Source: an uncultured Bifidobacteriaceae bacterium (GTDB taxonomy: Bacteria; Verrucomicrobiota; Verrucomicrobiia; Limisphaerales; UBA11358). From it: 64,000 nt of DNA. Numbering within the stretch: the first letter of the stretch is position 1; the number at the start of each line of letters is the position of its first letter. Location of the stretch: NCBI GenBank assembly GCA_964444085.1, contig CAYUGC010000001.1, positions 9,857 through 73,856 of the forward strand. Direction: 5' to 3'. The notes beneath the pieces are model-generated. The model ran no database searches. It was given only the letters and a program-made list of their open reading frames with translations, and had not been told where the DNA came from. Shown piece by piece: positions 1-64,000 of the stretch. A program made the translations under genes and the position numbers.

Positions 1-1
1 G

Positions 2-223
2 GCTGACAAGCTCGACGTGCGCGTGAACGTGGTCGGCGGCGGTCCGCTCGGCCAAGCCGGCGCGACGCGCCATGGCATTTCTCGCGCGCTCCTGAAATTT
101 GACGCCACGCTGCGCCCCGCGCTGAAGGCGGAAGGTTTCCTCACGCGCGACCCGCGCGAACGCGAACGCAAAAAATACGGCCAGCCCGGTGCGCGCGCCC
201 GCTTCCAGTTCTCGAAGCGTTGA
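2..223 (+). CDS. rpsI: 30S ribosomal protein S9, C-terminal part (5' end lies outside the window)
   Basis: In-frame translation from nt 2 reads [30 protein letters not shown]...[14 protein letters not shown]. It carries the conserved S9 GGG-x2-GQA-x-A-x-R-x-GI-x-RAL block and the C-terminal QFSKR tail. A terminator hairpin follows. Confidence 0.85.
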
Positions 224-243
224 TCGCAACGGAAAGTTTCAAA

Positions 244-275
244 ACCCGCTGGCAAAATTGCCGGCGGGTTTTTTA
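244..275 (+). terminator. Rho-independent terminator after rpsI
   Basis: Stem cccgctggc / gccggcggg (one mismatch), loop aaaatt, followed by tttttt. Confidence 0.6.
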
Positions 276-286
276 TTGTCAGCAAT

Positions 287-354
287 CTCCTCATCCTCAT
301 CGTCATTCTCATATCAAAAAAAGAATGACGATGAGCACGGGGATGAGAATGATG
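287..354. repeat. Imperfect long hairpin built from hexamer-phased units (ctcatc... / ...gatgag)
   Basis: Left arm ctcctcatcctcatcgtcattctcat, A-rich loop, right arm aatgacgatgagcacggggatgagaatgatg. A second copy of the same family is at 57819-57906. Confidence 0.5.
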
Positions 355-358
355 TTAA

Positions 359-384
359 TTTCGTGTGTTTCGTGTGTTTCGCGG
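359..384 (+). repeat. Tandem 9-mer tttcgtgtg x2 plus a degenerate third unit
   Basis: tttcgtgtg tttcgtgtg tttcgcgg, read directly from the sequence upstream of argC. Confidence 0.6.
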
Positions 385-400
385 TTAAGATTTTTTGAAA

Positions 401-1462
401 ATGAAAATGAAAAAAGTCGCCATCGTTGGTGCCTCCGGTTACTCCGGCGAAGTCCTCGTGCAGTTGCTCCTCAACCATCCGCACGCAGAACTCGTCGCCG
501 TCACCTCGCGCCAGAACGCCGGGCAGACGCTCGCGCAGGTGTTTCCAAAATTTGCCAGCCACCCGAAATCCAAGACGCTCCGCTTCGTTGAGCCGAACGC
601 CGAAGTCCTGGCGAAGCAGGCTGATGTCGTTTTCCTTGCGCTGCCGCACGGCGTCGCCGCCGAATACGCCATCCCGCTCATCAATGCCGGTTGCACCGTC
701 ATTGATTTGAGCGCTGATTTCCGGCTCCGCAACGCGGACATCTACAAGGAATTTTACGCACACGACCATCCCGCGCCGGAACTGCTGAAAAAATCCGTTT
801 ACGGTCTGCCGGAATTTTATCGGGAAGAGATTAAAAAATCCCTACTCATCGCGTCGCCCGGCTGCTATCCGACGAGCATTTTGCTGCCGACCATTCCGCT
901 GCTGAAGGCCGGACTGATCAAGCCCGCCGGCATCATCGCCGATTCCATGAGCGGCGTCAGCGGCGCGGGCCGCAAAGCCGAGGTGGACTATCTGTTTTGC
1001 GAGTGCAACGAAAGTGTGCGCCCTTACGGCGTGCCGAGGCACCGCCATTTGTCGGAGATCGAGGAACAGCTTTCCTTCGCCGCCGGCACGAAAGTGACGA
1101 TCCAGTTCACGCCGCATTTGATTCCCGTGAACCGCGGCATTTTGACAACACTTTATCTCGCGCCGTCGGAACATTTCAACGATGCCGCCGGTGCGGAGGC
1201 GCTTGGCAAAAAAATCGCCGCGTGTTACCAGTCGGCCTACGCCAACGAACCGTTCGTGCGCATGCTCGAAGGTAAGGCGCTGCCCGACACTAAAAACGTC
1301 GTCGGTACGAACGTCTGCGAAATCGCGTGGCGGCTTGATCCGCGCACCGGACGGCTCATCGTGATGAGCGCCGAGGACAACGTGGTCAAGGGCGCGAGCG
1401 GCCAGGCTGTGCAAAGCCTGAACATCCTGAGCGGCTGGCCGGAAACCGCCGGCTTGGTTTGA
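401..1462 (+). CDS. argC: N-acetyl-gamma-glutamyl-phosphate reductase
   Basis: N-terminal Rossmann motif VAIVGASGYSG. Active-site block SPGCYPTS. C-terminal DNVVKGASGQAVQ typical of ArgC. The start is ambiguous (TTG 395, ATG 401 or ATG 407) because it lies inside a gaaaat repeat. Confidence 0.9.
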   Translation: MKMKKVAIVGASGYSGEVLVQLLLNHPHAELVAVTSRQNAGQTLAQVFPKFASHPKSKTLRFVEPNAEVLAKQADVVFLALPHGVAAEYAIPLINAGCTVIDLSADFRLRNADIYKEFYAHDHPAPELLKKSVYGLPEFYREEIKKSLLIASPGCYPTSILLPTIPLLKAGLIKPAGIIADSMSGVSGAGRKAEVDYLFCECNESVRPYGVPRHRHLSEIEEQLSFAAGTKVTIQFTPHLIPVNRGILTTLYLAPSEHFNDAAGAEALGKKIAACYQSAYANEPFVRMLEGKALPDTKNVVGTNVCEIAWRLDPRTGRLIVMSAEDNVVKGASGQAVQSLNILSGWPETAGLV

Positions 1463-1493
1463 ATTTGAAATCTCAAATTTCAAATTTGAAACC
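1458..1493. repeat. Heptamer-phased palindromic element spanning the argC stop and the next gene's start
   Basis: aatttga aatctca aatttca aatttga. The arms aatttgaaat / atttcaaatt are complementary. A related string, tcaaatctgaaatttgaaatc, recurs at 1743-1765 inside the methyltransferase CDS. Confidence 0.55.
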
Positions 1494-2292
1494 GTCCGCG
1501 CCGTCCACCACGTGGAACGCCGCCGAATACGCGGCGAACTCCGCCGTGCAGCAAAGTTGGGCGCGCGAACTTATCGCCGGGATACACTTGCGCGGCGACG
1601 AGCACATCCTCGACATCGGCTGCGGCGACGGCAAGGTGACGGCGGAACTCGCCCGCGCCGTGCCGCGCGGTTCCGTGACCGGCACCGACGCCTCGGCGGA
1701 AATGATCGCCTTCGCCAAAAAGACTTTTCCGCCAGCCAAGGTTTCAAATCTGAAATTTGAAATCACCGACGCGCGGAAAATCAGTTCCAAAACCAAGTTC
1801 GACGTGGTCTTTTCCAACGCCGCCCTACACTGGGTGGACGACCACGAGGCGATTTTGAGCGGCGCGGCGCGCGTGCTCAAACCAGGCGGACGACTGGTCG
1901 TCTCGTGCGGCGGCAAAGGCAATGCCCACGACGTTTTTCTCGCGCTGCGGCCGGAGATGAGGCTGAAGCACTGGCGCGAATATTTTCGCAAGATGCCGAT
2001 GCCATATTTTTTCTACGCGCCGGGCGATTACGAAAAATGGTTGCCGAAATTCGGTTTCAAAATCCACGCGCTGAAACTCGCGCCGAAAGACGCGGCTTAC
2101 GCCGGCGCGGACGGTTTAGCGACCTGGCTGCGCACGACGTGGCTGCCGTTCGTCCAGCGCGTACCGGAAAATCTGCGCGAGGAATTTATCGCCGCCGTGA
2201 CGCAGCGTTACCTCGCCAAACATCCTCTGGACGCGGACAACAAAATCCACGTCCGCATGGTGCGGCTGGAAATCGAGGCGGAGAAGATTTAA
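1459..2292 (+). CDS. Class I SAM-dependent methyltransferase (trans-aconitate methyltransferase-like)
   Basis: SAM motif I ILDIGCGDGKVT. N-terminal WNAAEYAANSAVQ resembles the Tam family. Motif FDVVFSNAALHWV. The only available start is TTG inside the repeat element, overlapping the argC stop by 4 nt. Confidence 0.7.
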   Translation: MNLKSQISNLKPSAPSTTWNAAEYAANSAVQQSWARELIAGIHLRGDEHILDIGCGDGKVTAELARAVPRGSVTGTDASAEMIAFAKKTFPPAKVSNLKFEITDARKISSKTKFDVVFSNAALHWVDDHEAILSGAARVLKPGGRLVVSCGGKGNAHDVFLALRPEMRLKHWREYFRKMPMPYFFYAPGDYEKWLPKFGFKIHALKLAPKDAAYAGADGLATWLRTTWLPFVQRVPENLREEFIAAVTQRYLAKHPLDADNKIHVRMVRLEIEAEKI

Positions 2293-2365
2293 CCATCAAG
2301 AAACTAAGCAACGAAGGCCGGAAAAAACTTTGTTCCTTGGTTTCTTTGTTGTTCAATTTTTGAAA

Positions 2366-3700
2366 ATGAAAATGCAGTTCAAAGAAATCAGCGGTTCCAT
2401 CGTCGCGCCCACCGGCTTCCTCGCCAGCGGCGTGTTTTGCGACATCAAAAAACTCGGCACCGGCAAAGGCTCGAACAAAGGCCAGAAGCGCGATCTCGCG
2501 CTCATCGTCTCCGAGACGCCCGCGACCGTCGCCGGCATGTTCACCACCAACCAGGTTTGCGCCGCGCCGGTGAAAGTTTGCGTGGAGCGCATGAAAAAAG
2601 GCACGGCGCAAGTCGTCGTCGTCAATTCCGGCAATGCCAATGCCTGCACCGGCAAGCAAGGCATGGCGGATGCGAGCGAAATGGTTTTGTTCACCGAAAA
2701 AACGTTGGCGCTATCCGCCGGCCGCGCGCTGGTCGGCTCGACCGGGCGCATTGGCGTGACAATGCCGATGGACAATGTCCGCGCCGGCATCCTCGAAGCC
2801 GCGATGGAACTCGGCACCACCGCCGCGCACGCCGACCGTGCGACGGAAGCCATCATGACCAGCGACACCAAGCCGAAACAGGTCGCGGTGGAATTCAAGC
2901 TTGGCGGAAGACGCGTTCGCATCGGCGGCATTTGCAAAGGCGCGGGCATGATCCAGCCCGGCATGAGCGCGACCGGCGCGCGACCGGCGGCGTTGCCGCA
3001 CGGCGGCCTGCACGCAACGATGCTTGGCTTTATTACGACCGATGCTGCCGTGGAGCAAAAAGTTTTGCAGGTGGCGCTGCAGGAAGCGGTGGCGCACAGT
3101 TTCAACCGCATCACTGTGGACGGCGACATGAGCACGAACGACACGGTGCTCGTTTTGGCCAACGGCTTGGCCGGCAACAAACCGCTCACGGCCAAAAGCC
3201 CGGAACTGAAAACTTTCCAAGCCGCGCTGAATCACGTCTGCCTCGAACTTGCGAAGAAGATTGTCCGCGATGGCGAGGGCGTTCACCGCGTTGTGACCGT
3301 GCGCGTGAATGGTGCGAAGACGATTCAAGACGCCGATGCCGTCGCGCGCGCGGTCGCGAACAGCGCGCTGGTGAAGACAAGCTGGCACGGCGGCGACCCG
3401 AACTGGGGCCGCATCATTGACGCCATCGGCTATTCGCCGGCGACGGTGGAGGAGGAGAAAATTGACATCGGTTATTCCGCAACCGGCAGCAAAAAGATTC
3501 TCTGGAGTCTCAAGCGCGGTCAGCCGACGAAGGCGACGTTCAAGCAGCTTTGCGCTGCGGTTGCGCCGAGGGAATTTGAACTGCACATCAATCTGAACCT
3601 CGGCAAGGCGAACGCGGTGATGTATGCCGCCGATCTGACCGAGGAGTATGTGGATTTCAACAAGGGCGACGTGACGGACGCCAGTTCACTGGGCGGCTGA
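2366..3700 (+). CDS. argJ: Bifunctional ornithine acetyltransferase / N-acetylglutamate synthase
   Basis: Autoproteolysis site context GGLHATMLGFITTDA. Other family blocks: GFLASGVFCDIKK, KGAGMIQP and NAVMYAADLTEEYV. Start is at ATG 2366 or 2372, inside the shared 18-mer. Confidence 0.9.
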   Translation: MKMQFKEISGSIVAPTGFLASGVFCDIKKLGTGKGSNKGQKRDLALIVSETPATVAGMFTTNQVCAAPVKVCVERMKKGTAQVVVVNSGNANACTGKQGMADASEMVLFTEKTLALSAGRALVGSTGRIGVTMPMDNVRAGILEAAMELGTTAAHADRATEAIMTSDTKPKQVAVEFKLGGRRVRIGGICKGAGMIQPGMSATGARPAALPHGGLHATMLGFITTDAAVEQKVLQVALQEAVAHSFNRITVDGDMSTNDTVLVLANGLAGNKPLTAKSPELKTFQAALNHVCLELAKKIVRDGEGVHRVVTVRVNGAKTIQDADAVARAVANSALVKTSWHGGDPNWGRIIDAIGYSPATVEEEKIDIGYSATGSKKILWSLKRGQPTKATFKQLCAAVAPREFELHINLNLGKANAVMYAADLTEEYVDFNKGDVTDASSLGG

Positions 3701-3740
3701 TTTTCAGCCACAGATGAAACACGGGTTCTGAAAATAAAAA

Positions 3741-3767
3741 AGCCGCTGGAAAAATCCAGCGGCTTTT
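3741..3767. terminator. Bidirectional hairpin terminator between convergent argJ and the ROK kinase gene
   Basis: agccgctgga aaaa tccagcggct, flanked by an A-run upstream and a T-run downstream. Confidence 0.6.
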
Positions 3768-3793
3768 GGTTGCGCTTGAAGGTCAGCCGGCTT

Positions 3794-4840
3794 TTACGCT
3801 TGCCCACGGCTGTGATACATCGCCACGAGCGCGGCACCGATGGCCTGTGAAAGTTCACCGAGTTCCGCCGGCACGATCTTGATGGTTTTTTTCTGCGGTG
3901 CCCAGAGATACGGTTGCGCGGCGGCGCGGATGCCGTTCATGTAACGATCGCGGAATTCCGGCGTGGTGGCCTCATGGTCCATCAATCCGCCGCCAATGAC
4001 CACAATGCCGGCGTCGAACGCCATTGAAAGATTCGCGACGTGGATGCCCATGACGCGCGCCTGAAAGTCAAAAATTTCCAGCGCCAGCGCGTCGCTCTTT
4101 TGGGCACGGGTGCGGAGCGAAAGGACTTTTTCCTTGATGGGCGTGGCGGATTTCGCAAGTTCGTGTTCGGGATGGCGCTTGATGAATTCGGCGAGCAGTT
4201 GCGGCAACCCGGAAATCGTCGTGTAAGCCTCCACGCAGCCCCAGTCACGACCGCAGCCGCAGGTGAAGGGCGTGCTGCCGCCCAAGCCAAGGAGGTGCAA
4301 CGGCACAGGCATATGGCCGGCTTCCATGCCGGCGAGCGTGTCGCCGTCGAGGCAGAGTCCGTCGGCACCGACGAACGCCGCGCCGAGGCCGGAGCCGGGC
4401 ATGAGCATCAGCACGGTGGCCTTGGAATCGCCGCGCGCCAGCCGCGCCTCGGCCACGCCCCCGTAGTTGCCGTCGTTGCCGCAGACGAGCGGCAGTTCGC
4501 GGCCGGCCTGCTTCGCAAGGGCGTTTTTGTAGTCGGTATAAAAGTCCCAACCCGCGAAGCTCTTCGGTAAATTTGGCGTATTGCTCCAAACGCCGTAGCG
4601 TTCATACGGGCCGGGAACCGCGAGGCCGACGCCGGCGACCTGCGACCATTGTAGATTATTTTGCGCAAGGAATTCGCCGGTGCCGGAAATCCACGCATGG
4701 ATGACGGCTTCACGGCCCTTTTCCGAACTGGTGGAACGCTGGAGTACCTTGCTGGAAACCGGCTCGCCGTTTTCCCAGACGGCGCAAAATTTGGTGGTGG
4801 TCGCGCCGCTGTCCGTGCCGATGAAGACTTTATTGCTCAT
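3794..4840 (-). CDS. ROK family sugar kinase
   Basis: VFIGTDSGATTTKF (N-terminal ATPase fold). GNDGNYGGVAEA. ROK zinc motif CGCGRDWGCVEAY. Start moved to the internal ATG (MSNKVFIG) because the upstream 69 codons have no family-like sequence. Confidence 0.8.
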   Translation of the reverse strand: MSNKVFIGTDSGATTTKFCAVWENGEPVSSKVLQRSTSSEKGREAVIHAWISGTGEFLAQNNLQWSQVAGVGLAVPGPYERYGVWSNTPNLPKSFAGWDFYTDYKNALAKQAGRELPLVCGNDGNYGGVAEARLARGDSKATVLMLMPGSGLGAAFVGADGLCLDGDTLAGMEAGHMPVPLHLLGLGGSTPFTCGCGRDWGCVEAYTTISGLPQLLAEFIKRHPEHELAKSATPIKEKVLSLRTRAQKSDALALEIFDFQARVMGIHVANLSMAFDAGIVVIGGGLMDHEATTPEFRDRYMNGIRAAAQPYLWAPQKKTIKIVPAELGELSQAIGAALVAMYHSRGQA

Positions 4841-5143
4841 GGATGAAATATAACTGCGGGTAAGGGTGGCAAACGTCGCCGCGCTTGCCAAAATAATTCT
4901 GGCATCCAATCGTGCTTTATCCTGCGACCGCCTTGGTGATGCTTGACTTATGCGATCCCACTCGGTCAGGTCAAAGTGCGTCGTTTTTATTTTTGCCGCG
5001 CTGGCCGCCGTGCAAGCCACGGCGGTCAGCGTGGTTTTCATCGGCACGCTCGTTCACGCGAGGCTGGCAGCCTTGTCCCGGAATTGTGGGCTACTGCGGT
5101 GCCTGAGGCTTGACTTGCTGGAGCGGCGTAACAAGCTGATGGC

Positions 5144-5632
5144 GTGAGTCCGTTGCTGTGGCATGTCGCCCATACCCGCCCGCGCCGGGAGAAAAAACTG
5201 CTCCAATTTTGCGAGCGGGAAAAGCTCGCCGCCAGCCTGCCGTGCTTCGCGGCGGCGCACCAGTATCGCGGCAAGGCGGTGATCTTCCAGAAGCCGCTGT
5301 TTCCAGGCTATGTTTTCCTGAACCTCGCAGCCGGACAGCGCGACGTGATTTTGCAGAACAAACACCTCGCCGCGCTGCTGGAAATTTCTGATCAGGAATT
5401 GTTCGTCCGCCAACTCGATGAAATCCACCGCGCGCTGGAAACTAATCTGGCAATCCGCCTCGCGCCGGACATCGGCGAGGGCCGGCGCGTGAAAATCAAG
5501 TCCGGCCCGCTGCGCGGCGTCGAGGGCTGGGTGGAAAAACGCCACGGCGTGAACACCGTCCTGCTACGGCTAGACTTCATCGGCCAGGCCGCCGACGTGA
5601 AGCTGGACGCGGCGGATTTGGAATTGAGCTGA
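5144..5632 (+). CDS. NusG-family transcription antiterminator paralog (RfaH/UpxY-like)
   Basis: NGN-like N-terminus WHVAHTRPRREKKLLQF...PLFPGYVFL. KOW-like C-terminus VKIKSGPLRGVEGWVEK. Only 162 aa, GTG start, located at the head of the polysaccharide region. Confidence 0.75.
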   Translation: MSPLLWHVAHTRPRREKKLLQFCEREKLAASLPCFAAAHQYRGKAVIFQKPLFPGYVFLNLAAGQRDVILQNKHLAALLEISDQELFVRQLDEIHRALETNLAIRLAPDIGEGRRVKIKSGPLRGVEGWVEKRHGVNTVLLRLDFIGQAADVKLDAADLELS

Positions 5633-5654
5633 TGCGGCGGAATTGTTTCCGCGC

Positions 5655-6962
5655 TTAAGGCTGCTTGAGGCTCACCGCGCGGTAGAACTTTTTGTCGGTT
5701 GCCGAGGAGTTTTCATCCGTGAAGACGAACGGCGCGGTGTTCGTTTGCACTGAGGTCCAGTTCGCCAAGTCGGAGGAGGATTGCACGGCGTATTGACTGC
5801 CGGCGGTGCCGGTTCCGGTGACGGTGAAGGAGAAATGGCCATCCACCACGCCCGCCGATTCCAAGTAAGCCGGAGCCGCCGGTGTGGGCGAGACGGAAGT
5901 GACCGCCGCTTTGGCGACCGCGTTGGGCACCAGGTTTTGCGGCAGGACGGTCACGGTAAATTTTTGCGAGGTGGAGATTTTTTTGAGGCCGCTTTGAACG
6001 GTGACCGTCACTGTGATGGTCGCCGTGCCGCTGGCCTTAGCCAAGGGTTTGAAGGTCAGCGTGCCGATGGAGTCGGGGCTGGCATAAACGACCTTCGGGG
6101 CGCGGATGAGCTTGGGATTGCTGGATTTGGCGGTCACTTTCATCTTGGTCAGCACCGATTTTTTGCTGCTGGCCGTTTGCAGAACCGAGCCCGGCGAGAT
6201 GCCGGTGAGCGCCACCGCCTGCGCGGGCGAACCCAATCCCAACGTGACATCCGCCAGCGGATCAAGTGTCGGCAAATTGTTGGTAGCCACGACCGTCACG
6301 GTGAAACTACGGGACACCAGGTTGTTTTGCGCCGCGCCGTTGTTGACGGTCACCGTGATGACCACCGTGCCGGTCATGTTGGTCGCCGGCGCAAATGCCA
6401 GCGTGCCGGCGCTGTCGGGGCTGTTGTAATTAATTACCGGGGCCGGAATCAGCGCCGGGTTGCTGGAAACCGCCGTGACATTCAACCCCTGGCCGCTGCC
6501 CAAGCTGATGCCGGTGAGGTCGATGGTTTGCGCCCCGGCATTTTCGTTGATGGCCAAATTATTTAGCGCGTCAAGCGCCGGCGACTGGTAAACCGGTGCG
6601 GGCGGCGCGGGCGGGGTGACGACGGCATTCGCGGTGACGGCGGTGGCCTCGTCGGAAAAATCGCTTTCCACGCCGTCCGCGCCGTAGGTCGTTGCGGCAA
6701 AAAAGTAAGTCGTGCCGTCGGCTAGCCCGGCGATGACCGTGCTGGTGACGTTGCCGACATCCACGGAGTTCGTGTAAGTGCGGCTCGCGCCGCCGTAGTA
6801 GATTTTGTAGCCGGCCACATTCGCGTCCGGGCTGGGGTTCCACGCGAGCGGGACGGAGACATCGGCGATGGCGGACAGTGCAGTGAACGCCAGTAAAAAC
6901 GCCAACCAGCGCAGCGAAGATTTCTTCGCACCGGTTTTTTGGATTGTCGCTGGCCGCATCAC
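5655..6962 (-). CDS. Secreted protein with an N-terminal fibronectin type III domain and two Ig-like repeats
   Basis: Signal-like N-terminus LRWLAFLLAFTALSAIA. FN3 block PLAWNPSPDANVAGYKIYYG...TTYFFAATTY. Two internally similar about 100-aa repeats (SSNPALIPAPVINYNSPDSAGTLAFAP / SSNPKLIRAPKVVYASPDSIGTLTFKP). C-terminal beta-sandwich-like tail. Confidence 0.6.
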   Translation of the reverse strand: MMRPATIQKTGAKKSSLRWLAFLLAFTALSAIADVSVPLAWNPSPDANVAGYKIYYGGASRTYTNSVDVGNVTSTVIAGLADGTTYFFAATTYGADGVESDFSDEATAVTANAVVTPPAPPAPVYQSPALDALNNLAINENAGAQTIDLTGISLGSGQGLNVTAVSSNPALIPAPVINYNSPDSAGTLAFAPATNMTGTVVITVTVNNGAAQNNLVSRSFTVTVVATNNLPTLDPLADVTLGLGSPAQAVALTGISPGSVLQTASSKKSVLTKMKVTAKSSNPKLIRAPKVVYASPDSIGTLTFKPLAKASGTATITVTVTVQSGLKKISTSQKFTVTVLPQNLVPNAVAKAAVTSVSPTPAAPAYLESAGVVDGHFSFTVTGTGTAGSQYAVQSSSDLANWTSVQTNTAPFVFTDENSSATDKKFYRAVSLKQP

Positions 6963-7007
6963 AGGTGGCCTATTGCATAACGACTGCCAATAAACTTCCG
7001 CCGGCGT

Positions 7008-7024
7008 GGAAAAACGCGTTTTCC
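7008..7024. promoter_or_regulatory. Near-perfect palindrome ggaaaaacgcgttttcc in a divergent intergenic region
   Basis: Read directly. Further GGAAA/TTTCC half-sites lie at 7041-7054 and 7091-7125. No binding protein can be assigned. Confidence 0.3.
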
Positions 7025-7400
7025 GCTCCCGGTTGACGGCGGTGGAAAATTTGGGCGGATTATTCCGCGCATATTCAGGGGTTTTGCGGGGTTTTCCGCC
7101 GTCGGAAATTTTCTGGAAAATTTTTCAGACGGCGCGGCGGAAGTCTGGAGGTGAAAGTGTTCAAGACAATTCTGTCAGCTCTGTCCTGAAAAAATACACA
7201 AGATTTGGGCGGCCGAAATCCGCTGAAAACGATGGGAATTTGGACCGGCAAACCGCCCGGATACCCGGCGCAAATGTCTTGTGTTTGCTTCGGAATCGGG
7301 CTAAATGTCGTCAGATTTGGGAAGCCGTGGGTTCCCGGATGGCCGGAAGCATCACGGAAAACGACGCTTGAACCAGCCCGACCATTTGTCTTTGCGCCTC

Positions 7401-8342
7401 ATGCGCCTGAAATCCCCGGAAGAACTGGAGTTCAAGGGGGACGCGCTGAATTTTTTGTTCGGCAAAAGCGGCGCGGGCAAATTCGCCTCGCCCCGCGCCA
7501 CGCACCGGCTGGCGGCGGGCGATGTCCTCGTTTTCAATGGCGTGACCGGCGGTAAAAGCGGCGTGGGCGATGGCAAGAATGAATTTCAATTCTGGAACTT
7601 TTCCGTCTCCTTTGAAAACCTGCTGCCGCTGTTCGCCAGCCACGAAATCAGCCTGCTGCACCACCTCGCCGAAAACCTCAAGGCTACCCGTTTTTTTGCC
7701 GCGCGCACGCCGCTGGCGGCGGACTGCCAGCGGCTGCTCGCGGAGGTGCCGGCGGATTTTAACCTAGACCATCGCGGGCAGTTGCTCCGCATCGCCGCCA
7801 GCGTTTTGGCCTCTGAATTCAAGGTGATTCAGGCGCAGCGCGGCGCGGACGCCGGGCCGGACGACCACGTCGCCCAGGTGTTCGAAAAGCTGTCGGTGTC
7901 CGACCTCATCAACCTTTCCGTCGGCGAGCTGGCGGGCCGGTTCAGTTGTAGCCGCCGACATTTGAACCGGCTGTTCCACCAGCATTTCGGCGTGTCCGTG
8001 GCGTCGTTGCGCATGGAGATGCGGCTGCTCAAGGCGGTCTCGTTGTTGCGCGACGCGAAGGCTAAAATCATCAACGTCGCCGAGGAGTGCGGCTTTAACC
8101 ATCTCGGCCTGTTCAACACCTGTTTCAAGCGGCGCTTCGGCGTCAGCCCCGGCCAGTGGCGCAAGTCCGCCCTGAAGGCCGAGGATGCGTCGCTGCAAAA
8201 AATGGACGACGCCAAAACTACGGCACCGCTGCCGGCCATGCTGGGTGCGGTCGCCAGCAAGATCAGCGGCGGCCCGGAAATCCTGGCCGATTTGCAACGG
8301 CGGAACCTGTTGTCGGCCGGACCGGCGCGGGCAATCGAATGA
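7401..8342 (+). CDS. AraC/XylS family transcriptional regulator
   Basis: C-terminal double HTH: INLSVGELAGRFSCSRRHLNRLFHQHFG and IINVAEECGFNHLGLFNTCFKRRFGVSPGQWR. Start placed at ATG 7401; the ORF-track start at 7305 is possible. Confidence 0.8.
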   Translation: MRLKSPEELEFKGDALNFLFGKSGAGKFASPRATHRLAAGDVLVFNGVTGGKSGVGDGKNEFQFWNFSVSFENLLPLFASHEISLLHHLAENLKATRFFAARTPLAADCQRLLAEVPADFNLDHRGQLLRIAASVLASEFKVIQAQRGADAGPDDHVAQVFEKLSVSDLINLSVGELAGRFSCSRRHLNRLFHQHFGVSVASLRMEMRLLKAVSLLRDAKAKIINVAEECGFNHLGLFNTCFKRRFGVSPGQWRKSALKAEDASLQKMDDAKTTAPLPAMLGAVASKISGGPEILADLQRRNLLSAGPARAIE

Positions 8343-8411
8343 AAACCATGTGTTTCGGCAAGGATTGTGCTTCCGCTGGAGGCGCAATCAGAGGACAATT
8401 TGAAAAAACTT

Positions 8412-9704
8412 ATGCGATCAACCGCTAAACTTATTGCCGTGCTGTCGCTGCCGGTGCTCGCGACAGTTTCCGCGACGGCGCAGGAAGCCGTCCGCAACGT
8501 CCAAGCCGGCGACGCGGCGGCCACGACGCGCATCATCCAAACAGATCCCGACCAGTCGAAAGATTACACTTTTAAGGACGGTGATTTCCGAATGTTGCTC
8601 CAGCCGTCACTCGGCTTGGTTTGGAACGACAACGTCGGACTCTCGCGCAACAATGTCATCAGCGACGTCATCGTGCGGCCGTCGGTCGGACTCGTAGCCA
8701 GCTATCCGCTTGCGCAGAACAACCTTCTATTTATTGATATTTCGCTGGGTTACGACTGGTATTTGCAACACACGGCGTTGAGCACGCTGGCCTTGGATTC
8801 ATCTTCCGGCACGGGGCTTTCCTTCGACCTCGGCGTGCAGGACTTTAATTTTAATTTTCACGACTGGATAAGTTACGTCCAGGATTCCGCGCAGACACCG
8901 AACGCGGCGAATACGGCCAACTACGGCACGTTCCGCAACACCGCCGGCGTGCTGGGCACCTGGGACATGAACCAGGTGGTCTTGTCGCTTGGCTACGACC
9001 ACGAGGACGTGCTGGCCACGAGCAGCTCGTTCAACAGCATCAATCACTCGGCGGAAATGCTCAACGTCCGCGCTGGTTTGAAGGTGAGTTCGCACCTGAC
9101 CACGGGCGTGGAGGGCACGGCGGCATTCACGACTTACGAGCAGTCGGTCTTGAACGGCAACGCCGCCTACACCGCCGGCGGCTACGCGGATTGGCATCCG
9201 GGCAAGGCGTTCGCGGCCACGGTGCGCGGCGGGTTCACGACTTATCAATTTCAGAATACCAGCAAGGCGTCCGGCACCAATGCGTCAATCCACACCGGCA
9301 ATCTGAATTCCTGGTATGGCAGCATCCTCCTGTCGCATCAGCCGCGCGAATCCTTGAGCTATTCGCTGGAGGCCGGCCACGAGGTGCAGCTTGGCATCCA
9401 GTCGGACTTGCTGGAGGACTGGTATGTCCGTCCGAGCATCACTTGGAAAATCATCAAGAACATGAATTTCACCACCGCGTTATTCTACGAGCACGGCGAA
9501 CAGGGCGTCGCTGACAAGGGCGGCAACCTGCGCGAAAATTTCGACTGGTATGGCGGCCAGTTGCTCCTCCAGCAACGGCTGACCAAGCGATTTACGGTCG
9601 GCGCGATTTATCGCCTGACCCTGCGCGCTTCAGACTCAAAAACATCGAACCAGGGCTACACGCAAAATCTCATCGGACTGCAACTCACCTATCATCCGCA
9701 ATGA
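8412..9704 (+). CDS. Putative outer-membrane beta-barrel protein, first gene of the export module
   Basis: Signal peptide MRSTAKLIAVLSLPVLATVSATAQ. Alternating amphipathic beta-strand pattern throughout, rich in aromatic/Gly/Ser/Thr. 4-nt overlap with the Wza-like gene. Confidence 0.55.
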   Translation: MRSTAKLIAVLSLPVLATVSATAQEAVRNVQAGDAAATTRIIQTDPDQSKDYTFKDGDFRMLLQPSLGLVWNDNVGLSRNNVISDVIVRPSVGLVASYPLAQNNLLFIDISLGYDWYLQHTALSTLALDSSSGTGLSFDLGVQDFNFNFHDWISYVQDSAQTPNAANTANYGTFRNTAGVLGTWDMNQVVLSLGYDHEDVLATSSSFNSINHSAEMLNVRAGLKVSSHLTTGVEGTAAFTTYEQSVLNGNAAYTAGGYADWHPGKAFAATVRGGFTTYQFQNTSKASGTNASIHTGNLNSWYGSILLSHQPRESLSYSLEAGHEVQLGIQSDLLEDWYVRPSITWKIIKNMNFTTALFYEHGEQGVADKGGNLRENFDWYGGQLLLQQRLTKRFTVGAIYRLTLRASDSKTSNQGYTQNLIGLQLTYHPQ

Positions 9705-10381
9705 ACCGCTGTCTCCGCCAATTTTCGCGCTTCGATTTGACGTGGTTCGGCCTCGTCGCGCTGCTCGCGTTTTTGCTGCCGGGAAATTCGTTCGCGGCAG
9801 ACACCAACAATTTCGCGATGGACAACACGGCGCTCCGCGTCGGCGCGATGGACGACAAATACCGGCTGTCCGTCGGCGACCAGTTGAGCTTTCAGGTCAT
9901 GGAGGACGAGGAAGACCCGAAGTTGCTCACCGTCACCGATTCCGGCGACTTGCAGGTGCCCAATATCGGACGTTTTCCGGCGGCGGGCAAGACGTGCAAG
10001 CAACTGGCCGCCGGCCTCAAGGTGGAGCTGGAAAAAACTTATTACTACCACGCCACGGTCATTGTGACGGTGGACGCCAAGCCGCGCAGCAGCGGCAAGA
10101 TATACATCGTCGGCGCCATTCACGGGCCAGGCTCGCAGGACATTGGAGGCGACGAGACGCTGACCGTGAGCCGCGCCGTCCTGCGCGCCGGCGGATTCAC
10201 GGAATTTGCCGACCAGAAAAATGTTCGCGTCACGCGCGCCCCGGCGGCGGGCGGCGCGGACGCGAAGAAGGTTTTCACCGTGAACGTCGCCCAGGTTTTT
10301 GAGAAGGGCAAAACCGAGAACGACCTGGAGTTGCTGCCCGGCGACTTGATTTTTGTGCCCGAACGGATGATCCGGTTTTGA
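9701..10381 (+). CDS. Polysaccharide export protein (Wza/OPX family, short form)
   Basis: Poly_export-like block YRLSVGDQLSFQV...GDLQVPNIGRFPAAGKTCKQL. SLBB-like block IYIVGAIHGPG...TVSRAVLRAGG. Ends LLPGDLIFVPE. Confidence 0.8.
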   Translation: MNRCLRQFSRFDLTWFGLVALLAFLLPGNSFAADTNNFAMDNTALRVGAMDDKYRLSVGDQLSFQVMEDEEDPKLLTVTDSGDLQVPNIGRFPAAGKTCKQLAAGLKVELEKTYYYHATVIVTVDAKPRSSGKIYIVGAIHGPGSQDIGGDETLTVSRAVLRAGGFTEFADQKNVRVTRAPAAGGADAKKVFTVNVAQVFEKGKTENDLELLPGDLIFVPERMIRF

Positions 10382-10386
10382 ACCGC

Positions 10387-12546
10387 ATGAAAGATTTGAT
10401 CCCCATTTCGCCTTCGGATTCGGGCCTGCAACTGCTGGAGCCGATGCGGGCGGGCGGCCAGGAACCGGCCGCGCCCAAGTTCCGCATCCAGAAACTGTGG
10501 ATGTTTCTGCGCCAATACTGGTGGATTCCGGTGGCCGCGCTGACATTGAGTTTGAGCGTGGCCATGGTGATTTTTTTCCGCACGCCGCCGGTGTTTTTTT
10601 CCGTCGGCAGCCTGTGGGAGACGGAGAAATTGCGGTTGCCCGACGGCGCGGCGTTCGCCGAGGATCGGGACCATTACCTCGGCACGCAGAACGATGTGCT
10701 CCGCAGCAAAATCCTCCGCGACCTCACGTTGACCCGGCTGCGGGCGACGGATACCAACAGCATCATCCTCGACGAGAACGGCGACCCGCTGGCGGTCGAG
10801 GTCGAGGTGGATTCCGCCCCCAAAAGCTCGGTCTATCTCGTGCAGGCCTCGAGCGCCAACCCGGCGTTCACGCCTCGCTATCTCAACGCGCTGATGGAGC
10901 AGTATCTGGAATATCGCAAAAATGTCCGCAGCCGCGTTTCGTCCGGCACGCTCGCCTCGATCTCCGAGCAGGTGCAGCGACTCGAACGCGACATGAAGCA
11001 GGGCCAGGAGGCGCTCAACGAATACGAGCGCAGCAACAACTTCACGATGATGGCGGAAGAAAGCGCGCAGGAGGTCGCCTATCTGACGAAGCTGAAAACC
11101 GAGCTGTCCGACTACCAGTTACAATACAAGCTGCTCGCCGCGAAGGAACTTGAGGACAACTCCGGCGACGCCAGCCGGGCGAACTCCAAGGACACCATTT
11201 TTGACACGTTGAACAATAACAGTTCCGCCCGCAATGCCGGCGGCGACCGGGCGAACGCGGACAAGGAAATCAAGCTGCTCAAGCTGGAACGCGCGCGGCT
11301 CGCCAAAAACCTGCGCCCCACCCATCCCAAAATGGTCAAGCTGGACCAGGACATCAACCGTGCCGAGCGGCTCGTCGAGGTTTATCACCGCCAAAGCCAG
11401 GACCAGATCGCCGCCGCGCGCGAGGCGCTCCAGATCAAAATTGACAGCCTCGACCAGGCCGTCAAGGACTGGGAAAACAAAATCGCCGGCGTCAACGAGC
11501 GCATTGCCGTCGCCGACGGTCTTAAGCAAAACGTCCTGCGGAATCAAGGCCTTTACGACCGCCTGACCGCGCTGCTGCAAAACGTGGACATCAGCCGCAA
11601 CATTGATCAGGAAACGCTGGCCATCCTCGAACCCGCCTCGCCAGCAAGGCGTTCCTATTCGCAGGCCAAAACGATGCTGACGCAGGCCTTCATCGTTGGG
11701 CTCGGCCTTGGTCTGGGTATCGTCTTTCTCATCACCTTGCGCGACGACCGGTTCAATTCCATGAGCGAGGTCACCGAGCGTTTCGGCGACACCGTTGTCG
11801 GCCAGGTGCCGGAAATGCCGGAGCTGGCGCAGCCCGGCCCGCTCGTCCTGCTGCACGACAACGACGACCGGCATATGTTTGCCGAGTCGTATCGCAATCT
11901 CCGCTCCGCGCTGCTTTACCTCACCGTGGACGGCAAGCGACCGCGCGTGCTGCTCGTCACCAGCGCGGTGCCGAACGAGGGCAAGTCCACCATCGCCACC
12001 AACCTCACCCGCGCGATGGCGCTCGGCGGCTCGAAGGTGCTGCTGATTGACGGCGACCTGCGCAAGGGCCACATTCACGACCGGCTCGCGGTGCCATCCA
12101 AGCCTGGCCTGCACGAACTGCTCCGCCGGCAGGCGGAGCTGGAAGCCGTCATCCAAAAAACCGACCTGCCAAATCTTTTCTTCATCGCGCGCGGCAACGT
12201 CTGCCGCAATCCCGGCGATTTGTTTTTACAGCCGCTGTTCGATGAACTGCTCGCGCAGCTTCGTGAGCAATACGATTACATCGTGCTGGATTGCAGCCCG
12301 GTGTTCGCGGCGGACGATTCCTCCACGCTCGCGCCGAAGGTGGACGGCACGCTGTTTGTCGTGCGCAACCAGTTCACGCACGCCCGCGCCGTGCGCGAGG
12401 CGCTGGAGCTTTTGTTCCAACGGCAGGCGCGCGTGCTCGGCCTGATTTTGAACCGCGCGGACTCGACCGCCAGCAATTATTACTCCTACAAATACGCGGA
12501 GTATTACGCGGTCAATACCGAGGCGGCGGACGATAAAAAATCTTGA
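10387..12546 (+). CDS. Polysaccharide co-polymerase / tyrosine autokinase (Wzc, GumC/EpsG-like, PCP-2a)
   Basis: Two TM segments flank a long coiled-coil periplasmic region. Walker A VTSAVPNEGKSTIATNL. Walker B-like YIVLDCSP. C-terminal tyrosine cluster SNYYSYKYAEYY. Confidence 0.85.
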   Translation: MKDLIPISPSDSGLQLLEPMRAGGQEPAAPKFRIQKLWMFLRQYWWIPVAALTLSLSVAMVIFFRTPPVFFSVGSLWETEKLRLPDGAAFAEDRDHYLGTQNDVLRSKILRDLTLTRLRATDTNSIILDENGDPLAVEVEVDSAPKSSVYLVQASSANPAFTPRYLNALMEQYLEYRKNVRSRVSSGTLASISEQVQRLERDMKQGQEALNEYERSNNFTMMAEESAQEVAYLTKLKTELSDYQLQYKLLAAKELEDNSGDASRANSKDTIFDTLNNNSSARNAGGDRANADKEIKLLKLERARLAKNLRPTHPKMVKLDQDINRAERLVEVYHRQSQDQIAAAREALQIKIDSLDQAVKDWENKIAGVNERIAVADGLKQNVLRNQGLYDRLTALLQNVDISRNIDQETLAILEPASPARRSYSQAKTMLTQAFIVGLGLGLGIVFLITLRDDRFNSMSEVTERFGDTVVGQVPEMPELAQPGPLVLLHDNDDRHMFAESYRNLRSALLYLTVDGKRPRVLLVTSAVPNEGKSTIATNLTRAMALGGSKVLLIDGDLRKGHIHDRLAVPSKPGLHELLRRQAELEAVIQKTDLPNLFFIARGNVCRNPGDLFLQPLFDELLAQLREQYDYIVLDCSPVFAADDSSTLAPKVDGTLFVVRNQFTHARAVREALELLFQRQARVLGLILNRADSTASNYYSYKYAEYYAVNTEAADDKKS

Positions 12547-12741
12547 GGCCAATAGGGCTTCAAACTCCGGGCAACCGGCGATGGGCGAACCAAGCCGTTG
12601 CCCGGCTTTCGGGAGACCAGGCGGTAATTCTCCCGGACGCAGATGAAAAAACCAGATAACCGGCGTGTAGATTCCCGGCGCAAAATCGCGCTGCGAATTG
12701 ACCGGGACGAAGTCTGCCCGCAAATATTTTTGACCTGAACC

Positions 12742-14511
12742 ATGTCCATGCTGTTTTCATTTTTCCGGCTGCTCAAGCGCTGCTACCGCATGGCGCTGCC
12801 GTATGGCCGCGCGAAAATGCTCGGCGTGCTGGGATTGATTTTGTTCAACGGCGTGCTGCAGCTCGTCGGCGTCACGTCCGTCTTTCCGTTCTTCGCGCTC
12901 GCCGCCGACCCGGAACGCCTGCAAAAATCCGCGCTCGGCAGCCGGATCTTGCACCAACTCCCGCCGCTCACGACCAATCAACTGCTGGTCTGGGCCGGCG
13001 GCTTCGCCATCGCGATGCTCGTCATTGCCAGCATCGGCAGTCTGGCCAGCGAAGTCCTGCGCATCCGCTACGCCTACGGCTTCTGTCACTGGTTGCGCGG
13101 GCGTTTGTTTGAATCTTACGCCAGCCAGCCGTATTCATTTTTTCTCCGCCGCAACACCGCCGAGCTAAACCAGCGGATGTTTGACGTGCAGATGTTCATC
13201 CAGAACGTCCTGCTGCCCGTCGGCGAAATCCTGACCCGGCTGGTCATCGTCGTGCTGCTCATCGCCGCCGTCTTCGTGGTGCAGCCGTGGGTGGCGCTCG
13301 GCTCCGCCGTCATCTTCGGTGGATTTTATCTGCTCGTCTTTGTCTGGTTGCGTCCCCGCACCCGGGCCGTTTCCAACGGCCTGCAATTTCACACGGTGGG
13401 ATTTTGGAAAAACACCAGCCAGTTTTTGCAGGGCATCAAGACCGTGCTCGTCCATGGCAAAAGCCGGCACTTCATGGACCGTGCGCTGGAACACTCCGCG
13501 CGCATCGGCGATTTCTCCAGCAAGATCCCGATCTACAGCAACGGCCCGCGCTACCTCATCGAGCCCATTGCGTTCGGCGGATTGATGGCCGTCGTCGTGT
13601 TTCTCGCGCTGCGCGGACGTTCGTTCTCCGACATTTTGCCCAACCTCACCGTGATGGCCTTCGCCGGCTACCGATTGCTGCCCGCGCTGCAACTGCTCTA
13701 CGCCCAGCTCGTCACCATCGCGGCGAACAACTACACGTTGAAGCAGCTTGAAGAGGAAATTCTCGAAATCGAAAAACTGGTTCCGACCACCACTGCCGCT
13801 GCATCCGCCGCGCCATTGAAGTTCCAAAACAAATTGCGGCTGGAGCAAATTGCCTTCCAATACGCCGGCGCGACGGCTCCGGTGCTGAAAGATTTTTCCA
13901 TCGAGATCGCGAAGAACGAATCCGTCGGCATCGCCGGCTCGTCCGGCTCCGGCAAATCCACGCTGGTGGATTTGATTCTCGGATTGCACCAGCCACAGTC
14001 CGGCGCAATCCGCGTGGACGACGAGCCGCTTACCGTCAAAAATTACGACGCGTGGCGGCGCATGATCGGCTACGTGCCGCAGGACATTTACCTGCTCGAC
14101 GACACCATCGAGGCGAACATCGCCTTCGGCCTTGACCCGAAAAACGTGGACGCCGCCGCGTTGCGCGAGGCCGCGCTCGGCGCTCAGATTTTGGAATTTA
14201 TTGAAAAGGAATTGCCACAGGGAATGCACACCACCGTCGGCGAACGCGGCGTGCGTTTGTCCGGCGGCCAACGCCAGCGCATCGGTCTGGCGCGCGCGCT
14301 GTATCATCGCCCGCAGGTTTTGATTTTGGACGAGGCCACCAGCGCGCTCGACCATCAGACTGAACTCGCCGTGATGGAAACCATTCATCGTCTGCAAGGC
14401 ACGCTGACCATCATCACCATCGCGCACCGATTGAGCACGCTGGAACGCTGCGACCGCGTCATCCGCCTGCAAAAAGATTCGCCGGCAGCGGGCGAGGCCC
14501 CGCCACAATGA
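12742..14511 (+). CDS. ABC exporter, fused permease + ATPase (MsbA/PglK-type)
   Basis: N-terminal six-TM region. Walker A GSSGSGKST, signature LSGGQRQR, Walker B LILDEATSALD. Confidence 0.85.
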   Translation: MSMLFSFFRLLKRCYRMALPYGRAKMLGVLGLILFNGVLQLVGVTSVFPFFALAADPERLQKSALGSRILHQLPPLTTNQLLVWAGGFAIAMLVIASIGSLASEVLRIRYAYGFCHWLRGRLFESYASQPYSFFLRRNTAELNQRMFDVQMFIQNVLLPVGEILTRLVIVVLLIAAVFVVQPWVALGSAVIFGGFYLLVFVWLRPRTRAVSNGLQFHTVGFWKNTSQFLQGIKTVLVHGKSRHFMDRALEHSARIGDFSSKIPIYSNGPRYLIEPIAFGGLMAVVVFLALRGRSFSDILPNLTVMAFAGYRLLPALQLLYAQLVTIAANNYTLKQLEEEILEIEKLVPTTTAAASAAPLKFQNKLRLEQIAFQYAGATAPVLKDFSIEIAKNESVGIAGSSGSGKSTLVDLILGLHQPQSGAIRVDDEPLTVKNYDAWRRMIGYVPQDIYLLDDTIEANIAFGLDPKNVDAAALREAALGAQILEFIEKELPQGMHTTVGERGVRLSGGQRQRIGLARALYHRPQVLILDEATSALDHQTELAVMETIHRLQGTLTIITIAHRLSTLERCDRVIRLQKDSPAAGEAPPQ

Positions 14512-15698
14512 CCCGGAAGCCAAGAATTTTTTATTGCGCGTGGACGCCGCCGAGCACGGCGAGCGGTGCGTGCCTCGCCATGCGCCGGCATTTCATCGAG
14601 CGCAAAGATTTCGACACGTTTGTTTTCACCAACGAGCGTTTTGCCGACGACACGGTTCCGTTTCACATCGTCAACCGTCCCCGCTGGCTGGAGCGCGTGA
14701 TGCGCACGCGGTTGCGCCGGCTGGTCCGGCAAATGGAAATGTTGCTCATGGGCTGGTGGCTGCTGCCGCGTGCGCTCAAGCTGGCGCGCGAGTTCAAGCC
14801 GGACGTGGTTTTCACCATTCCCGACAATGATTTTAGCTGGTGCGCGTGGCTGCTCGCGCGGCGGCTGAAAATTCCGCTGGTGACAAATTTTCAGGACTGG
14901 TGGCCGCAGAATCAATTTTGGGCGGACACCGAACGGCCTTTCGGCGCGACGCGGCGCTGGCTGGAACGGCGCTTCCGCCGGATGTATCGCGACAGCGCGC
15001 TGGCGTTTTGCACCAGCGACGGCATGAAGGAATTTCTCGGCTCGCATCCCAATGCCGTGACCTTGCTTCCCTGTCCCGGCCAGCCGCCGGCCAATGTGCC
15101 GCCGGCGAAAGTTCCGGACGGTCGCCGGCCAACGCGGATTCTGTATGCCGGCACCGTTTCGGGCGATTACGGCCGGATGGTTTTGGCGCTCGCCAAACGG
15201 CTGGCGGATCAGCCGCAGTTTGAATTCTTGGTCTATGGCCCGCCGCCCGACTGGTCGCCGGAAGATGTTCAATGGGCGCGTGACCGGAAAATTTTCCACG
15301 GCTTCATTCCGCACGACCAGCTCCGCGCCGTGCTAGCCTCGGCGGATGCTTTTCTCGCCGTGATGAGCTTTGAAAAAAGTTTGGAGATCATGTCGCGCGT
15401 CAGCTTCACGACCAAATTTCTCGAATATACACAATACGGCCGGCCCGTCGTTTTTTGGGGGCCGGAATACTGCCAACCGGTGCGCGTGGCACGGGCGACC
15501 GGCTCCGGCCTCGCCGTCACCACGCCCGAAAGCGGCGCGGTCGTTGAAGGTTTGAACCGCCTGCGCGACGAGGCGGAATATCAACGTCTGGTGGCCGGGG
15601 CGAACCAGGTCGCCGCCACGATTTTCTCGCCGGAAACGATTCACGGAATTTTCCGCGACCGCATCCACGCGGTGCTCGCCGGCCGCCCCGGAATTTAG
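14508..15698 (+). CDS. Putative GT-B fold glycosyltransferase
   Basis: ATGA overlap with the ABC gene. The C-terminal half resembles the GT4 Rossmann domain (ILYAGTVSGDYG...GFIPHDQLRAVLASADAFL...KFLEY). No strong catalytic motif was recognised. Confidence 0.5.
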   Translation: MTRKPRIFYCAWTPPSTASGACLAMRRHFIERKDFDTFVFTNERFADDTVPFHIVNRPRWLERVMRTRLRRLVRQMEMLLMGWWLLPRALKLAREFKPDVVFTIPDNDFSWCAWLLARRLKIPLVTNFQDWWPQNQFWADTERPFGATRRWLERRFRRMYRDSALAFCTSDGMKEFLGSHPNAVTLLPCPGQPPANVPPAKVPDGRRPTRILYAGTVSGDYGRMVLALAKRLADQPQFEFLVYGPPPDWSPEDVQWARDRKIFHGFIPHDQLRAVLASADAFLAVMSFEKSLEIMSRVSFTTKFLEYTQYGRPVVFWGPEYCQPVRVARATGSGLAVTTPESGAVVEGLNRLRDEAEYQRLVAGANQVAATIFSPETIHGIFRDRIHAVLAGRPGI

Positions 15699-15704
15699 CC
15701 CACG

Positions 15705-16583
15705 ATGAAGCCTCCGCTATTTTTGCGTTTCGACGGTTTGGGCGACGCCCTGCTCGTCAACGCGGTCATGCATCAATACGCGCGGGAAAATGGCGGCAAG
15801 GTTTTTGTCGCCACGCGTTATCCTGAACTGTTCGCCGGCACGCCGCAGGTGGTTACGCTGCCGACCACCTCGCAGCGGCTGGCGCATCAGCTCGGCAAAT
15901 TAATGCGGCTGGTCGGGCTGGTGGACTCACTGGTGTATTTGAGTTACCAGCCCGGTGGGCCGGACGCCAAAATGCAGCCGCTGCCGGGCCACATTCTTTC
16001 TATTCTCTCCGCCAAGGCCGGCGTGAAAACTGCGCCGGTGCGCCCGGTGTTGTTTCTCCGCCCGGAAGAATTGCGCGCCGCCGTCCTGCCGGCCGGTGAC
16101 AAACCGTGGATTGCCATGCAATCCACCGGTATCACCACGATGACGGACAACAAAAACTGGTTTCTGGACCGGTTTCAGGCCGTCGCCCGGCAACTGCGCC
16201 AACAATTTCGCATCGCGCAATTCGGCCTGGCGTCCGACCCGCTCATCGAAAACGATCTGGATTTGCGCGACCGCATCAGCCCGCGCCGGGCGGCGGCCAC
16301 GCTGGCTTCGTGCCGCGCGCTGATTTGTCAGGAAGGCTATTTGATGCACGCGGCCACGGCGGTCGGCACGCCGGCGGTGGTTATCTTCGGCGGGTTTATT
16401 TCGCCCGCCGAAAGCGGTTACGACGTGAACGAAAATCTTTTCACCCAGCTCGACTGCGCGCCGTGCTGGCTGCGCACGCCATGTCCCTACGACAAGGAAT
16501 GCATGAAGCAAATTTCCGTCGCGAACGTGCTGTCGGCGCTGGAAAAATTATTGGCGCGGCATCCCGTCCAAAATCGCGCTTGA
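15705..16583 (+). CDS. Glycosyltransferase family 9 (heptosyltransferase-like)
   Basis: N-terminal [12 protein letters not shown]-terminal [20 protein letters not shown] and CAPCW...[13 protein letters not shown], typical of GT9. Confidence 0.7.
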
Positions 16584-17821
16584 AAATTGCCCACTACAAC
16601 ACCCACGCCGACGGCGGTTCGGCAGTTTTGATGCTGCGGTTGCACGCCGCGCTGCGCGAACTTGGCCATGACAGCCGCGTTCGTTATCGGAAAGGAAGCC
16701 TCGCTCTGCCGGAAGCCGAGCGGCGGGAATTTTGCCGGAGCTGGCTCGACCTCCAGCGCGAACGCGTGCGGCAGCGTTTTGAAACCTGGGCGATGCGCCC
16801 CGATGCGCCGTCGTTTTTCGGACGTTACCGCTCGCCGCAGCCCACGCTGCCGGCGGCGGACGATGCGGCGGCGGACATCGTGCATCTGCACTGGGTCAGC
16901 CAGTGGCTCGACCTGCCGAGTTTTCTGGCCGCGATTCCGAAACACATTCCGATTGTCTGGACGATCCACGACATGAGCGCGCTGGCCGGCGGCTGCTTCA
17001 CCGATTTCGGCTGCGACCAAATGGAAAAGACCTGCGCGGTTTGTCCGGTGTTCAAGCCGCCGTTCAACCGCTGGCTCGCCGCGCGGGAATGGCACCGCCG
17101 TTCCCGCGCACTCGCCGGGCGGAAGATTTTCGCCGTCGGCAACAGCGTCTTCACCACCGGCCTCATCAAAAAATCCGCGCTGTTTGCCGACGTGAAAAAA
17201 ATCGCGACCATCCATCCGGCGGTGAAAACCGGCGAGTTCATCCGCCACGAAAAAATGGCCGCCCGCCGACAACTCGGCCTCGCCCCGAACCGTTTCGTCT
17301 TGGGTTTTGGGGCCACGTCGTTAACCGACATTAACAAAGGTTTCAAACGGTTTTGGGACGTTGCGGAAAAAGTCGGCCAAAAACTTGGCGCGGTGGACGC
17401 GCTGGTTTTCGGCGACGGCCTGCCGGCGGTCAGCCGCGCGCGGGTGAATGTGCGCGGCCTTGGCCGGCTGTCGTCGCCGGCGCAGCAAAGCCTCGCGTAT
17501 TCGGCGATGGACGTTTTCATCGTCGCCTCGCGCATGGAAACTTTCGGGCTGGTCGCCACCGAGGCGCAGGCGTGCGGCACGCCGGTGTGGGCGTTCGATG
17601 TTGGCGGTCTGCGCGACGCGGTGCAGGCCGGCGTGACCGGAAATCTGGTGCCGTTCGGCAACACGGAACGGATGGCCGAGGAAATATGCGCGCAAGCCCG
17701 CTCCGGAAATCTGCCGGCGATGGGCGACCGCGCGGCGGCGTGGGTGCGGGAAAATTTCCCGGCGGAAAAAATGGCGGCGCAATATCTGGAACTTTACCAC
17801 GAGGCAATCGCCGAAAAATGA
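16580..17821 (+). CDS. Glycosyltransferase family 4
   Basis: TTG start overlaps the upstream stop (TTGA). Begins [15 protein letters not shown]-terminal EtFG-type motif [20 protein letters not shown]. The long N-terminal extension in the ORF track (from 16106) overlaps the GT9 gene in another frame and was rejected. Confidence 0.75.
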
Positions 17822-18795
17822 GCGCGCCGATGAACATCGTTTTCTGCGCCGACCGCCGCGTGCTGCCCGGCCTGCACGTCGCGATGTATTCGCTGCTGGA
17901 CCGCATCGGCGCGGCGGTGGCGGAAACGCGCTTTTATCTTTTCAGCGACGATTTCGCCGACGGCGATTTGGAATTATTGAGGCAAACACTTTCCGCCACC
18001 GGCAAACCATTCACGCTGGAGCTGTGCCGCGTGGATGCGAAATTGTTCGCCAATTTTCCGCCGTTGAACGGCAGCCATGCCACCTACTACCGGCTGATGG
18101 CGGTTCAGGTGTTGCCGGTGGAGCGGTTTCTTTATGTGGACGCCGACACACTGTGCGACGTGGACGTGGGTGAGCTGAAAGCGTTTGATTTTTGCGGCGC
18201 GCCCGCCGCGCTCGTGCCGGAAGCGCCGCTGGCCGGCGCGGTGGACCGGTTTGTCGCCGAACAGCTCGGCAACAGCGCGACGGAGCCTTACTTCAATTGC
18301 GGCGTGATTCTGGTCAACGTGCCGGAATGGCGGCGGCAGCGCGTGACCGAGCGAGCGATGGAATACATCGCCAAATACCGGCCGCCGTTCCACGACCAGT
18401 CGGCGGTGAATGCCGTTCTGCACGGCCAAATCGCAAGGCTGCCCGAAAAATTCAACTGCATCGCCAATATGCGGAAACATTGGCCGGCTCTGCGTCCCAC
18501 CGGCGTGCCGCTCGACCGGCTGGTGCATTTTCTGGATTATCCGAAGCCGTGGGATTGGCTCGGCGAATTCGTTAATCCGCATCACCGGCTCTGGCGCGCG
18601 GCGCTGGAAAAGACGGCGCTAAAAAATTTCCGCTCGTGGCACGCCACGCCGGCGCGGAAATTTCCGCAGACGTGCAAGGCCTGGGCCGGCTATAAGAAAT
18701 CTTTTAAGGACCGCTGGCTGTTTGCCGGCTATTCACGCGGCTGGCTGAAGCAGGTCAAAGGCTTGCCGGATCAAAACGTGGAGGCGGTGACGTGA
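17818..18795 (+). CDS. Glycosyltransferase family 8
   Basis: [21 protein letters not shown]. DxD in [34 protein letters not shown] overlap with the upstream gene. Confidence 0.8.
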
Positions 18796-19727
18796 GCATT
18801 CAAGCCCCCTTCGGTTTCGTTACCGGTTGCCATGCCGGCGACAAGTTCATGGTTCAGGCCACATTGGCGAGTATCAAATATTTTTGTCCGGGCGTGCCGA
18901 TCTGCCTCGTGGTGGATGGAATCTTTGATGTAGAAGATTTAGTGCGTGAATACGGCGTGATCGTCCTGCGCGTGCCCGACCTGCCTTCGGCGGAAATGCG
19001 CCGGCTCATCGGTAGTAACTACCGCGCCAAGCTTGCGGCGATGTGGAAGGGGCCGTTTGAATTTTTTGTGTGGCTGGACTCGGACGCGATCGTGTGGGGC
19101 GACTTCACCGCGCAAATCCGCCGCGATTTGGATTTTCAAATTTTGTGGAGCGAGATTTCCGTCCCGGCCAGCGCCACGGAAATTCCCGCGTGGCTGCCGC
19201 ACTTTTATTTCGACCCGGAAAAATTGCGACCGTTCGACGCCGGCTTCGACTGGCGCGGGCGGGCTTATTTTTGCACCGGCACCTTTGCCTGTCGGCGCAA
19301 CGCCATTCCGTTTTCCGAGTGGGCGAAGCTCGAAGCGTGGGGCCAGCAGATGCCGGGGCTTTTCGCATGGGGCGAAATGGGCATGCTGAACTACGCCGTC
19401 CATTCGCTGACGCAGCGCGGCCAGATCAAATCCGGTATGGCTGATTTGCAGCACATCTGGGGGCACCATGGTACGGCGGAACTGGCGCGCGACTGCGCCG
19501 GCGCCGGCTGGCGTTTCCCCAAAAATATTTCCCGCCCGCGAGTCGCGCACTTTTGCGGACGCAAGCCGTTCCTGTTTGATCGCGGCGCCTATTCGCAACC
19601 GTTCACCATCGCCCGGCTGGCGCACCACCGCCGGCACCACGGTGAATTCGTCGCGTGGCTGGCCATCCTCAACGAAGACCGCCGGGTGCTGTCCGGCAAG
19701 CTGAAGAAACGGATATTCGGAAAATAA
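18792..19727 (+). CDS. Putative nucleotide-diphospho-sugar transferase (GT-A-like)
   Basis: GTGA overlap with the upstream gene. DxD-like FVWLDSDAIVWGDF. No closer family recognised. Confidence 0.4.
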   Translation: MSIQAPFGFVTGCHAGDKFMVQATLASIKYFCPGVPICLVVDGIFDVEDLVREYGVIVLRVPDLPSAEMRRLIGSNYRAKLAAMWKGPFEFFVWLDSDAIVWGDFTAQIRRDLDFQILWSEISVPASATEIPAWLPHFYFDPEKLRPFDAGFDWRGRAYFCTGTFACRRNAIPFSEWAKLEAWGQQMPGLFAWGEMGMLNYAVHSLTQRGQIKSGMADLQHIWGHHGTAELARDCAGAGWRFPKNISRPRVAHFCGRKPFLFDRGAYSQPFTIARLAHHRRHHGEFVAWLAILNEDRRVLSGKLKKRIFGK

Positions 19728-19737
19728 TTTTTGTTTC

Positions 19738-20604
19738 ATGGGCGAAAACAATTTCCAACCAATCGCGCCGCTGCTGGCCTTTTTGATTCCCGTCGCCCCG
19801 CGCCGCGCGAAGTTCAAATGGGAGCTCGCCTGCCGGCTGCTGCACCAGACCCTCAAGTCCATCCAAAACTCGGCGGACGGAAATTTCTGCGTGGTGGTGG
19901 TCGGCAACGAGCCGCCGGATTTCGATGTGGCGCTGGACTCGCGATTTTGTTTCGTGTCCGTGCCGCCGCCACCGGCACATCCGCCGCCGGCCATCGCGGG
20001 CGTGCTGGACAAGCTGGCGAAAATCACCGCCGCTTGGAATCACACGAAGGCGAAGTGGAACCCGCGTTATGTGATGAAGCTGGACGCGGACGATCTCATT
20101 AGCTCCAAGCTGGTGGGATGGCTCGCCCAAAACAGCGGCGCGCCCGGCTACCTCATTTCGCAGGGCTGGCTGTGGCGGATGAACCTGCGCCCGGTTCTCC
20201 AGCGCACGGAGACTCTGGACCGCATCTGCGGTTCCTGCCTCATTTCCCGCAGCGACCTGGTGGAAAAAACGGGGCCGTTCCGCACGGAAACCGAGGGCGT
20301 GGTGTTGAGCGAGGCGAACGCAAACTTTGCCAAGGCCGACCAGTATTCGCTCATTCCCGGCTCGGCCACCAGCACGCTGCTGGCGAACGATAGCCATCAG
20401 CGTTACGCGGCGCAGTTCGCCTATCTCGGCCACCAGCTGACCGCCGTGCCGTTTCCCGCCGTGGTTTACCGGATGGGCAACGCAGACAGCATCAGCGGCG
20501 CGAAGTGGCACATCCACTCGTTGCGGATGCTGCTCGGCGCCGTGCGCCGGATGCGGCCCATCACGCCCGGCGTGCGCCGGGAATTCATGCTGGAAGCCCG
20601 ATAA
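19738..20604 (+). CDS. Putative GT-A fold glycosyltransferase (GT2-like)
   Basis: LAFLIPVAPR...FCVVVVGNEPP. DxD in YVMKLDADDLI. Confidence 0.5.
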   Translation: MGENNFQPIAPLLAFLIPVAPRRAKFKWELACRLLHQTLKSIQNSADGNFCVVVVGNEPPDFDVALDSRFCFVSVPPPPAHPPPAIAGVLDKLAKITAAWNHTKAKWNPRYVMKLDADDLISSKLVGWLAQNSGAPGYLISQGWLWRMNLRPVLQRTETLDRICGSCLISRSDLVEKTGPFRTETEGVVLSEANANFAKADQYSLIPGSATSTLLANDSHQRYAAQFAYLGHQLTAVPFPAVVYRMGNADSISGAKWHIHSLRMLLGAVRRMRPITPGVRREFMLEAR

Positions 20605-20612
20605 ATCACACT

Positions 20613-21368
20613 ATGAAATCAGATTCCGCCTCCCGGATTTTAAGAAACCTCAAACGGCTGCGAATGCTTTTCTTCGGCGGGCGGACGCCGCGCGCCGCGC
20701 TGGAAGAAATGCGGGCGATGCGCGTGAGTTATTCGCAGTTCGGCGAGGATCTCGTGGTACACAACCACTTTGGCTACCTGGGCCGCACCAGCGGACGGTT
20801 CATTGATGTCGGCGCGTTTCATCCGTTCAAGCTGTCCAACACGAAGCTGTTGAGTTCATTCGGCTGGCACGGTGTCAACATTGACTGCGACCCGGAAAAA
20901 ATTGCGCGCTTTGAAATACAGCGCCCGCATGACTACAACGTCTGCGCCGCCGTGTCGAACACCGTCGAGGAAATGATCTGGCTGCATTATGCGGAAGGCA
21001 CCACCGACCGCCTCGCGCCACGTGACGAACAAAACCTGGTCTCGGTCCAGGGCGAGCAGCCGTTGAAAAGCACGCCCGTCAAATCCATGACACTGACGCA
21101 GATTCTGGACGCGTCGCCGTTTCGCGGAGAACATTTTCAATACCTGAACATTGACTGCGAAGGCCATGACCTTGCGGTGTTGCAGGGGCTGGATTTCCGC
21201 CGTTATGCGCCCGAGCTCATCACCATTGAAGCCTTGAGCGAAACTGCCCGCGCCAACCTGAGCGATTTTCTTGAACCGCTCGGTTACCGGCTGACCGACA
21301 GTGTGCGGCTGACGTTGTTCTTCAAAAAATGCGCGGCGGAAAACACCGCCGGCGCTCTCTCGGTCTGA
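20613..21368 (+). CDS. FkbM family methyltransferase
   Basis: FIDVGAFHPF (SAM motif). NIDCEGHDLAVLQGLDF, characteristic of FkbM-type enzymes. Confidence 0.75.
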   Translation: MKSDSASRILRNLKRLRMLFFGGRTPRAALEEMRAMRVSYSQFGEDLVVHNHFGYLGRTSGRFIDVGAFHPFKLSNTKLLSSFGWHGVNIDCDPEKIARFEIQRPHDYNVCAAVSNTVEEMIWLHYAEGTTDRLAPRDEQNLVSVQGEQPLKSTPVKSMTLTQILDASPFRGEHFQYLNIDCEGHDLAVLQGLDFRRYAPELITIEALSETARANLSDFLEPLGYRLTDSVRLTLFFKKCAAENTAGALSV

Positions 21369-21376
21369 ATTTTCGC

Positions 21377-22234
21377 ATGACTTTTTCGGTGATGATCACC
21401 ACTCGGAACCGCGCGGCGGACTTGCGCCGCACGCTCGCGGTGTTGCGCACTTTGCAGCCCGCACCGCTGGAAACTTTGATCACAGCCGACGGCTGCACGG
21501 ATGATACGGTGGAAACGGTGCGCCGCGAAATGCCGGGGGCAAATCTCATCGTGAACGAAATCGGGCGCGGTTCGGTGGCCTCGCGCGACCGCATGATGCG
21601 CGCAGCACGCGGCGATTTGGTGCTGGCGCTGGACGATGACAGTCATCCCGAACAGTCGGACTGCCTCGCGCGCATCGCGCCGCTGTTCGAGCAAAATCCC
21701 AAGCTGGCCATCGCGCATTTTCCGCAGCGGACGGACGAATATCCGGCGACGCTGACGCAGACGGATTTCGGGCCGGCACGGCTGACGCGGTCGTTTGCCA
21801 ATTCCGGCGCGGTGCTGCTGCGCGCGGTTTATATGGCGTTGCCGGGTTTTCCGCCGGAATTTTTCCATATGTATGAGGAGCCGGATTATGGCCTGCAATG
21901 CGTGGGCGCGGGTTACGAGGTGCTTTACTCGCCGGTCATCACGATTCGGCATCATTATTCCGGTCAGACGCGGAGCGAATTGCGCAATCATCACCGACAT
22001 TCGCGGAATGAATTTTGGAGCGTGCTGTTGCGCTGTCCGTTTCCGCAATGTGTCGGGCTGGTTTTTTACCGGATATTTTCGCAACTCCGTTATGCTGGCA
22101 AACGCGGGCCAGGCTGGATTGTCCGCGAACCAGTTTGGTGGTGGCAGGCGCTGGCGGGCGTGCCGTTTTGCCTGCGTCAACGCCGGGCGGTTCCTTGGGC
22201 GCGCTACCGGAGTTGGCTCCGGCTGCCGGGATAA
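21377..22234 (+). CDS. Glycosyltransferase family 2
   Basis: FSVMITTRNRAADL. ADGCTDDT. LVLALDDDSHPE. Confidence 0.75.
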   Translation: MTFSVMITTRNRAADLRRTLAVLRTLQPAPLETLITADGCTDDTVETVRREMPGANLIVNEIGRGSVASRDRMMRAARGDLVLALDDDSHPEQSDCLARIAPLFEQNPKLAIAHFPQRTDEYPATLTQTDFGPARLTRSFANSGAVLLRAVYMALPGFPPEFFHMYEEPDYGLQCVGAGYEVLYSPVITIRHHYSGQTRSELRNHHRHSRNEFWSVLLRCPFPQCVGLVFYRIFSQLRYAGKRGPGWIVREPVWWWQALAGVPFCLRQRRAVPWARYRSWLRLPG

Positions 22235-22286
22235 TTGTTTGGCGCGAAGTTTGCTAAAAATTAAGTTGGACGTATGTTCCTGAATT

Positions 22287-24317
22287 ATGAAAACCCAGAA
22301 ACCGCTTAAACGAGGCCGGCTCCAGAAAGCTGGCGGACGCTGGTTTTGCCAAGGTTATATGCTGGCTGGCTTGGTCTTGGCTGGGCTGGGCGTTTCGGTT
22401 CGGGCGCAGACTTCGGCCAACGTCACAGATTTTGGCGCGGTGGGCGATGCTGTCCAGTTTTACGTCAACACCACGGCTAAATCATCCATGGTAACGACGA
22501 CTAACCAGTTTTCCAGCGCCGACATCGGCAAGACAATTGAAGTCTTCAAGGTCGGCGTGCAGACCGTCGGTATCAATTCTTACGGCATCAATTCGACCAA
22601 CCGCCTCGACCTCATCGCGACGATCACCAACGTGGTCAGCGGGACGAATCTTTACCTTTCCGTGCCACCGCAGGCGACCTTGCAAAACACCTTTGCTACC
22701 TGTGGCACCGACAACACGTCGGCCATCCGCAAGGCCATCGCCGCTGCCGGCTTGGACGCGACGATTAATTTTCCCGACGGCGTGTTTCTGTGCATGCCGA
22801 CGTTTCACAGCGGAGCCGACGGCTACACGCTGGCGGCGATTTGTCTGAATCGCGGCGGGCTGCATTTTGTCGGCACCGGCAACACCACGCTGCTTTCGCG
22901 CGGGGCTTTTCGCCCGGAGGATTTCTCGGCCTATGGCTGGGGCACGCATCCGTATCGCGGTTATTTGTTCCAAGTCGTCGCGCCGGTCACGAATGATTTA
23001 CCGATCATCGTGGAAAACCTGACGCTCGACGGCGGCCTGCAGCAGGGCAATCTTGATGTCCATGGCATTTACGTAAACGAGATTGACGGCCTCGGTTGGG
23101 ACGTGGGCCATTGCGCGTGGTTGTGCTACGACACCAGCGGTGGCAACACGGAGACCGCGACACACCAGATGTTCACCAACATTGTCGTTCAGCACTGGCG
23201 CGGCGAGATGTTCAAGTCCATTGACCAGAATCGAAACGGCAACATCAGCATCCACAACTCGGTTTTCCGCGACGGCGCCGCGACGGCGCTGAACATCTAT
23301 GGCTCGTGGGACGTGACCAGCAACCGTTTTGAAAACCTGTTCCAAGTCGCGGAATACTTTCAGGCCTACTACACGAACACCTCGTATTTCCAAAACAACT
23401 TCGTCACCAACATCACCGGCAACGGCTGGGCGTGGAACGGCGGCGTGTGGACGGCACCGCCCTTCATCATGCGGGGCAATACATTTTTTTTTACCGGTGT
23501 TGGCCAAAACGGCATCCAGACGATGCCGGCCGCCAACATCAGCGTTTTGAACAATGAAATCCACTGCGCCGATTATATGAGCGTCTTCAATCTCGGCGCG
23601 ACCGGCGCCCAGGGCAGCGTGATGAACAGCAACATCCTCATCGCGGGCAATTCAATCTATGCGCCCGCCAAGCTGTCGGCAGTGTTCGGGTTTGGCGGCA
23701 GCGGCATCAACGGCGTCAGCGGCCTGACGATCTGCAATAACCATGTCTCCGTGCCGCAGCAGATTTTCAATGTTGTCAACGCCGGCCCGCAGCAAATCAA
23801 CGTCAGCTACTCTAACAACGTGATTGATTGCCCGGCTTCCGCATTTCAAACCGGCGCGCCGGGCGCTAACAATTCCCCCTTCGTGTTGGTTCCGGCCAAC
23901 AGCCCCTACACCGCCCAACCGCTCTATCATAGCAGCGTCCGGACCAACCTCATTTCCTACGCCGGCGGGCCGAAACAGCGTCTGGATTATGTTCCCACTG
24001 GCGACATATTTGTTCTCGACGATTCCACGGCCAGTCAGATTCCAGCCGGTGCCTATTTGGAATTCGATAACCGCACTAACCGCTGGGCAACCTACAACGG
24101 CGGCACTGGCGGCGATGTAATCGTGATTCCGTCGGTGAACCCGGTCAGCCCAATCCCCGTCGCCAGCGGCCAGCTCGTGACGTTCTATTGGAACGGCACC
24201 GCATGGACGACCAACACAGCTGCCATTGTGCCGCCCAATGGCGGCACCATCACCATCACCAATCCGCCTGCCACGCCCGTGCACACACCGCCGCCCGGTT
24301 TCCACGTCGTCCATTGA
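22287..24317 (+). CDS. Secreted right-handed parallel beta-helix protein (pectate-lyase superfamily-like)
   Basis: Signal-like N-terminus. NVTDFGAVGDA start typical of this superfamily. Many N/G/I/V-rich coil repeats (NNHVS, SNNVIDC, GNSIYA). Pro-rich C-terminus. Confidence 0.6.
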   Translation: MKTQKPLKRGRLQKAGGRWFCQGYMLAGLVLAGLGVSVRAQTSANVTDFGAVGDAVQFYVNTTAKSSMVTTTNQFSSADIGKTIEVFKVGVQTVGINSYGINSTNRLDLIATITNVVSGTNLYLSVPPQATLQNTFATCGTDNTSAIRKAIAAAGLDATINFPDGVFLCMPTFHSGADGYTLAAICLNRGGLHFVGTGNTTLLSRGAFRPEDFSAYGWGTHPYRGYLFQVVAPVTNDLPIIVENLTLDGGLQQGNLDVHGIYVNEIDGLGWDVGHCAWLCYDTSGGNTETATHQMFTNIVVQHWRGEMFKSIDQNRNGNISIHNSVFRDGAATALNIYGSWDVTSNRFENLFQVAEYFQAYYTNTSYFQNNFVTNITGNGWAWNGGVWTAPPFIMRGNTFFFTGVGQNGIQTMPAANISVLNNEIHCADYMSVFNLGATGAQGSVMNSNILIAGNSIYAPAKLSAVFGFGGSGINGVSGLTICNNHVSVPQQIFNVVNAGPQQINVSYSNNVIDCPASAFQTGAPGANNSPFVLVPANSPYTAQPLYHSSVRTNLISYAGGPKQRLDYVPTGDIFVLDDSTASQIPAGAYLEFDNRTNRWATYNGGTGGDVIVIPSVNPVSPIPVASGQLVTFYWNGTAWTTNTAAIVPPNGGTITITNPPATPVHTPPPGFHVVH

Positions 24318-24375
24318 AGCCGCCCGGTTGCGTGGTAAAAAATTCCCGGTCTTGCGCCAGCGGTGGCGGAAAGCC

Positions 24376-25617
24376 ATGACTTCCCCCTCAATCAAATTGC
24401 CTTCGTGGATTTGCAGCCAGATTGGCGCCCGCGAGCACTTCGCCATCCCGCGCGCATTGCATCTAAACGGCCAGCTCGCCGCGCTCTGCACGGATTTTTG
24501 GGCCGGCCCGGTGACGCGCAAACTGGCTGCCGGCAAGCTGCGCCCGCTCGCCGCGCGGTTTCATCCCGATTTGACGCGGCAATCAGGACTTGTCCATTCA
24601 TGGAACTTGCGTTCGCTCGGCTGGGAATTTCTCCTGCGCCGGAAATTTGCCGGCGAGCCGTATCTTGGTTTTATCGAGGTCGGGAAAAGATTTTCCACTA
24701 GCGTGCGCGAATATTTGAAACGCCGGACGGACTTGAATGGCCGTTCCCTTTTCTTTGCCTACGACACCGGCGCATTGGAATCGCTCGCGTGGTGCCGCGC
24801 ACAAAAAATCAAATGCGTCCTGAACCAGATGGATCCGAATCGCGTGGAAGTGGACCTGGTGCGCGCGGAGGAAACAAACTGGCCCGGCTGGTCCCTGCGC
24901 CGCCTGCAGGTGCCGGAGGAGTATTTCGCCCGGCGCGAACAGGAGTGGTCACTGGCCGACCGCATCGTCGTGAACTCGGAATTCTCCCGGCAGGCTTTGC
25001 TCCAGCAGGGCGTGCCCGCCGAAAAGCTGGTCGTCATCCCGCTGTGCTTTGAAACCGGCGAAGCCAATTGTGAATCCGAAATCGTAAATCATAAATCAGA
25101 CGCTCCGCTGCGCGTGCTGTTTCTCGGCCAGGTGATTTTGCGCAAGGGCATCCAGTATCTGCTCGCCGCCGCGCGGCAACTGGAAAAGGAAAACATCCAT
25201 TTCGATGTCGTCGGGCCGGTTGGAATTTCGCAGGCGGCCATCTCATCCGCGTCCGGCAACGTAACGTTTCACGGCCGCACCAGCCGTGATCAGGCAGCGG
25301 ATTGGTATCGGCAGGCGGACGTGTTTGTCCTGCCGACACTCTCGGACGGCTTTGCTCTCACGCAACTGGAGGCGATGGCACACGGCCTGCCGGTCGTCGC
25401 CACGCCGAACTGCGGCGCGGTCGTCACCGACGGCGCGGACGGCTTCCTCGTCCCGCCGCGCGATGCGGATGCGCTGGCGCAAACTTTTAGGCGCTACCTC
25501 ACGCAGCCGGAACTGCTGCCGGCGCAGGCGGCAGCGGCGCGGGGAAAATCCCGCCAGTTCACGCTGAACCGGCTGGCGGAAAACCTGGCGCAACTGGAGG
25601 CTGATTTGCGGAAGTGA
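24376..25617 (+). CDS. Glycosyltransferase family 4, with a repeat-encoded linker insertion
   Basis: C-terminal domain LRVLFLGQVILRKG...VFVLPTLSDGFALTQLEAMAHGLPVV. The inter-domain linker ANCESEIVNHKSDA is encoded by a heptamer array at 25073-25100. Confidence 0.75.
   Translation: MTSPSIKLPSWICSQIGAREHFAIPRALHLNGQLAALCTDFWAGPVTRKLAAGKLRPLAARFHPDLTRQSGLVHSWNLRSLGWEFLLRRKFAGEPYLGFIEVGKRFSTSVREYLKRRTDLNGRSLFFAYDTGALESLAWCRAQKIKCVLNQMDPNRVEVDLVRAEETNWPGWSLRRLQVPEEYFARREQEWSLADRIVVNSEFSRQALLQQGVPAEKLVVIPLCFETGEANCESEIVNHKSDAPLRVLFLGQVILRKGIQYLLAAARQLEKENIHFDVVGPVGISQAAISSASGNVTFHGRTSRDQAADWYRQADVFVLPTLSDGFALTQLEAMAHGLPVVATPNCGAVVTDGADGFLVPPRDADALAQTFRRYLTQPELLPAQAAAARGKSRQFTLNRLAENLAQLEADLRK
25073..25100 (+). 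repeat. Intragenic AATC-phased heptamer array (4 units)
   Basis: aatccga aatcgta aatcata aatcaga, in frame inside the GT4 gene. Its units match the hairpin arms at 62114-62185. Confidence 0.7.
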
Positions 25618-25683
25618 TTTTTCCGCGCCATTCGCCAGTTGTCTTTGGCCGTTCAACCCCGATAATCTTCTGGCTCGGAACTT

Positions 25684-27192
25684 GTGCTGAACCTGTTGTT
25701 CATATTTCCCTTTTCGTTTTGGGTCGTGATCGCGCTGCTGACCGGCGGCGGCATCGCGGCGTTCCGGCGCATCCACGACGCCACTAGCATCCCGCTACTG
25801 GCGGTGCTGGGCACGACCGCCGCCTGGTATGTCGGCGACGCGTTCTATAATGACTACGCGAACAACCACGCCAAAATATTTACGCCGGAGACCCTGTCCG
25901 GCGCGTGGTGGCAGGTGGCGTGGTTCATCCTCGTGATTCTGCTGACGGTGCGGCCGCTGCACGAAAGAATCAATGGCCCGCTGGCCGCGCGGCCCAGCGG
26001 CGTGATGCAGTTGTTCCAGCACGGCGTCGGTTTTCCGGAAATCCAAAAGCAGCTAAACATCCTGTTCACCGGCTGCGCGGCGGTGTGGCTTATCCTGTTG
26101 GTGATCGCACTGATCCTTCTGAAGGCCGAAATTCCCTATTACCTTTTCCCGTTCCTCGGCTATAAGGCGAACCCCTGGTCGCACGGGCGCATCGGCTCCG
26201 GCTTCGACGCGTTTTCCATCATCGCCGTCTATCTGCAACTGCTGACAACCTCGATGTTTGGCGTGGTTGCCGCGCTGGCGACCACGCCGCGCGTCCGGCG
26301 GCTCGCGTTGCTGTTCGTGCTGCTGTCGTGGCCGGCGTTCGTCTTCGACCGCACGCGCAACACGATGCTGGCGATGGCGGTGCCGGCGGTGTTGAGTTGG
26401 GTGTTCCTACGGCTGCGCGGCGGGATGTGGAAAAAAGTCCTCGTGCTGCTTGCGTGCTTCGTCGTGGTTAACACCTGGATGAAGTTCGTCATCGCCAACC
26501 GCTCCTCGATGAGCATTACCGACGCGTTTCACAACAAAGGTCTAAATCTCGCCGCCCAGGAAAAAGTCCACAACGAGGGTTTGAACATGTTTGAGGAATT
26601 GTGCTGGGTCAGCACGTTCATTGACAACGGCCAATACCAAATCAACTGGGGACAGCGCTATTTTGCCGAACTGGTGAACCCGATTCCGCGCGGCCTCTGG
26701 CACGGCAAGCCGCTCATCGGCCTCGACTACGCCATGGCGCGCGGCCACGGCGACGCCAACGACACGCACGGCGGCGTCAATACCACCATCTCCACCGGCT
26801 TTATCGGCCAGGGCGTCGTGAACTTTGGCCGCGTGCTTGGCCCGGCGGCAGCGTCCATTTTGATGAGTCTCTGGATCGTCTGGCTCGCGCGGCTGGACTT
26901 GACGGTGCATCAGCTCGGCCGGCTGCCGCTTTACAGCCTCGGCCTCATCCTGACTTTCAACCTGGGTCGCGACATCACACTCATCACCTTGTATCCATTC
27001 GTGTTTGGCGCGCTGGCCATCTGGTTTCTGGAACATTATCAACTCATCAAGACGTCGCCGGAAACCAGCGTCACAGTGTCCTCGCCAACGCAAAAAAGTG
27101 CCCGCACAGCCGCTGCCGGAAAAATGCCCTTTGCCCGGCGCGCGACCGGCGGCTTTGTCCGGCGCGACAATTTTCAACGCCCGCCGAATTGA
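25684..27192 (+). CDS. Putative O-antigen/EPS polymerase (Wzy-like) polytopic membrane protein
   Basis: About 10-12 hydrophobic segments with a large loop in the C-terminal third. GTG start. Lies in a Wzc/Wza context. No sequence motif is diagnostic. Confidence 0.5.
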   Translation: MLNLLFIFPFSFWVVIALLTGGGIAAFRRIHDATSIPLLAVLGTTAAWYVGDAFYNDYANNHAKIFTPETLSGAWWQVAWFILVILLTVRPLHERINGPLAARPSGVMQLFQHGVGFPEIQKQLNILFTGCAAVWLILLVIALILLKAEIPYYLFPFLGYKANPWSHGRIGSGFDAFSIIAVYLQLLTTSMFGVVAALATTPRVRRLALLFVLLSWPAFVFDRTRNTMLAMAVPAVLSWVFLRLRGGMWKKVLVLLACFVVVNTWMKFVIANRSSMSITDAFHNKGLNLAAQEKVHNEGLNMFEELCWVSTFIDNGQYQINWGQRYFAELVNPIPRGLWHGKPLIGLDYAMARGHGDANDTHGGVNTTISTGFIGQGVVNFGRVLGPAAASILMSLWIVWLARLDLTVHQLGRLPLYSLGLILTFNLGRDITLITLYPFVFGALAIWFLEHYQLIKTSPETSVTVSSPTQKSARTAAAGKMPFARRATGGFVRRDNFQRPPN

Positions 27193-27208
27193 TCCGAAAT
27201 AATCCAAC

Positions 27209-28444
27209 GTGCAAAATTCCCCCAACAATTTTTCCCTGCCCAAGGACACGCGCGTCGCCGTGTTGTTCCAGCGCTTCGGTCCGTATCACCACGCGCGGCT
27301 CAACGCCGCCGGGCGGTTGATGTCCGTCTGCGGCATCGAGGCGTGTGGCATGGAAAATACCTACGCCTGGGACAAGGTCGAGGGCGCGGCGGCGTTCACG
27401 CGCGTCACGCTCACCGAGCGCGAGACCGACACATGCGAGTGGCGGCAGGAGTTGCGCCGGAAAACGTGGCAGGCACTGGATGAATTAAAACCGCAGGTCG
27501 TCGCCGTCCCCGGCTGGTCGTTCGTGGATGCGTTGAGTGCGCTCGAATGGTGCGCGGCCAGCCACACGCCGGCGGTGGTCATGTCCGAAAGCACCGCGTG
27601 GGACGAGCGCCGCACGTTTTGGAAGGAGTGGATCAAGACGCGGCTGGTGAAGATGAATTCCGCCGGGCTGGCCGGCGGCACGCCACACGAAAAATATCTC
27701 GTCCAGCTCGGCCTCGAACCGGAGCGCGTCTTTTCCGGCTACGATGTCGTGGACAACGATTATTTCCGGCAACAGACCGACGCCGCCCGCGCCGACGCGC
27801 CAAACCTGCGGCAAAAATTTGGTCTGCCGGAAAAATATTTTCTGGCGAGCGCGCGGTTCGTCGGGAAGAAAAACCTGCTCTGCCTGCTGCAAGCCTACGC
27901 GCGTTACCGTGAACTGGCGCAAAGCAAAAACGACCGCTGGTCGTTCGTTTTGCTCGGCGACGGCCCGCTCAAGCCGGACCTGAAGCAATTGGTTGCCGAT
28001 TTGAAACTGGACGGCTGTGTCCAGATGCCCGGCTTCAAGCAATACCACGAACTGCCGGTTTATTTCGGCCTTGCCGGCGCATTCGTCCACGCCAGCACGA
28101 CCGAGCAGTGGGGTCTCGTCGTCAACGAGGCGATGGCTTCCGGCCTGCCAGTGCTGGTGTCCAACCGCTGCGGTTGTGCGGCGGATCTGGTTTCGGCGGG
28201 CGTCAACGGCTTCCAATTTGACCCCGGGAAAACCGATGAACTCGCGGAACTGCTCCGCAAAATTTCCGCGCCAGATTTTCCGCTCGCCAATTTCCGCGCG
28301 GCCAGCCGCAAAATTGTCTCCGTGTGGGGGCCGGAGCGTTTCGCCACCGGCCTGCGCGACGCCGTGGCCGTCGCCCTGAAATACCCGCACCCGCGCCTTG
28401 GCTGGCTCGACCGCGCGCTGCTGCGTTTGATGCTGCGCCGGTGA
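27209..28444 (+). CDS. Glycosyltransferase family 4
   Basis: FLASARFVGKKN. AFVHASTTEQWGLVVNEAMASGLPVLVS (E-x7-E region). Confidence 0.75.
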   Translation: MQNSPNNFSLPKDTRVAVLFQRFGPYHHARLNAAGRLMSVCGIEACGMENTYAWDKVEGAAAFTRVTLTERETDTCEWRQELRRKTWQALDELKPQVVAVPGWSFVDALSALEWCAASHTPAVVMSESTAWDERRTFWKEWIKTRLVKMNSAGLAGGTPHEKYLVQLGLEPERVFSGYDVVDNDYFRQQTDAARADAPNLRQKFGLPEKYFLASARFVGKKNLLCLLQAYARYRELAQSKNDRWSFVLLGDGPLKPDLKQLVADLKLDGCVQMPGFKQYHELPVYFGLAGAFVHASTTEQWGLVVNEAMASGLPVLVSNRCGCAADLVSAGVNGFQFDPGKTDELAELLRKISAPDFPLANFRAASRKIVSVWGPERFATGLRDAVAVALKYPHPRLGWLDRALLRLMLRR

Positions 28445-28468
28445 AGCGCGCCGATTTTCCATTTTGAA

Positions 28469-29695
28469 ATGATCAAGTCCGCTCATCTCACGGCGTCGGT
28501 TTCGCGCAAGGCCGGCGGGCTGTTTGACGCGGTGCTGCGGTTGGCGCAGTCGGAGCAGCAGCTCGGCGCGACGGTGAAAGCCTTCGGCCTGCGCGACGAA
28601 AACACCGATGCGGATCTGCCGGCATGGGCACCGGCACCGGTGGCGGCATTTCCGCCTGGCTGGCCGAACGGCATCGGTCGCGCGCCCGGATTTCTTGCGG
28701 AGCTGGAGGCGTTCGCGCCGGACATCTGCCACACGCATGGCTTGTGGCTTTATCCCAGCGTCGCCGTCAATAATTACGGACGAAAAACCAAACGGCCTTG
28801 CGTCATCTCGCCACACGGGATGCTCGACCCGTGGGCGCTGAAAAATTCGCGCTGGAAAAAACAAATCGCGTGGTATTTATTTGAAGCGGCGCACCTGCGC
28901 GGCGCGCGCTGCCTCCGTGCGCTTTGCCAGTCAGAAGCTGATTCCATCCGCCAGCTCGGACTCAAAAACGAGATCGTGGTCATCCCGAACGGGATTGATT
29001 TGCCGTCCGGCGTGACGCCCGCCGCGCCACCATGGAATAATTTTGTCGCGCCCGGGAAAAAAGTATTGCTCTTCCTGAGCCGGATTCATCCGAAGAAAGG
29101 GTTGGTCAATTTGCTGAAAGCGTGGCCGGCAAATCAGCAATCGGCAATCGGCAATCAGCAATCTGGTGATTGGGTTCTCGCCATCGCCGGCTGGGAGCAA
29201 GGTGGACACGAAGCGGAGTTGAAACAGCTTTGTAACGACCGGGAAATTCCCTTCGCCGACATTCGCGAGCCATCCTCCATTCTCCATTCTCCATCCTCCG
29301 TGCTGTTTCTCGGCCCGCAGTTCAACGCCAACAAAGTCGCGTGTTATCATCATTGCAACGCGTTCGTGTTGCCGTCGTTCAGCGAAGGTTTGCCAATGGT
29401 CGTGCTCGAGGCGTGGGCGAATGCCAAGCCGGTGCTGATGACGCCGGAATGTAATTTGCCGGAAGGTTTTCCAGCCGGCGCGGCGCTGAAAATCGAACCA
29501 AACGAAGCGGGCATCGCCGCCGGCCTGCAAAATCTTTTTGCCATGAGCGGCGCAGATCGCGCCGCGATGGGCAACCGTGCGCGGATGCTGGTGGAAGCTC
29601 ACTTCACTTGGACGCAAGTTGGCAGCCAGATGCACGCTGTCCACGAATGGATTTTGGGCGGCGGCGCCAGGCCGAATTGCGTCTTGGACGCTTGA
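28469..29695 (+). CDS. Glycosyltransferase family 4, with two repeat-encoded insertions
   Basis: LLFLSRIHPKKG. AFVLPSFSEGLPMVVLEAWANAKPVLMT. Low-complexity peptides ANQQSAIGNQQSG and EPSSILHSPSS are encoded by heptamer arrays. Confidence 0.75.
   Translation: MIKSAHLTASVSRKAGGLFDAVLRLAQSEQQLGATVKAFGLRDENTDADLPAWAPAPVAAFPPGWPNGIGRAPGFLAELEAFAPDICHTHGLWLYPSVAVNNYGRKTKRPCVISPHGMLDPWALKNSRWKKQIAWYLFEAAHLRGARCLRALCQSEADSIRQLGLKNEIVVIPNGIDLPSGVTPAAPPWNNFVAPGKKVLLFLSRIHPKKGLVNLLKAWPANQQSAIGNQQSGDWVLAIAGWEQGGHEAELKQLCNDREIPFADIREPSSILHSPSSVLFLGPQFNANKVACYHHCNAFVLPSFSEGLPMVVLEAWANAKPVLMTPECNLPEGFPAGAALKIEPNEAGIAAGLQNLFAMSGADRAAMGNRARMLVEAHFTWTQVGSQMHAVHEWILGGGARPNCVLDA
29132..29166 (+). repeat. Intragenic heptamer array aatcagc aatcggc aatcggc aatcagc aatctgg
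   Basis: Read directly. ABBA arrangement of two unit variants. The reverse complement of the array at 58544-58575 uses the same aatcggc unit. Confidence 0.7.
29270..29299 (+). repeat. Intragenic heptamer array ccatcct ccattct ccattct ccatcct
   Basis: Read directly. ABBA arrangement, 104 nt downstream of the previous array in the same gene. Confidence 0.7.
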
Positions 29696-29727
29696 AGCGG
29701 CGCGCGGAAAACCTTTACCCTTTGACC

Positions 29728-30309
29728 ATGAGCGAAACGTCATCCCAGCCCGGCGGCCAGCCGACGGTGGATTTGTCGAGCTATTCGCCCGGCCGGTTTG
29801 ACCGCGGCGCGGGCCGGCTGAAAGAGGTGCTTTGGCTCGTCGTCAGCCTGGTTTTGTTCCGGCTGTGTCCGTTCAGTTTTTCGGCGCTGAAATGTTCCGT
29901 CCTTCGGGCGTTCGGCGCAAAGGTTGGGAAAAATGTCACCATCAAGCCGCAGGTGAAAATCACGTTTCCGTGGAAGCTCACCGTCGGCGACCACGTCTGG
30001 CTCGGTGAGGAAAGCTGGCTGCTGAATCTCGAACTCATCACCGTCGGTAGCCACGTCTGCATTTCGCAGCGCGCGTTTCTTTGCACCGGCAGCCACGATT
30101 ACAAACGCGCCAGTTTCAATCTCATTACGAAACAAATCATTGTCGAAAACGGCGCGTGGCTTGGCGCGGGCTGTTGGGTCGGGCCGGGCGTCGCGGTCGG
30201 CGCGCACGCCGTTTTGACCGCCGGTTCCGTGGCGGCCAAAAATCTGGAGGCGAATGGAATTTATCGCGGCAACCCCGCCGTGTTTGTGAAGCCGCGCATC
30301 ATTTCCTGA
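29728..30309 (+). CDS. Hexapeptide-repeat acetyltransferase (WcaF-like)
   Basis: N-terminal membrane-associated segment VLWLVVSLVLFRLCPF. Left-handed beta-helix repeats (GKNVTIKPQVKI, GDHVWLGEESWL, GSHVCISQRAFL, GAWLGAGCWVGPGVAVGAHAVL). Confidence 0.75.
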   Translation: MSETSSQPGGQPTVDLSSYSPGRFDRGAGRLKEVLWLVVSLVLFRLCPFSFSALKCSVLRAFGAKVGKNVTIKPQVKITFPWKLTVGDHVWLGEESWLLNLELITVGSHVCISQRAFLCTGSHDYKRASFNLITKQIIVENGAWLGAGCWVGPGVAVGAHAVLTAGSVAAKNLEANGIYRGNPAVFVKPRIIS

Positions 30310-30316
30310 AAAATTC

Positions 30317-31891
30317 ATGGCTGTGCTCCAAAAAATCTTCTGCCGCCAATGGGCGCTGCTGGCGTTGCCGCTCGGCTACCTGTGGTTCCGGCTGATTGAC
30401 AATCTGCGGCTGGAATGGTCGTCCAATCCGCAATACAGCTACGGCCTCGTCGTGCCGCTGCTGGTCGCCGGTCTGCTCCTGCGCCGCTGGCATCACGCGA
30501 AACAAATTCCGCACGATGATTCTGCCGCCGGGAAATTTCTTTTGCCGGCGCTGCTCTGCGGTGCACTCGCATTTTTTTACCTGCCGACACGGCTGATTGA
30601 GGAAGCCACTCCGGAATGGCGTCCGATTCAATGGCTGCTCGGCATCGAGACCATCGGCCTGACGCTTTACGCAATTCGGCTCGCCGGTGGAAAATTCTGG
30701 CGGCGGCAACTGGCCTTTCCCATTGCGTTCTTTCTGGTCGCGATTCCGTGGCCCACGCTGTTAGAAGCGCCAATCATCCAGGGCTTGAGTCGCATGAACG
30801 CCGGCATGGTCGTCAACGTCCTCGGCTTCCTCGACGTGCCGGCCATCCAGCACGGCAACGTCATCGAGGTTAGCACCGGACTCGTCGGCATCAACGACGC
30901 GTGCAGCGGCATCCGCTCGTTCCAGTCCAGCCTGATGATCGCGCTGTTCCTCGGCGAATTTTATCTATTCAATTGGCGGCGGCGCGTCTTCCTGATTCCG
31001 TTCGGCTTCGCGCTGGCGATGCTGCTGAACATTTTTCGCGCGTCGCTGCTCACTTGGATCGCGGCGAAAAAAGGCACCGGCGCGATTGCCGAATATCACG
31101 ACGAAGCCGGCCTGACCATTCTGCTCGTCTGCACCGCGCTGCTGTGGGGCGCGGCGTGGCTGCTGAATCTGCGCAAAAAATCCGGCGCCGAAATTCTGGT
31201 GGCAAAAAATATTTCCAGCAACGCGACTGCCAGCGAAAATGTTTTCCGGCGCGTGAGCTGGTTTGGTTTGGTTCTGGTCATCTGGATTGTCGCTGTCGAG
31301 TGCGGTGTGGAGCTTTGGTATCACGTCCGTGAATCCCATTTGCAACCTGCCGCAAGCTGGACGGTGAATTTTCCGCGCGCCAATCCGACTTTCCAAAATG
31401 TGCCCATCACGACCGACGACCGCACGCTGTTGCGGTTTGACGAAGGCCAGAAAGGCCGCTGGCGCGAGGCCGACGGCACGGACTGGCAGGCGTTTTATTT
31501 CGCGTGGCATCCCGGCCGCGTCGCCGGCTATCTCGCCAAGCGCCACACGCCGGACATCTGCATCACTGCCGCCGGACTGAAACAAATCGGCGATACCGAA
31601 CTGACATTGATGACCGTTGGTAAAGTGGTTTTGCCGATGCGGCATTACGTTTTTGAGACGTCCAGCGGCCGGCTGCAAGTTTACCAATGCCACTGGGAAG
31701 CCGGCCTGCCCGCCGCCGCCTACACCGCCGAGGAATCCGCGCGCTTCAACCTCGTCCGAGGTGTCTGGGCCGGGCGCGGCAACCATGGGCAAAAAGTTTT
31801 GGAGGTCATCCTCGCCGGCTACGAAAACGCCGATCAGGCAAAAGCCGCGCTCGAACAACGGCTGAACCAGCTCATCAAGGTGGAAAACTAA
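30317..31891 (+). CDS. Exosortase fused to a C-terminal EpsI-like domain
   Basis: Exosortase blocks: NPQYSYGLVVPLL, FFLVAIPWP, catalytic-Cys block INDACSGIRS, NIFRASLL (Arg), YHDEAG (His). From about aa 300 there is an extra TM, then an EpsI-like domain with KRHTPDICITAAGLK. Confidence 0.8.
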   Translation: MAVLQKIFCRQWALLALPLGYLWFRLIDNLRLEWSSNPQYSYGLVVPLLVAGLLLRRWHHAKQIPHDDSAAGKFLLPALLCGALAFFYLPTRLIEEATPEWRPIQWLLGIETIGLTLYAIRLAGGKFWRRQLAFPIAFFLVAIPWPTLLEAPIIQGLSRMNAGMVVNVLGFLDVPAIQHGNVIEVSTGLVGINDACSGIRSFQSSLMIALFLGEFYLFNWRRRVFLIPFGFALAMLLNIFRASLLTWIAAKKGTGAIAEYHDEAGLTILLVCTALLWGAAWLLNLRKKSGAEILVAKNISSNATASENVFRRVSWFGLVLVIWIVAVECGVELWYHVRESHLQPAASWTVNFPRANPTFQNVPITTDDRTLLRFDEGQKGRWREADGTDWQAFYFAWHPGRVAGYLAKRHTPDICITAAGLKQIGDTELTLMTVGKVVLPMRHYVFETSSGRLQVYQCHWEAGLPAAAYTAEESARFNLVRGVWAGRGNHGQKVLEVILAGYENADQAKAALEQRLNQLIKVEN

Positions 31892-33112
31892 ATGCGGATC
31901 ACCCTCGTCAATCAGGCCTTTCATCCCGATGTTGTCTCCAGCGGGCAGCATCTGACCGACCTTGCGGTCGCGCTGGTGGAGCGCGGCCACGACGTGACCG
32001 TCGTCACCAGCCGCCGTGCTTACGATGATTCCACCAGGACTTTTCCGAAACATGAAGCGTGGCGCGGCATCAAGATATTCCGTGTGTTCAACACCGGTTT
32101 TGGCAAGCGCGCAAAATGGCGGCGCGCGGTGGATTTTCTGACATTTCTGATTTCATGTTGTTTCCGGTTGGTGCTGCTGCCGAAACCGGATGTCATTGTG
32201 GCACTGACCTCACCGCCGCTGGTGTCAGTTATCGCCGCCGCGTTCGCGAAACTGCGTGGCGCGAAATTCTGCTATTGGATCATGGACTTGAATCCCGACG
32301 AAGCCATCGCCGCCGGCTGGCTGTCGCCGGATTCGTTCGCGGCGAAATGGTTGGAACGGCTGTCGCGCTTTAGCCTGCGGCGCGCGGCGTCCGTGGTGGT
32401 GCTGGACAAATTCATGCAGCAGCGGATTCTGGCAAAAAATATTCCCGCCGAAAAAATTGCGGTGATTCCGCCGTGGTCGCACGATTCGGAAGTAAAATTT
32501 GATGCCGCTGGCCGCGCGCAATTTCGGAAAACGCACGAACTGGAAAACAAGTTCGTCATCATGTATGCCGGCAACCACAGCCCGTGCCATCCGCTCGACA
32601 CCATTCTTGCCGCCGCAAAAACTTTGGCTGCCAGCGAGCCGGAAATCTTCTTCTGTTTCGTCGGTGGCGGCTCGGAACATCGCCGCGTGAAAGATTTCGC
32701 GACGGAAAACCAATTGCCGAACGTCCTTTGCCTGCCATATCAGCCGCTGGAACAGCTCGCCGGCGTTTTGTCGGCGTCGGATTTACATCTCGTCGTAATG
32801 GGCGACCTGTTCGTCGGCCTCGTGCATCCGTGCAAGGCCTACAATCTGCTCCGCGTGAACGCGCCGATTCTTTACATGGGGCCGCGTCCCAGTCACATCT
32901 CGGAAATTCTGGACGAGCTGAACGGCCGGCTGCCCGGCGCAGCCACGCCGCACGGCGACCCAGCGGCGGCGGTCAAATCAATCCTTGAATTGAAACTGGC
33001 CGTGTCCCAAGCTGCGCGCAAGGATGCCGTGCCTTTGGACGGGCGTTTTTCCAAAGAAAATTTGCTGCCGCAACTGGTGGCGGCGATTGAATGCGCCGGC
33101 CAAAAAAATTAA
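31892..33112 (+). CDS. Glycosyltransferase family 4 (WcaI-like)
   Basis: MRITLVNQAFHPDVVSSGQHLTDLAVALVERGHDVTVVTS. FVIMYAGNHSPCHPL. The start codon directly abuts the exosortase stop codon. Confidence 0.75.
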   Translation: MRITLVNQAFHPDVVSSGQHLTDLAVALVERGHDVTVVTSRRAYDDSTRTFPKHEAWRGIKIFRVFNTGFGKRAKWRRAVDFLTFLISCCFRLVLLPKPDVIVALTSPPLVSVIAAAFAKLRGAKFCYWIMDLNPDEAIAAGWLSPDSFAAKWLERLSRFSLRRAASVVVLDKFMQQRILAKNIPAEKIAVIPPWSHDSEVKFDAAGRAQFRKTHELENKFVIMYAGNHSPCHPLDTILAAAKTLAASEPEIFFCFVGGGSEHRRVKDFATENQLPNVLCLPYQPLEQLAGVLSASDLHLVVMGDLFVGLVHPCKAYNLLRVNAPILYMGPRPSHISEILDELNGRLPGAATPHGDPAAAVKSILELKLAVSQAARKDAVPLDGRFSKENLLPQLVAAIECAGQKN

Positions 33113-33148
33113 GCGAACCACTTTTGATTTTACAACCACGATTACCGA

Positions 33149-35017
33149 ATGTTTGGTGAACTGGACAAATATGTGCTGGTCTTTTTGACCGGCCTGCTCG
33201 TGACCTACCTGCTCACGCCGGTCGTGCGTGGACTGGCGCACAAATACGGCGTCGTGGACAAGCCGGACGAGCGGCGGCCGCACAAGCGCATCACCGCGCG
33301 CGGCGGCGGCGTGGCGGTGGTCATCGGCGTCCACGCGGCTTGCCTGATGGCGGTATTGTTTCCGTGGTCGCAGTCGGGCGGCGCGCTGGATTTCGGCTGG
33401 TGGCAGAAATATGCGCTGGCCTCGCTGGTGCTGCTGGTGGTGGGCGTGGTTGACGATGTGCGCGGAATGCGGCCGACCGTCAAACTCAGCGGACAAATCG
33501 CGGCGGCTTTGGTGATGTGGTTTTCAGGCACGCGGTTCGGCCAGTTGCTGGGCCACGATCTGCCGCCGGTGGTGGATTGCGCGATGGTGGTCATCTGGCT
33601 CGTCGCCATCATCAATGCGTTCAACCTGATTGACGGCCTCGACGGCCTGGCGTCGGGGCTGGCGAGCATTTCCGCCGTGGGTTTGACGGGCATTTTGCTG
33701 ATGCAAAACGTGTCCGGCGAAGTGCTGCTGCTCGCCGGTTTTGTTGGCGCGTGTCTCGGTTTCCTGCGCTACAATTTTCATCCCGCGAGCATTTTTCTCG
33801 GCGACACCGGCAGTATGTTTCTCGGCTTCACGCTCGGCGTGGTTTCATTGCAAACCTTCACAAAAAACACGTTCCTGATTTCCATGACGATTCCCATCAT
33901 GGTGCTGGGTGTGCCGATTTACGACGCGCTGTTGGCGATCTGGCGGCGCTCGGTGCGCTCGTGGGTGAACGGCACCGGCGGCAAGCGCGGCATCATGCAG
34001 CCGGACGTGGAACACCTGCATCACCGGCTGGCGAAATCCGGCTTGAGCACGCAGCGCGTGGCGACGTTTCTCTATATTTTGAACGGCGGGCTGGTGACCG
34101 TCGGGCTGTCCATCATGTTTTTCCAGTCGCACGCGGCGGGGATTTTTCTCATCGCTCTGCTGGCCGGCGTGTATGTGCTGATGCGGCAGCTCGCCGTGAT
34201 CGAACTGCGCGAAACGGGCCGCGCGCTGCTGATGGGCCTGCACCGGCCGACGCACACGACTTTCAAGGCGCTGGCGTATCCGGTGTGGGATATGATTTGC
34301 CTGTCCGGTTCGCTGGCGGCGATCATGTGGTTTATTGAGGGGCTGCGCGTGGATTTCTGGCACATTTGGTTCGTGGATCTACCGGTATGGGCGACGCCGA
34401 CGTTTTCGCTGCTGGCGCTTTCGCGCACCTACATCACGCAATGGCAGCGCGCGCGCTTGCGTGACGTGCTGATGGTGCTGTGCTGGCTGCAGGCGGGAAT
34501 TCTCTTGAGCCTCGGCCTGGCGCTGGTGATCGACCCGGCGAACGGATCAAAATGGATCGTGCGCGCGGTGCTCGTTGCGGGCACGAGCCATCCGGTCATC
34601 ATCGCCTCGCGGCTGATTTACCGGTGCATCGAAGAGGCGGTCCTGTGGCTGCGGCGGCAGGATGAGGCGTCCGGCCAGCTGGAGCGCGTACTGCTTTATG
34701 GCGCCGGCACGCGGGCACAGCTTTTTTTGAAGGACCGCGCGCTGAAAATTTCCAAGAAGCCGGACGGCCGCCATCTGCTCGGTTTTATTGACGACGAAAA
34801 ATCGCTGTATTTCCAATGGGTTTATGGTTTCCTCGTGCTGGGCGGGCTGAAGGAGCTGCCGCAGTTGATTGAACGCCGGCGCGTGAACCGGGTCATTATT
34901 GTGTCCGAACTATTGCCGGAAAGCCGCGCGGCCATTCAAGAAATCACCACGCGGTTCGGTGTGAAGTTGAGCGAATGGGAGCCGGCGGAACATGAAATAA
35001 AACTGCCGGCAAACTGA
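33149..35017 (+). CDS. Polyprenyl-phosphate N-acetylhexosamine-1-phosphate transferase (WecA/MraY family) with an extra C-terminal TM + Rossmann-like module
   Basis: WecA blocks: GGGVAVV, VDDVRG, NAFNLIDGLDGLA, NFHPASIFLGDTGSMFLG, HLHHRL. After about aa 370 come four more TM segments, then RVLLYGAGTRAQLFLK...LLGFIDDE...LGGLKELPQLIERRRVNRVIIVS. Confidence 0.75.
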   Translation: MFGELDKYVLVFLTGLLVTYLLTPVVRGLAHKYGVVDKPDERRPHKRITARGGGVAVVIGVHAACLMAVLFPWSQSGGALDFGWWQKYALASLVLLVVGVVDDVRGMRPTVKLSGQIAAALVMWFSGTRFGQLLGHDLPPVVDCAMVVIWLVAIINAFNLIDGLDGLASGLASISAVGLTGILLMQNVSGEVLLLAGFVGACLGFLRYNFHPASIFLGDTGSMFLGFTLGVVSLQTFTKNTFLISMTIPIMVLGVPIYDALLAIWRRSVRSWVNGTGGKRGIMQPDVEHLHHRLAKSGLSTQRVATFLYILNGGLVTVGLSIMFFQSHAAGIFLIALLAGVYVLMRQLAVIELRETGRALLMGLHRPTHTTFKALAYPVWDMICLSGSLAAIMWFIEGLRVDFWHIWFVDLPVWATPTFSLLALSRTYITQWQRARLRDVLMVLCWLQAGILLSLGLALVIDPANGSKWIVRAVLVAGTSHPVIIASRLIYRCIEEAVLWLRRQDEASGQLERVLLYGAGTRAQLFLKDRALKISKKPDGRHLLGFIDDEKSLYFQWVYGFLVLGGLKELPQLIERRRVNRVIIVSELLPESRAAIQEITTRFGVKLSEWEPAEHEIKLPAN

Positions 35018-35043
35018 CAGCGGCAAAAAAACTACCAATCCAA

Positions 35044-36711
35044 ATGCGCAAAATCACCATCGTCATTTCCGTTTTCATCGTCCTCTTGCTGGTGGGCTAC
35101 ACCGGCTATCGCGGCTACAAGGTCTGGAAGCAGGACCACTGGCTCACGATGGCCCGCGGCTTTGCGGCCAAGGGCGACGCCCGCAACGAAATCCTCTGCC
35201 TGCGCCAGGCGCTGACCTTGAACCCGCAAAATTCCGATGCCTGCCATCTGATGGCTGACCTCGCCGACGCCACCCATTCCGACGCGGCGCTGGTCTGGCG
35301 GCAGCGGCTGGTGGACTTGAATCCCAAGTCGCTCGGCGAACGGCTGGCGTTGATGCAGACGGCCATGAATTTCGGTGATTTCGCCGTTGCGTCCAACGCG
35401 CTGGCCGGCGTGGCGGCGGCGGATCAAAAGACCGCCATTTTCCAGACCGCCGCCGGTTTGCTGGCGGCGGGGGGCGGGCAAACCCCGGCGGCAAAGGCGT
35501 ATTTTACCGAGGCCATCAAACTGGACTCAAACAACTTCATCCCGCAATTGAACCTGGCGGCGCTGCAATTGCGCGGCGCCAACGCGGTCGAGGCGGCGGC
35601 GGCGCGGGACAACCTGAAGCGCATCAGCCTGACGGCGACGAACCTCACCGTCCGCCACCAGGCGAAGCGCGAACTGATTGCGGACGCCATCCGCTTCGAT
35701 GATTTCGGCACCGCCGAGGCGCTCACGAAAGATCTGGTCGCGCCGACGAACGCATTTTTCCCCGACCGGCTGTTGCGGCTGGACGTGTTGCTCAAGGACA
35801 AGAACCCGGAGCTGAATTCCACGCTGGCCGCGTGCGAACGCGATGCGGCGGAAAGTCCGGCCCAGCTGTCGGGCATGGCGGTCTGGCTGATGAAAAACCT
35901 TTCGCCGGAACAGGCGCTGGCCTGGCTGCAAACCTTGCCGAACCCCACCCGGACCAACCAGCCGGCGGCACCGCTGATGGCCGAATGTCAGTTGCGCATG
36001 GGCGACTGGAAAAAATTGCAGGTCGGCATCCAGGGCCAAAATTGGAATGATCTGGAATTTGTGCGCCACGCGTTCCTGGCGCGGGCGCTGCGCGGCCAGG
36101 ATTTGCAGGAGGCGTCCGCCGGCGAGTGGGTGGTGGCGCTGAACATCGCCAACGACCAGAAGGGCGCGCTGATTTCGCTGTCCCGCATGGCGGCGGCGTG
36201 GCAGTGGCACAGCGAGACAGAGGCGCTGCTCTGGCTGGTGGTCAACCGTTATCCCGAGGAACGTTGGGCCCCGCCGGTGCTGATGCAGTCGCTCATCAAC
36301 GGCGGTCGCACGCGGCCGCTGCTGCAGTTGTTCGGCCTGCTGTCCCGGCGGAATCCGGCGGATCTGGAGATGAAAAACAACTTGGCCTTTGCGGCGCTGC
36401 TGCTGGGGGCGCAGGAGTTGAACCCGCACGAATTGGCGAAGGAGATTTACACCAAATCGCCGCAAAGCCCGGCGTTTGCAGCGACGTATGCCTACTCGCT
36501 TTATCTGCAAAAGCAATATGCCGACGCGCTCAAAGTCATGCAGGCGCTGGCCGCAAAGGATTTGGACAACCCGGCGGTCGCTGGCTATTACGGCCTCGTG
36601 CTCAAGGCGACGGGCAATGCGGACAAGGCCAAGGTTTATCTGCGGCTGGCGCTGCGGATAAAGCTGCTGCCGGAAGAACAGGCGCTGTTTCAACAGGCAC
36701 TGATCAACTGA
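35044..36711 (+). CDS. TPR repeat protein with an N-terminal membrane anchor
   Basis: N-terminal TM ITIVISVFIVLLLVGY. Repeated 34-aa helical Ala/Leu-rich units (e.g. ALTLNPQNSDACHLMADL, AIKLDSNNFIPQLNLAAL). Last gene of the co-directional block. Confidence 0.7.
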   Translation: MRKITIVISVFIVLLLVGYTGYRGYKVWKQDHWLTMARGFAAKGDARNEILCLRQALTLNPQNSDACHLMADLADATHSDAALVWRQRLVDLNPKSLGERLALMQTAMNFGDFAVASNALAGVAAADQKTAIFQTAAGLLAAGGGQTPAAKAYFTEAIKLDSNNFIPQLNLAALQLRGANAVEAAAARDNLKRISLTATNLTVRHQAKRELIADAIRFDDFGTAEALTKDLVAPTNAFFPDRLLRLDVLLKDKNPELNSTLAACERDAAESPAQLSGMAVWLMKNLSPEQALAWLQTLPNPTRTNQPAAPLMAECQLRMGDWKKLQVGIQGQNWNDLEFVRHAFLARALRGQDLQEASAGEWVVALNIANDQKGALISLSRMAAAWQWHSETEALLWLVVNRYPEERWAPPVLMQSLINGGRTRPLLQLFGLLSRRNPADLEMKNNLAFAALLLGAQELNPHELAKEIYTKSPQSPAFAATYAYSLYLQKQYADALKVMQALAAKDLDNPAVAGYYGLVLKATGNADKAKVYLRLALRIKLLPEEQALFQQALIN

Positions 36712-36736
36712 TCACGCCGCTTGTTTCATTTGATCA

Positions 36737-36774
36737 AAACGCAGGCCGGTCATAATTGACCGGCCTGCGTTTTG
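36737..36774. terminator. Perfect hairpin terminator after the TPR gene
   Basis: aaacgcaggccggtca taat tgaccggcctgcgttt, a 16-bp perfect stem with A/T runs on both sides. Confidence 0.75.
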
Positions 36775-36897
36775 TTGTCTGGCGCGGACTGGACTTCGCG
36801 TGAAGATACGAGGTGAGCGTGCTGATTATGCCGGGCTTCACGTCTTTTGCGCCACGCTTTTTCTCCGTCAGCCTCAAGCGCCAGCCGACCACGCCGC

Positions 36898-36930
36898 AAA
36901 AAAACAAACCGGCCATGGCTGGCCGGCTTG
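36898..36930 (-). terminator. Hairpin terminator downstream of the PEP-CTERM gene (minus strand)
   Basis: Minus strand reads aagccggccagccatggccggtttgttttttt: a GC stem followed by a T-run. Confidence 0.55.
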
Positions 36931-36956
36931 TCCTAATGGAACAAACAAAAACTGGC

Positions 36957-37613
36957 TTAAGAAACCTTGTCTTTGCGGAGGATGCGAACCGTGCTCACGC
37001 CAAACGGCAGGAGCAGCAGCACGCCGGCCACCACGGTGCTCGGTTCCGGCACCATGCCCAAAAGCGGCTGGGCATAGCCACGATTGGCATCGGTCAGGGT
37101 CAGGGCAAACACGCCGTAAGCGCCGCCGGAGGCGTTGGTGGAGTTGCCTGCGCCAAGGGCAGTTTGGGCGTCAACCACGAAGGCATTGGCCACGCCGCCG
37201 GGGCTGCCCTGAAAATACCAGATGGCCTGCTGGAGCTGGTTCGCCGAATTCGGGTCGCCATAGACATAACCGTAGCTGGCCAGATCGCCGGAGCCAAATT
37301 CGCTGTAGAGCCAAGCCGTGCCGAGAGTGACATTGGCCGGGCCGCCGCTGTTGGCCGGCGTCACCGTGTCAGAGGAGACGTAATTATAGGTCGTGCCGTT
37401 CCACGCATAGACCGTCGAGTTCAGGCAGAACGAAGTGAACGTGCCGAGACCCGATGAATTGACATTGATGGCATCGCCATAGGCACCGCCAATCGTTAGC
37501 GTGCCGGAATAGGTTCCGTTGTAGGAAATGGTGGCAAACGCACTCGTGGTGGCCAGCAGGCTGGCCGCACCAACGATGGCGCACAACTGTTTTACGATTT
37601 TGGGAGTTTTCAT
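36957..37613 (-). CDS. PEP-CTERM sorting-domain protein (predicted exosortase substrate)
   Basis: Signal peptide MKTPKIVKQLCAIVGAASLLATTSAFA. C-terminal VPEPSTVVAGVLLLLPFGVSTVRILRK, i.e. PEP motif + TM + basic tail. Confidence 0.85.
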   Translation of the reverse strand: MKTPKIVKQLCAIVGAASLLATTSAFATISYNGTYSGTLTIGGAYGDAINVNSSGLGTFTSFCLNSTVYAWNGTTYNYVSSDTVTPANSGGPANVTLGTAWLYSEFGSGDLASYGYVYGDPNSANQLQQAIWYFQGSPGGVANAFVVDAQTALGAGNSTNASGGAYGVFALTLTDANRGYAQPLLGMVPEPSTVVAGVLLLLPFGVSTVRILRKDKVS

Positions 37614-38020
37614 TTTGTTTTGGTTGTCCGCATTCTTGTTTTGGCTCGCCGTTCAAGCCACAACCGCCCGGCGGACATTTGGTTTTTGTTTGTTCAGTTA
37701 GCTCTTCAGTCGAATCTTAAACTTTCAACTGCGCTCATTTCATCAGTTAGCGGAAGTTTTCTCTATCACATAATGGGACATCAATACCTATTTTTGGGAC
37801 ACGGCGGATTTGGCGTCTGCAAGTTGTTTACCTCGGTTCGCCAGCGCCCTCTCCGCACCAGTCCACGGAAGCGACCGAAACGTTTCAGGAGCCGCCCGTA
37901 AATAATCGTAGCATCTCCACAAACCGTCGGATATTCTCGGCTGGATTTCAACTAACACGCGGCAGTGGATGTGTTTAACGGTTCAATGGATGTTTGCCCA
38001 TCGCCGGATTTGAATAAGAA

Positions 38021-39880
38021 ATGCACGAACCATTAAAAAATGGCAGCGTCCCGCTTTTGGCCAGCCAGCCGGCTTCCGCCAACGCTTTTCCGCCGGGAAA
38101 GTGCCTCCATGAATGGTTCGAGGTTCAGTCGGCCTGCACTCCCGACGCGACCGCGCTGACTTTTGAGCAACAGCATCTCACTTACCGCCAACTCAACGAA
38201 CGCGCCAACCAGCTCGCCCATCACCTGCGCCAGCTCGGCGTAAAACCAGAAACGCTCGTCGGCCTCTTCGTCGAACGCTCGCTGGATTTGCTCGTCGGCC
38301 TGCTCGGTATCCTCAAGGCCGGCGGCGCCTACGTGCCGATGGATCCGCAATACCCGCAGGCGCGGCTCGCGTTCATGATGCAGGACGCCGGCGCGGCGGT
38401 CATCGTCACCCAAGAAAATCTGGCGGCGCAGCATCCGATGCCGAATGCAAAATTGGTCTGCCTCGACACCGACTGGCCGACGATTGCCAGCGAGCCAAAA
38501 ACCAATCCGGCCAATTTCACCAAGCCGGAAAACCTAGCGTATGTCATTTACACGTCCGGCTCCACCGGCACGCCCAAAGGCTCGTTGATTTCGCACCACA
38601 ACGTCGTGCGGCTGTTTCAGGCCACGGAAAATTGGTTTCACTTCAATCAAGGCGATGTCTGGACGCTGTTTCATTCCAGCGCGTTTGATTTTTCCGTCTG
38701 GGAAATCTGGGGTGCGCTGCTTTACGGCGGCCGGCTGGTGGTCGTGCCGTTTCACACCAGCCGCTCGCCAGAAATTTTTCGTCGGCTTTTATGCGACGAA
38801 AAAGTGACGGTACTCAACCAGACGCCGTCGGCCTTCCGCCAGTTACTGCACGCCGATGAACTCGCGCCGGCCGGCGAAAAACTTTCCCTTCGTTATGTTA
38901 TCTTCGGTGGCGAGGCGCTGGATTTCAAAAGCCTGAAACCGTGGTTCAACCGCCACGGCGACGAGCAGCCGCAACTCGTGAACATGTATGGCATCACCGA
39001 AACCACGGTGCACGTCACCTATCGCCCCATCCGCGCGGCGGACACGGACAGCAGCAGCGTCATCGGCGTGCCGATTCCCGACCTGCAAATTTATCTGCTC
39101 GATGAAAATCGCCAGCCCGTGCCCGACGGCACGCCGGGCGAAATTTGCGTCGGCGGCACCGGTGTCGGGCGCGGTTATTTCAACCGGCCGGACCTCACGG
39201 CAAAAAAATTTATTTCAGATCCCTTTTCAGCAAATTCGGACAACCTGCTTTATTGTTCCGGCGATTTGGGTCGCTATCTTCCGAACGGCGATTTGGAATA
39301 TCTCGGACGCATTGACCAGCAGGTGAAGGTGCGGGGCTTTCGGATTGAACTGGGGGAGATTGAGACGGTGTTGAGCCAGCATCCAAGCCTGCGCGATAGC
39401 GTGGTCATCGCCCGGGATGACCAGCTTGGCGAGAAACAACTGGTGGCTTACGTCGTGCCCAAGGACAAGGCCCCGACGGTGATGGAATTGCGCGCGCACC
39501 TGATGCAGCGGTTGCCCGACTACATGGTGCCCGCCGCGTTCGTCACGCTGGATGTGTTGCCTCTAACAGAGCACGGCAAGTTGAACCGGCAGGCATTGAT
39601 TCAACAAGAAGAGGCGGTTGCATTAGCCACGGGTGTGACGTATCAGGCACCGCGCACGGAGTTGGAGTGGAAGCTGGTGGAAATTTGGCAAGGTGCGTTG
39701 CAGCGGGAAGGCATTGGCATCCGCGACGACTTCTTCGCACTTGGCGGACATTCCCTGCTGGTTTTCACCGTGATATCGCGGATCGCTGGAACGCTTAAAT
39801 TACAGTTGCCGGTCAGCATGCTATTCGAACACCGGACCATCGAGACGCTGGCCCGGCAAATCGAAGCCGACCGTTCAACC
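38021..39880 (+). other. NRPS module 1 (A-T); hand-read specificity code DFWNIGMVHK (Thr)
   Basis: Code residues read from FDFSVW, LNQTPS, VIFGGE, NMYGITETTVH and K520, by alignment to GrsA-PheA positions 235-517. No condensation domain precedes it. Boundaries approximate. Confidence 0.7.
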
Positions 39881-42800
39881 TTGGATAAAGCCCCGCCCCT
39901 GCCGCGAGCGGACCGGACGCAGCCGCTGCCCATGTCGGTGGGACAACAGCAACTGTGGTTGGTGCAACAAACCTTGCCGGATCCCGCCACCTACAACGAG
40001 CCAGTGGTCTATCATCTGCTTGGGTCGGTGGCGGTCGCTTGTCTCAAAAAATCTTTGGAAGCGATTTGGGAACGCCATGAAGTCCTGCGCACCGCCTTGG
40101 TTCAAGAAGGCGAATCCTTGGTGCAAAAAATCTTCCCGGCTAAAATGCTGGACCTGCCGTGGGAGGAGCTGGATCTGCGCGCAGTGCCGGCCAGCGAACG
40201 GCAGGTGGCAATGGAGCGGCACCTGATGGAAGTGAGCCGCCGGCCCTTTGATCTGGCGCAAGCGCCGTTATGGCGGGTGTTGTGGATGACGCTGGCGAAC
40301 CATGAGCATCAACTGGCTGTCATTTTCCATCACGCCATTGTTGACGAGTGGTCTGAACGTTTGTTTTTCGACGAGTGGCGCCGCTTGTATGCGGCGGAGG
40401 CGGACCCCGCGAAAGCGGGGCTGGCGGAGTTGCCGGTGCAATACGCCGATTATGCCGCATGGCAACGCTCACGGTTGACCGATGAATTTCTCCGGCGCGA
40501 ACGGGCTTACTGGTTGCAGCAACTCCAAAACATGCCGCCGCCGCTGAAATTGCCCGGCGACCAGTCGGCAGGCGGACGACGCAGCGGCCGGGGCGGAACC
40601 TATCGCTTTGAACTGTCTGGCCCCGTGGCTGAAAATCTGCGGAGCTGGGCGCAACAAGAGGGTGTGACCAACTTTGCCTGGATGCTGGCGGCGTTCCAGG
40701 CCTGGCTATATCGCTTTACGGGACAGGCGGACTTGGTGGTGGGATCGCCGGTGACTAACCGGGAGCAGCCCGAAACACAAAGTCTGTTCGGCTATTTTCT
40801 GAACACGCTGCCGCTGCGAATCCGGGTTGAAAAACAGGAGAGCCTTCGGGCATTTGCGCGCCGGGTCGGAAAAATGGTGCAGGCGGGGCTGGAGCACAAG
40901 GCCCTGCCCTTTGAGCAGATGGTGGCGATGGTGGCCCCGGAACCAGCCGGCGTTCGCGGGCCGATCTATCAAGTGATGTTCGTGCTGCTGGAACAAGGGC
41001 TGCCGCCGTGGAAACCGGCAGGAATCGAAGCCCGCCAGATTGACGCCGACACGCGCACGAGCAAGAACGACCTGACTTTGTTTGTTGAGGCGGAAGGGGC
41101 GGTTTGGAAATGTGCTTTGGAATATGCCGCCGAAGTGTTCACCGAGGAAGCGGCGGCCCGCACGGCAATTTACTTGCAGGAGTGGTTTGCTTCGCTCGCT
41201 GCCAATCCGGATGGAATGATCGAATGCCTGAACCTGTTGCCGGCGGCGGAACGACGCAAAATCCAAATGGAGTGGAATGCAACGGCGAGGGGGTATCCGC
41301 CGGACAAATGTGTGCATGAATTGTTTGAGGAACAGGTCGAGCGGACGCCGGAAGCGATCGCGCTGGAGTTCGAAGGACAGTCATTGACGTATCGGGAACT
41401 TAACCAGCACGCCAATCAACTGTCCCGGCATCTGAAAAAACTGGGCGTGGGTCCCGAGACGCTGGTGGGACTGTGCGTGGAACGCTCACCGGCGATGGTC
41501 GTAGGCTTGTTGGGCATTCTCAAGGCGGGCGGCGCGTATGTGCCGTTGGATCCAGATTATCCGAAAGCGCGGCTGGATTGGTTGCTGAAAAACGCGGCCA
41601 TAAAATGGTTGATAACCCAAACTCATCTCGCCAGCCGCTTCTCGCCGGCACAAAATCAAAACCTGATTTGCTTGGACCAGGCATCGTTCAATGAACCTAA
41701 AGACAATCTGAAGGTTCATGGCTCACCCAAAAACCTGGCCTACGTCCTCTTCACTTCCGGTTCCACGGGGTTGCCTAAGGGGGTTGCCATGGAACACGGT
41801 TCACTCGTCAACCTGCTGTGCTGGCAGGTGCAGCAAGCGCCCGCCCCGCAACGCACCCTCCAGTTCGCGTCAGTGTGTTTTGACGTGTCCTTTCAAGAAA
41901 TATTCTCGACTTTGATCAACGGCGGAACCTTGGTTTTGGTCAACCCGGCGGTGCGGTCAAATCCGGCGGAACTCTTTGAATTCATCCAAGCCCGGCGGCT
42001 GGAACGGCTTTTTTTACCGGTCGTCATGTTGCAGGAACTTGCGGAAGCCGCCCAGCAATCTTCCGGTGCCGCCGTCAACTTGAGGGACGTCATCACGGCC
42101 GGAGAACAACTGCGGATCACCCCGTCAATCCGCCGCTTTTTCGCGCGACACACAGCTTGTTTTTTGCACAATCACTACGGCCCGACCGAGTCCCATGTGG
42201 TGACCGCCCTGCCGCTGCCGAAAAATCCCAGTGATTGGCCCGAACTACCAGCGATTGGACGGCCGATTTTCAACACTACAATATATCTGCTGGACACCGA
42301 ACTTCAACCCGTGCCCATCGGGTTGGCCGGCGAGTTGTATATTGGCGGTGCCGGAGTGGCGCGAGGCTATCTGAATCGGCCAGACCTGACGGCGGAACGG
42401 TTCATCCCCGACCCCTTTTCGGCGAAGCCGGAAGCAAGGCTATACAAGACCGGGGATTTATGTCGTTACTTGCCTGACGGCAACATTGAATTTTTGGGGC
42501 GGATTGACCAACAGGTAAAAATCCGCGGGTTCCGCGTCGAACTGGGCGAAATCGAAGCGGTGCTGGGAACGCATCCGCAAGTGGCTGGTTGCGCGGTGGT
42601 GGCGCAGCAAAATGGCGGGGGAATTTTTTTGACTGCCTATGTGGTGACGCGCGCGGTCGCGCCGTTGACCGGGCCGGTATTGCGGGAGTGGTTGAGGGAA
42701 AAATTGCCGGATTACATGGTGCCGGCCCGGTTTGCAACCCTGCCCGCCCTGCCGCTCACGCCCAACGGAAAGCTTGACCGACAGGCATTGGGTCGGCTGG

Positions 42801-45800
42801 AGAACACAGTGGAACTGGCCGCCAGCGAAACGTATCAAGCCCCGCGCACGGAGTTGGAACGAAAACTGGTCGAAATTTGGCAAGGCCTATTGGGACGGGA
42901 AAGCATCGGCATTCACGACAACTTCTTCGCCCTCGGCGGCCATTCCCTGCTCGCCGTCAGATTGGTGTTCCGCATCCAGGAAGCCTTTGGCGTGAGCCTG
43001 CCGGTAAAGTTGGTATCCGAATGTCCCACCATCGCGGAGTTGAGTGAAGCGCTGGCGCGGCAGTCGCCAGTCAAAACCATTTCCATACCGCGTCGGCCAC
43101 GGAAAGTGGTGGGCGAACCGGCGCGTTATCCGGCGTCGTTCAGCCAGGAGCAGTTGTGGTTCATTGACCAATTGGAACCCGACAGCGCAGTCTATAACGT
43201 GCCGCTGGCGCTGCGTTTGCGCGGCGGGCTGGATCAGACGCGGCTGACGCAAAGTTTGAACCGGGTGATCGCGCGGCACGAGGCGCTGCGCACCATTTTC
43301 GCGGCGGAACAGGGCGTGCCGGTGCAAGTTGTCCGGCCCGAACTGAAGCTGCCTTTGGCGGTGACGGATTTGAGCGGCCAGCCCGACCCGGAGGTGGAGG
43401 CGCAACGGCTGATGTTACAGTCGGCGGGCAAGCCGTTTGACCTTCAGCGCGGGCCGCTAGTGCGGGCGGAGCTCTTCACGCTGGAGGCGGAAGACCAGAT
43501 ACTGTTGTTGACCATTCACCACATTGTGTTCGACGGGTGGTCCATTGACGTGCTGCTCAAAGATCTCGCCGCAGGTTATGCGGGCGAAAAACTTTTGCCG
43601 GCCTCGTTGCAGTATGGCGACTTCGCGGCCTGGCAGCGGGCGCACCTCACAACTCAAAAAGTGGAGCAACATCTGGCCTACTGGCGGGAACACCTGGCGG
43701 GCGTGCCGACCGTCCTCGAACTCCCCACCGACCAGCCCCGCAGCGGCGGTAGCCAGCGCGGTGCCCAACACTATTTCACCCTCCCGCTCGAGCTGACGGC
43801 CCAGCTCCGCGCCCTTGCCCAACAACATAACACCACTCTCTTCACCACCCTGTTGGCGGCGTTTCAGACGTTGCTGCACCGGTTTTCGGGGCAGCAATCC
43901 ATTCTGGTGGGTTCACCGATTTCAGGCCGTTTGCTGAACGAGAGCGAAAATTCCATCGGCTTCTTCGTGAACATGCTGCCGTTGAAGGCGGATTTTTCCG
44001 GCAACCCGGCTTTTTCAAATTTGCTGCAACAGGTTCATCAGAACGTTTGGGCGGCGCAAAGTCATCAGGAATTGCCGTTCGAAAGACTGGTTGCCGAGCT
44101 GCAGCCGCAGCGCGATCCGAACCGAAACCCGCTTTTCCAAGCCGCTTTCATCTTCGAAGTCGCGACGCCGCTGCTACCACAGATTCCCGGCCTGAAACTG
44201 GAGCTGGAACAAGTCCGGACGCCCACGGTCAAATTTGATCTGACGTTGACCCTGGCGGAAAAAGGCGGCGGCCTGCAATGTCTTTGGGAATATGCCGCCG
44301 GAACTTTTGGGACGGAAACCATTTCGCGCTGGTCGAAGTATTTTGAAACACTGCTGGTCTCGCTGGTCACAAATCCTGATTGCTTGATAAACGATTTGGA
44401 TTTGCTGCCTGCGGGCGAGCGTTCGCTTCTGCTCGGCGAGTGGAGTGCGACCGCCGGCGAGTATGCGCGCGGTGCGAGCGTGGCGGGGTTGTTTGTGGAG
44501 CAGGTGAAATTGCGGCCCAGTGCGGTGGCTTTAAGCTGGAGCGGCGGGCAGTTGAGCTACGGTGAACTCAATGAACGCGCCAACCAACTGGCGCATCATC
44601 TGCGTTCTCTGGGCGTGGGTCTGGAGACGCCCGTGGGTGTGTTGCTATCGCGCTCGGTGGACTATGTCGTCAGCGTGCTCGCCATCTTGAAGGCTGGTGG
44701 CGCGTATGTCCCGCTGGATTTGGAATATCCGGTGGAACGCCTGAAGTTCATGCTTGCCGACAGCGGCTGCAAGGTGGTTATTACCGCCCAGGATTTCAAA
44801 CTGTCCGGGGCGACGGAGTTGAACCTGGCTACGGCCGCGCCTTCCATCGCCGGTTGTCCGAAGGCCAATCTTGACTTGGTCAGCACGGCGGAATCGCTGG
44901 CCTATGTCATCTACACCTCCGGCTCCACCGGCCAGCCCAAGGGCGTCGCCATCCCCCAGCGCGGCGTGGTCCGTTTGGTGCGCGGCCAGACCTACGCTAG
45001 CTTTGATTCCTCCCAGCGCTTCCTGCTCTTGGCCGCCACCGCCTTTGACGCCAGCACCTTCGAGCTGTGGGCACCCCTGCTCAACGGTGGCGTCTGCGTC
45101 CTCTATCCCGAAGCGCTTGCCGATTACGCCCATCTGGAACAAGTGATCCGCGAACAGAACGTCACCTGTCTCTGGCTCACCGCCGGTTTGTTCAACCAGA
45201 TCATGGATGTTCGTCCTTCCGTCTTACAGACGATCAAACAGGTGCTGGCCGGCGGCGAGACCTTGTCCGTGGCCCATGTGCGCAAGGCGTTGAAACTCCT
45301 CCCGCACCTGCGCCTGACCAACGGCTACGGCCCCACCGAGTCCACCACCTTCGCCTGCACCTACGACCTTCCGCCGCACTTCACCGGCGCTTCGGTGCCC
45401 ATCGGCCGGCCCCTCGCCAACACCCAGTGCTATGTGCTCGATGCGCAGTTGCAGCCGGTGCCCGTCGGCGTGCCGGGCGAGCTTTACCTCGGCGGCGACG
45501 GCCTGGCGCGCGGCTACCTCAACCGGCCGGAGCTGACGGCGGAGAAATTTATCCCGAATCCATTCGACGCGAAAAACGCCACGCGCCTCTACCGGACGGG
45601 CGACCGGGTGCGCTGGCGGGCGGGCGGGAACCTCGAATTTTTGGGCCGCCTGGACAATCAGGTCAAGCTGCGCGGTTTCCGCATTGAACTGGGGGAGATC
45701 GAGTCGGTGTTGAACGGTCAGGCTGGCGTCCGCGCAAGCGTGGTGGTGGCGCGGGACAACCAGCTCGGCGAAAAACAGCTCGTCGCCTATGTCGTGCCCA

Positions 45801-47032
45801 AGGGGACACCGCCCACCGTCACGGAACTGCGGGAACATCTGCTCCAGCGGCTGCCCGACTACATGGTGCCCGCCATGTTCGTCACGCTGGAAGCGCTGCC
45901 GTTGACCGCCCACGGCAAGGTGGATCGCAACGCCCTGCCCACACCAGACTCCCGCCTCGAATCCGGTGCCGAGTTCACCGCCCCGCGCAATCCCACCGAA
46001 ACCAAACTTGCCGCCTTGTGGCAGGAACTCCTCGGCCTGAAGCAGATCAGCATCCACGACAACTTCTTCGCCCTCGGCGGCCATTCTCTGCTCGCGGTGA
46101 GGCTGGTCAATGAAATCAAGCGACAGATGTCTTTTGATCTGCCGATTCGAATGGTGTTCCAGCATCCGACGATTCAGGAATTGGCCAAAGTGTTGCCAGA
46201 GCAAAAAAACACCGCCCGCCGGCCCGAATTGATCCAGCTCCAGCCAGGCACCGCTGGCCCGGAGCTTTTTTTCCTGATTGATGAAGGCAGCCTCGGCCTG
46301 CTTAAGCTCGCGCATTTTCTCAACAAAGACCTGCGCCTGTATGCCTCAGTGGTGCCGATTCCCGAAACCACGTTGCGCGCGGCGGCGAAAAAAGACCTTT
46401 CTGCGCTGCCCCGCATGGAGGAGTGGGCGGCGAAACACGTTGCCCTCATCCGCAGCCGCAAAATCACCGGGCCCATCCGTCTCGCGGGCCATTGTTTCGG
46501 CGGGATGCTCGCCTTTGAGGTTGCCCGGCAGTTGCAGGCCGCCGGCGTCCGGGTGGAAACCGTATTGCTGCTCGACACCTGGATGATGATGCCGACTTTC
46601 TGGGGCGTGAAAAAGGCGTGGGTGAGCGAGCACTTCGGTAAACTTTTCCGGCAAGGCCCGAAATATCTCTGGCGCAAAAGCCGCCGCCGGATTGACATCG
46701 AAAAAAAGGAGCTGACCTCCCGCTTCGACCTCGCCTTCAGCGACGATTTCAACGTGCAAATCCCATGGGCCATCATCGCCCGGATTTACCGGCACGCCTT
46801 GCAGGGCTACCGGCCGGAGCCGCTGGCAACGCGGGGAATATTGTTCATCTCGCAGGACGACTGGATATCAAACGCCTTTCGCCCACAGGACAATACGCTC
46901 GGTGCCCGCCGCGTTTTTGGCGGCGGCGTGACGGTCGTGGATGTGCCCGGCAACCATGTGACCGTCCTGCAGGAAACCCACCTGCCGGCTCTCGCCGAAC
47001 ACTACAACCGGAATTTGAAGCCATCACCATGA
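38021..47032 (+). CDS. Three-module non-ribosomal peptide synthetase (A-T-C-A-T-C-A-T-TE)
   Basis: Three sets of adenylation core motifs (YTSGSTGTPKG / FTSGSTGLPKG / YTSGSTGQPKG; YGITE / YGPTE / YGPTE; GELxIGG; A10 Lys at aa 520, 1584, 2633). Three carrier motifs FFALGGHSLL (Ser 578, 1642, 2689). Two condensation His motifs (HHAIVDEWS at aa 770, HHIVFDGWS at aa 1833). C-terminal alpha/beta-hydrolase thioesterase with GHCFGG. Confidence 0.95.
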   Translation: MHEPLKNGSVPLLASQPASANAFPPGKCLHEWFEVQSACTPDATALTFEQQHLTYRQLNERANQLAHHLRQLGVKPETLVGLFVERSLDLLVGLLGILKAGGAYVPMDPQYPQARLAFMMQDAGAAVIVTQENLAAQHPMPNAKLVCLDTDWPTIASEPKTNPANFTKPENLAYVIYTSGSTGTPKGSLISHHNVVRLFQATENWFHFNQGDVWTLFHSSAFDFSVWEIWGALLYGGRLVVVPFHTSRSPEIFRRLLCDEKVTVLNQTPSAFRQLLHADELAPAGEKLSLRYVIFGGEALDFKSLKPWFNRHGDEQPQLVNMYGITETTVHVTYRPIRAADTDSSSVIGVPIPDLQIYLLDENRQPVPDGTPGEICVGGTGVGRGYFNRPDLTAKKFISDPFSANSDNLLYCSGDLGRYLPNGDLEYLGRIDQQVKVRGFRIELGEIETVLSQHPSLRDSVVIARDDQLGEKQLVAYVVPKDKAPTVMELRAHLMQRLPDYMVPAAFVTLDVLPLTEHGKLNRQALIQQEEAVALATGVTYQAPRTELEWKLVEIWQGALQREGIGIRDDFFALGGHSLLVFTVISRIAGTLKLQLPVSMLFEHRTIETLARQIEADRSTLDKAPPLPRADRTQPLPMSVGQQQLWLVQQTLPDPATYNEPVVYHLLGSVAVACLKKSLEAIWERHEVLRTALVQEGESLVQKIFPAKMLDLPWEELDLRAVPASERQVAMERHLMEVSRRPFDLAQAPLWRVLWMTLANHEHQLAVIFHHAIVDEWSERLFFDEWRRLYAAEADPAKAGLAELPVQYADYAAWQRSRLTDEFLRRERAYWLQQLQNMPPPLKLPGDQSAGGRRSGRGGTYRFELSGPVAENLRSWAQQEGVTNFAWMLAAFQAWLYRFTGQADLVVGSPVTNREQPETQSLFGYFLNTLPLRIRVEKQESLRAFARRVGKMVQAGLEHKALPFEQMVAMVAPEPAGVRGPIYQVMFVLLEQGLPPWKPAGIEARQIDADTRTSKNDLTLFVEAEGAVWKCALEYAAEVFTEEAAARTAIYLQEWFASLAANPDGMIECLNLLPAAERRKIQMEWNATARGYPPDKCVHELFEEQVERTPEAIALEFEGQSLTYRELNQHANQLSRHLKKLGVGPETLVGLCVERSPAMVVGLLGILKAGGAYVPLDPDYPKARLDWLLKNAAIKWLITQTHLASRFSPAQNQNLICLDQASFNEPKDNLKVHGSPKNLAYVLFTSGSTGLPKGVAMEHGSLVNLLCWQVQQAPAPQRTLQFASVCFDVSFQEIFSTLINGGTLVLVNPAVRSNPAELFEFIQARRLERLFLPVVMLQELAEAAQQSSGAAVNLRDVITAGEQLRITPSIRRFFARHTACFLHNHYGPTESHVVTALPLPKNPSDWPELPAIGRPIFNTTIYLLDTELQPVPIGLAGELYIGGAGVARGYLNRPDLTAERFIPDPFSAKPEARLYKTGDLCRYLPDGNIEFLGRIDQQVKIRGFRVELGEIEAVLGTHPQVAGCAVVAQQNGGGIFLTAYVVTRAVAPLTGPVLREWLREKLPDYMVPARFATLPALPLTPNGKLDRQALGRLENTVELAASETYQAPRTELERKLVEIWQGLLGRESIGIHDNFFALGGHSLLAVRLVFRIQEAFGVSLPVKLVSECPTIAELSEALARQSPVKTISIPRRPRKVVGEPARYPASFSQEQLWFIDQLEPDSAVYNVPLALRLRGGLDQTRLTQSLNRVIARHEALRTIFAAEQGVPVQVVRPELKLPLAVTDLSGQPDPEVEAQRLMLQSAGKPFDLQRGPLVRAELFTLEAEDQILLLTIHHIVFDGWSIDVLLKDLAAGYAGEKLLPASLQYGDFAAWQRAHLTTQKVEQHLAYWREHLAGVPTVLELPTDQPRSGGSQRGAQHYFTLPLELTAQLRALAQQHNTTLFTTLLAAFQTLLHRFSGQQSILVGSPISGRLLNESENSIGFFVNMLPLKADFSGNPAFSNLLQQVHQNVWAAQSHQELPFERLVAELQPQRDPNRNPLFQAAFIFEVATPLLPQIPGLKLELEQVRTPTVKFDLTLTLAEKGGGLQCLWEYAAGTFGTETISRWSKYFETLLVSLVTNPDCLINDLDLLPAGERSLLLGEWSATAGEYARGASVAGLFVEQVKLRPSAVALSWSGGQLSYGELNERANQLAHHLRSLGVGLETPVGVLLSRSVDYVVSVLAILKAGGAYVPLDLEYPVERLKFMLADSGCKVVITAQDFKLSGATELNLATAAPSIAGCPKANLDLVSTAESLAYVIYTSGSTGQPKGVAIPQRGVVRLVRGQTYASFDSSQRFLLLAATAFDASTFELWAPLLNGGVCVLYPEALADYAHLEQVIREQNVTCLWLTAGLFNQIMDVRPSVLQTIKQVLAGGETLSVAHVRKALKLLPHLRLTNGYGPTESTTFACTYDLPPHFTGASVPIGRPLANTQCYVLDAQLQPVPVGVPGELYLGGDGLARGYLNRPELTAEKFIPNPFDAKNATRLYRTGDRVRWRAGGNLEFLGRLDNQVKLRGFRIELGEIESVLNGQAGVRASVVVARDNQLGEKQLVAYVVPKGTPPTVTELREHLLQRLPDYMVPAMFVTLEALPLTAHGKVDRNALPTPDSRLESGAEFTAPRNPTETKLAALWQELLGLKQISIHDNFFALGGHSLLAVRLVNEIKRQMSFDLPIRMVFQHPTIQELAKVLPEQKNTARRPELIQLQPGTAGPELFFLIDEGSLGLLKLAHFLNKDLRLYASVVPIPETTLRAAAKKDLSALPRMEEWAAKHVALIRSRKITGPIRLAGHCFGGMLAFEVARQLQAAGVRVETVLLLDTWMMMPTFWGVKKAWVSEHFGKLFRQGPKYLWRKSRRRIDIEKKELTSRFDLAFSDDFNVQIPWAIIARIYRHALQGYRPEPLATRGILFISQDDWISNAFRPQDNTLGARRVFGGGVTVVDVPGNHVTVLQETHLPALAEHYNRNLKPSP
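39920..43076 (+). other. NRPS module 2 (C-A-T); hand-read code DVQFIAHVVK (Pro-like)
   Basis: Code residues read from FDVSFQ, LFLPVV, VITAGE, NHYGPTESHVV and K1584. One position differs from the canonical Pro code DVQLIAHVVK. Boundaries approximate. Confidence 0.65.
43126..46211 (+). other. NRPS module 3 (C-A-T); hand-read code DAFWLGGTFK (Val)
   Basis: Code residues read from FDASTF, LWLTAG, VLAGGE, NGYGPTESTTF and K2633. Boundaries approximate. Confidence 0.7.
46222..47029 (+). other. NRPS thioesterase domain with Cys in the nucleophile-elbow position
   Basis: GxSxG position reads G-H-C-F-G (codon tgt at 46493-46495, aa 2825). Candidate catalytic His in VDVPGNHVTVL near the C-terminus. 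Confidence 0.75.
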
Positions 47033-47778
47033 GCGCGCCGCCGCCGGCCGTCTGGCGCAAAATTTCCAAAATCCCGCCCGTCGCCCCGGCGGAAATTCAC
47101 GTCTGGCGGATTAACCTCCTCTGCCCGCTGGCAGAAATCGCGCGGCTGCAAAATGTTTTATCCGCCGCCGAAAAAAAACAGTCAGCGCGCTATCATTTCG
47201 CCCATGACCAGAGGCGTTTCATCGTTCGCCGCGCCGTTTTGCGGCAATTGCTGGCCGCCCAGCTTGGCCTGCATCCGGAAGAAATCAAAATTGATTCCGC
47301 CAATTTTCAAAAACCAAAAATTGCCGCTACGCAAAATTCTGACGGACTGCGGTTCAGCTCCAGCCACTCCGCCGACTGGGCGCTGATTGCCCTCGCGCAA
47401 AATCGCGAGGTGGGCGTGGATGTGGAACAGCACCGGCCCCTGCCCGACGCCGGTGACCTGGTGCGGAATTCTTTCTCGGATTTTGAAATCGCCGAATTTG
47501 AGCGCCTGCCCGAACCGGCGCGAACGGAAGGATTTTTCAACTGCTGGACGCGCAAGGAGGCGTTCGTGAAAGCCATCGGCCTCGGGCTGGCGTATTCGCT
47601 CAAAAAATTTTCCGTCACGCTGGCACCGGGTCGGCCCGCCGCGCTGGTGGACGTGGCCGGCGATTCCGTCGCGCGCAAAAAATGGCTCATGGCTTCCCTG
47701 AACGTTGCGCCCGCCCACTCAGCGGCGCTGTTTTTTGAGGCCGGGCCATCGGCCATCCGCTGTTTTGCATGGCATTGA
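47029..47778 (+). CDS. Sfp-type 4'-phosphopantetheinyl transferase
   Basis: ATGA overlap with the NRPS stop. Motifs GVDVEQH and FFNCWTRKEAFVKAIG (W/F-x2-KEA-x2-K). Confidence 0.85.
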   Translation: MSAPPPAVWRKISKIPPVAPAEIHVWRINLLCPLAEIARLQNVLSAAEKKQSARYHFAHDQRRFIVRRAVLRQLLAAQLGLHPEEIKIDSANFQKPKIAATQNSDGLRFSSSHSADWALIALAQNREVGVDVEQHRPLPDAGDLVRNSFSDFEIAEFERLPEPARTEGFFNCWTRKEAFVKAIGLGLAYSLKKFSVTLAPGRPAALVDVAGDSVARKKWLMASLNVAPAHSAALFFEAGPSAIRCFAWH

Positions 47779-47910
47779 TGGTTGTTGGTATCGTCAATCG
47801 CGCCAGAAGGATTGTCCGGTTGCATTTGGAGCGTGGCATCAATGAAAGCATGTGTTTGAGAGTGCTGAAGAACCGCGTGACCGTCAGCCACATTCGGAAC
47901 ACTTTGAACT

Positions 47911-48633
47911 TCAGCGCAGAACGAGGCGTTGTGTTTTCAGCCAGCGTTCCGCCGTTAAATAATCCGGGCATAAACGCTCCACTTCTAGCCAAAATTGGTC
48001 GGAATGATTCATCTGCCGGCGGTGTGCCAGTTCATGCAAAATGATATAGTCCCGCACAAAATCTGGCGTCTGAATCAACCGCCAGTTCAATGAAATCGTG
48101 CCCCTCCTCGAACAGGAGCCCCACCGCGACTTCTGGTTTCTGACTGACACGCGCGAAATTTTAATGCCGTGAAGTGCTGCCAGCTCCATGACTTTCACCG
48201 GAAGTTCTTGTTGGGCGAGTTTACGGAGATGCTTTTGAATCGCCGGCCTCAAATCCACAGACACATTGCGGAGGGTTAAAAACTCTGGGCCAAATCGAAT
48301 CTGGCCCGCTGTCTCAATCTCAATCTTGACCCGCTCGCCCCGAAAATAAATCTCGGTTCCCAGCTTCCATTCATTCGAGGTTTTGGGCTGCGATTCCAAC
48401 TTCTGAATTTGATGTTCCAGCCAGCCGATGTTTCTGGCTAAAAAATCTTTGGCCGTGGATATTGAGCCACTTCTAGGAACCGTGACCCGAGCAACCCCGT
48501 CAGGCCGTAAACGAAGCAGATAACGACGTGCTTTGGGATTATGCACGAACAATAGCGGCACCGACCTTGTGCCGATTTGAACGGTGTCGGGCTGGGGCAG
48601 GTCGGGTTTTAATCGGAAGAAACGGTCAAACAT
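47911..48633 (-). CDS. YgjP-like (DUF45 / SprT-like) zinc metallopeptidase
   Basis: HELAHRRQMNHSDQFW zinc-binding block, preceded by WGSCSRRGTISLNWRL. Confidence 0.75.
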   Translation of the reverse strand: MFDRFFRLKPDLPQPDTVQIGTRSVPLLFVHNPKARRYLLRLRPDGVARVTVPRSGSISTAKDFLARNIGWLEHQIQKLESQPKTSNEWKLGTEIYFRGERVKIEIETAGQIRFGPEFLTLRNVSVDLRPAIQKHLRKLAQQELPVKVMELAALHGIKISRVSVRNQKSRWGSCSRRGTISLNWRLIQTPDFVRDYIILHELAHRRQMNHSDQFWLEVERLCPDYLTAERWLKTQRLVLR

Positions 48634-48654
48634 TCGTGAACGTCTTTCCCTCCA

Positions 48655-49218
48655 TTAAAGCAAAGATTTGACCACGGTTTGATGGAGCAGATTTTTAACT
48701 TCAATTCGCTCCGGGATGACATTTTTTTGAACAAGTGTTTTAAGAACGGCGTTGAGCCATTCACGAGACACCTCAATTGTGCCAAGCTCGAACTCTGGAA
48801 TTTTGCCCTCTTCCTGCAAAAGCCGAAAGTTTGAAAGCCTGATTTGGATACCCTCCTTCTCCCCTTTCAAATCAAGTTCCGCGCTGATGATCCGGTTTTC
48901 TTTGTCGATTTCCAGCGCAGTCATCTTCCCATATTTCTTTAAAACGCCGCTGTTGATTTCTGCTCTGATTTTTTGAATTTGCGCCCCCCTCGGCAACATC
49001 CTGAAAAAGATAATTTTAAGCGTATCCACCAATCCGTCGCTGGCTTTGAATAAGTCCGAAAATTGCATGGGGTCCAATATGGATGTGGCTAGGGTTTGCG
49101 GCAAGTCTCCCATTTGTGAGAACACCGATGCCAACACTGGAAATGGAACCCCGTTGGCGGTTGAATATGTTTTCGGTGCCAAGCAAATCACGCGAATGAG
49201 AGATGCTTGGATGGTCAT
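48655..49218 (-). CDS. Hypothetical protein
   Basis: ORF in the lower-GC stretch. No recognisable motif. Alternative starts at Met36 or Met51 are possible. Confidence 0.35.
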   Translation of the reverse strand: MTIQASLIRVICLAPKTYSTANGVPFPVLASVFSQMGDLPQTLATSILDPMQFSDLFKASDGLVDTLKIIFFRMLPRGAQIQKIRAEINSGVLKKYGKMTALEIDKENRIISAELDLKGEKEGIQIRLSNFRLLQEEGKIPEFELGTIEVSREWLNAVLKTLVQKNVIPERIEVKNLLHQTVVKSLL

Positions 49219-49595
49219 GGATGCGGGCGGGCGTCAGACACAATTCAATTTGTTTTACGACCTCCCTCAACCCGGCCAAGTTCAAACCTTCACCTGGCCT
49301 GTGGCCACAGCCGCGCTTGTTTCGATGAGATACATCTCGTCGTCAGCAAGCGGTTTGCGGCTCCATTCTACATCCTCAATCTTCAACCCTCGCTTTGCCA
49401 TTTGCGTCTTCTGTGCCTTTTTGCGGCTATAAATCCGTGCCCATTCGTGGTTAAAAGTTGATTCGTCGTGGTCGGGACGGTGCCAGCCCTGCGCCGTCCG
49501 CTGTCAGGCGCTTCCCCGTCTTCCGCCGGACGGCTTACGTCCGTTGCGGGATGCCTCCCCGCGCGCCGGTTAGTGTCTCTGTATCTGCAACTGCC

Positions 49596-49715
49596 TTTCG
49601 GGTTCATGGAGTACCGACAACCTATGTTCTCGACCAGCAAGGGAAAGTCGTGTGGGCAGGCCATCCCTCAGGTATGACATTTGTGAAAGTGGTGGCGGGC
49701 CTTTTGAAGCCATAA
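49596..49715 (+). pseudogene. Remnant of the C-terminus of a TlpA/ResA-like thioredoxin-fold protein
   Basis: Translation FRVHGVPTTYVLDQQGKVVWAGHPSG resembles the V-x-G-x-PT-x-x-x-ID-x-x-G-K-I-V end of TlpA-family proteins. No CxxC-bearing N-terminal part is present upstream in frame. Confidence 0.35.
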
Positions 49716-49735
49716 ACCAGTCCCAATCATTTACA

Positions 49736-50194
49736 TCAGTATTTAGTCCCCAAACTTACCAGATGCTCTTCAAAATACCCGGCCAGATTCATAATGGTCC
49801 CAAGCTGTAGTTTTGCGGGTGAGTCTGGTTTTTGGTGGATGTCCTCCGGTTCTCCCAATTCTCTCCAAGCTCCGGTTCTGGTGTCATTGAGGATCTGCAA
49901 CAAAATCTCTTTGTATTCCGGCTTCAACTTTAGCGCCCAGATTCCAGCTTTTTCACTTAAGCATTCCTTCGCCAATTTTTCCGCCGCCTTTTTCAACTCA
50001 CCCCGATGCTGTGTCAAAGATATGTTCAACAGATTCTCCCGGTCAAACGACTCCGCATCATGGTTTCCCTTCGACATCCTGGCCGGAAGCAGCTTTGTGA
50101 ACGGGAAATTTGTGAGCAGGGCCTTCAGCACCTCTGCCTCTTTTTGCTGAAGTTCGTATTCCCATCGATCACCTGTCTGGTTAAGCAATTTCAT
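49736..50194 (-). CDS. Small ClpS-coupled protein (possibly DUF2017-like)
   Basis: ATGA overlap with the clpS stop. Helical, acidic. ILNDTRTGAWRELG and NLAGYFEEHLVSL resemble, from memory, the ClpS-neighbour family DUF2017. This assignment is tentative. Confidence 0.4.
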   Translation of the reverse strand: MKLLNQTGDRWEYELQQKEAEVLKALLTNFPFTKLLPARMSKGNHDAESFDRENLLNISLTQHRGELKKAAEKLAKECLSEKAGIWALKLKPEYKEILLQILNDTRTGAWRELGEPEDIHQKPDSPAKLQLGTIMNLAGYFEEHLVSLGTKY

Positions 50195-50493
50195 TCCGCC
50201 GGCTCCATTGTTGCCTGAAGTTTGTATTTATGGAGCTGGTGAACGTAAAACTCGGCCTTCTCCGCACCTTCCCTGGTCAGCACACTCTTTCCTTTTTCAT
50301 GCACCTCCATCATGTGTTTTTCCGCCTTCTGCCTGTTCCAACCAAAGATTTTCATGAAGACGTGGGTGACATAAACCATCAGATTCACGGGGTCGTTCCA
50401 ACAGATGACATAAAAGGTGGGTGCCAGATCATCGTCGGACTCGGGCTTTTTCCTGAGGACCGGTTTCGTGACTGGTTCTAAAACGGTCGGCAT
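50191..50493 (-). CDS. clpS: ATP-dependent Clp protease adaptor ClpS
   Basis: FYVICWNDPVNLMVYVTHVFMKIFGWNRQKAEKHMMEVHEKGKSVL matches the ClpS core. About 100 aa. Confidence 0.8.
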   Translation of the reverse strand: MPTVLEPVTKPVLRKKPESDDDLAPTFYVICWNDPVNLMVYVTHVFMKIFGWNRQKAEKHMMEVHEKGKSVLTREGAEKAEFYVHQLHKYKLQATMEPAE

Positions 50494-50495
50494 TA

Positions 50496-51836
50496 TTATG
50501 CAAGTTTCGCAAGCTTTTCACGAACGTAATCAATATGGCCGCGCAGCACATAAAACCGGTCGGCAAACGATGCTGGCACCTTGATCCGTTTCACCGCCTT
50601 TTCAATCTCATCCAGCCGTTCGTGCATTTCCTTCCGTTTGGCCGGCGTTATTTCCCGGACAAGCTCCCGCTCCAGCACCAGCAACGCGCGATACCACCGG
50701 TAAAGGCGCAACTGGATCCGCCATTTATAGGTCGCCGGAATCAACCGCAGGCCGGGGATCAGCACCAGCATCATCGGAATAAAAGCCACGAGGATGCGGT
50801 TGGCCAGGCTTGCAATCCAGAACGGAAGCTCGCGATACAAGAACGTCTTGCCGGACTTGTAGTAACGGCTGGCATCCGGGCTAATCCTAAATTCATGTTC
50901 TTTTGGATTGGGGAACTCACCCTGATTTTGGAGCATGCTGGCGTTCCCATGAACTTCGCGGGCCGCTTCCAGCAATAAATCTGACACCGCCGCATTCAAC
51001 TTTGGCCGGGCCACGAGTTCCACGGTCGGTCCGATGAGCCAAACATCTTGCCCCGGCAGGTTTTTGCCGAAATCGATGAAACCTTCTGGCAGGCGCAGCT
51101 TGTTCAAATAGTTGAACCGCCGGGTGTAGGCGTCTGCCTGTTCAAAACTTAATAGCTGAATTCCTGGTGACCGCAGCAACATTCGCATGGTTTGTGACGA
51201 GGCTGAATCGCTCATCATAAACACCGCGTCAACGGTTCCGGCCAACAGCTGCTTCGCGGCGGCGTTCGCATCCAAATCCAGCAACTGGGTTATTCCATCA
51301 GCGGTGAGGCCGTTCGTCTGGAGCAAGGTCAAGGCTAGCGAATGGGTTCCACTCCCAACCGAACCGATGGCCAGCTGCTTCCCAGCCAGCCCAGACAGCA
51401 GGCTTATGTTTGTATTGCCACGGTAGAATATGAGCAGCGGTTCGTAGGCGATGTTTCCGAGCGAAATCAAATTCTGGGTGTTTGTGCCATCCGCCACACC
51501 GCCCTGAACGAAGCCGACATCCACCCGTGAGGTGGGGGCTTCCAAGCGCTGAAGGTTTTCCAGCGAGCCTTGCGAGGGAATGATTTCCAACGTCACGCCA
51601 TTGCGGGCGAGAATGTCCCGATACTTTTCGGCATTTCTTTCGAAGGTGCTTCCCGGCGGGCCGCTGGTGATGGTGAGGATGCGTGGCGGGGCCGAATGAA
51701 TGAACCAGTAAATCGCAAAGCAGCTGATGAGGCTGATAAAGCAGACCACGATAAGCGACAGGCTCCAACTCAGCCCAAAATTCTCCGTGAAGATGGCCAC
51801 GATCCGGGACAGGCTGAATTTGCGTTCGGTTTTCAT
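50496..51836 (-). CDS. TAXI-family (TRAP-type) solute-binding-like protein with N- and C-terminal TM segments
   Basis: LTITSGPPGSTFERNAEKY...IIPSQGSLENLQRL...VDVGFVQGGVA resembles TAXI receptors. C-terminal TM helices and a coiled tail. Start moved to the internal ATG (MKTERKF). Confidence 0.6.
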   Translation of the reverse strand: MKTERKFSLSRIVAIFTENFGLSWSLSLIVVCFISLISCFAIYWFIHSAPPRILTITSGPPGSTFERNAEKYRDILARNGVTLEIIPSQGSLENLQRLEAPTSRVDVGFVQGGVADGTNTQNLISLGNIAYEPLLIFYRGNTNISLLSGLAGKQLAIGSVGSGTHSLALTLLQTNGLTADGITQLLDLDANAAAKQLLAGTVDAVFMMSDSASSQTMRMLLRSPGIQLLSFEQADAYTRRFNYLNKLRLPEGFIDFGKNLPGQDVWLIGPTVELVARPKLNAAVSDLLLEAAREVHGNASMLQNQGEFPNPKEHEFRISPDASRYYKSGKTFLYRELPFWIASLANRILVAFIPMMLVLIPGLRLIPATYKWRIQLRLYRWYRALLVLERELVREITPAKRKEMHERLDEIEKAVKRIKVPASFADRFYVLRGHIDYVREKLAKLA

Positions 51837-52024
51837 GCAACCATTTTCAATCACAATAACAACACCGGCAGGATAATGGTTTTGCCAAGCATCGCAATCA
51901 ATCACCATCAAGCCATCCAAATCGGATTGAGCGTCGTTGAACTTGTCCAAATTCTAGGGCAATCCCTCATCATGGACATCGATCTGACTGGGTTCTCTGC
52001 CAACAAAGACATGCGCTTTTCGAT

Positions 52025-52348
52025 TTGTTAATTCTGGCCATGTATGCTGATGGACACCTTTCATCGGCTAAAGATGAACAATTGCAGAAATTGTTGGCTG
52101 GAATGGGATTTGTTGAGGAACCAGATAGCCAACGTGAATTTGATGCGGCTGTGACCAGGATCAGGCCCAGCATTCAATCCATTCACAAAGCCAAGGAGCT
52201 GGCTTTGGGTTTGGCTGATGAATTCACCGCTCGTCCGCAACACAAGCAGGTATTTGCAGCCGTAGAGCAGATTATGACCTTTGACAACAACATCAGCACT
52301 TTGGAAAACACATTGCTGATGGAACTGCGGATGAAATTCAGGTTGTGA
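52025..52348 (+). CDS. TerB-like small protein (possibly frameshifted at its 5' end)
   Basis: LILAMYADGHLSSAKDEQL and a second half FDNNISTLENTLLMEL fit the two-repeat ADG-x-E pattern of TerB-family proteins. Only a TTG start is available. The upstream ORF end MDIDLTGFSANKDMRFSIC lies in the adjacent frame. Confidence 0.35.
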   Translation: MLILAMYADGHLSSAKDEQLQKLLAGMGFVEEPDSQREFDAAVTRIRPSIQSIHKAKELALGLADEFTARPQHKQVFAAVEQIMTFDNNISTLENTLLMELRMKFRL

Positions 52349-52459
52349 ATGGGAAGTGCGGTTTCCTCATTAAAACCAGCAGTTTTATCTTGGTGAATGC
52401 TTTTGAACTAGCTTTAATGGGCCTGCGGTAAACATTCATACAAATAACACAATAAAATC

Positions 52460-52750
52460 ATGGCCAAAGCACTGACCAAATCCCAAATCGTATCTGCCAT
52501 CGCAGACAAAAACAGCCTCACCAAAAAGCAAGCTGGCGAGATCCTGGAACAACTCGCCTGTCTCGCTTACAAACATGCCAAGGACTCGTTCACCATCCCT
52601 GGTCTCGGCAAGCTCGTTCTGGTCAATCGCAAGGCCCGCATCGGCCGTAATCCTGCTACTGGGGAAACGATCCAAATCAAGGCCAAGAAAGTCGTGAAGT
52701 TCCGCGTCGCCAAAGCTGCCAAAGACGCGATTCTTGGTGTGAAGAAATAG
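52460..52750 (+). CDS. hup: HU family DNA-binding protein
   Basis: MAKALTKSQIVSAIA...GKLVLVNRKARIGRNPATGETIQIKAKKVVKFR has the beta-arm RNPxTGE signature. 96 aa. Confidence 0.85.
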   Translation: MAKALTKSQIVSAIADKNSLTKKQAGEILEQLACLAYKHAKDSFTIPGLGKLVLVNRKARIGRNPATGETIQIKAKKVVKFRVAKAAKDAILGVKK

Positions 52751-52766
52751 TTTTGGATTTCATTCA

Positions 52767-52798
52767 AAGGCACCCTGTTCATTCAGGGTGCCTTTTTT
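52767..52798 (+). terminator. Rho-independent terminator after hup
   Basis: aaaggcaccctg ttcattc agggtgcctttttt. Confidence 0.75.
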
Positions 52799-52986
52799 CC
52801 ATCAGTGATCACCTTGTTGATGAAAGATGAAACAACTGCTGTTGACGCTGAAAAAAGTAAGCCTGGCAGGGCGGGGTTTTAGCAGGCTCGTCAAATACTG
52901 GCTTGAACAACTTTAAACGACTCAATTTGACTTGGGCTAGTTGTTGGTTTTGACAGAAAAACCAATGCCCCTTTGAACATAAAGGA

Positions 52987-53061
52987 TGGTGCGCGCTGCA
53001 GGTTTCGAACCTGCGACCCCTACCGTGTGAAGGTAATGCTCTACCACTGAGCTAAGCGCGC
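52987..53061 (-). tRNA. tRNA-Val (anticodon CAC)
   Basis: Reverse complement folds as a cloverleaf: GCGCGCT-TA-GCTC-AGTGGTA-GAGC-A-TTACC-TTCACAC-GGTAG-GGGTC-GCAGG-TTCGAAA-CCTGC-AGCGCGC-A-CCA. 75 nt, encoded CCA, anticodon loop TTCACAC. Confidence 0.9.
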
Positions 53062-53184
53062 AAAAACTGGCGAATTTGCCCCAAAAACCCGTTCGCAAGC
53101 GGACAAGAGACTAGCGGGCGCCGCCAGTTGTGGCAAGGTTTTTTAGGACGGGCGGGCCAAACCGTGCGACGGCGGCAAGGCGGC

Positions 53185-53616
53185 TCATTTCCATTCAAAA
53201 TCATGCCCGCCGTGGATTTTTCCGGCGGTCAGCAGCAGGTGGTAGGTGACGTTGTTGGTCAGAGCTTGCGGACGGGTGCCCGGCACCGCCGGCTTGAGGC
53301 CGCGGATGAACTGGCCGTAGAAAAAAGTTTTGACCGGCGCAGAATTGGAATCCGAAACGAGGTGCCAGAGCGGCAGCGTGTTTTGATTGGTCTGATACGC
53401 CGCGAGCGGCACGATCCGGATTTCGGTGAGCCGGAGCGGGCGGTCCAGGCCGAACATCAGGTTGGGCAACGCGCCGGTGCGCGCCGCCGGTCGCAGGTCG
53501 CGGCTGGTGTGAAATATCCGCACGGTCTGGGGCTGAAACCAGTTCGTGAAGCCGGCAAGGTAAACCGCCGCCAGCACCAGTGTGCCGGCGATCAGCAGCC
53601 AAGTTTTTCGTTCCAT
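53185..53616 (-). CDS. Hypothetical membrane-anchored protein
   Basis: N-terminal TM WLLIAGTLVLAAVYLAGF. No family recognised. Confidence 0.4.
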   Translation of the reverse strand: MERKTWLLIAGTLVLAAVYLAGFTNWFQPQTVRIFHTSRDLRPAARTGALPNLMFGLDRPLRLTEIRIVPLAAYQTNQNTLPLWHLVSDSNSAPVKTFFYGQFIRGLKPAVPGTRPQALTNNVTYHLLLTAGKIHGGHDFEWK

Positions 53617-53693
53617 GGTGAATATATTGTAACGTGGCGACAATTTGAGGCGTCGAACTGCATGAGCCAGACGTCCGCCAGTCCGCCGTGGTT

Positions 53694-54497
53694 ATGAAAA
53701 TCTGCCCAGTTCAAGATCCGCGCCCTAGCCGGGAAGGTTTTTTCCCCGGCCAGTGGCGGGCTTTCACGCTAATCGAACTGCTGGTGGTCATCGCCATCAT
53801 CGCCATTCTGGCGGCCATGCTGCTGCCGGCCTTGAGCCGCGCGAAGGAAACTGCGCGGCGCATTTCGTGCATGAACAATCTCCGGCAGTTGGGTCTCGCC
53901 TCGCGCCTATATGTGGACGAAAACCAGGGGACTTATCCAACGCGTTCCGGCACCGACCGCTGGCCAGACAAATTCTACGACAACTACGGCAAGAGCGCCA
54001 AGCTGCTGCTCTGCCCGACCGACGGTCTCAACGGAATCATTCCCCAAACCGGCGGCAGTTCCAACAACGTGGCCGACGCCGCGCCGCGCAGCTACCTGAT
54101 CAACGGCTGGAACGATTGGTATGCCGACCACATCGGCACCACGGCTTTTCCGGCGGTGGAAGCGGCCGCAGCTCGAAACGGGTTGAAGGAAAACGCCATC
54201 GTTTATCCCAGCGACACCGTGGTGCTGGGGGAGAAAATCTCGGACGCGGGCGATTACTACATGGATCTTTTTGAAAACCCGCAGGTCGGTGGCAACGACG
54301 CCAGCGTGGCTGAACAATGCCGCCACGACAACCGCAACGCCAGCTCGCTGGCGAACGGCCAAAGCGGCTCCGGCGGCTCGGATTACGCGATGGCTGACGG
54401 CAGTGCGCGGTTCATCAAATATCCGCAGGCGGTGTCGCCGCTTCATCTCTGGTGCGTGACCGACACCAACCGCGGGTTGAACGCCTGGAAGTTTTGA
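53694..54497 (+). CDS. Prepilin-type N-terminal cleavage/methylation domain protein (pseudopilin-like, DUF1559-style)
   Basis: [26 protein letters not shown] class III signal. C-terminal ...[14 protein letters not shown] block, common in planctomycete/verrucomicrobial pseudopilin-like proteins. Confidence 0.75.
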
Positions 54498-54600
54498 GTC
54501 TGGGCGACAGAGACAAACTTAAATTGCCGTGAGCGTGGGATTTATCGTAACTTGTGGTTTGCCAGCACAGTCTGCTTTGGCGAATTAAACCATCAATTTT

Positions 54601-55836
54601 ATGTCGGAAAAATCAAACGGCGGCAAAGGTAAGTGGATTCTGCTCGCGGCAGTGCTTGCGGCGGGCGTGGGCGGCTATTTTTATTTCCACCACGGCGGCA
54701 GCGAAAAATTGAGCTACAACACTGTGGCGGTGACGCGCGGCGAACTCACCGCGACGGTCACGGCGACGGGCATCTTGAACCCGGTGGTGAACGTCACGGT
54801 CGGCAGCCAGGTGTCGGGCCGCATCAGTAAATTGTATGTGGATTACAATTCACCGGTGACCAAGGGCCAGGTGCTCGCGGAAATTGATCCTTCGACATAC
54901 CAGGCCACGGTTGAGCAGGTCACCGCCGACCTCGCGAACGCGAAGGCAAACCTGGAGCTGCAACAGGCGCAGTTTGAGCGCAACGCCGAGCTGTTTACAA
55001 ACAAACTCGTTTCCGGTTCGGACTACGATACGGCGCTGGCCACCTTGCATGAGGCAGAAGCGATGGTGAAGATCAAGCGGGCATCGCTCGACAACGCGCT
55101 GGTGAACCTGAACTACTGCAAAATCGTCTCGCCGGTTGACGGCGTGGTGATTTCGCGCGCGGTGGAACTTGGTCAGACGGTTGCCTCCAGCTTCAACACG
55201 CCGACCATCTTCCAGATCGCGAACGACCTGACCAAGATGCAGATCGACTCGAACGTGGCCGAAGCCGACATCGGCGGCGTGGTGGAGGGCCAGAGCGTGG
55301 AGTTCGGGGTGGACGCGTATCCGCTGCGGACGTTTCACGGTTCGGTGGCGCAGGTGCGTAATTCGCCCATCACGGTCAATAACGTGGTCACCTACGACAC
55401 GGTCATCAGCGTGACGAACACGGATTACAAATTGAAGCCGGGCATGACGGCGAACGTCTCCGTCATCGTGGCGCAGCGGGATGATGCGGTGCTGCTGAAG
55501 AATGCCGCGCTGCGATTCCGTCCGCCGGACAACGCGGTGATTTTGACCAACGAAGTGGCAGGTGGTTTGGCGACGAATGGGGTCGCCGCCAGCAAAGGCC
55601 CGCGTAAGGGCAAGGGCAACCGCAGTGTTCGCACGGTGTATGTCCTCACCGGCGACGAGAACGCGCCGCAGTTGAAGGCGGTGCAGATCAAGACCGGCAT
55701 CACGGATGGCCTGTTCACCGAGGTCGCCGAGGGTTTGAAGGAAGGTGATAAAGTCGTCTCCGGCGTCGTCAACAACGATTCACAAGGTTCCGCGTCAACC
55801 TCCAGCCCGTTTGGCGGTGGATTTCCGCGCCGCTAA
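54601..55836 (+). CDS. Efflux periplasmic adaptor (HlyD/MacA family)
   Basis: N-terminal TM. Lipoyl-like GRISKLYVDYNSPVTKGQVLAEID. Coiled-coil hairpin. CKIVSPVDGVV. Beta-barrel block MTANVSVIV. Confidence 0.8.
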   Translation: MSEKSNGGKGKWILLAAVLAAGVGGYFYFHHGGSEKLSYNTVAVTRGELTATVTATGILNPVVNVTVGSQVSGRISKLYVDYNSPVTKGQVLAEIDPSTYQATVEQVTADLANAKANLELQQAQFERNAELFTNKLVSGSDYDTALATLHEAEAMVKIKRASLDNALVNLNYCKIVSPVDGVVISRAVELGQTVASSFNTPTIFQIANDLTKMQIDSNVAEADIGGVVEGQSVEFGVDAYPLRTFHGSVAQVRNSPITVNNVVTYDTVISVTNTDYKLKPGMTANVSVIVAQRDDAVLLKNAALRFRPPDNAVILTNEVAGGLATNGVAASKGPRKGKGNRSVRTVYVLTGDENAPQLKAVQIKTGITDGLFTEVAEGLKEGDKVVSGVVNNDSQGSASTSSPFGGGFPRR

Positions 55837-55846
55837 AATTACTGCC

Positions 55847-57816
<1,970 letters not shown>

Positions 57817-57818
57817 AT

Positions 57819-57906
57819 CCATCCTGCTCGTCCCCATCGTCATCCCCATTCCCCAAAATAATTTTCAAATTTGAGGATGACGATGAGGACGAGGATGAGG
57901 ATGATG
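57819..57906. repeat. Imperfect long hairpin of hexamer-phased units, second copy of the 287-354 family
   Basis: Left arm catcctgctcgtccccatcgtcatccccattcccc, AT-rich loop, right arm gaggatgacgatgaggacgaggatgaggatgatg. Shares the core catcgtcat / atgacgatg with 287-354. Confidence 0.5.
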
Positions 57907-57914
57907 TTTCCGGC

Positions 57915-58922
57915 ATGACCACCGAGATTCTCTCCACCCATACTCCGGCGCTTTTCCAGAAAGCCGTCCGCCGCGCCGCCGAACTGCTGCGCGCCGGCGA
58001 AGTGGTGGCGCTGCCGACGGAAACGGTCTATGGCCTCGCCGCCAATGCGCTGGACGAAAACGCCGTCGCGAAAATTTTCCAGATCAAAGGCCGCCCGGCG
58101 CACAATCCCATCATCGTTCACGTTGCGGGAAACGAAATGGCCAAAAGTTGTGTGGGGGAATTTTCGGCGGCGGCGGACAAACTTTCCAAATCCTTCTGGC
58201 CTGGCCCGCTGACGCTGGTGCTGCCGCGCGCGAAAAATATTCCTGATGTTGTGACTGCCGGTGGCGAAACCGTGGGCGTGCGTTGGCCGAGCCATCCGTT
58301 CATGCAGGCGGTGATTCGTGAATGTGGTTTTCCGCTGGCTGCGCCGAGCGCCAATTTGTCCAACCAGATTTCACCGACGAACGCGGAACACGTCCGCGCG
58401 CAGCTCGGCGGAAAAATTCCGCTCATCGTGGACGGCGGGCAGTCGCAGGTTGGCATCGAATCCACGGTGCTGGACTTGACGGTGGCACCGGCGCGGATTT
58501 TGCGGCCGGGGATGATCCACGCGGAATCGCTGGCGGCGGCCGGATTGCCGATCGCCGATTGCCGATCGCCGATGGAAGACACCTCATTGAAAAGCCCTGG
58601 TCAATTGAAGAGGCACTACTCGCCAAAGGCAAAATTGATTATCACCTCTTGGAAAGACGATGCCGATCTGGCCGCGCAAATTGGCAGTTGGAAATTGGAG
58701 GTCGAAAATGTCCACATCATCGCCCATACCAACATCCCCGCCAGTTTTGGCGCGGCAAACGTGAGCGTGATTCCGCACGACGCGGAGGCGTTTGCGCGGG
58801 CGCTTTACGGGGAGCTGCACCGCTGTGACGCGGCGGGCGCGAAGCTGATTATTGTGGAGGCACCGCCGGAGGCACTGGCATGGGCCGGCATCGCCGACCG
58901 GCTGCGGCGCGCGGCGGCGTGA
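57915..58922 (+). CDS. tsaC: L-threonylcarbamoyladenylate synthase (Sua5/YwlC-type TsaC), with a repeat-encoded linker insertion
   Basis: YrdC-domain blocks LPTETVYGLAANA, KGRPAHNPIIVHV, APSANLSNQISPT. Sua5 C-terminal domain after the linker. The linker GLPIADCRSPME is encoded by a heptamer array. Confidence 0.8.
   Translation: MTTEILSTHTPALFQKAVRRAAELLRAGEVVALPTETVYGLAANALDENAVAKIFQIKGRPAHNPIIVHVAGNEMAKSCVGEFSAAADKLSKSFWPGPLTLVLPRAKNIPDVVTAGGETVGVRWPSHPFMQAVIRECGFPLAAPSANLSNQISPTNAEHVRAQLGGKIPLIVDGGQSQVGIESTVLDLTVAPARILRPGMIHAESLAAAGLPIADCRSPMEDTSLKSPGQLKRHYSPKAKLIITSWKDDADLAAQIGSWKLEVENVHIIAHTNIPASFGAANVSVIPHDAEAFARALYGELHRCDAAGAKLIIVEAPPEALAWAGIADRLRRAAA
58544..58575 (+). repeat. Intragenic heptamer array ttgccga tcgccga ttgccga tcgccga
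   Basis: Read directly. ABAB arrangement. Its reverse complement contains aatcggc units identical to those at 29139-29152. Confidence 0.7.
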
Positions 58923-58928
58923 CGGAAA

Positions 58929-60752
58929 TCATTCGGCTTCCCAGCGCTGCCGGTCGGTGAGGAACAGGCCGGAGAGCAAACCGTAAGGCGCGACTTTCAG
59001 CGGGAACGACGGTGGAATCTGGTTGGCTGCGACGGTCTTCAGGCAGAAATTCCCCCAACTGTCCACGCCGCCTTGCAGGCATTCGGTGAACAGTTTCCCG
59101 TCCAGCGTATTGAGCGTGAGATAGAGCCCGCGCACCTGCTTGGTGTAGTCGTTGAACAGGAAAAACTCATACTGCGAATTGATGGTGATCCAGGCGCATT
59201 GGCGGTCGCCATACCAGGCCACGGCCCAGGGGATGTCGCTCATCATCAGCTCATCCGGACGCATCCAGCCAGAGACCTTCTGGATTTCCGGCGGGTAATA
59301 CGGCGGGTAGGCGACGGGCGAAATCTTCGGCGGCAGCAGGCTTGTGACGAACGCCTGGCAGGAGACCAGCACCATCAGGACGATGACAGCCAGCCGCGCC
59401 TGCGGCGACGGCGTGTTCATCTGGTTCAACAGCGTCAGGAAAAAGACGACGCCGAAAATCACCACGAGCGGCGTGAGCAGCACGAGCAGGTTTTCCGAAT
59501 TGATCTCCGGCGAGATGGCGGAAAGCTGCGTCCGGCCCAATGACTGCACGACAACAAACACACCGAGGCACATCATTGTAAAATAGCGCAGCCGCCGGGC
59601 GGCGCCATTCCGCAGCCCCAGCAGCAGTCCGGCGAAAAATAGCACGGCCACCCAACTGCCGCCGACTCGCAGCAGGTCGTTCTGCAAAATGAGCCGAGTG
59701 TTCACCAGAAATTTGCTCAAGTAGGGCCGCACCCAGTAGGCCGAGGCCAGGTCGGGATTCACCGACTGCATCAGTCGCGCACCGGGAAAGGCATACGTCC
59801 CTTCCACCACCGCATAACCGGCGGTGCCGAACAACGTGCCGCTCACCGAGAGATTGCGGATCAGCCACGGGGCCACCGCCAGGCCAAACGCCAGAAATGC
59901 GGCCACCGCCAGACCCGGCCGCCGCACGCCGCCAAAAAGCGTCATGAAAATCGCCACCGGCACAATCACCCAGCCGAACGCATAGCGCGTCAGCATTCCC
60001 GTGCCGACCAGCACGCCGGCAGTGACGGCCAGCAGGAACATTTTTTTGACCGGCGGCGCCTCGGCGCGGCCCAGCTCCTCAATTTTCAGCAGGCACCACA
60101 CCAGCCCCAGGAAAATCACGAGCAGCAGCAGCGTGGACTGGCCGGACACGCTGAATTTCCACAGTTCATCCGCGCCGAGGGTCAGCACCGCCGTCAGCCA
60201 GGCCGTTGGCGCGCCGAACAATTTTTTGGTGAGCAAAAACGTCAGCGCCACCACCGTCAGCAGCAGCACCTGATTTAGCAGGGCGACGAGGAATTCCGGC
60301 CGGTAGCGCAGGAACTTTCCGTCCTCCGCCCAAAACGGCTTGCGCGTCTGCACCTTCCATTCCGGCTGCCAGAGCTTCATCAGACCCGCGAGCACGGTCG
60401 GATACACCGGCGGATTGGCGAGGTCGGGATGTGCGCTGTTGAGTTCCGCAAAATCCACCGCGTTGGTCAGCGGGAGTTCGCCGATGTGCTGGGCGTGGTT
60501 GTGCTTGGAAACCAGAAAGACGCTGAATGGCCGGATGAAATCCGTGGTGTAGCCCTTGCCTTCGGCCACGTTGCGCGCCACCTGCGCCGCGTCCATCGCC
60601 TCCGCCGAGTTGAAGCCGCGATACTCCGTCAGGTTGTAAAGCACCGCCAGCCCGATGACCGCCACGGCCAGCGGCAGCAATTGCAGCCAGCGTGAAAACC
60701 GCCCAACTTCCAGCGTGTGGATCAGGTGCTGGAGCTTTTCCGAAATCATCAT
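58929..60752 (-). CDS. Polytopic membrane protein, GT-C fold glycosyltransferase-like (ArnT/PMT, GT39/83-like)
   Basis: About 12 TM segments. First-loop acidic block SAEAMDAAQVARNVAEGKGYTT, typical of GT-C enzymes. Soluble C-terminal domain. The start lies 3 nt after the response-regulator stop on the same strand. Confidence 0.5.
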   Translation of the reverse strand: MMISEKLQHLIHTLEVGRFSRWLQLLPLAVAVIGLAVLYNLTEYRGFNSAEAMDAAQVARNVAEGKGYTTDFIRPFSVFLVSKHNHAQHIGELPLTNAVDFAELNSAHPDLANPPVYPTVLAGLMKLWQPEWKVQTRKPFWAEDGKFLRYRPEFLVALLNQVLLLTVVALTFLLTKKLFGAPTAWLTAVLTLGADELWKFSVSGQSTLLLLVIFLGLVWCLLKIEELGRAEAPPVKKMFLLAVTAGVLVGTGMLTRYAFGWVIVPVAIFMTLFGGVRRPGLAVAAFLAFGLAVAPWLIRNLSVSGTLFGTAGYAVVEGTYAFPGARLMQSVNPDLASAYWVRPYLSKFLVNTRLILQNDLLRVGGSWVAVLFFAGLLLGLRNGAARRLRYFTMMCLGVFVVVQSLGRTQLSAISPEINSENLLVLLTPLVVIFGVVFFLTLLNQMNTPSPQARLAVIVLMVLVSCQAFVTSLLPPKISPVAYPPYYPPEIQKVSGWMRPDELMMSDIPWAVAWYGDRQCAWITINSQYEFFLFNDYTKQVRGLYLTLNTLDGKLFTECLQGGVDSWGNFCLKTVAANQIPPSFPLKVAPYGLLSGLFLTDRQRWEAE

Positions 60753-60755
60753 AAT

Positions 60756-62111
60756 TCAAAATCCTTCCAAGTGATATTCGTGCAGCTTGCGATGGAACGT
60801 CCGCCGGCTCATGCCGATTTTTTTCGCCGCGTGCGTGCGGTTGCCGTCGGTCTCTTTCAGGGCACGGATGATCAATTGCTTCTCTGCATCTTTCACGGTC
60901 AAATCTTTTCCAGCAAGAATTTTCGGTTCGACCGCGCCGCCGTGCCGCACCGACGGCGGCAAATCCCGCAGCGTCACACGCTCGCCCCGGCTCAAAACCA
61001 CCGCGTGCTCAATGGCCGTCCGCAGCTCGCGCACGTTGCCCGGCCAGGAGAAATTCATCAAGGCTTCGAGCGCGTCCGCCGTGAAATCGTTCACCGCCTT
61101 GCCATTTTCCTTGGCAAACTCGCGCAGGAAACTCTGCGCCAGCAGCGGAATGTCGCCCGTCCGCTCGCGCAGCCGCGGCAGTTCAATCTCCACCACGCGC
61201 AGCCGGAAAAACAAGTCCTCGCGGAATTTTCCGGCCTTCACCAGCTCTTCCAAATTTTTGTTCGTCGCCGCGACCAGCCGCACGTCGGCGGTCAGCGTTT
61301 TGTTGGAACCGACGCGTTCAAAAGTTCTTTCGCCAAGAAACCGCAGCAGTTTCACCTGAATCGTCGCGTCAATCTCGCCGATTTCATCCAGGAAAAGTGT
61401 TCCGCCCTGCGCCTGCTCGAAGCGCCCGATGCGCCGCTCGTGCGCGCCGGTGAACGCGCCGCGCTCGTGGCCGAACAGCTCGCTTTCCAGCAGCGTGGGC
61501 GCGAGCGCCGCGCAATGCACGGTCACGAACGGCTGCTTGGCGCGCGGGCTCAACTGATGCAGCGCCTTCGCGATGAGTTCTTTGCCCGTGCCGCTTTCGC
61601 CCAGCACCAAAACCGTCGCGCGCGTCGGCGCGACCTGCTGGATGATCTCGAAAATCTCCGTCATCACCGGCGACTGGCCGATGATGTTTTCCATCCCGAA
61701 CTTGGCGTCCAGCTGCTTGCGCAGCGAGACATTTTCCACCTCAAGGTTTTGCTGTTTCAGTGCGCGGGCAATCCGCATTTCCAGTTCATCAATTTGCAGC
61801 CGGCCTTTGGCGATGTAATCATCCGCGCCGCGCTTCATCGCGTCCACCGCCAGTTCCTCAGAGCCGTAAGCTGTCATCAAAATGCAGATCGGCGGTTTTG
61901 TCAGCGACTTCGCCCGTGAAATCAATTTCATGCCGTCCTCGTTCGGCAGGCGGTAATCGGTGAGCATCACGTCGAAATTTTCCGACTCCAAAAGATTCAT
62001 CGCCGCCTTCGCATCCTCGGCGATGTAAACGTCGTAGCGTTCCTCGAGCGCCGCGCGCAAACCTTCGCGCGTCGTCTTCTCGTCATCCACGATGAGTAAT
62101 GTCGGCTTCAT
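60756..62111 (-). CDS. Sigma-54-dependent response regulator (NtrC family)
   Basis: Receiver [13 protein letters not shown]...[13 protein letters not shown]+ Walker [15 protein letters not shown] sigma-54 contact loop. C-terminal Fis-type [23 protein letters not shown]. Confidence 0.9.
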
Positions 62112-62113
62112 AA

Positions 62114-62185
62114 GATTTACGATATGCGATTTACGATTTACGAGCCGCCCGCCGAAACGCGCGTAAATCGTATATCGTAAATCGG
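62114..62185. repeat. Long hairpin of heptamer-phased units in the kinase / regulator intergenic spacer
   Basis: Left arm gatttacgatatgcgatttacgatttacgag. Right arm cgtaaatcgtatatcgtaaatcgg. About 22 nt are complementary with one mismatch. GC-rich loop. Confidence 0.65.
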
Positions 62186-62195
62186 AAATTCAATT

Positions 62196-63449
62196 TCATC
62201 CTTTCGTCTTGGCTTCGAGTAACCGTGGTTTTCTTTCGTGCAAGGGCAACCAAATCCGAAAGGTCGTGCCTTTGCCGACGTGGCTTTCCAGTTCGATGCG
62301 GCCGTTGTGCGCGCGGATGATGCGCTGGACGATCATCAGGCCGAGGCCGCTGCCTTTTTTCTTGGTCGTGTAAAACGGCTCGAAAATGCGGTTGAGCTGT
62401 TCCTGCGGAATGCCGCCACCAGTGTCGGTCACGCTCACCCAAACCGCGTCGCTATTTTCGCCGGTCTGGAGTGTGAGTGTACCGCCGGTGGTCATCGCCT
62501 GCGACGCATTCTTCACGAGGTTCACCAACACCTGCTGGATTTGCGTCGTGTCAATCGGCGTCGCCGTCAATTGTCGCGCCGGTTTGGTCTTAATGACGAT
62601 GCCGCGGTTCTCGATTTCCGGTCGCAGCAAATCCACCGTTTTCTCCACCACGTCGTTGAGTGAACAAATTTTCATTATCAGCGGCGAGGGCCGGATCGCG
62701 CCGAGAAATTGCGTGACGATGTAATCCAGCCGGTGAATCTCGCCCTTGGCCACTTCTAAATACTGTTCCAGCTTGCCGGCGACTTCGACGGCTTCGGTGG
62801 TGGGACAGGCTTCCGGCCTGTCCAGTTTCCGTTTTGAACCGGACAGGCGAGACGCCTGTCCCGCCACTTTCAACTTTTTCACCTCGCGCTCCATCAGTTG
62901 CAGATGGATGTGCAGCGCGTTGAGCGGATTGCCGATTTCGTGCGCCACGCTGGCGGCGAGGAGCGTGAGCGCCTGGACGCGTTCGCTTTCGATGGCCTCG
63001 AAAGTTTTCTGCCGTGCCTCGGTGGCGTCGTGCAAGATCAGCGCCACGCCGGAACTGCCAATCGCCGTGCCGTCGAGCGGTGCGGCGTAGAGTCGGAGAA
63101 ATCGCGGACGCGGATAATGCACCTCGAATTCGTGCCGCGTGACGTGCGCGCCGCCGTCGTGATCGGCGCGGGAAATCTTTTCCCAGTCCACCTCCGGCAG
63201 AAATTTTGTGATGTGCAATTCCTCTTCGCCCGGCTGCATGCCGATGAGCCGCGTGACGGCGTGGTTGAAGTAAATCACCCGGCCATGTTCGTCCACCACC
63301 AGCACGCCGTCCTCGATGGTGTTGAACAGCGTTTCGAGAAAACTCCGTTCGCGCGCGAGGCGTTGGACGACGGTTTGCAACCCTTCAGTGTCCAGCCGTC
63401 CGATACGGCCAAGCACTTTATCGAGAAAACTGGATTTGGCTGCTGCCAT
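62196..63449 (-). CDS. PAS-domain sensor histidine kinase (NtrB-like, soluble)
   Basis: PAS block TIEDGVLVVDEHGRVIYFN. H-box ASVAHEIGNPLNAL. N-box LVNLVKNASQAM. G-boxes DTGGGIP and GSGLGL. No TM segments. Confidence 0.85.
   Translation of the reverse strand: MAAAKSSFLDKVLGRIGRLDTEGLQTVVQRLARERSFLETLFNTIEDGVLVVDEHGRVIYFNHAVTRLIGMQPGEEELHITKFLPEVDWEKISRADHDGGAHVTRHEFEVHYPRPRFLRLYAAPLDGTAIGSSGVALILHDATEARQKTFEAIESERVQALTLLAASVAHEIGNPLNALHIHLQLMEREVKKLKVAGQASRLSGSKRKLDRPEACPTTEAVEVAGKLEQYLEVAKGEIHRLDYIVTQFLGAIRPSPLIMKICSLNDVVEKTVDLLRPEIENRGIVIKTKPARQLTATPIDTTQIQQVLVNLVKNASQAMTTGGTLTLQTGENSDAVWVSVTDTGGGIPQEQLNRIFEPFYTTKKKGSGLGLMIVQRIIRAHNGRIELESHVGKGTTFRIWLPLHERKPRLLEAKTKG
62802..62861. repeat. 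Two GGACAGG...CCTGTCC hairpins embedded in frame in the kinase gene
   Basis: gggacaggcttccggcctgtcc (62802-62823) and ggacaggcgagacgcctgtcc (62841-62861, perfect 9-bp stem). They encode AGQASRLSGSKRKLDRPEACPT between the two DHp helices. Confidence 0.7.
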
Positions 63450-64000
63450 TGGCGATTTCGTTTTTAGAGTAGTAGCATAATGGCTCAGTTAATGGATTCG
63501 TCAAACCCAAAACATAACAGTTTGGCACAGTAAACACCTGTCTTCACAGGGAGCCAAACCGGGGCACAATCCGTTTATTAAAGCAATTGGAAATAACCTG
63601 AGTCTCTTTCAAAACCGCTGGCAAAGACGAGCCGAGACCCGGTTTGTCGTGTTTTGTCGCAATTTGGCGCGTTTTGGCGTTTTTGTCACCCATGTTTCGG
63701 TGCGCCGCCGGGCGAATGTCCTGGGCCGCCGGTACCAATCAGTCGGCTTGGCTGCGCCTTCTGGAACCCCAGTTGACGGCATCTGGTCTCAAAAGATTAC
63801 CAGCGATTACCGAAAATGACCGGAATTCGAATTTTACACACTTTACACACCCCAAAAAACTTTACCTTTTCTTTACCAAAATAATTTTTTGAAAGGTAAA
63901 GGTCCGGTCAGACGAGGCACACCTCATCCGTCGTTCCGACACGTTGACTCGCTTGCTCCCGCGCGCTCGGCCCTGCGGGCCTCCGTCCTGCGTCCGAAGT

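Follow-up and report, generated by a model that had tools for sequence, protein, structure and literature searches.

A decayed in-frame heptanucleotide array in the linker of a GT4-type glycosyltransferase of Limisphaerales, probably one product of a lineage-wide period-7 process

Analysis of the heptanucleotide array inside the glycosyltransferase gene at 24376-25617 of the window (the whole stretch of 64,000 nucleotides analysed here) leads us to a reading which we hold with a probability of about 0.68: the array is a decayed in-frame heptanucleotide microsatellite in the disordered linker of a GT4 enzyme, and it arose as one of the products of a mutational process which works throughout the lineage in a 7-nt register. 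This process would write direct arrays of 7-nt period as well as inverted pairs, which form hairpins, into the DNA, most likely by replication slippage together with transient template switching. Its products would persist where the sequence is unconstrained, that is at gene junctions and in flexible protein loops, while selection would hold length and frame and purge the unit variant which gives TAA. The GT4 array would thus replace linker sequence at no gain in length and act as a linker, nothing more; the neutrality of the array and of the linker peptide is an assumption of this reading.

The array and its host gene

The following features are needed for the description of the array:

24376..25617, plus strand: gene of a GT-B fold, GT4-type glycosyltransferase, 413 aa from the ATG at 24376
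25036..25107, plus strand: disordered inter-domain linker, residues 221-244 (AlphaFold coil and Pfam domain limits)
25066..25100, plus strand: five-unit decayed heptanucleotide array AATTGTG AATCCGA AATCGTA AATCATA AATCAGA (register from orthologous arrays)

The mechanical open reading frame of the GT4 gene begins at 24226, and the ATG at 24376 was taken as the gene start. The genome is one of Limisphaerales (Verrucomicrobiota), and the polysaccharide cluster in which the gene is situated is exosortase-linked. The 413-aa product has an exact match in the database (P0001). In Pfam the C-domain is matched by Glyco_trans_1_4 (1.8e-31) and Glycos_transf_1 (1.6e-27) and the N-domain by Glyco_transf_4, all above the Pfam thresholds (PF13692 with 109.8 bits, cut-off 27; PF00534 with 96.6, cut-off 26.4; PF13439 with 32.5, cut-off 28.5). 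The AlphaFold model (pLDDT 84.9, pTM 0.85) consists of two Rossmann-like domains with a linker between them. Compared to the PDB with Foldseek, its top matches are glycogen synthase, sucrose-phosphate synthase, MshA, PglA and BshA (3fro with E = 2e-16, followed by 6kih, 3c4q (MshA), 8dvz (PglA), 5d00 (BshA) and the GT4 entry 2jjm). The acidic E/D-x7-E motif is found in the C-domain as D324-GFALTQL-E332, both residues being invariant in a 33-sequence alignment (A1). Model and profiles together predict a GT-B fold, GT4-type glycosyltransferase.

In the original prediction the heptamers were placed exactly at the linker between the two Rossmann halves, and the Pfam limits and the AlphaFold coil agree with this placement. 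The N-domain matches stop at residue 224 and the C-domain matches begin at residues 241-246. The structure model, suggested as a check for a surface loop, puts the linker between the last strand of the N-domain (218-220) and the first strand of the C-domain (245-250); residues 221-244 are coil without secondary structure, and for residues 229-238 the pLDDT is below 50.

Sequence and reading frame also bear out the four AATC-phased units (aatccga 25073-79, aatcgta 25080-86, aatcata 25087-93, aatcaga 25094-25100) and the peptide ESEIVNHKS (E233-S241), encoded by codons 25072-25098 (gaa tcc gaa atc gta aat cat aaa tca). A fifth and more decayed unit, aattgtg at 25066-72, becomes visible once the register is fixed by the orthologs, so that the array peptide comprises N231-S241 (NCESEIVNHKS). 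No two units are identical, and neighbours among the four share 5/7, 6/7 and 6/7 positions. With TRF a period of 7 is detected at 25079-25098 (score 33, 2.9 copies, 92% matches), and a scan requiring at least 4 units with at least 75% identity also recovers the array.

Orthologous linkers and the lineage-wide excess of period 7

Relatives with about 60-89% protein identity have an array in the same slot and the same register, with the consensus (AATCGGA)x5 = NRKSEIGNRKS. In linkers of the 84-nt class the 36-nt slot always follows one register, starting with AAT or AAC and ending with AAATC. In L088 it is a perfect (AATCGGA)x5, the slots of L081 and L084 are made of AATTGGA units, and in the window each unit carries one or two changes. 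These alignments indicate that the GT4 array is orthologous across the clade down to about 60% protein identity. The ancestral array could have been close to (GGAAATC)x5, read in all three codon phases as NRKSEIGNRKS.

The array had been described as an insertion into the linker, which the length distributions contradict. Measured from one flanking motif to the other, the linker of the window has 84 nt, and almost all repeat-free orthologs fall in the range of 72-93 nt; when the motif used as anchor is changed a little, the value for the window becomes 78 nt, which is the median of the non-periodic linkers. We therefore reject a net insertion: an existing linker was overwritten and nothing was added. 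Many GT4 orthologs are without any array in this linker. Whether such orthologs have a homologous peptide at this position was proposed as a decisive comparison, and its outcome is divided, because the repeat-free orthologs match the linker in length but their sequence is unrelated and a homologous peptide is not found. All relatives with 81-89% identity share the 84-nt linker of the window. Among longer orthologous linkers (105-198 nt) the unit number differs between lineages, and copy number has therefore changed over evolutionary time; linkers of 105, 141 and 192 nt keep a shared unit order, while the clade of the window is fixed at 84 nt.

Differences between orthologs hit the same unit position in every unit (C vs T), which turns RKSEIG into WKLEIG. 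Conservation at the peptide level is rejected on these grounds, and the process appears to act on the DNA, because the base changes run unit-wide and the DNA periodicity outlasts the peptide. The identity between L088 and L091, 94% in the array and 78-79% in its flanks, also speaks for a process at the DNA level. A linker that is 100% identical between L092 and L094 was considered as a sign of selection on the array. As the identical tract of about 168 nt also covers non-repeat sequence, it is explained more simply by recombination or by a chimeric assembly.

A second regularity concerns unit position 6. In the window a G-to-T change is present in all three units of codon phases 1 and 3, L002 has T in its three phase-1 and phase-3 units, and L001 has it likewise in all three. 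Both phase-2 units keep the G, at the place where T would make TAA. In these aligned units the T fills every tolerated unit and is missing from the two in which the stop codon would arise. On our reading the units look imperfect because selection purges the variant with GTA as its last three letters (unit positions 5-7), which makes TAA when it stands in codon phase 2. L091 has AATCGTA in phase 2, with an in-frame TAA present.

The array of the GT4 linker is not alone in the window. Seven period-7 arrays of at least 4 units and at least 75% identity were observed, while third-order Markov simulations give an expectation of 0.23, and with the same filter no arrays of periods 8 and 9 were found in the window. 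From this expectation we estimate a chance of about 3e-4 for one such array inside the 84-nt linker. Further heptamer arrays of the window, from the array scan or from TRF, are:

1458..1493, plus strand: AATTTCA/AATTTGA array over the upstream stop codon and the likely start of a SAM methyltransferase (TRF, array scan)
1742..1763, plus strand: TTTGAAA-type array in the methyltransferase gene, residues ~95-102 (TRF)
29128..29168, plus strand: GGCAATC-type array in the second GT4 gene (28469-29695), residues ~220-233 (array scan)
29266..29306, plus strand: CCATTCT-type array in the second GT4 gene (28469-29695), residues ~266-279 (array scan)
58539..58579, plus strand: GATTGCC/GATCGCC array in the linker between the Sua5/TsaC2 domains, within its variable part (array scan, alignment to PDB 6f87)
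58678..58699, plus strand: decayed AAATTGG array encoding QIGSWKLEV within the Sua5_C domain (TRF)

In the second GT4 and in Sua5, arrays recur at orthologous loops, with other units and at unchanged protein length. The site at 29128..29168 is occupied by a TAAATCG array in L007 and by a GAAATCA/GAAGTCA array in L142, and the site at 29266..29306 by CCATCTC-type arrays in both. GATTGCC/GATCGCC of the Sua5 linker corresponds to the reverse complement of GGCAATC; in relatives arrays of other units stand in the same place of this linker, the protein having 334-336 aa, and the L146 ortholog of 58678..58699 reads (GGAAATT)x4.

In 1.26 Mb from 81 sources we counted 251 arrays with period 7, compared to 19, 35, 43 and 5 with periods 5, 6, 8 and 9, a census of loci in which polysaccharide clusters and one two-component locus prevail. 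Exact arrays of at least 3 units number 108 at period 7 and three each at periods 5, 6 and 8. The Planctomycetota loci (L072, L075, L078-L080) contain no arrays. In 52 of the 81 distinct GT4 linkers the strongest autocorrelation is at lag 7; in 32 linkers the autocorrelation at this lag attains 0.5, a value which any other lag reaches in 0-1. Most arrays lie inside called genes (L142: 16 of 21; close relatives: 10 of 13; window: 6 of 8), and locally the density rises to more than one per kb. There are dozens of unit families, most of which cannot form G-quadruplexes, and some arrays pair as hairpins, for example at 62115-62189. It is likely that such 7-base arrays were scattered through the genes and gene junctions of many Verrucomicrobia by one process.

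With respect to the slippage model we note that slippage by one unit would frameshift these genes, Sua5 included; homogenisation at constant length would therefore need steps of 21 nt or a length-neutral templated conversion, both of which are putative. Sharing of units is more frequent inside a genome than from one genome to another (6.6% vs 1.4%, a 3-5x difference), and in L047 one composite array element is present in three dispersed copies. Neither observation is predicted by independent local slippage, and both could point to dispersal, ectopic conversion or selection acting on the sequence.

The junction hairpin and competing explanations

The units in the linker were said to match the arms of an intergenic hairpin near 62.1 kb and to derive probably from a mobile or recombining repeat family. 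The arms are:

62115..62145, no strand assigned: left arm, GATTTAC-type heptamers (31-nt arms, 84% complementary, 13 nt apart)
62159..62189, no strand assigned: right arm, GTAAATC-type heptamers (same arm pair)

The hairpin fills the 84-nt spacer (62112-62195) between the stop codon of a kinase gene and the ATG of a regulator gene. Folded as minus-strand RNA it has -31.2 kcal/mol (z = -2.2), and its 3' arm stops 3 nt short of the regulator ATG. An intrinsic terminator is rejected, as no terminator-like site was found at 62112-62195 and no U-run past the stem. With gene calls taken from the kinase locus L143, the 84-nt hairpin is present at the junction in the window and in L143, whereas in L145 the two genes overlap by ATGA and in L148/L149 they are 2 nt apart; the kinases of relatives with an empty junction are 84-89% identical to that of the window. 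The comparison of filled and empty junctions indicates that the whole 84-nt spacer is a true and young insertion, missing from close relatives. In L146/L147 another hairpin, with arms of 10-nt units, occupies the same junction.

A relation between linker and hairpin does exist, since the 12-mer AAATCGTAAATC occurs exactly at 25079-25090 (plus strand) and at 62128-62139 (minus strand). Allowing one mismatch it has 7 matches in the window (0.30 expected), a number reached in none of 100 shuffles. One could suppose that the arrays and hairpins are MITE/REP-like copies or products of ectopic conversion, from which the GT4 gene took its GTAAATC units. Besides the shared 12-mer, the filled junction with its replacement in L146/L147, the spread of the G-to-T change to every permitted linker unit in the window, L001 and L002, the within-genome sharing of units and the composite element of L047, more than 100 nt long, would fit such an origin. 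But the GT4 array is orthologous in one register over a deep clade and adds no length, and it was therefore not recently inserted. The exact arrays fall into 47 unit families, and AAATCGTAAATC is confined to 7 of 150 loci, in each case a GT4 array or this hairpin. The filled and empty junctions reveal no target-site duplication and no conserved terminus, the 64-kb window contains no second copy of the hairpin, and a non-exhaustive scan of its ORFs detected no transposase domain or RAYT-like gene. We regard this explanation as unlikely. A repeat family in the broad sense, that is lineage-wide heptamer arrays with units commoner within than between genomes, stands, but the derivation of the GT4 array from the hairpin is not supported, as the array reaches back to relatives with about 60% identity while the hairpin is absent already at 84-89%.

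A more far-reaching possibility, to which we give little credence, is a specific and possibly enzyme-driven, length-neutral repeat-writing of unconstrained DNA in many Verrucomicrobiota (Limisphaerales and Chthoniobacterales), with arrays kept homogenised. If this were true, protein linkers, surface loops and gene junctions would be overwritten with arrays of 7-nt, occasionally 8- or 10-nt period, and with inverted copies of them. Protein loops and intercistronic RNA hairpins would be remodelled continually, and the arrays would represent a maintained genomic system with genome-preferred units instead of passive microsatellites.

The arrays might also be selected nucleic-acid elements, kept as tandem binding sites of a heptamer-recognising protein or as translational pause sites at domain boundaries which would help the protein to fold co-translationally, the hairpin controlling translation of the response regulator. 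We consider this improbable. The DNA periodicity does persist as the peptide changes, between L088 and L091 the array is 94% identical and the flanks only 78-79%, the arrays in GT4 and Sua5 stand at domain boundaries, the repertoire of units is restricted and partly genome-specific, and the position of the hairpin arm just before the regulator ATG would suit a control element. Placement at domain boundaries is, however, equally predicted by tolerance. Moreover, the array in the window is decayed and without RNA structure (shuffled sequences fold as well as 25030-25140, z = +0.42), the same linker is array-free in many orthologs, and orthologous sites carry widely different units. Rfam at gathering thresholds gives one tRNA for the whole window and no match for the arrays or the hairpin, which close relatives do without.

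For the array as a phase-variable contingency locus, in which gain or loss of one unit by slipped-strand mispairing would flip the glycosyltransferase off or on and vary the surface polysaccharide, the logic is apparent: a 7-nt unit, not a multiple of three, lies inside the ORF (24376-25617) of a surface-polysaccharide glycosyltransferase, and the unit number of the 105-198 nt linkers differs among lineages. The prediction of such a switch is not upheld by the comparisons, and we think it very improbable. The unit length would suit, but a long, near-perfect tract and polymorphism in unit number are lacking: no two neighbouring units are the same, and the relatives with 81-89% identity keep the 84 nt constant. 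We searched for frameshifted orthologs and for indels among near-identical strains and found neither. The frame is intact in 90 of 90 orthologs that have both flanking motifs, and five strains with 99.5-99.9% identity have 0 gaps at 3-15 SNPs in stretches which include such arrays, even perfect and composite ones, these numbers referring to assembly consensus sequences, in which rare off-variants would not appear. L097 and L008, the latter with 13 arrays in its 15-kb locus, differ by 29 SNPs and 0 gaps over 7.4 kb. Finally, a like array is present in Sua5/TsaC2, where on/off switching would make little sense because this enzyme makes the universal t6A modification of tRNA. For the proposed mutational process the lack of array indels among near-identical strains means that it is slow or episodic.

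A chance likeness of four heptamers of separate origin in an A+T-rich patch, for which the shortness, the imperfection and the TRF score of only 33 could be quoted, is practically ruled out by the 7 arrays found where 0.23 are expected per 64 kb and by the orthologs, whose corresponding slot holds clearer arrays in the same register, with as many as five perfect units.

Relation to known heptanucleotide repeats

Taken alone, the 28-nt array is of little weight: it is a worn microsatellite which the linker tolerates, and no switch. A phylum with dense heptamer arrays inside genes, read as 7-residue periodic peptides in all three codon phases, is less ordinary and contrasts with the heptameric SSRs described previously, which avoid coding regions. 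Such arrays could serve as a natural system for the questions why 7 nt is the favoured unit of bacterial long SSRs and to what extent the sequence of disordered protein linkers is written by mutational bias and not by selection. On the practical side they can mislead gene callers and homology searches and prompt unwarranted predictions of phase variation.

Heptameric SSRs are known from Xanthomonas (GGGAATC) and Nostoc (GGGGAYT), where non-coding DNA has more of them than expected and ORFs have fewer (Rehm et al. 2015, PMC4692102). An excess of heptanucleotide long SSRs in some bacteria is attributed to Mrazek et al. 2007 in PMC4679880 and PMC4692102. We found no paper linking heptanucleotide repeats with Verrucomicrobia. 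Like the arrays described here, the Xanthomonas and Nostoc SSRs are short tandem 7-nt arrays, with about four units preferred, spread genome-wide with occasional inverted pairs able to form stem-loops, and a polymerase-slippage origin was proposed for them as it is here. GGGAATC is one base off the GGAAATC and GGCAATC units of our set. In contrast to these ORF-poor repeats, dominated by one G-rich quadruplex-forming unit, the arrays studied here lie mostly in genes, belong to dozens of mostly non-quadruplex families and locally exceed one per kb.

TAACTGA direct repeats occur in marine Beggiatoaceae, cyanobacteria and some Bacteroidetes (MacGregor 2015, PMC4679880). They consist of 2-6 heptamer copies, often just 5' of start codons, a placement also seen for the array at 1458-1493 and for the hairpin, and both they and the arrays reported here are patchy across lineages. 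Unlike the latter, TAACTGA is a single favoured unit which contains stop codons in forward orientation and is therefore essentially intergenic; a population of in-frame coding arrays or unit turnover at orthologous sites is not described in PMC4679880. The cyanobacterial STRR heptanucleotide repeats (Calothrix PCC 7601, cited in PMC4692102) likewise repeat 7-nt units in tandem, with several families of units in one genome and a lineage-restricted distribution, and the GT4 array resembles them with its five tandem units (at least 3 being expected of an STRR-like repeat) and the excess of period 7. STRR repeats are described as mainly intergenic, with function and origin unsettled. To our knowledge they have not been described as lying in frame in protein linkers.

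The LPS genes of Haemophilus influenzae contain phase-variable tetranucleotide SSR tracts. Tracts of this kind are long and perfect, and their unit number is polymorphic among strains, frameshifted alleles included. The GT4 array shares with these loci a non-triplet unit inside the ORF of a surface-polysaccharide glycosyltransferase, but it is short, imperfect, in frame and stable in length.

REP/REPIN and MITE-type elements are small palindromic hairpins, REP elements having a conserved sequence and a RAYT gene. Likeness to them is restricted to the hairpin at 62112-62195, which differs by arms made of tandem heptamers and by the lack of a second copy within the 64 kb, of a visible target duplication and, among the ORFs scanned, of a RAYT-like gene or transposase; it resembles them as a short palindromic insertion at an operon gene junction, lineage-variable and present as filled and empty sites.

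The array in the glycosyltransferase linker

The four AATC-phased units of the original prediction are present at 25073-25100 and, read from the ATG at 24376, encode E233-S241 (ESEIVNHKS). Together with the preceding unit the array (25066-25100) reads AATTGTG AATCCGA AATCGTA AATCATA AATCAGA, and TRF detects period 7 at 25079-25098. The host gene (24376..25617, plus strand, 413 aa) encodes a GT4-type glycosyltransferase according to its Pfam matches (Glyco_trans_1_4, 1.8e-31; Glycos_transf_1, 1.6e-27). The predicted location between the two domains is confirmed by the Pfam limits, with N-domain matches up to residue 224 and C-domain matches from 241-246, and by an AlphaFold model (33 orthologs in the alignment; pLDDT 84.9, pTM 0.85) which has no secondary structure at residues 221-244 and a pLDDT below 50 at 229-238. 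Foldseek neighbours of this model are the GT-B enzymes glycogen synthase, sucrose-phosphate synthase, MshA, PglA and BshA. The gene is part of a polysaccharide cluster that is linked to an exosortase (EpsH) and encodes several further glycosyltransferases. Among genome records, Limisphaerales MAGs from peat come closest (protein identity 88-89% for PLYV01).

The array is best read as an in-frame heptanucleotide microsatellite, now decayed, which sits in a linker that tolerates it. For the ortholog comparison we used an alignment of 120 homologous proteins and the DNA of 80 genome and 61 metagenome loci. Nearly all of the 120 homologs carry a peptide at the array position, commonly with a 7-residue periodicity (NRKSEIGNRKS, NWKLEIGNWKS, NPKSEIRNPKS). 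Of 81 distinct linkers, 52 have their strongest autocorrelation at lag 7; at this lag 32 linkers reach 0.5, compared with 0-1 at any other lag. In the class of 84-nt linkers the slot 25066-25101 (36 nt) keeps one register throughout, with the consensus (AATCGGA)x5; the array of one ortholog (L088) consists of five perfect units, and those of two others (L081, L084) are made of AATTGGA units. Nearly all non-periodic ortholog linkers have 72-93 nt. Measured with a second, slightly shifted motif anchor, the window linker has 78 nt, exactly the non-periodic median, while the periodic median is 102 (69-192). The array therefore contributes no extra length and is not the insertion it had been taken for. 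Longer ortholog linkers are built either as composite arrays or as array pairs in inverted orientation (GGAGATG... then ...CCATCTT in L007; GCnGAAA then TTTCAGn in L016), and long linkers of related lineages have a common order of unit types with variable copy numbers (105, 141, 192 nt).

Unit-wide changes and stop codons

As judged from the sequences, the array is shaped by a process acting at the DNA level. Between orthologous arrays unit position 4 differs (C or T) by an identical change throughout all units, which alters the peptide and leaves the DNA periodicity in place. The arrays of L088 and L091 are 94% identical, their flanks 78-79%. In two further orthologs a tract of ~168 nt (L092 3684-3851, L094 3711-3878) is 100% identical and the flanking 300 nt 83-86%; it spans the linker arrays and neighbouring non-repeat coding sequence and could be due to recombination, chimeric assembly or local selection.

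A perfect GTAAATC array can not be read in this frame, because AATCGTA in phase 2 gives TCG TAA. In the window and two relatives (L001, L002) all three phase-1/phase-3 units have T at unit position 6, and both phase-2 units retain G. Since T is absent only from units where TAA would arise, the imperfect units point to homogenisation towards GTAAATC, checked by purifying selection. An in-frame TAA interrupts the L091 linker (~3853-3864), where one phase-2 unit of the (AATCGGA)n array is the GTA variant AATCGTA; either this ortholog is a pseudogene or the TAA is an error of sequencing or assembly.

Heptamer arrays in the window and the lineage

Taken alone, the GT4 array is a weak signal against chance. 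With a filter of at least four units and at least 75% identity the window contains seven period-7 arrays, compared with 0.23 expected from third-order Markov simulations, and zero arrays at periods 8 and 9; two further, shorter ones were found by TRF. Six of the eight array loci, counting two hairpin arms as one, lie in Pfam-confirmed genes.

Further period-7 arrays of the window
1458-1493, Pfam-confirmed methyltransferase gene, at the gene start
1742-1763, same methyltransferase gene
29128-29168, Pfam-confirmed second GT4 gene
29266-29306, same second GT4 gene
58539-58579, Pfam-confirmed Sua5/TsaC2 gene, inter-domain linker
58678-58699, same Sua5/TsaC2 gene
62115-62145 and 62159-62189, hairpin arms, 31 nt each, 84% complementary

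The stop codon (TGA) of the gene upstream lies within the array at 1458-1493, as do the TTG codons that are the methyltransferase's only in-frame starts, which places the probable translation start inside the array.

In total the window and 80 species-representative loci (1.26 Mb) comprise 251 period-7 arrays, against 19, 35, 43 and 5 at periods 5, 6, 8 and 9. Exact arrays of at least three units number 108 at period 7 and three each at periods 5, 6 and 8, in a set including some redundant metagenome contigs. Density is uneven among genomes (31 in 21 kb of L007, 24 in 10.8 kb of L047), and the Planctomycetota loci have 0 period-7 arrays. The favoured period appears lineage-specific and not universal, as a verrucomicrobial locus (L062 9453-20294) has 18 octamer arrays, with units including GCTGAAAY, ACGAGACA and CCGGTGRR, versus 10 heptamer arrays. 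Database gene calls wholly enclose 16 of the 21 L142 arrays, and 10 of the 13 arrays of four close relatives. In the second GT4 two matching positions bear arrays in the window as well as in L007 and L142, the units differing between them. The Sua5 linker has a variable part that holds a different array in each of four relatives (protein 334-336 aa); this part directly precedes a conserved SPGxxxxHYSP and, aligned with PDB 6f87, corresponds to the linker of that structure.

The GT4 array and the hairpin have the 12-mer AAATCGTAAATC in common, in line with the match of units and hairpin arms that had been noticed; with at most one mismatch the 12-mer has seven window matches against 0.30 expected. 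The hairpin occupies the 84-nt spacer from kinase stop to regulator start (62112-62195, minus strand); as RNA it has -31.2 kcal/mol (z = -2.2), its 3' arm ending 3 nt upstream of the ATG, and it is not terminator-like, so this role was rejected. Relatives whose kinases are 84-89% identical have either an ATGA overlap (L145 6577-6580) or a 2-nt spacer (L148/L149; L148 11242-11245) at the kinase-regulator junction. The empty junction in some close relatives marks the hairpin as a lineage-specific insertion, and the GT4 array, being older, can not derive from it. A genome-level preference for certain units, or conversion, may account for the common unit. At the same junction L146/L147 carry a different 119-nt hairpin (L146 11222-11340) with arms of 10-nt tandem units, CACAGATGAA x3 and its complement; the two look like independent repeat-armed hairpins.

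Origin of the arrays

Such arrays are most likely written by a lineage-specific bias to slippage or template switching in a 7-nt register, with selection on reading frame, length and stop codons acting as a filter. Because single-unit slippage shifts the frame, homogenisation at constant length would need 21-nt steps or length-neutral templated conversion. Dispersal or ectopic conversion of arrays stays in play in view of the recurrence of units within genomes: identical units amount to 6.6% within and 1.4% between genomes, units within one mismatch to 18% and 6%. Together with the lineage-wide arrays this recurrence bears out, in a broad sense, the suspected repeat family. A further hint at dispersal or ectopic conversion comes from three dispersed copies of one composite element of more than 100 nt in L047 (1740-1900, 2860-3020, 6820-6990), 7-periodic throughout, with a GTTGxxG arm, a CAACxxC arm, GGAACTG x4 and common upstream flanks, suggesting that whole composite arrays are duplicated or mobile. 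The anthranilate phosphoribosyltransferase gene of L145 has adjacent arrays of GCCAATG x4 and GGAAATC x4 (15173-15268), the latter being the unit of the ancestral GT4 linker array.

The potential phase-variable on/off switch by unit gain or loss finds no support, as no two units of the window array are identical, linker length is constant among relatives at 81-89% identity, all 90 orthologs in which the two flanking motifs are present keep the frame, and, in assemblies, which as consensus sequences may hide rare variants, near-identical strains show SNPs and no gaps (3-15 SNPs among five strains, 99.5-99.9% identical, across a composite array; 29 SNPs without a gap in 7.4 kb between L097 and L008, the latter with 13 arrays in a 15-kb locus).

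Among known relatives of heptamer arrays are the cyanobacterial STRRs, described as mainly intergenic and with one or few units. Further relatives are heptameric SSRs in Xanthomonas and in Nostoc (PMC4692102) and the TAACTGA repeats of Beggiatoaceae (PMC4679880); both are described as mainly intergenic with one or few units dominant, whereas the arrays described here are coding-tolerant. Our literature search found no report of heptamer arrays in Verrucomicrobia. The individual array is an ordinary feature; the coding-tolerant heptamer-array phenomenon is worth a genome-wide study.

The window also encodes a 3003-aa non-ribosomal peptide synthetase (38021-47032; three adenylation, two condensation and three carrier domains plus a thioesterase), followed and overlapped at its end by a 4'-phosphopantetheinyl transferase ORF (46765-47778). 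The region 48000-54000, where G+C falls from ~0.60 to 0.50-0.53, may be a genomic island; it harbours a YgjP-like metallopeptidase, several ORFs that match no Pfam family and, on the minus strand, a tRNA gene (52990-53061). MAG records titled 'uncultured Bifidobacteriaceae' (L008, L009, L019, L041) or 'Heliomicrobium' (L014, L018) contain orthologs 53-61% identical to the verrucomicrobial GT4, and a number of these records abound in the same heptamer arrays; their taxonomic labels look unreliable.

Follow-up and report, generated by a model that had tools for sequence, protein, structure and literature searches.

The two heptamer arrays inside a glycosyltransferase gene of the window, i.e., of the whole 64,000-nt stretch of DNA that was analyzed, are probably slippage-generated microsatellites filtered by reading frame and loop tolerance, and would represent local instances of a Verrucomicrobia-wide tendency. 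We infer slippage from comparative patterns among orthologous loci. The arrays lie in frame in two surface loops, which the encoded peptides most likely extend in a passive and disordered manner; slippage products of this kind are most likely tolerated by the enzyme and without a function in it.

The host gene (28469..29695, + strand) encodes a 408-aa GT4 glycosyltransferase of the GT-B fold and lies in an exosortase/EpsH-linked polysaccharide cluster. Pfam assigned Glyco_trans_4_4 (PF13579) to residues 17–175 and Glycos_transf_1 (PF00534) to residues 194–372. The best PDB matches of the AlphaFold model (pLDDT 85.4) in Foldseek were GlgM, PimA, PimB', MshA and BshA (E ~1e-15), and the protein shows both the two-Rossmann GT-B fold and the layout of an N-terminal GT4 and a C-terminal Glycos_transf_1 domain. 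In an alignment of 50 orthologues, E306 and E314 were invariant, nine residues apart as in the EX7E motif. No NCBIfam equivalog scored at or above its cut-off for this protein, and a PDB sequence search yielded one weak match only, which was of no help for loop mapping; the mapping was based on the AlphaFold model and Foldseek. The enzyme is an ordinary GT4 with intact catalytic motifs and should be annotated as such.

Array 1 (29132..29166, + strand) consists of five degenerate heptamers, aatcagc aatcggc aatcggc aatcagc aatctgg, which read AAATCAG CAATCGG CAATCGG CAATCAG CAATCTG in the register of the relatives, and encodes NQQSAIGNQQSG at residues 221–232. TRF placed it at 29127–29163 (period 7, 5.1 copies, 86% matches, score 51). 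Array 2 (29270..29299, + strand), four heptamers followed by CC (ccatcct ccattct ccattct ccatcct cc), encodes PSSILHSPSS at residues 267–276 and was delimited identically by TRF (period 7, 4.3 copies, 91% matches, score 46). The translation of ORF 28469–29695 contains ...KAWPANQQSAIGNQQSGDWVLAIAGWEQGGHEAELKQL...IREPSSILHSPSSVLFLG..., i.e., both array peptides. In both arrays, at least three 7-nt units follow one another head to tail, as in heptanucleotide SSRs; both lie inside a verified gene, and their unit length is no multiple of 3. Both tracts are short, with 4–5 units, and imperfect, no more than two identical units ever standing next to each other. In the AlphaFold model, array 1 maps to the loop joining helix 211–224 to strand 235–240, where pLDDT fell below 50 at residues 226–229, and array 2 to the next helix-to-strand connection, between strand 262–264 and strand 278–282. 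Sequence, TRF and translation thus confirmed the arrays, the peptides they encode and the conserved stretch that separates them as given in the original prediction. Its interpretation held up as far as it concerned in-frame heptamer repeats that are tolerated by coding DNA within an otherwise ordinary GT4; its suggestions that they are locus-specific, independent and perhaps selected did not, nor did the idea of cruciforms or hairpins formed by virtue of an ABBA order.

Further period-7 arrays were found by TRF elsewhere in the window. A related array, GAATCC GAAATCG TAAATCA TAAATCA, lies at 25066..25100 (+ strand) between the two Pfam domains (limits 224–274 and 291–439) of the neighboring GT4 (ORF 24226–25617); its position is equivalent to "site 3", the interdomain linker, in the orthologue comparison described below. 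The TsaC/Sua5 gene (ORF 57705–58922, with TIGR00057 spanning residues 85–275) carries GATTGCC GATCGCC x2 at 58543..58573 (+ strand), which encodes GLPIADCRSPM just past the YrdC domain and whose reverse complement, GGCAATC/GGCGATC, places it in one unit family with array 1. An array of 4.3 copies of GAAATCT/CAAATTT at 1462..1491 (+ strand) lies in the ORF of a SAM-dependent methyltransferase, whose first residues, NLKSQISNLKP, it encodes. Thus, the coding arrays of the window other than arrays 1 and 2 lie in linkers or at a terminus. In addition, an intergenic inverted pair without assigned strand, (GATTTAC)n and (GTAAATC)n with an 18-nt spacer, was present at 62114..62189; its unit, TAAATCG, is of the same family as that of the array at 25066–25100. 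A loose xAAATCx/xCAATCx core was shared by nearly all arrays of the window, coding or intergenic, CCATYCT being the exception. At a score of at least 46, four period-7 arrays were observed in the window as compared to at most 0.007 expected (0.000 and 0.007 per 64 kb in Markov-1 and Markov-3 shuffles, respectively), and at a score of at least 40, five were observed versus about 0.013–0.02 in Markov shuffles. A strict period-7 scanner (mismatch penalty −3) detected just arrays 1 and 2 in the window; TRF was used for the census across loci.

The census covered 80 orthologous loci, including 56 labelled as Verrucomicrobia and 14 from other phyla with the same orthologous gene, the taxon labels of the MAGs being partly unreliable. 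The Verrucomicrobia-labelled loci contained 259 arrays in 821 kb (3.15 per 10 kb), whereas one array was found in 248 kb outside the phylum (0.04 per 10 kb). Array density at the same orthologous locus was thus roughly 80 times higher in Verrucomicrobia, i.e., the period-7 excess is lineage-wide. Repeat invasion had been thought to be a property of this locus; the arrays in the TsaC/Sua5 linker, at the methyltransferase N-terminus and in the intergenic spacer, together with those of the other Verrucomicrobia loci, speak against such a limit. According to the crude, greedy longest-ORF caller that was used, 219 of all 307 arrays were located inside stop-free ORFs of at least 90 aa and the arrays were not predominantly intergenic, proportions that are approximate because the caller picked an antisense ORF at the 408-aa GT4 gene itself. 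By the same crude calls, the copy-number mode of 4.x stood out more clearly among arrays in ORFs (118/219) than among intergenic ones (20/70; Fisher p = 3e-4). The frame filter alone does not account for this mode because intergenic heptamer arrays of Xanthomonas peak at four units, too (PMC4692102).

In the GT4 orthologues, site 1 was defined as W219–W235, site 2 as R266–F280 and the linker as P179–W189. All three positions were period-7 in most Verrucomicrobia orthologues, with unrelated units. The orthologues from Geobacter, Desulfopila, Bryobacter, Thiobacillus, Halochromatium and Planctomycetaceae had short aperiodic loops (e.g., 5 aa at site 2). The two arrays had originally been taken for two independent insertions in one enzyme. 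Both sites and the interdomain linker bear arrays in many orthologues, which points to recurrent or persistent permissive sites rather than to one-off events.

Among close relatives (81–89% nucleotide identity), the unit at site 1 was CAATCGG in the window and in L083, AAATCGG x4 in L082, AATTCGG x3 in L084 and CAACCGG x3 in L002. The site 2 slot always comprised 30 nt in these relatives and was filled with CCATYCT, CCAACTT or CCAGCAA, the latter in four perfect copies; CCATCTT and other units also occurred there in relatives. Units changed in concert at both sites, usually with length unchanged. Where length differed, L081 had four units of CTCCGCA at site 1 and L001 one, a difference of 21 nt at the DNA level, and protein P0168 was 7 aa longer at site 1 than P0164 (about 90% protein identity); some length differences amounted to 3 or 6 nt rather than 21 nt. 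The array sites were indel hot spots in proteins about 90–99% identical. Thus, both length and sequence varied at a fixed position between close relatives, as is typical of SSRs.

A chain of events that would produce such patterns can be outlined as follows. Slipped-strand mispairing with a strong period-7 bias would create and remodel arrays genome-wide. Within genes, arrays would be kept only if, first, they lie at insertion-tolerant places, i.e., helix-to-strand surface loops, interdomain linkers and termini; second, they lack stop codons in all three phases; and third, their length keeps the frame. Since 7 is not divisible by 3, surviving length changes would be expected mainly in three-unit (21-nt) steps. 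Upon collapse to one or two units and re-expansion, the remaining unit variant would spread through the array. Collapse and re-expansion would explain three observations: orthologous loops are constant in length although all their units change in concert, "array-free" relatives retain one copy of the unit, and central units are alike with older variants at the edges, which is the "ABBA" look of arrays 1 and 2.

The arrays do not draw on a random set of units. Pairs with no more than one mismatch accounted for 21% of unit pairs within a locus and 7.6% between loci, as compared to 1.8% for random heptamers, and this, like the xAAATCx/xCAATCx core shared in the window, counts against pure slippage. 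Such a repertoire is not an obvious outcome of slippage on arbitrary seeds and leaves room for a sequence-specific factor. A dedicated, sequence-biased process of Verrucomicrobia, different from generic polymerase slippage and carried out by an enzyme, by a templating RNA or by a repair pathway, might create and homogenize blocks of about four heptamers (loosely GAAAxCx/xAAATCx) in surface loops and linkers of proteins, including those of polysaccharide glycosyltransferases, as a reservoir of fast-evolving in-frame peptide cassettes or low-frequency ON/OFF switches; we regard a process of this kind as unlikely.

It is improbable that the loop extensions, i.e., hydrophilic or Ser/Pro-rich peptides with a period of seven residues, are a selected protein feature that is needed, e.g., as flexible tethers or for contacts with a partner or the membrane. 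Selection would account for the persistence of arrays at the same loops, with three specific sites occupied in many orthologues and with a length in related genomes that is often exactly 15 aa at site 1 and 13 aa at site 2. However, the site 1 peptides differed even at 81–89% nucleotide identity (NQQSAIGNQQSG, NRKSEIGNRKFD, NRNSEFGIRKSD, ALRTPHSALRTS), the site 1 extension was missing in the closest relative, L001, and in the 400-aa orthologues, the loops were short outside the phylum, and model confidence in the site 1 loop was low. In the alignment of the 50 orthologues, the array peptides were the least conserved parts of the protein; a conserved peptide was ruled out by this alignment. The pattern named beforehand as contradicting the repeat reading, i.e., peptides conserved in distant GT4 homologs without nucleotide periodicity, was not found: the peptides vary and the periodicity recurs in relatives. 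As to the suggestion that repeat invasion is selected here, no evidence for it was found, with encoded peptides and repeat units turning over freely.

Just as improbable is a role of the arrays as nucleic-acid elements, either as binding sites or RNA/DNA signals of a lineage-specific factor or as blocks laid by a sequence-specific enzyme, with their presence in genes being incidental. A factor or signal role has reportedly been proposed for the heptamer elements GGGACCG of Geobacter and TAACTGA of Beggiatoa. The non-random repertoire fits this explanation, as do the likeness of units within a genome and the core common to coding and intergenic arrays of the window. Some loci are dominated by one unit (AAAAGCT x6 in L018, AACGGAC x7 in L073), and 8 of 103 adjacent array pairs are inverted and able to form hairpins. 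However, units change freely at orthologous positions in close relatives, even to an unrelated unit (CTCCGCA versus CAATCGG), 121 distinct canonical units were counted among the 307 arrays, and no candidate factor was identified. Moreover, arrays 1 and 2 were without predicted structure: neither the single arrays nor the 208-nt segment as a whole folded better than shuffles, as RNA or as DNA (z = −0.79, +1.00 and −0.04), and an inverted-repeat search found that only short, chance-level pairs touch the two arrays. Neither array has complementary arms or an extra-stable fold, and array 2 contains no G. The ABBA order of units is present in both arrays as originally described, but two A and two B units can be arranged in only three ways, and the order is not kept in the closest relatives, the array 2 site reading CCATCTT CCATTCT CCATTCT CCACCCT in L001 and CCATCCT CCATCCT CCATTCT CCACCCT in L081. 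The folding analysis and the inverted-repeat search ruled it out as a structural signal, and the proposed cruciform or hairpin was not borne out. Arrays 1 and 2 do not form an inverted pair either, the reverse complement of CCATYCT being AGRATGG, which is unrelated to AATCRGC.

A contingency locus, in which gain or loss of a single unit switches the GT4 ON or OFF and thereby varies surface polysaccharide in the manner of neuO, appears similarly improbable. A unit that is not a multiple of 3 in a surface-polysaccharide glycosyltransferase is the classic setting, indels cluster at the array sites of near-identical proteins, and the AAGACTC repeats of neuO in the E. coli K1 capsule locus set a precedent (PMC13001214). 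However, the tracts are mid-gene as well as short and imperfect, similar arrays occur in the housekeeping TsaC/Sua5 gene and in intergenic DNA, and protein clusters at 90% identity or above were mostly length-invariant. The reading frame was uninterrupted in 84 of 84 fetched orthologues (80 genome loci and four close metagenome loci), and 18 of 18 metagenome alleles recovered by the site 1 flank pattern had gaps of 21, 36, 39, 42 or 45 nt. Thus, no out-of-frame allele was found among the 84 orthologous loci and 18 metagenome contigs, all of them consensus assemblies, whereas neuO is OFF in 65.6% of complete K1 genomes (PMC13001214). Truncated members of the protein clusters were fragments or had breaks unrelated to the arrays. 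Phase variation is not supported, every array-bearing allele examined in these consensus assemblies being in frame. Finally, chance similarity or an assembly artefact, for which the shortness of the arrays and nothing else speaks, is effectively refuted by the excess over shuffles, by the identical array on the independent metagenome contig L097, by the identical protein on four contigs from several sources and by homologous arrays in assemblies of different projects.

For the 408-aa GT4 alone, the arrays are of little consequence and most likely harmless loop decorations. On a broader scale, the whole phylum appears to seed 7-nt microsatellites into protein loops and linkers, where arrays exchange their units in concert without a change of length or frame. 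The pattern represents a natural experiment on the evolution of microsatellites whose units are not triplets and that are filtered by reading frame, on the positions at which a fold accepts insertions, and on why bacteria favor period 7, a question that has stood since over-representation was reported in 2007. In practice, the arrays are indel hot spots at which assembly and gene calling of Verrucomicrobia MAGs can be disrupted, and they make proteins look more divergent than they are.

Heptamer SSRs are a kind of repeat already known; a description of the Verrucomicrobia instance was not found in a limited literature search on heptamer repeats and this phylum, and the pattern may still be described. 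Heptamers were over-represented among bacterial SSRs according to Mrazek 2007 as cited in PMC4692102, which also relays, citing that work, a polymerase-footprint slippage hypothesis for the excess. Cyanobacterial STRR heptamers, GGGAATC of Xanthomonas and GGGGAYT of Nostoc share with the arrays described here the tandem 7-nt unit in typically about four copies, the genome-wide period-7 excess, a length and sequence that differ among close relatives at a given position, occasional inverted pairs and a proposed origin by polymerase slippage (PMC4692102). Xanthomonas/Nostoc-type arrays have been described as mainly intergenic, whereas most arrays here are in ORFs by the crude call, at loops and linkers. 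Their single genome-specific unit is G-rich, whereas the canonical types here are many and not G-rich. As regards a genome-specific consensus in the style of GGGAATC, GGGACCG or STRR1-3, a loose core was seen in the window with the exception of CCATYCT; across loci, the 121 canonical units were more similar within than between loci. Geobacter metallireducens has four-unit heptamer elements within and between genes, with GGGACCG x4 at 49 intergenic and intragenic sites, a single consensus interpreted as regulatory RNA elements (PMC2700814), whereas many units turn over at orthologous sites here; the Geobacter GT4 orthologue (L027) had no arrays at the three sites. The neuO VNTR comprises 3–53 perfect units at the 5' end of the gene, whereas 4–5 imperfect units are found mid-gene here. 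Most sequenced genomes are neuO OFF, and catalytic activity reportedly increases with repeat length, whereas here no OFF allele was found in consensus assemblies and the peptide is not conserved. What the neuO VNTR and the GT4 arrays have in common is a heptamer repeat within the coding sequence of a polysaccharide enzyme, a capsule O-acetyltransferase in the case of E. coli K1, that is in frame at certain copy numbers only and of which three units encode a seven-residue peptide repeat (PMC13001214).

Both heptamer arrays are real and lie in the plus-strand ORF 28469-29695, which encodes a 408-aa protein with both GT4 glycosyltransferase Pfam domains. With Tandem Repeats Finder (TRF), array 1 (29132-29166; read as aatcagc aatcggc aatcggc aatcagc aatctgg) showed period 7, 5.1 copies and a score of 51, and array 2 (29270-29299; ccatcct ccattct ccattct ccatcct cc) showed period 7, 4.3 copies and a score of 46. 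They are translated to NQQSAIGNQQSG (residues 221-232) and PSSILHSPSS (residues 267-276), respectively, with DWVLAIAGWEQGGHEAELKQL in between. No NCBIfam equivalog was found above cut-off for the protein; E306 and E314, with EX7E-type spacing, were invariant in an alignment of 50 homologues. Four period-7 arrays in the window scored at least 46 and five at least 40, while 0.000-0.007 and about 0.013-0.02, respectively, were expected from shuffles preserving di- or tetranucleotide statistics. Thus, a chance origin was ruled out.

The host gene belongs to a PEP-CTERM/exosortase-type polysaccharide locus of Limisphaerales (22287-33112), with the order GT4, 502-aa protein, GT4, GT4 (array host), hexapeptide acyltransferase, exosortase EpsH and GT4. 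This order was kept in four close relatives (L081-L084), and a Glycos_transf_4 (PF00953) gene is next after the last GT4 in relatives. The 502-aa protein (25684-27192), for which Pfam gave no match, may be a candidate polymerase or ligase-like membrane component. Elsewhere, a segment with a GC content of 0.50-0.53 (48001-54000; about 0.60 in the remaining window) may be foreign or recently acquired.

The arrays were not confined to this locus, as had been supposed, but also occurred in other genes, in intergenic DNA and in Verrucomicrobia loci generally. TRF located period-7 arrays between the two domains of a neighbouring GT4 (GAAATCG TAAATCA TAAATCA; 25066-25100), immediately downstream of the YrdC domain in a TsaC/Sua5 gene (GATTGCC GATCGCC x2; 58543-58573) and at the very start of an ORF for a methyltransferase (1462-1491). 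The reverse complement of the TsaC/Sua5 array, GGCAATC/GGCGATC, belongs to the unit family of array 1. Between the minus-strand ORFs 60756-62111 and 62196-63449, an inverted pair of (GATTTAC)n and (GTAAATC)n with an 18-nt spacer (62114-62189) could form a long hairpin, which might serve as a regulatory stem or terminator; pairs of this inverted kind were also seen in the orthologous loci L018, L026, L028, L056, L066 and L073. Nearly all window arrays have the core xAAATCx or xCAATCx in common, array 2 (CCATYCT) being the exception. A period-6/9 repeat (TGAGGA / GATGACGAT; 57872-57906) encodes the acidic run EDDDEDEDEDD in a long ORF with a TTG start, ahead of the YrdC domain. Since the true TsaC/Sua5 start (MTTEIL...) is probably downstream of this repeat, the repeat may be non-coding.

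Homologues of the GT4 protein number in the thousands. The 120 best were 59-100% identical, with full-length matches of 398 to 457 aa, and their named members were labelled Verrucomicrobiae or metagenomic. In the 50-sequence alignment, length variation clustered at three places (after NGIDLP, KAW and ADIR), where many homologues carried seven-residue periodic peptides, e.g., NRKSEIGNRKSE, KQKAESRKQKAE and SQKPEARSQKPE. From 80 orthologous loci in genome assemblies, the closest being a Limisphaerales MAG with 87% protein identity (L001), the DNA of the loops holding array 1 (site 1) and array 2 (site 2) and of the interdomain linker (site 3) was extracted. The three sites were period-7 in most Verrucomicrobia orthologues, and the same sites recurred with differing units: GAAATCG, CAACCGG, AGAAGCC, TAAATCG, AAAGCAG, AATTCAA, GGGGCAG and CTCAACT at site 1, and CCATCTT, CCATCTC, CAACTCC, TTTCAGC, CGAACTC, GGTCAGT and CTCCAAG at site 2. 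Peptides conserved without nucleotide periodicity would speak against the proposed repeat insertion; the opposite was observed, as units varied and the loops outside the phylum were short and aperiodic. Loops of this type, measuring 7-13 aa at site 1 and only 5 aa at site 2, characterised the orthologues with the labels Geobacter, Desulfopila, Desulforhopalus, Bryobacter, Thiobacillus, Halochromatium, Planctomycetaceae and Kiritimatiellia. At site 2 of L011, L014, L024 and L025, a purine-rich array (e.g., CAGAAAG, CTGAAAT) directly precedes a pyrimidine-rich array (TTTCAGC), approximately its reverse complement; the pair encodes KAESRKQK... then ...FSVSRFQLSAF and is a potential hairpin inside coding sequence.

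Close relatives were compared by codon alignment (nucleotide identity to the window: L001 88.7%, L081 84.4%, L084 84.0%, L082 82.2%, L083 80.6%). At site 1, 45 nt separated the flanking Trp codons alike in the window (AAATCAG CAATCGG CAATCGG CAATCAG CAATCTG), L083 (AAATCGG, CAATCGG x3, CAATCCG), L082 (AAATCGG x4, AAATTTG), L084 (AAATCGG, AATTCGG x3, AAATCTG) and L002 (AAATCAG, CAACCGG x3, CAATCCG). L081 carried four copies of the unrelated unit CTCCGCA, and L001, 21 nt shorter, exactly one. Site 2 kept to one fixed 30-nt stretch in the window (CCATCCT CCATTCT CCATTCT CCATCCT) and its five closest relatives, including L001 (CCATCTT CCATTCT CCATTCT CCACCCT), L084 (CCAACTT CCAACTT CCAACTC CCAGCTT) and L082 (a perfect CCAGCAA x4); L002 had two extra codons, then CCATCTT x3 and CCATCTC. 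Since an identical substitution in every unit is impossible by independent point mutation, the units evolve in concert.

Proteins sharing about 90% identity or more mostly had the same length, and indels, where present, fell exactly at array sites. Protein P0168 exceeded P0164 by 7 aa at site 1, and P0181 exceeded P0050 by 5 aa at site 2. In 18 metagenome contigs with site-1 flanks, the gaps were 21, 36, 39, 42 or 45 nt, all multiples of three, and no out-of-frame alleles were observed. One contig (L097) carried an array identical to that of the window, and the 21-nt alleles kept about two units, e.g., CAAATTA GAAATTC. Copy number over all arrays had a sharp mode at 4.x, which was stronger in ORFs (118/219) than between genes (20/70; Fisher p = 3e-4) and fits in-frame three-unit steps (1 to 4).

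The excess of period 7 was restricted to the lineage. Across entire fetched loci, non-overlapping TRF period-7 arrays with a score of at least 36 amounted to 259 in 56 Verrucomicrobia-labelled loci (821 kb; 3.15 per 10 kb) and one in 14 loci of other phyla (248 kb; 0.04 per 10 kb), with 41 in ten loci of doubtful bin label (154 kb; 2.66 per 10 kb). Single Verrucomicrobia loci reached 26-29 arrays per 10 kb (raw TRF count). A crude longest-ORF caller placed 219 of 307 arrays, those of the window included, inside stop-free ORFs and rated about 90% of the scanned DNA as coding; arrays are therefore relatively enriched between genes, though most are intragenic. Orthologues in bins labelled Bifidobacteriaceae (L006, L011, L013, L023), Pseudomonadales (L024) and Limnocylindria (L052) were about 50-67% identical to the Limisphaerales gene of the window, with Verrucomicrobia-like heptamer density in L006, L011, L024 and L052 and no arrays in L013 and L023. 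These six labels look wrong.

The arrays are probably heptanucleotide microsatellites arising from lineage-wide, period-7-biased slippage. Slipped-strand mispairing would generate them, cycles of collapse and re-expansion would homogenise their units, and the encoded peptides would be functionally passive. It is improbable that the arrays act as a nucleic-acid signal or come from a generator with sequence specificity. This would suit the non-random unit repertoire (at most one mismatch in 21% of within-locus pairs, against 7.6% of pairs from different loci and 1.8% in the case of random heptamers), the inversion of 8/103 adjacent array pairs and the dominance of one unit in some loci. AAAAGCT made up 6/6 arrays in L018 and AACGGAC 7/14 in L073, and L008 had AAGATGG in six and AAAGCAG in five; dominant units occupied different sites across a 7-21 kb stretch. 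Unit dominance is not obviously explained by plain local slippage and is a hint that units spread, or are homogenised, from one site to another.

Whether the ABBA order of unit variants forms cruciforms or hairpins had been raised as a question; neither was supported. Folding was no better than for shuffles, either as RNA (array 1, z = -0.79; array 2, z = +1.00) or as DNA (208-nt segment spanning both, z = -0.04), and an inverted-repeat search gave only short scattered pairs. ABBA is a mirror order, not a reverse complement, and is not conserved in L001 or L081. The sequences compared suggest a simpler origin for it: outermost units retain older variants, central units having been homogenised last, as exemplified by the three central AATTCGG units at site 1 of L084.

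Modelling with AlphaFold from the 50-sequence alignment (mean pLDDT 85.4) gave a GT-B architecture, with the GT4 enzymes GlgM, PimA, PimB', MshA and BshA as best PDB matches. The arrays occupy loop and linker positions: the array 1 peptide, the part of lowest confidence (pLDDT <50 at 226-229), lies between helix 211-224 and strand 235-240, the array 2 peptide between strands 262-264 and 278-282, and site 3 is a long coil linking the two domains. Rossmann-type domains bind their ligands at the C-terminal strand ends, opposite the face that carries the helix-to-strand connections. Since these connections face away from the ligand end, both arrays are expected from the predicted topology to be remote from the catalytic cleft. 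That the loop extensions are selected peptides needed by the enzyme is unlikely, because close relatives do not conserve their sequence and can do without it. Of the proposal that repeats in coding DNA are tolerated or selected, tolerance held, and no evidence of selection was found. A contingency switch of the glycosyltransferase by phase variation would suit a gene of this class and is directly preceded by the case of neuO, a capsule O-acetyltransferase gene that AAGACTC repeats turn on and off and that is OFF in 65.6% of complete K1 genomes (PMC13001214). It is very unlikely here, as the arrays are short and imperfect, lie in the middle of the gene, are also found in a housekeeping gene and showed no OFF allele among about 100 loci.

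The window arrays belong to a known kind of bacterial heptamer repeat. PMC4692102, citing Mrazek 2007, describes heptamers as over-represented among bacterial SSRs and gives as a possible reason the stretch of DNA that the polymerase holds. In a literature search of incomplete coverage, nothing relevant was found on heptamer repeats in Verrucomicrobia. The two arrays are ordinary in themselves, and the lineage-wide pattern is a useful lead on microsatellite evolution under reading-frame constraint. Known examples are the GGGAATC arrays of Xanthomonas, mostly intergenic with a mode of four units and occasional inverted pairs, the GGGGAYT arrays of Nostoc (both PMC4692102) and, in Geobacter metallireducens, 49 intragenic and intergenic elements that each consist of four GGGACCG heptamers (PMC2700814). 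The Verrucomicrobia arrays differ from these in phylum, in their many units and mainly intragenic position at loops and linkers, and in that units at orthologous sites turn over in concert while the in-frame length stays fixed.

Follow-up and report, generated by a model that had tools for sequence, protein, structure and literature searches.

A thioester domain-like protein with an exosortase sorting signal beside an exopolysaccharide operon of a soil Verrucomicrobium

The gene described here lies in a window of 64,000 nucleotides (the whole stretch of DNA that was analysed), and the host of the protein it encodes is a soil Verrucomicrobium. The protein, of 218 amino acids, is encoded by a minus-strand open reading frame at 36957..37613, identified from the list of open reading frames and the sequence. 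Its neighbours and its own parts, with the basis for each assignment, are as follows.

10378..35017, plus strand: exopolysaccharide (EPS) biosynthesis operon, exosortase included (gene content)
30317..31891, plus strand: exosortase of 524 aa, the presumed processing enzyme (TIGR04178, 54.3 bits; cutoff 23)
35044..36711, plus strand: PrsT-like TPR protein of 555 aa, convergent with the TED-like gene (TIGR02917, E = 4.7e-15, a partial match below the cutoff)
36898..36934, minus strand: likely terminator, a GC-rich hairpin followed by a U-run, between the two convergent genes (RNA fold)
36957..37613, minus strand: gene for the precursor of the thioester domain-like (TED-like) protein, comprising signal peptide, TED-like domain and PEP-CTERM-type tail (open reading frame list and sequence; homologs)
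37533..37613, minus strand: signal peptide, aa 1-27, with a K-rich n-region, a hydrophobic core and a cleavage site between AFA and T (read from the sequence)
37053..37532, minus strand: compact TED-like domain, aa 28-187 (160 aa), with strands A-D, three helices, and strands P and Q (AF2 model and Foldseek)
37419..37430, minus strand: Cys motif F62-C63-L64-N65, fitting [YFL]CΦζ, in which Cys63 is the proposed thioester Cys (conservation and strand position)
37209..37235, minus strand: helix motif L127-Q128-Q-A-I-W132-Y-F-Q135, fitting TQxxΦWΦxζ with Leu for Thr (conservation and predicted helix)
37059..37073, minus strand: C-terminal Gln motif A181-Q182-P-L-L185, fitting ΦQζΦΦ, in which Gln182 (nt 37068-37070) is the proposed thioester Gln (conservation)
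36960..37052, minus strand: PEP-CTERM-type sorting signal, aa 188-218, made up of VPEP, a hydrophobic helix and RILRKDK (read from the sequence)

Recomputed from the start codon at 37613, Cys63 falls in TFTSFCLNS at nt 37425-37427 and Gln128 in NQLQQAIWYF at nt 37230-37232, in agreement with an earlier note on this DNA that had drawn attention to both residues. In the structure model the signal peptide region is a helix (residues 5-27) at low pLDDT, and Ala27, the predicted cleavage site, is nearly invariant in the homolog alignment. The only Cys besides Cys63 is Cys11, which lies inside the signal peptide (MKTPKIVKQLCAIVGAASLLATTSAFA, followed by T at the cut), so the mature protein has a single Cys, just as the note had said. 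The hairpin that follows the stop codon has a folding energy of -27.2 kcal/mol (z = -4.0 against shuffles), and together with its U-run it is likely the terminator of the TED-like gene; a simple terminator scan did not flag it. Promoter scans of the 407-bp region upstream of the gene found neither a sigma-70 nor a sigma-54 consensus.

PEP-CTERM proteins are defined by a near-invariant Pro-Glu-Pro, a hydrophobic helix of at least about 14 residues and a basic cluster at the extreme C-terminus, together with an N-terminal signal peptide (PMC1569441). The tail of the window protein, VPEPSTVVAGVLLLLPFGVSTVRILRKDKVS, has the PEP motif, the hydrophobic stretch and the basic cluster in the form of VPEP (188-191), STVVAGVLLLLPFGVSTV and RILRKDK, and so agrees with this definition, the signal peptide being judged by inspection. 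PF07589 and TIGR02595 leave the window protein unmatched even at E ≤ 10. Among 91 family members, PF07589 matches 28 (best E 1.6e-7) and the VPDSG-CTERM profile 15; the tail of the window protein is of a Verrucomicrobial subtype that escapes the generic HMMs. Such signals go together with an exosortase (EpsH family), whose gene usually sits in an EPS locus. The exosortase gene lies about 5 kb from the TED-like gene, within the glycosyltransferase-rich EPS operon, whose products include a Wzc-like AAA_31 protein, an ABC exporter, GT4, GT8 and GT9 glycosyltransferases, a WcaI-like protein and a WecA-like priming transferase. Its nearest subtypes are XrtD (125 bits) and XrtA (96.6 bits), both below cutoff, and it is presumed to process the sorting signal of the TED-like protein. 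Across 77 related loci, an exosortase is found no more than 8 kb away in 13, as many as 24 have a PrsT or PrsT-like TPR protein close by, and the PrsT-like neighbour seen here recurs in 10.

The window protein has 66 close homologs, and the family to which it belongs comprises about 3,918 representatives (roughly 3,900 clusters at 50% identity), with every cluster drawn from diderm-lineage MAGs. The family numbers thousands of proteins and is previously undescribed. LPXTG is absent from all 284 members of the set used for conservation. Sorting signals of PEP-CTERM, VPDSG-CTERM and VPLPA-like type all occur, and Gln182 is kept across them, standing 7 residues before the anchor Pro in 149 of about 265 members. 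Its equivalent is also kept in four large paralogs that have the domain at the N-terminus, then stalk domains, and no adjacent anchor. In two paralogs, L039 (1,627 aa) and L051 (1,354 aa), the domain precedes SdrD_B, SpaA and HYR stalk domains, as in TIE adhesins.

Conservation was assessed over 284 homologs, with identities down to about 30% in smaller alignments. Only 7-8 columns are invariant across the whole TED-like domain in the family alignments. The two residues on which the earlier note had built its case, Cys63 and Gln128, are each kept in 284 of 284 homologs; Trp132 is kept in 283, Phe62 and Leu185 each in 279 of 284, and Gln182 in all 281 in which that position is aligned. The pattern around Cys63, Gln128, Trp132 and Gln182 exceeds chance. 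Cys63 stands at the end of predicted strand C (DSSP of the models), with E, N, D or Q at position 65 in most members; the LQQAIWYFQ motif lies within a predicted helix, 121-135, and Gln182 falls in the last strand region of the domain model. That the Thr of the TED helix motif is replaced by Leu had been recognized beforehand, and the same Leu is present in 269 of the 284 members. A disulfide as the reason for the conservation of Cys63 was ruled out, 130 of 146 mature domains of the family having exactly one Cys. No His, Asp or Glu is invariant in the family alignments, which argues against a catalytic triad of the Cys-protease type, and a Cys-hydrolase reading was ruled out on this ground.

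An AF2 model of the domain alone (pLDDT 94.8, pTM 0.90) has the strand and helix order of a TED: four strands, three helices, two strands. Among 350,542 PDB chains, the best Foldseek match of this trimmed model is the thioester domain of SfbI (5a0l_A; E 2.5e-3, probability 0.98, TMq 0.44, rmsd 9.3 Å over 203 aligned columns), the next match having E 0.17; the modest match to SfbI is seen only when the signal and anchor helices are removed, the full-length model returning only OB-fold-like and ABC matches, with no TED in the top 50. Each of the three TED motifs, of which the helix motif is shared by most though not all TEDs, occurs at its canonical place in the series and on the expected element of predicted secondary structure, and this supports a TED-like reading of the domain.

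Searches at the level of sequence gave faint signals. PF08341 and TIGR03934, the profiles named in the earlier note, fail to match the window protein even at E ≤ 10, as does PF20610 (Pfam and NCBIfam). Searches of PDB sequences with the window protein, and with the family profiles A1 and A3, returned no TED; a genuine TED, that of pLS20 TIE, likewise misses the PDB TEDs by phmmer, so we place little weight on the negative result of the family profiles. No globular Pfam family other than the PF08341 TED turns up repeatedly among members (4 of 91, all sub-threshold, best E 0.018). One of these 4, P0115, scores 14.1 bits against a cutoff of 22 bits, a cutoff that three bona fide TEDs clear at only 24-25 bits, and profile position 4 aligns to its Cys in the same register as in those three. 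Alignment by hhalign with 11 plasmid class II TEDs places the TED Cys on Cys63, at P = 0.007-0.009 and a probability of 4-6%, weak whether or not the beta-sandwich insertion is excised; in one low-confidence local alignment the TED Gln falls on Gln182. A homolog search seeded with the pLS20 TED found only 3 proteins, and tblastn of plasmids recovered only pLS20-type class II TEDs; with a family member as query, tblastn gave nothing relevant. Mean-field DCA on the 284 sequences, run to see whether the strand of the Cys touches that of the Gln, yielded mainly indel artefacts and was uninformative.

The closest parallels are the class I TEDs of Gram-positive TIE adhesins (SfbI-TED, 5A0L; CpTIE-TED, 5A0G; PnTIE-TED, 5A0N; Cpa/Spy0125). 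Gram-positive pathogens employ thioester domains for covalent bonding to their targets. The three motifs of class I follow one another as in the window protein: a strand bears [YFL]CΦζ, the central helix TQxxΦWΦxζ and the last strand ΦQζΦΦ. Class I TEDs have a similar Cys-to-Gln distance (129-153 aa, against 119 aa here); they share the order of four strands, three helices and two strands, and SfbI-TED, the best structural match, resembles the window domain in having no beta-sandwich insertion. The differences are considerable. Class I TEDs are about 205 aa long whereas the window domain has about 160, and they possess an alpha0 helix where none is predicted here between strand D and alpha1; they have Thr in the helix motif where the window protein has Leu, and its sequence similarity to them is below Pfam thresholds. 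They occur in Firmicutes and Actinobacteria, whereas the hosts of the TED-like family are diderm phyla (Verrucomicrobiota, Acidobacteriota and others), and they are anchored by LPXTG rather than by an exosortase signal. A class I TED occupies the far N-terminal tip of its protein, but the window domain abuts its anchor without a stalk; the TIE architecture, a TED at the tip of a CnaB/SpaA-type stalk with an LPXTG anchor, is therefore not that of the window protein. Class II TEDs (BaTIE, 6FWV; SaTIE, 6FWY; EfmTIE86, 6FX6; pLS20 TIE) have a YCID or FCIE Cys motif close to the family consensus FC[ILV]E, a conserved Gln in an xQxL context at the C-terminal strand, as in the family, and the same PF08341 register, with the weak hhalign scores already given. 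Unlike the window domain, which has a linker of about 14 residues from alpha3 to strand P, they contain a beta-sandwich insertion of about 75-100 aa and a slipknot topology, and they belong to LPXTG or stalk proteins of Gram-positives.

In its export and genomic setting the window protein resembles the cargo of exosortases (PMC1569441), including the PEP-CTERM proteins of floc formation (PMC9850573): it has the same signal peptide and the same tail of PEP motif, transmembrane helix and basic cluster, its gene forms a unit of one, preceded by a large intergenic stretch of 407 bp, it neighbours an EPS operon, exosortase included, and the gene of a PrsT-like TPR protein, and the host is a soil or peat diderm. 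PEP-CTERM cargo is Cys-poor, at 0.4% Cys (PMC1569441), and its domains are mostly uncharacterised, whereas in the window protein an invariant Cys forms part of a constellation recognisable as a reactive site. Members of the complement C3/alpha2-macroglobulin superfamily also trap nucleophiles covalently by means of an internal Cys-Gln thioester, as the window protein would by analogy. The alpha2-macroglobulins of Gram-negatives bring thioester chemistry into diderm bacteria. The C3/alpha2-macroglobulin fold is unrelated, however, being an alpha-alpha toroid TED with a CGEQ motif in which Cys and Gln are three residues apart, and these are very large multidomain proteins, unlike the window protein, for which no sequence or predicted-fold match to this superfamily was seen.

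We think it probable that the product of this gene is secreted, sorted by an exosortase and located at the surface or in the matrix, and that its sole globular part is a minimal thioester domain whose fold and active-site layout are related to those of the TEDs of Gram-positive adhesins. From what is seen in solved TEDs, we propose that an internal thioester joins Cys63 to Gln182. The earlier note had advanced the idea of a thioester-type domain on an exosortase-sorted protein, and in this it is upheld by the motifs, their conservation, the predicted fold, the weak in-register Pfam TED matches and the architecture of the paralogs; the bond it had drawn ran from Cys63 to the LQQAIW glutamine, Gln128, and that pairing we consider very improbable. 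Both residues are invariant, and the Gln equivalent to Gln128 adjoins the thioester Cys in solved TEDs, so the two are probably close here as well. Yet in solved TEDs the TQxxΦW Gln stands on helix alpha2 beside the bond, does no more than hydrogen-bond to the thioester Cys backbone and is dispensable for bond formation; every solved TED forms its bond through a Gln in the separate C-terminal ΦQζΦΦ strand motif (PMC4450167, PMC6194298). Mutagenesis of Cpa-TED found that neither the helix Gln nor the helix Trp is essential for the thioester (cited in PMC4450167). The strand Gln has a perfectly conserved counterpart here, Gln182, at the canonical distance, 119 aa from Cys63 (family median 127), where CpTIE has 129 and PnTIE 153 (PMC4450167). 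The worry that 65 aa is too short a spacing arose from the wrong Gln, and with Gln182 as the bond-forming residue the objection falls. The LQQAIWYFQ helix motif, we propose on the same analogy, flanks the thioester and does not form the bond.

Two further explanations dispense with the thioester. In one of them, which we regard as unlikely, the fold is TED-like and Cys63 is a free thiol serving in redox, metal binding or as a nucleophile of covalent catalysis, or else the four conserved residues have no role beyond structure; in either case the protein would act non-covalently in matrix or adhesion. Similarity to true TEDs is indeed sub-threshold, the TM-score reaches no more than 0.44, Leu stands in for Thr in the helix motif, and both habitat and anchoring are unlike those of every characterised TED. 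Against these points, the invariant set coincides exactly with the TED constellation: Cys, the Gln and Trp of the helix, and the Gln of the C-terminal strand. A Cys hydrolase or transglutaminase would require a His, Asp or Glu, none of which is in the set, and an invariant Gln in the last strand is hard to account for otherwise. A still more doubtful explanation is that the likeness is coincidental and the domain is an unrelated, novel PEP-CTERM cargo domain, with Gln182 belonging to an extended exosortase recognition sequence. The 7-residue spacing to the anchor Pro in 149 of about 265 members would suit it, as would the presence of a Gln shortly before VPEP in some unrelated PEP-CTERM proteins of the same organisms and the statistical weakness of every sequence-based link to TEDs. 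But Gln182 persists with PEP-CTERM, VPDSG-CTERM and VPLPA-like signals, which are read by different exosortases, and in the four large proteins that have the domain at the N-terminus with stalk domains, not an anchor, next to it, and for these reasons a role for Gln182 as part of the sorting signal was rejected. Given the prior hypothesis of a TED, moreover, it is very improbable that a TED would by chance be the best match among all the PDB chains searched, and the Pfam match has exactly the register seen in true TEDs.

If the protein is indeed a thioester protein, its life might run as follows. It would be exported by Sec, and the signal peptide would be cut after Ala27, as its sequence suggests. 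The 160-aa domain is predicted to fold into a barrel of six strands together with a bundle of three helices. Going by solved TEDs, the next step would be an attack by Cys63, where strand C ends, on the side-chain amide of Gln182, with loss of ammonia and formation of the internal thioester, against which Gln128 and Trp132 on the central helix would pack. Under the general PEP-CTERM hypothesis, the neighbouring exosortase would cut at VPEP, seven residues past Gln182, so that the domain would stay attached to the cell envelope or within the exopolysaccharide. A target amine, perhaps on a Lys in some other protein or on a free amino sugar in the polysaccharide or substrate, could then open the thioester and become linked to Gln182 by an isopeptide bond, the outcome being covalent, possibly reversible, adhesion or matrix cross-linking.

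TEDs have been described as exclusive to, or prevalent in, Firmicutes and Actinobacteria from 2015 (PMC4450167) through a 2026 preprint, and nowhere in the literature searched are they linked to PEP-CTERM or exosortase. Should the thioester form, covalent-adhesion chemistry would extend to environmental diderms (Verrucomicrobiota, Acidobacteriota), outside the host-pathogen setting. The role of exosortase substrates has been an open question since 2006, and a very large family of PEP-CTERM cargo would gain a concrete biochemical function. The domain would also provide a TED scaffold smaller than any known, a point of interest for protein-ligation tools. More tentatively, and at somewhat less than an even chance, we speculate that these proteins are a third, minimal class of bacterial TEDs, with the window protein as its first example: about 160 aa in length, lacking the alpha0 helix and the beta-sandwich insertion, fused to exosortase signals, widespread in free-living soil and peat diderms, and using a Cys63-Gln182 thioester to couple the anchored protein to amines as a cross-linker of biofilm or floc matrix rather than as a host-directed adhesin. 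Were this so, the amines might belong to exopolysaccharide made by the cell itself, to cells nearby or to polymers of the environment, and a large family of PEP-CTERM cargo would have its first mechanistic function.

The product of the TED-like gene carries, in their usual order, all three motifs of the bacterial thioester domain (TED). In TEDs, [YFL]CΦζ on strand C bears the thioester Cys, TQxxΦW(Φxζ) lies on helix alpha2, and ΦQζΦΦ on the last strand bears the bond-forming Gln (Walden 2015, PMC4450167; Miller 2018, PMC6194298). The layout of the tail is that of PEP-CTERM as Haft 2006 (PMC1569441) defined it.

36957-37613, minus strand: TED-like gene, ORF of 218 aa in three parts
N-terminal part, minus strand: Sec-type signal peptide, MKTPKIVKQLCAIVGAASLLATTSAFA, cleavage before T
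Middle part, minus strand: TED-like domain, ~160 aa
36960-37052, minus strand: PEP-CTERM-type tail, VPEPSTVVAGVLLLLPFGVSTVRILRKDKVS; PEP motif, hydrophobic helix, basic cluster
F62-C63-L-N, minus strand: Cys motif, fits [YFL]CΦζ
L127-Q128-Q-A-I-W132-Y-F-Q135, minus strand: helix motif, fits TQxxΦW(Φxζ)
A181-Q182-P-L-L185, minus strand: C-terminal Gln motif, fits ΦQζΦΦ

The earlier note had proposed a thioester between Cys63 and Gln128 on this exosortase-sorted protein. Both positions are exact on recomputation (codons nt 37425-37427 and 37230-37232, minus strand), and the mature protein does contain a single Cys, the sole further one, Cys11, lying within the signal peptide. Motifs, conservation and predicted fold uphold the idea of a thioester domain; the choice of Gln does not stand. 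In TEDs, the alpha2 Gln and Trp do no more than form hydrogen bonds to the backbone of the Cys, and the thioester can form without them (PMC4450167; PMC6194298); the residue of the bond-forming type is Gln182. If the partner is Gln182, the spacing becomes 119 aa (family median 127, range 111-182), against 129 in CpTIE and 153 in PnTIE (PMC4450167), and the concern that 65 aa was too short therefore disappears.

Homologs numbered 66 in an initial search, at least 512 with a domain-only profile, and 3,918 at E<=1e-3 (2,741 at E<=1e-10) when HMMER was run exhaustively over 1.84 billion cluster representatives. Both residues singled out in the earlier note proved invariant in a 284-sequence alignment (Cys63 and Gln128, 284/284 each), and Trp132 (283/284) and Gln182 (281/281) are nearly or fully so. 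Only 7-8 columns across the domain are invariant, the residues beyond these four TED hallmarks being Phe, Gly and Ala; the consensus at the Cys, FC[ILV]E, is close to the FCIE, FCVE and YCID of true TEDs. A structural disulfide is excluded as the cause of the Cys conservation, since 130 of 146 mature domains hold exactly one Cys, and the absence of any invariant His, Asp or Glu from the family alignments argues against a Cys-hydrolase triad. The segment richest in indels lies just before the Cys strand (aa ~48-57, nt ~37443-37472; columns ~100-145 of the A1 alignment), where as many as ~40 aa are inserted. A variable loop beside the thioester in solved TEDs has been proposed to determine target specificity.

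Nearly all members are 200-290 aa long, the domain passing directly into an exosortase-type signal (PEP-CTERM, VPDSG-CTERM [PF18205] or VPLPA-like); none has an LPXTG anchor. The conserved Gln lies 7 residues before the anchor Pro in 149 of ~265 members, a spacing that raises the possibility that it belongs to the sorting signal. However, four large proteins of Verrucomicrobial MAGs (485-1,627 aa), in which the domain is N-terminal, retain this Gln (QDCL/QPVL) without an adjacent anchor.

L039:7749-12632: 1,627 aa; N-terminal TED-like domain, then SdrD_B and HYR_4C stalk
L051:951-5015: 1,354 aa; N-terminal TED-like domain, then SdrD_B and SpaA stalk
L082:7842-9335: large protein with N-terminal TED-like domain
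L084:704-2161: large protein with N-terminal TED-like domain

The proteins at L039 and L051, both from Verrucomicrobiales MAG SMAG_U5986 and with stalk domains of the SdrD_B, SpaA, HYR_4C or He_PIG types, match the domain-then-stalk architecture of Gram-positive TIE adhesins, and the large proteins are fibrillar-adhesin-like relatives in a diderm phylum. Several genomes carry the TED-like gene as tandem paralogs, and it is also present in several dispersed copies per genome, as at two loci on contig CAWDIX010000002.1 (L020 [7689-8555, 8896-9747], L028, L054, L060, L073 and L087 are the loci concerned).

AF2 modeled the full-length protein with a pLDDT of 83 and the domain by itself with a pLDDT of 94.8 and a pTM of 0.90. 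The predicted elements, in full-length numbering, are:

aa 36-43, 49-53, 57-61, 75-81: first four strands, Cys63 just after 57-61
aa 97-108, 121-134, 144-153: helices, LQQAIW on 121-134
aa 169-174, 184-186: last two strands, Gln182 just before 184-186

This predicted four-strand, three-helix, two-strand order is that of class I TEDs, whose topology is a six-stranded barrel together with a bundle of three helices (PMC6194298). Neither the alpha0 helix, the mark of class I, nor the class II hallmark, a beta-sandwich insertion, is present in the model. Foldseek returned only noise from the PDB for the full-length model; with the trimmed model, it ranked the SfbI thioester domain of S. pyogenes (5a0l_A) first of 350,542 PDB chains (E 2.5e-3, probability 0.98, 16% identity, 203 aligned columns), a modest match geometrically (TM 0.44, rmsd 9.3 A), and the next hit had an E of 0.17. 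Given that a TED had been hypothesized a priori, its first place among the model's matches is strong support.

The window protein matched nothing in Pfam, NCBIfam or PDB sequences even at E<=10; the PF08341 and TIGR03934 models to which the earlier note had looked were as silent as generic PEP-CTERM models, and the family profiles missed the TEDs among PDB sequences. We consider this weak evidence against kinship, because the pLS20 TIE, an experimentally supported TED (PMC8092201), likewise finds no PDB TED by phmmer, and bona fide TEDs reach only 24-25 bits on PF08341, with a cutoff of 22. Identity between TEDs can fall to 12% (Walden 2015, PMC4450167). PF08341 was the sole recurring globular Pfam family (4 of 91 members scanned, best E 0.018); residues 72-157 of one member, P0115, align with its positions 2-75, placing position 4 on the family Cys, the register also found in the genuine TEDs of the pLS20 TIE, a Listeria plasmid TIE and P0154. 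An hhalign comparison of the family profile with a TED alignment of class II only, built from plasmid-borne TIE genes, gave P = 0.007-0.009 at a probability of only 4-6% and set the TED Cys opposite Cys63; one low-confidence local alignment also set the TED Gln (YQRL) opposite Gln182. Since the HMM threshold is not reached, the domain falls outside PF08341 in its present definition.

The gene converges with the end of a ~26-kb EPS operon encoding Wzc-like, ABC exporter, GT4/GT8/GT9 transferase, WcaI-like, WecA-like and PrsT-like TPR proteins, and an exosortase:

30317-31891, plus strand: exosortase, 524 aa, within the EPS operon (TIGR04178, 54.3 bits, cutoff 23)

Downstream of the TED-like stop codon is a GC-rich hairpin and U-run (-27.2 kcal/mol, z = -4.0), and a 407-bp intergenic region precedes the gene, which therefore looks monocistronic, as is typical of PEP-CTERM genes (PMC1569441). 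An antisense ORF (36813-37457, plus strand, 214 aa) is most probably spurious, a shadow of high GC, because homologs and the family HMM back the minus-strand frame only. Four plus-strand ORFs in or beside the operon (22287-24317, 25684-27192, 8367-9704 and 18792-19727; 676, 502, 445 and 311 aa) drew no match from Pfam or NCBIfam families at the thresholds applied.

Among 77 related loci from species-representative genomes, all MAGs, Verrucomicrobiota are the majority, joined by Acidobacteriota, Smithella/Syntrophus/Desulfatiglans and Sedimentisphaerales; a palsa-peat Limisphaerales MAG is the nearest (90% identity). Within ~8 kb lie an exosortase homolog in 13 loci, the window-type PrsT-like TPR gene in 10, a full-length PrsT (TIGR02917, 376 bits, cutoff 312) in 14, and further small PEP-CTERM proteins sharing the tail of the TED-like protein in 11 and 9. 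The order exosortase, WcaI, WecA-like, TPR, TED-like gene is retained even between members at 33-49% identity. A GloVer 'choice-of-anchor' tandem-repeat protein (TIGR03803, 404 bits) lies nearby in 8 loci (L064:9346-10821 and 7 others). Divergent from the TED-like gene is a three-module NRPS with a thioesterase-like end (38021-47032, plus strand, 3,003 aa), followed by a HetI-type 4'-phosphopantetheinyl transferase (46765-47778, plus strand; 146 bits, below the 370-bit cutoff); the NRPS is probably not linked to the TED-like gene, since homologs of its N terminus occur in only 3 of the 77 loci.

A tail nearly identical to VPEPSTVVAGxLLLLPFGVSTVRILRK ends otherwise unrelated proteins (window 36960-37052, minus strand; P0061-P0066; L016:7064-7774; L033:4020-4685). 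With generic PEP-CTERM HMMs its scores are low or absent, and it looks like a Verrucomicrobial subtype of PEP-CTERM. The exosortase fits no named subtype (XrtD 125 bits, cutoff 400; XrtA 96.6, cutoff 208) and could represent an Xrt subtype, not yet described, that serves the LLLLPFGxST-type tail specifically.

We think it quite likely that the domain is related to TEDs and, with somewhat less assurance, that the putative Cys63-Gln182 thioester forms. The motifs with their conservation, the predicted class of fold and the association in genomes with exosortase and EPS genes are shown; thioester, processing step and type of target are inferred. After export by Sec, the domain would fold and the thioester arise autocatalytically, flanked by Gln128 and Trp132; exosortase processing at VPEP would tether the protein to the envelope or within the EPS, where a target amine, of whatever molecule, could attack the thioester and leave an isopeptide link to Gln182. 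Papers from 2015 to an April 2026 preprint call TEDs exclusively or prevalently Gram-positive, of Firmicutes and Actinobacteria (PMC4450167 among them). The literature searched held no pairing of 'thioester domain' with PEP-CTERM, and papers mentioning both exosortase and thioester were unrelated. Because the TED literature is thus confined and the models of Pfam (2025) and NCBIfam (June 2026) leave the domain uncovered, it probably represents a minimal TED class, the third, whose phylogenetic setting and mode of anchoring are both new. Given the EPS setting and the lack of a stalk, we speculate that it would serve matrix or substrate cross-linking rather than host adhesion.
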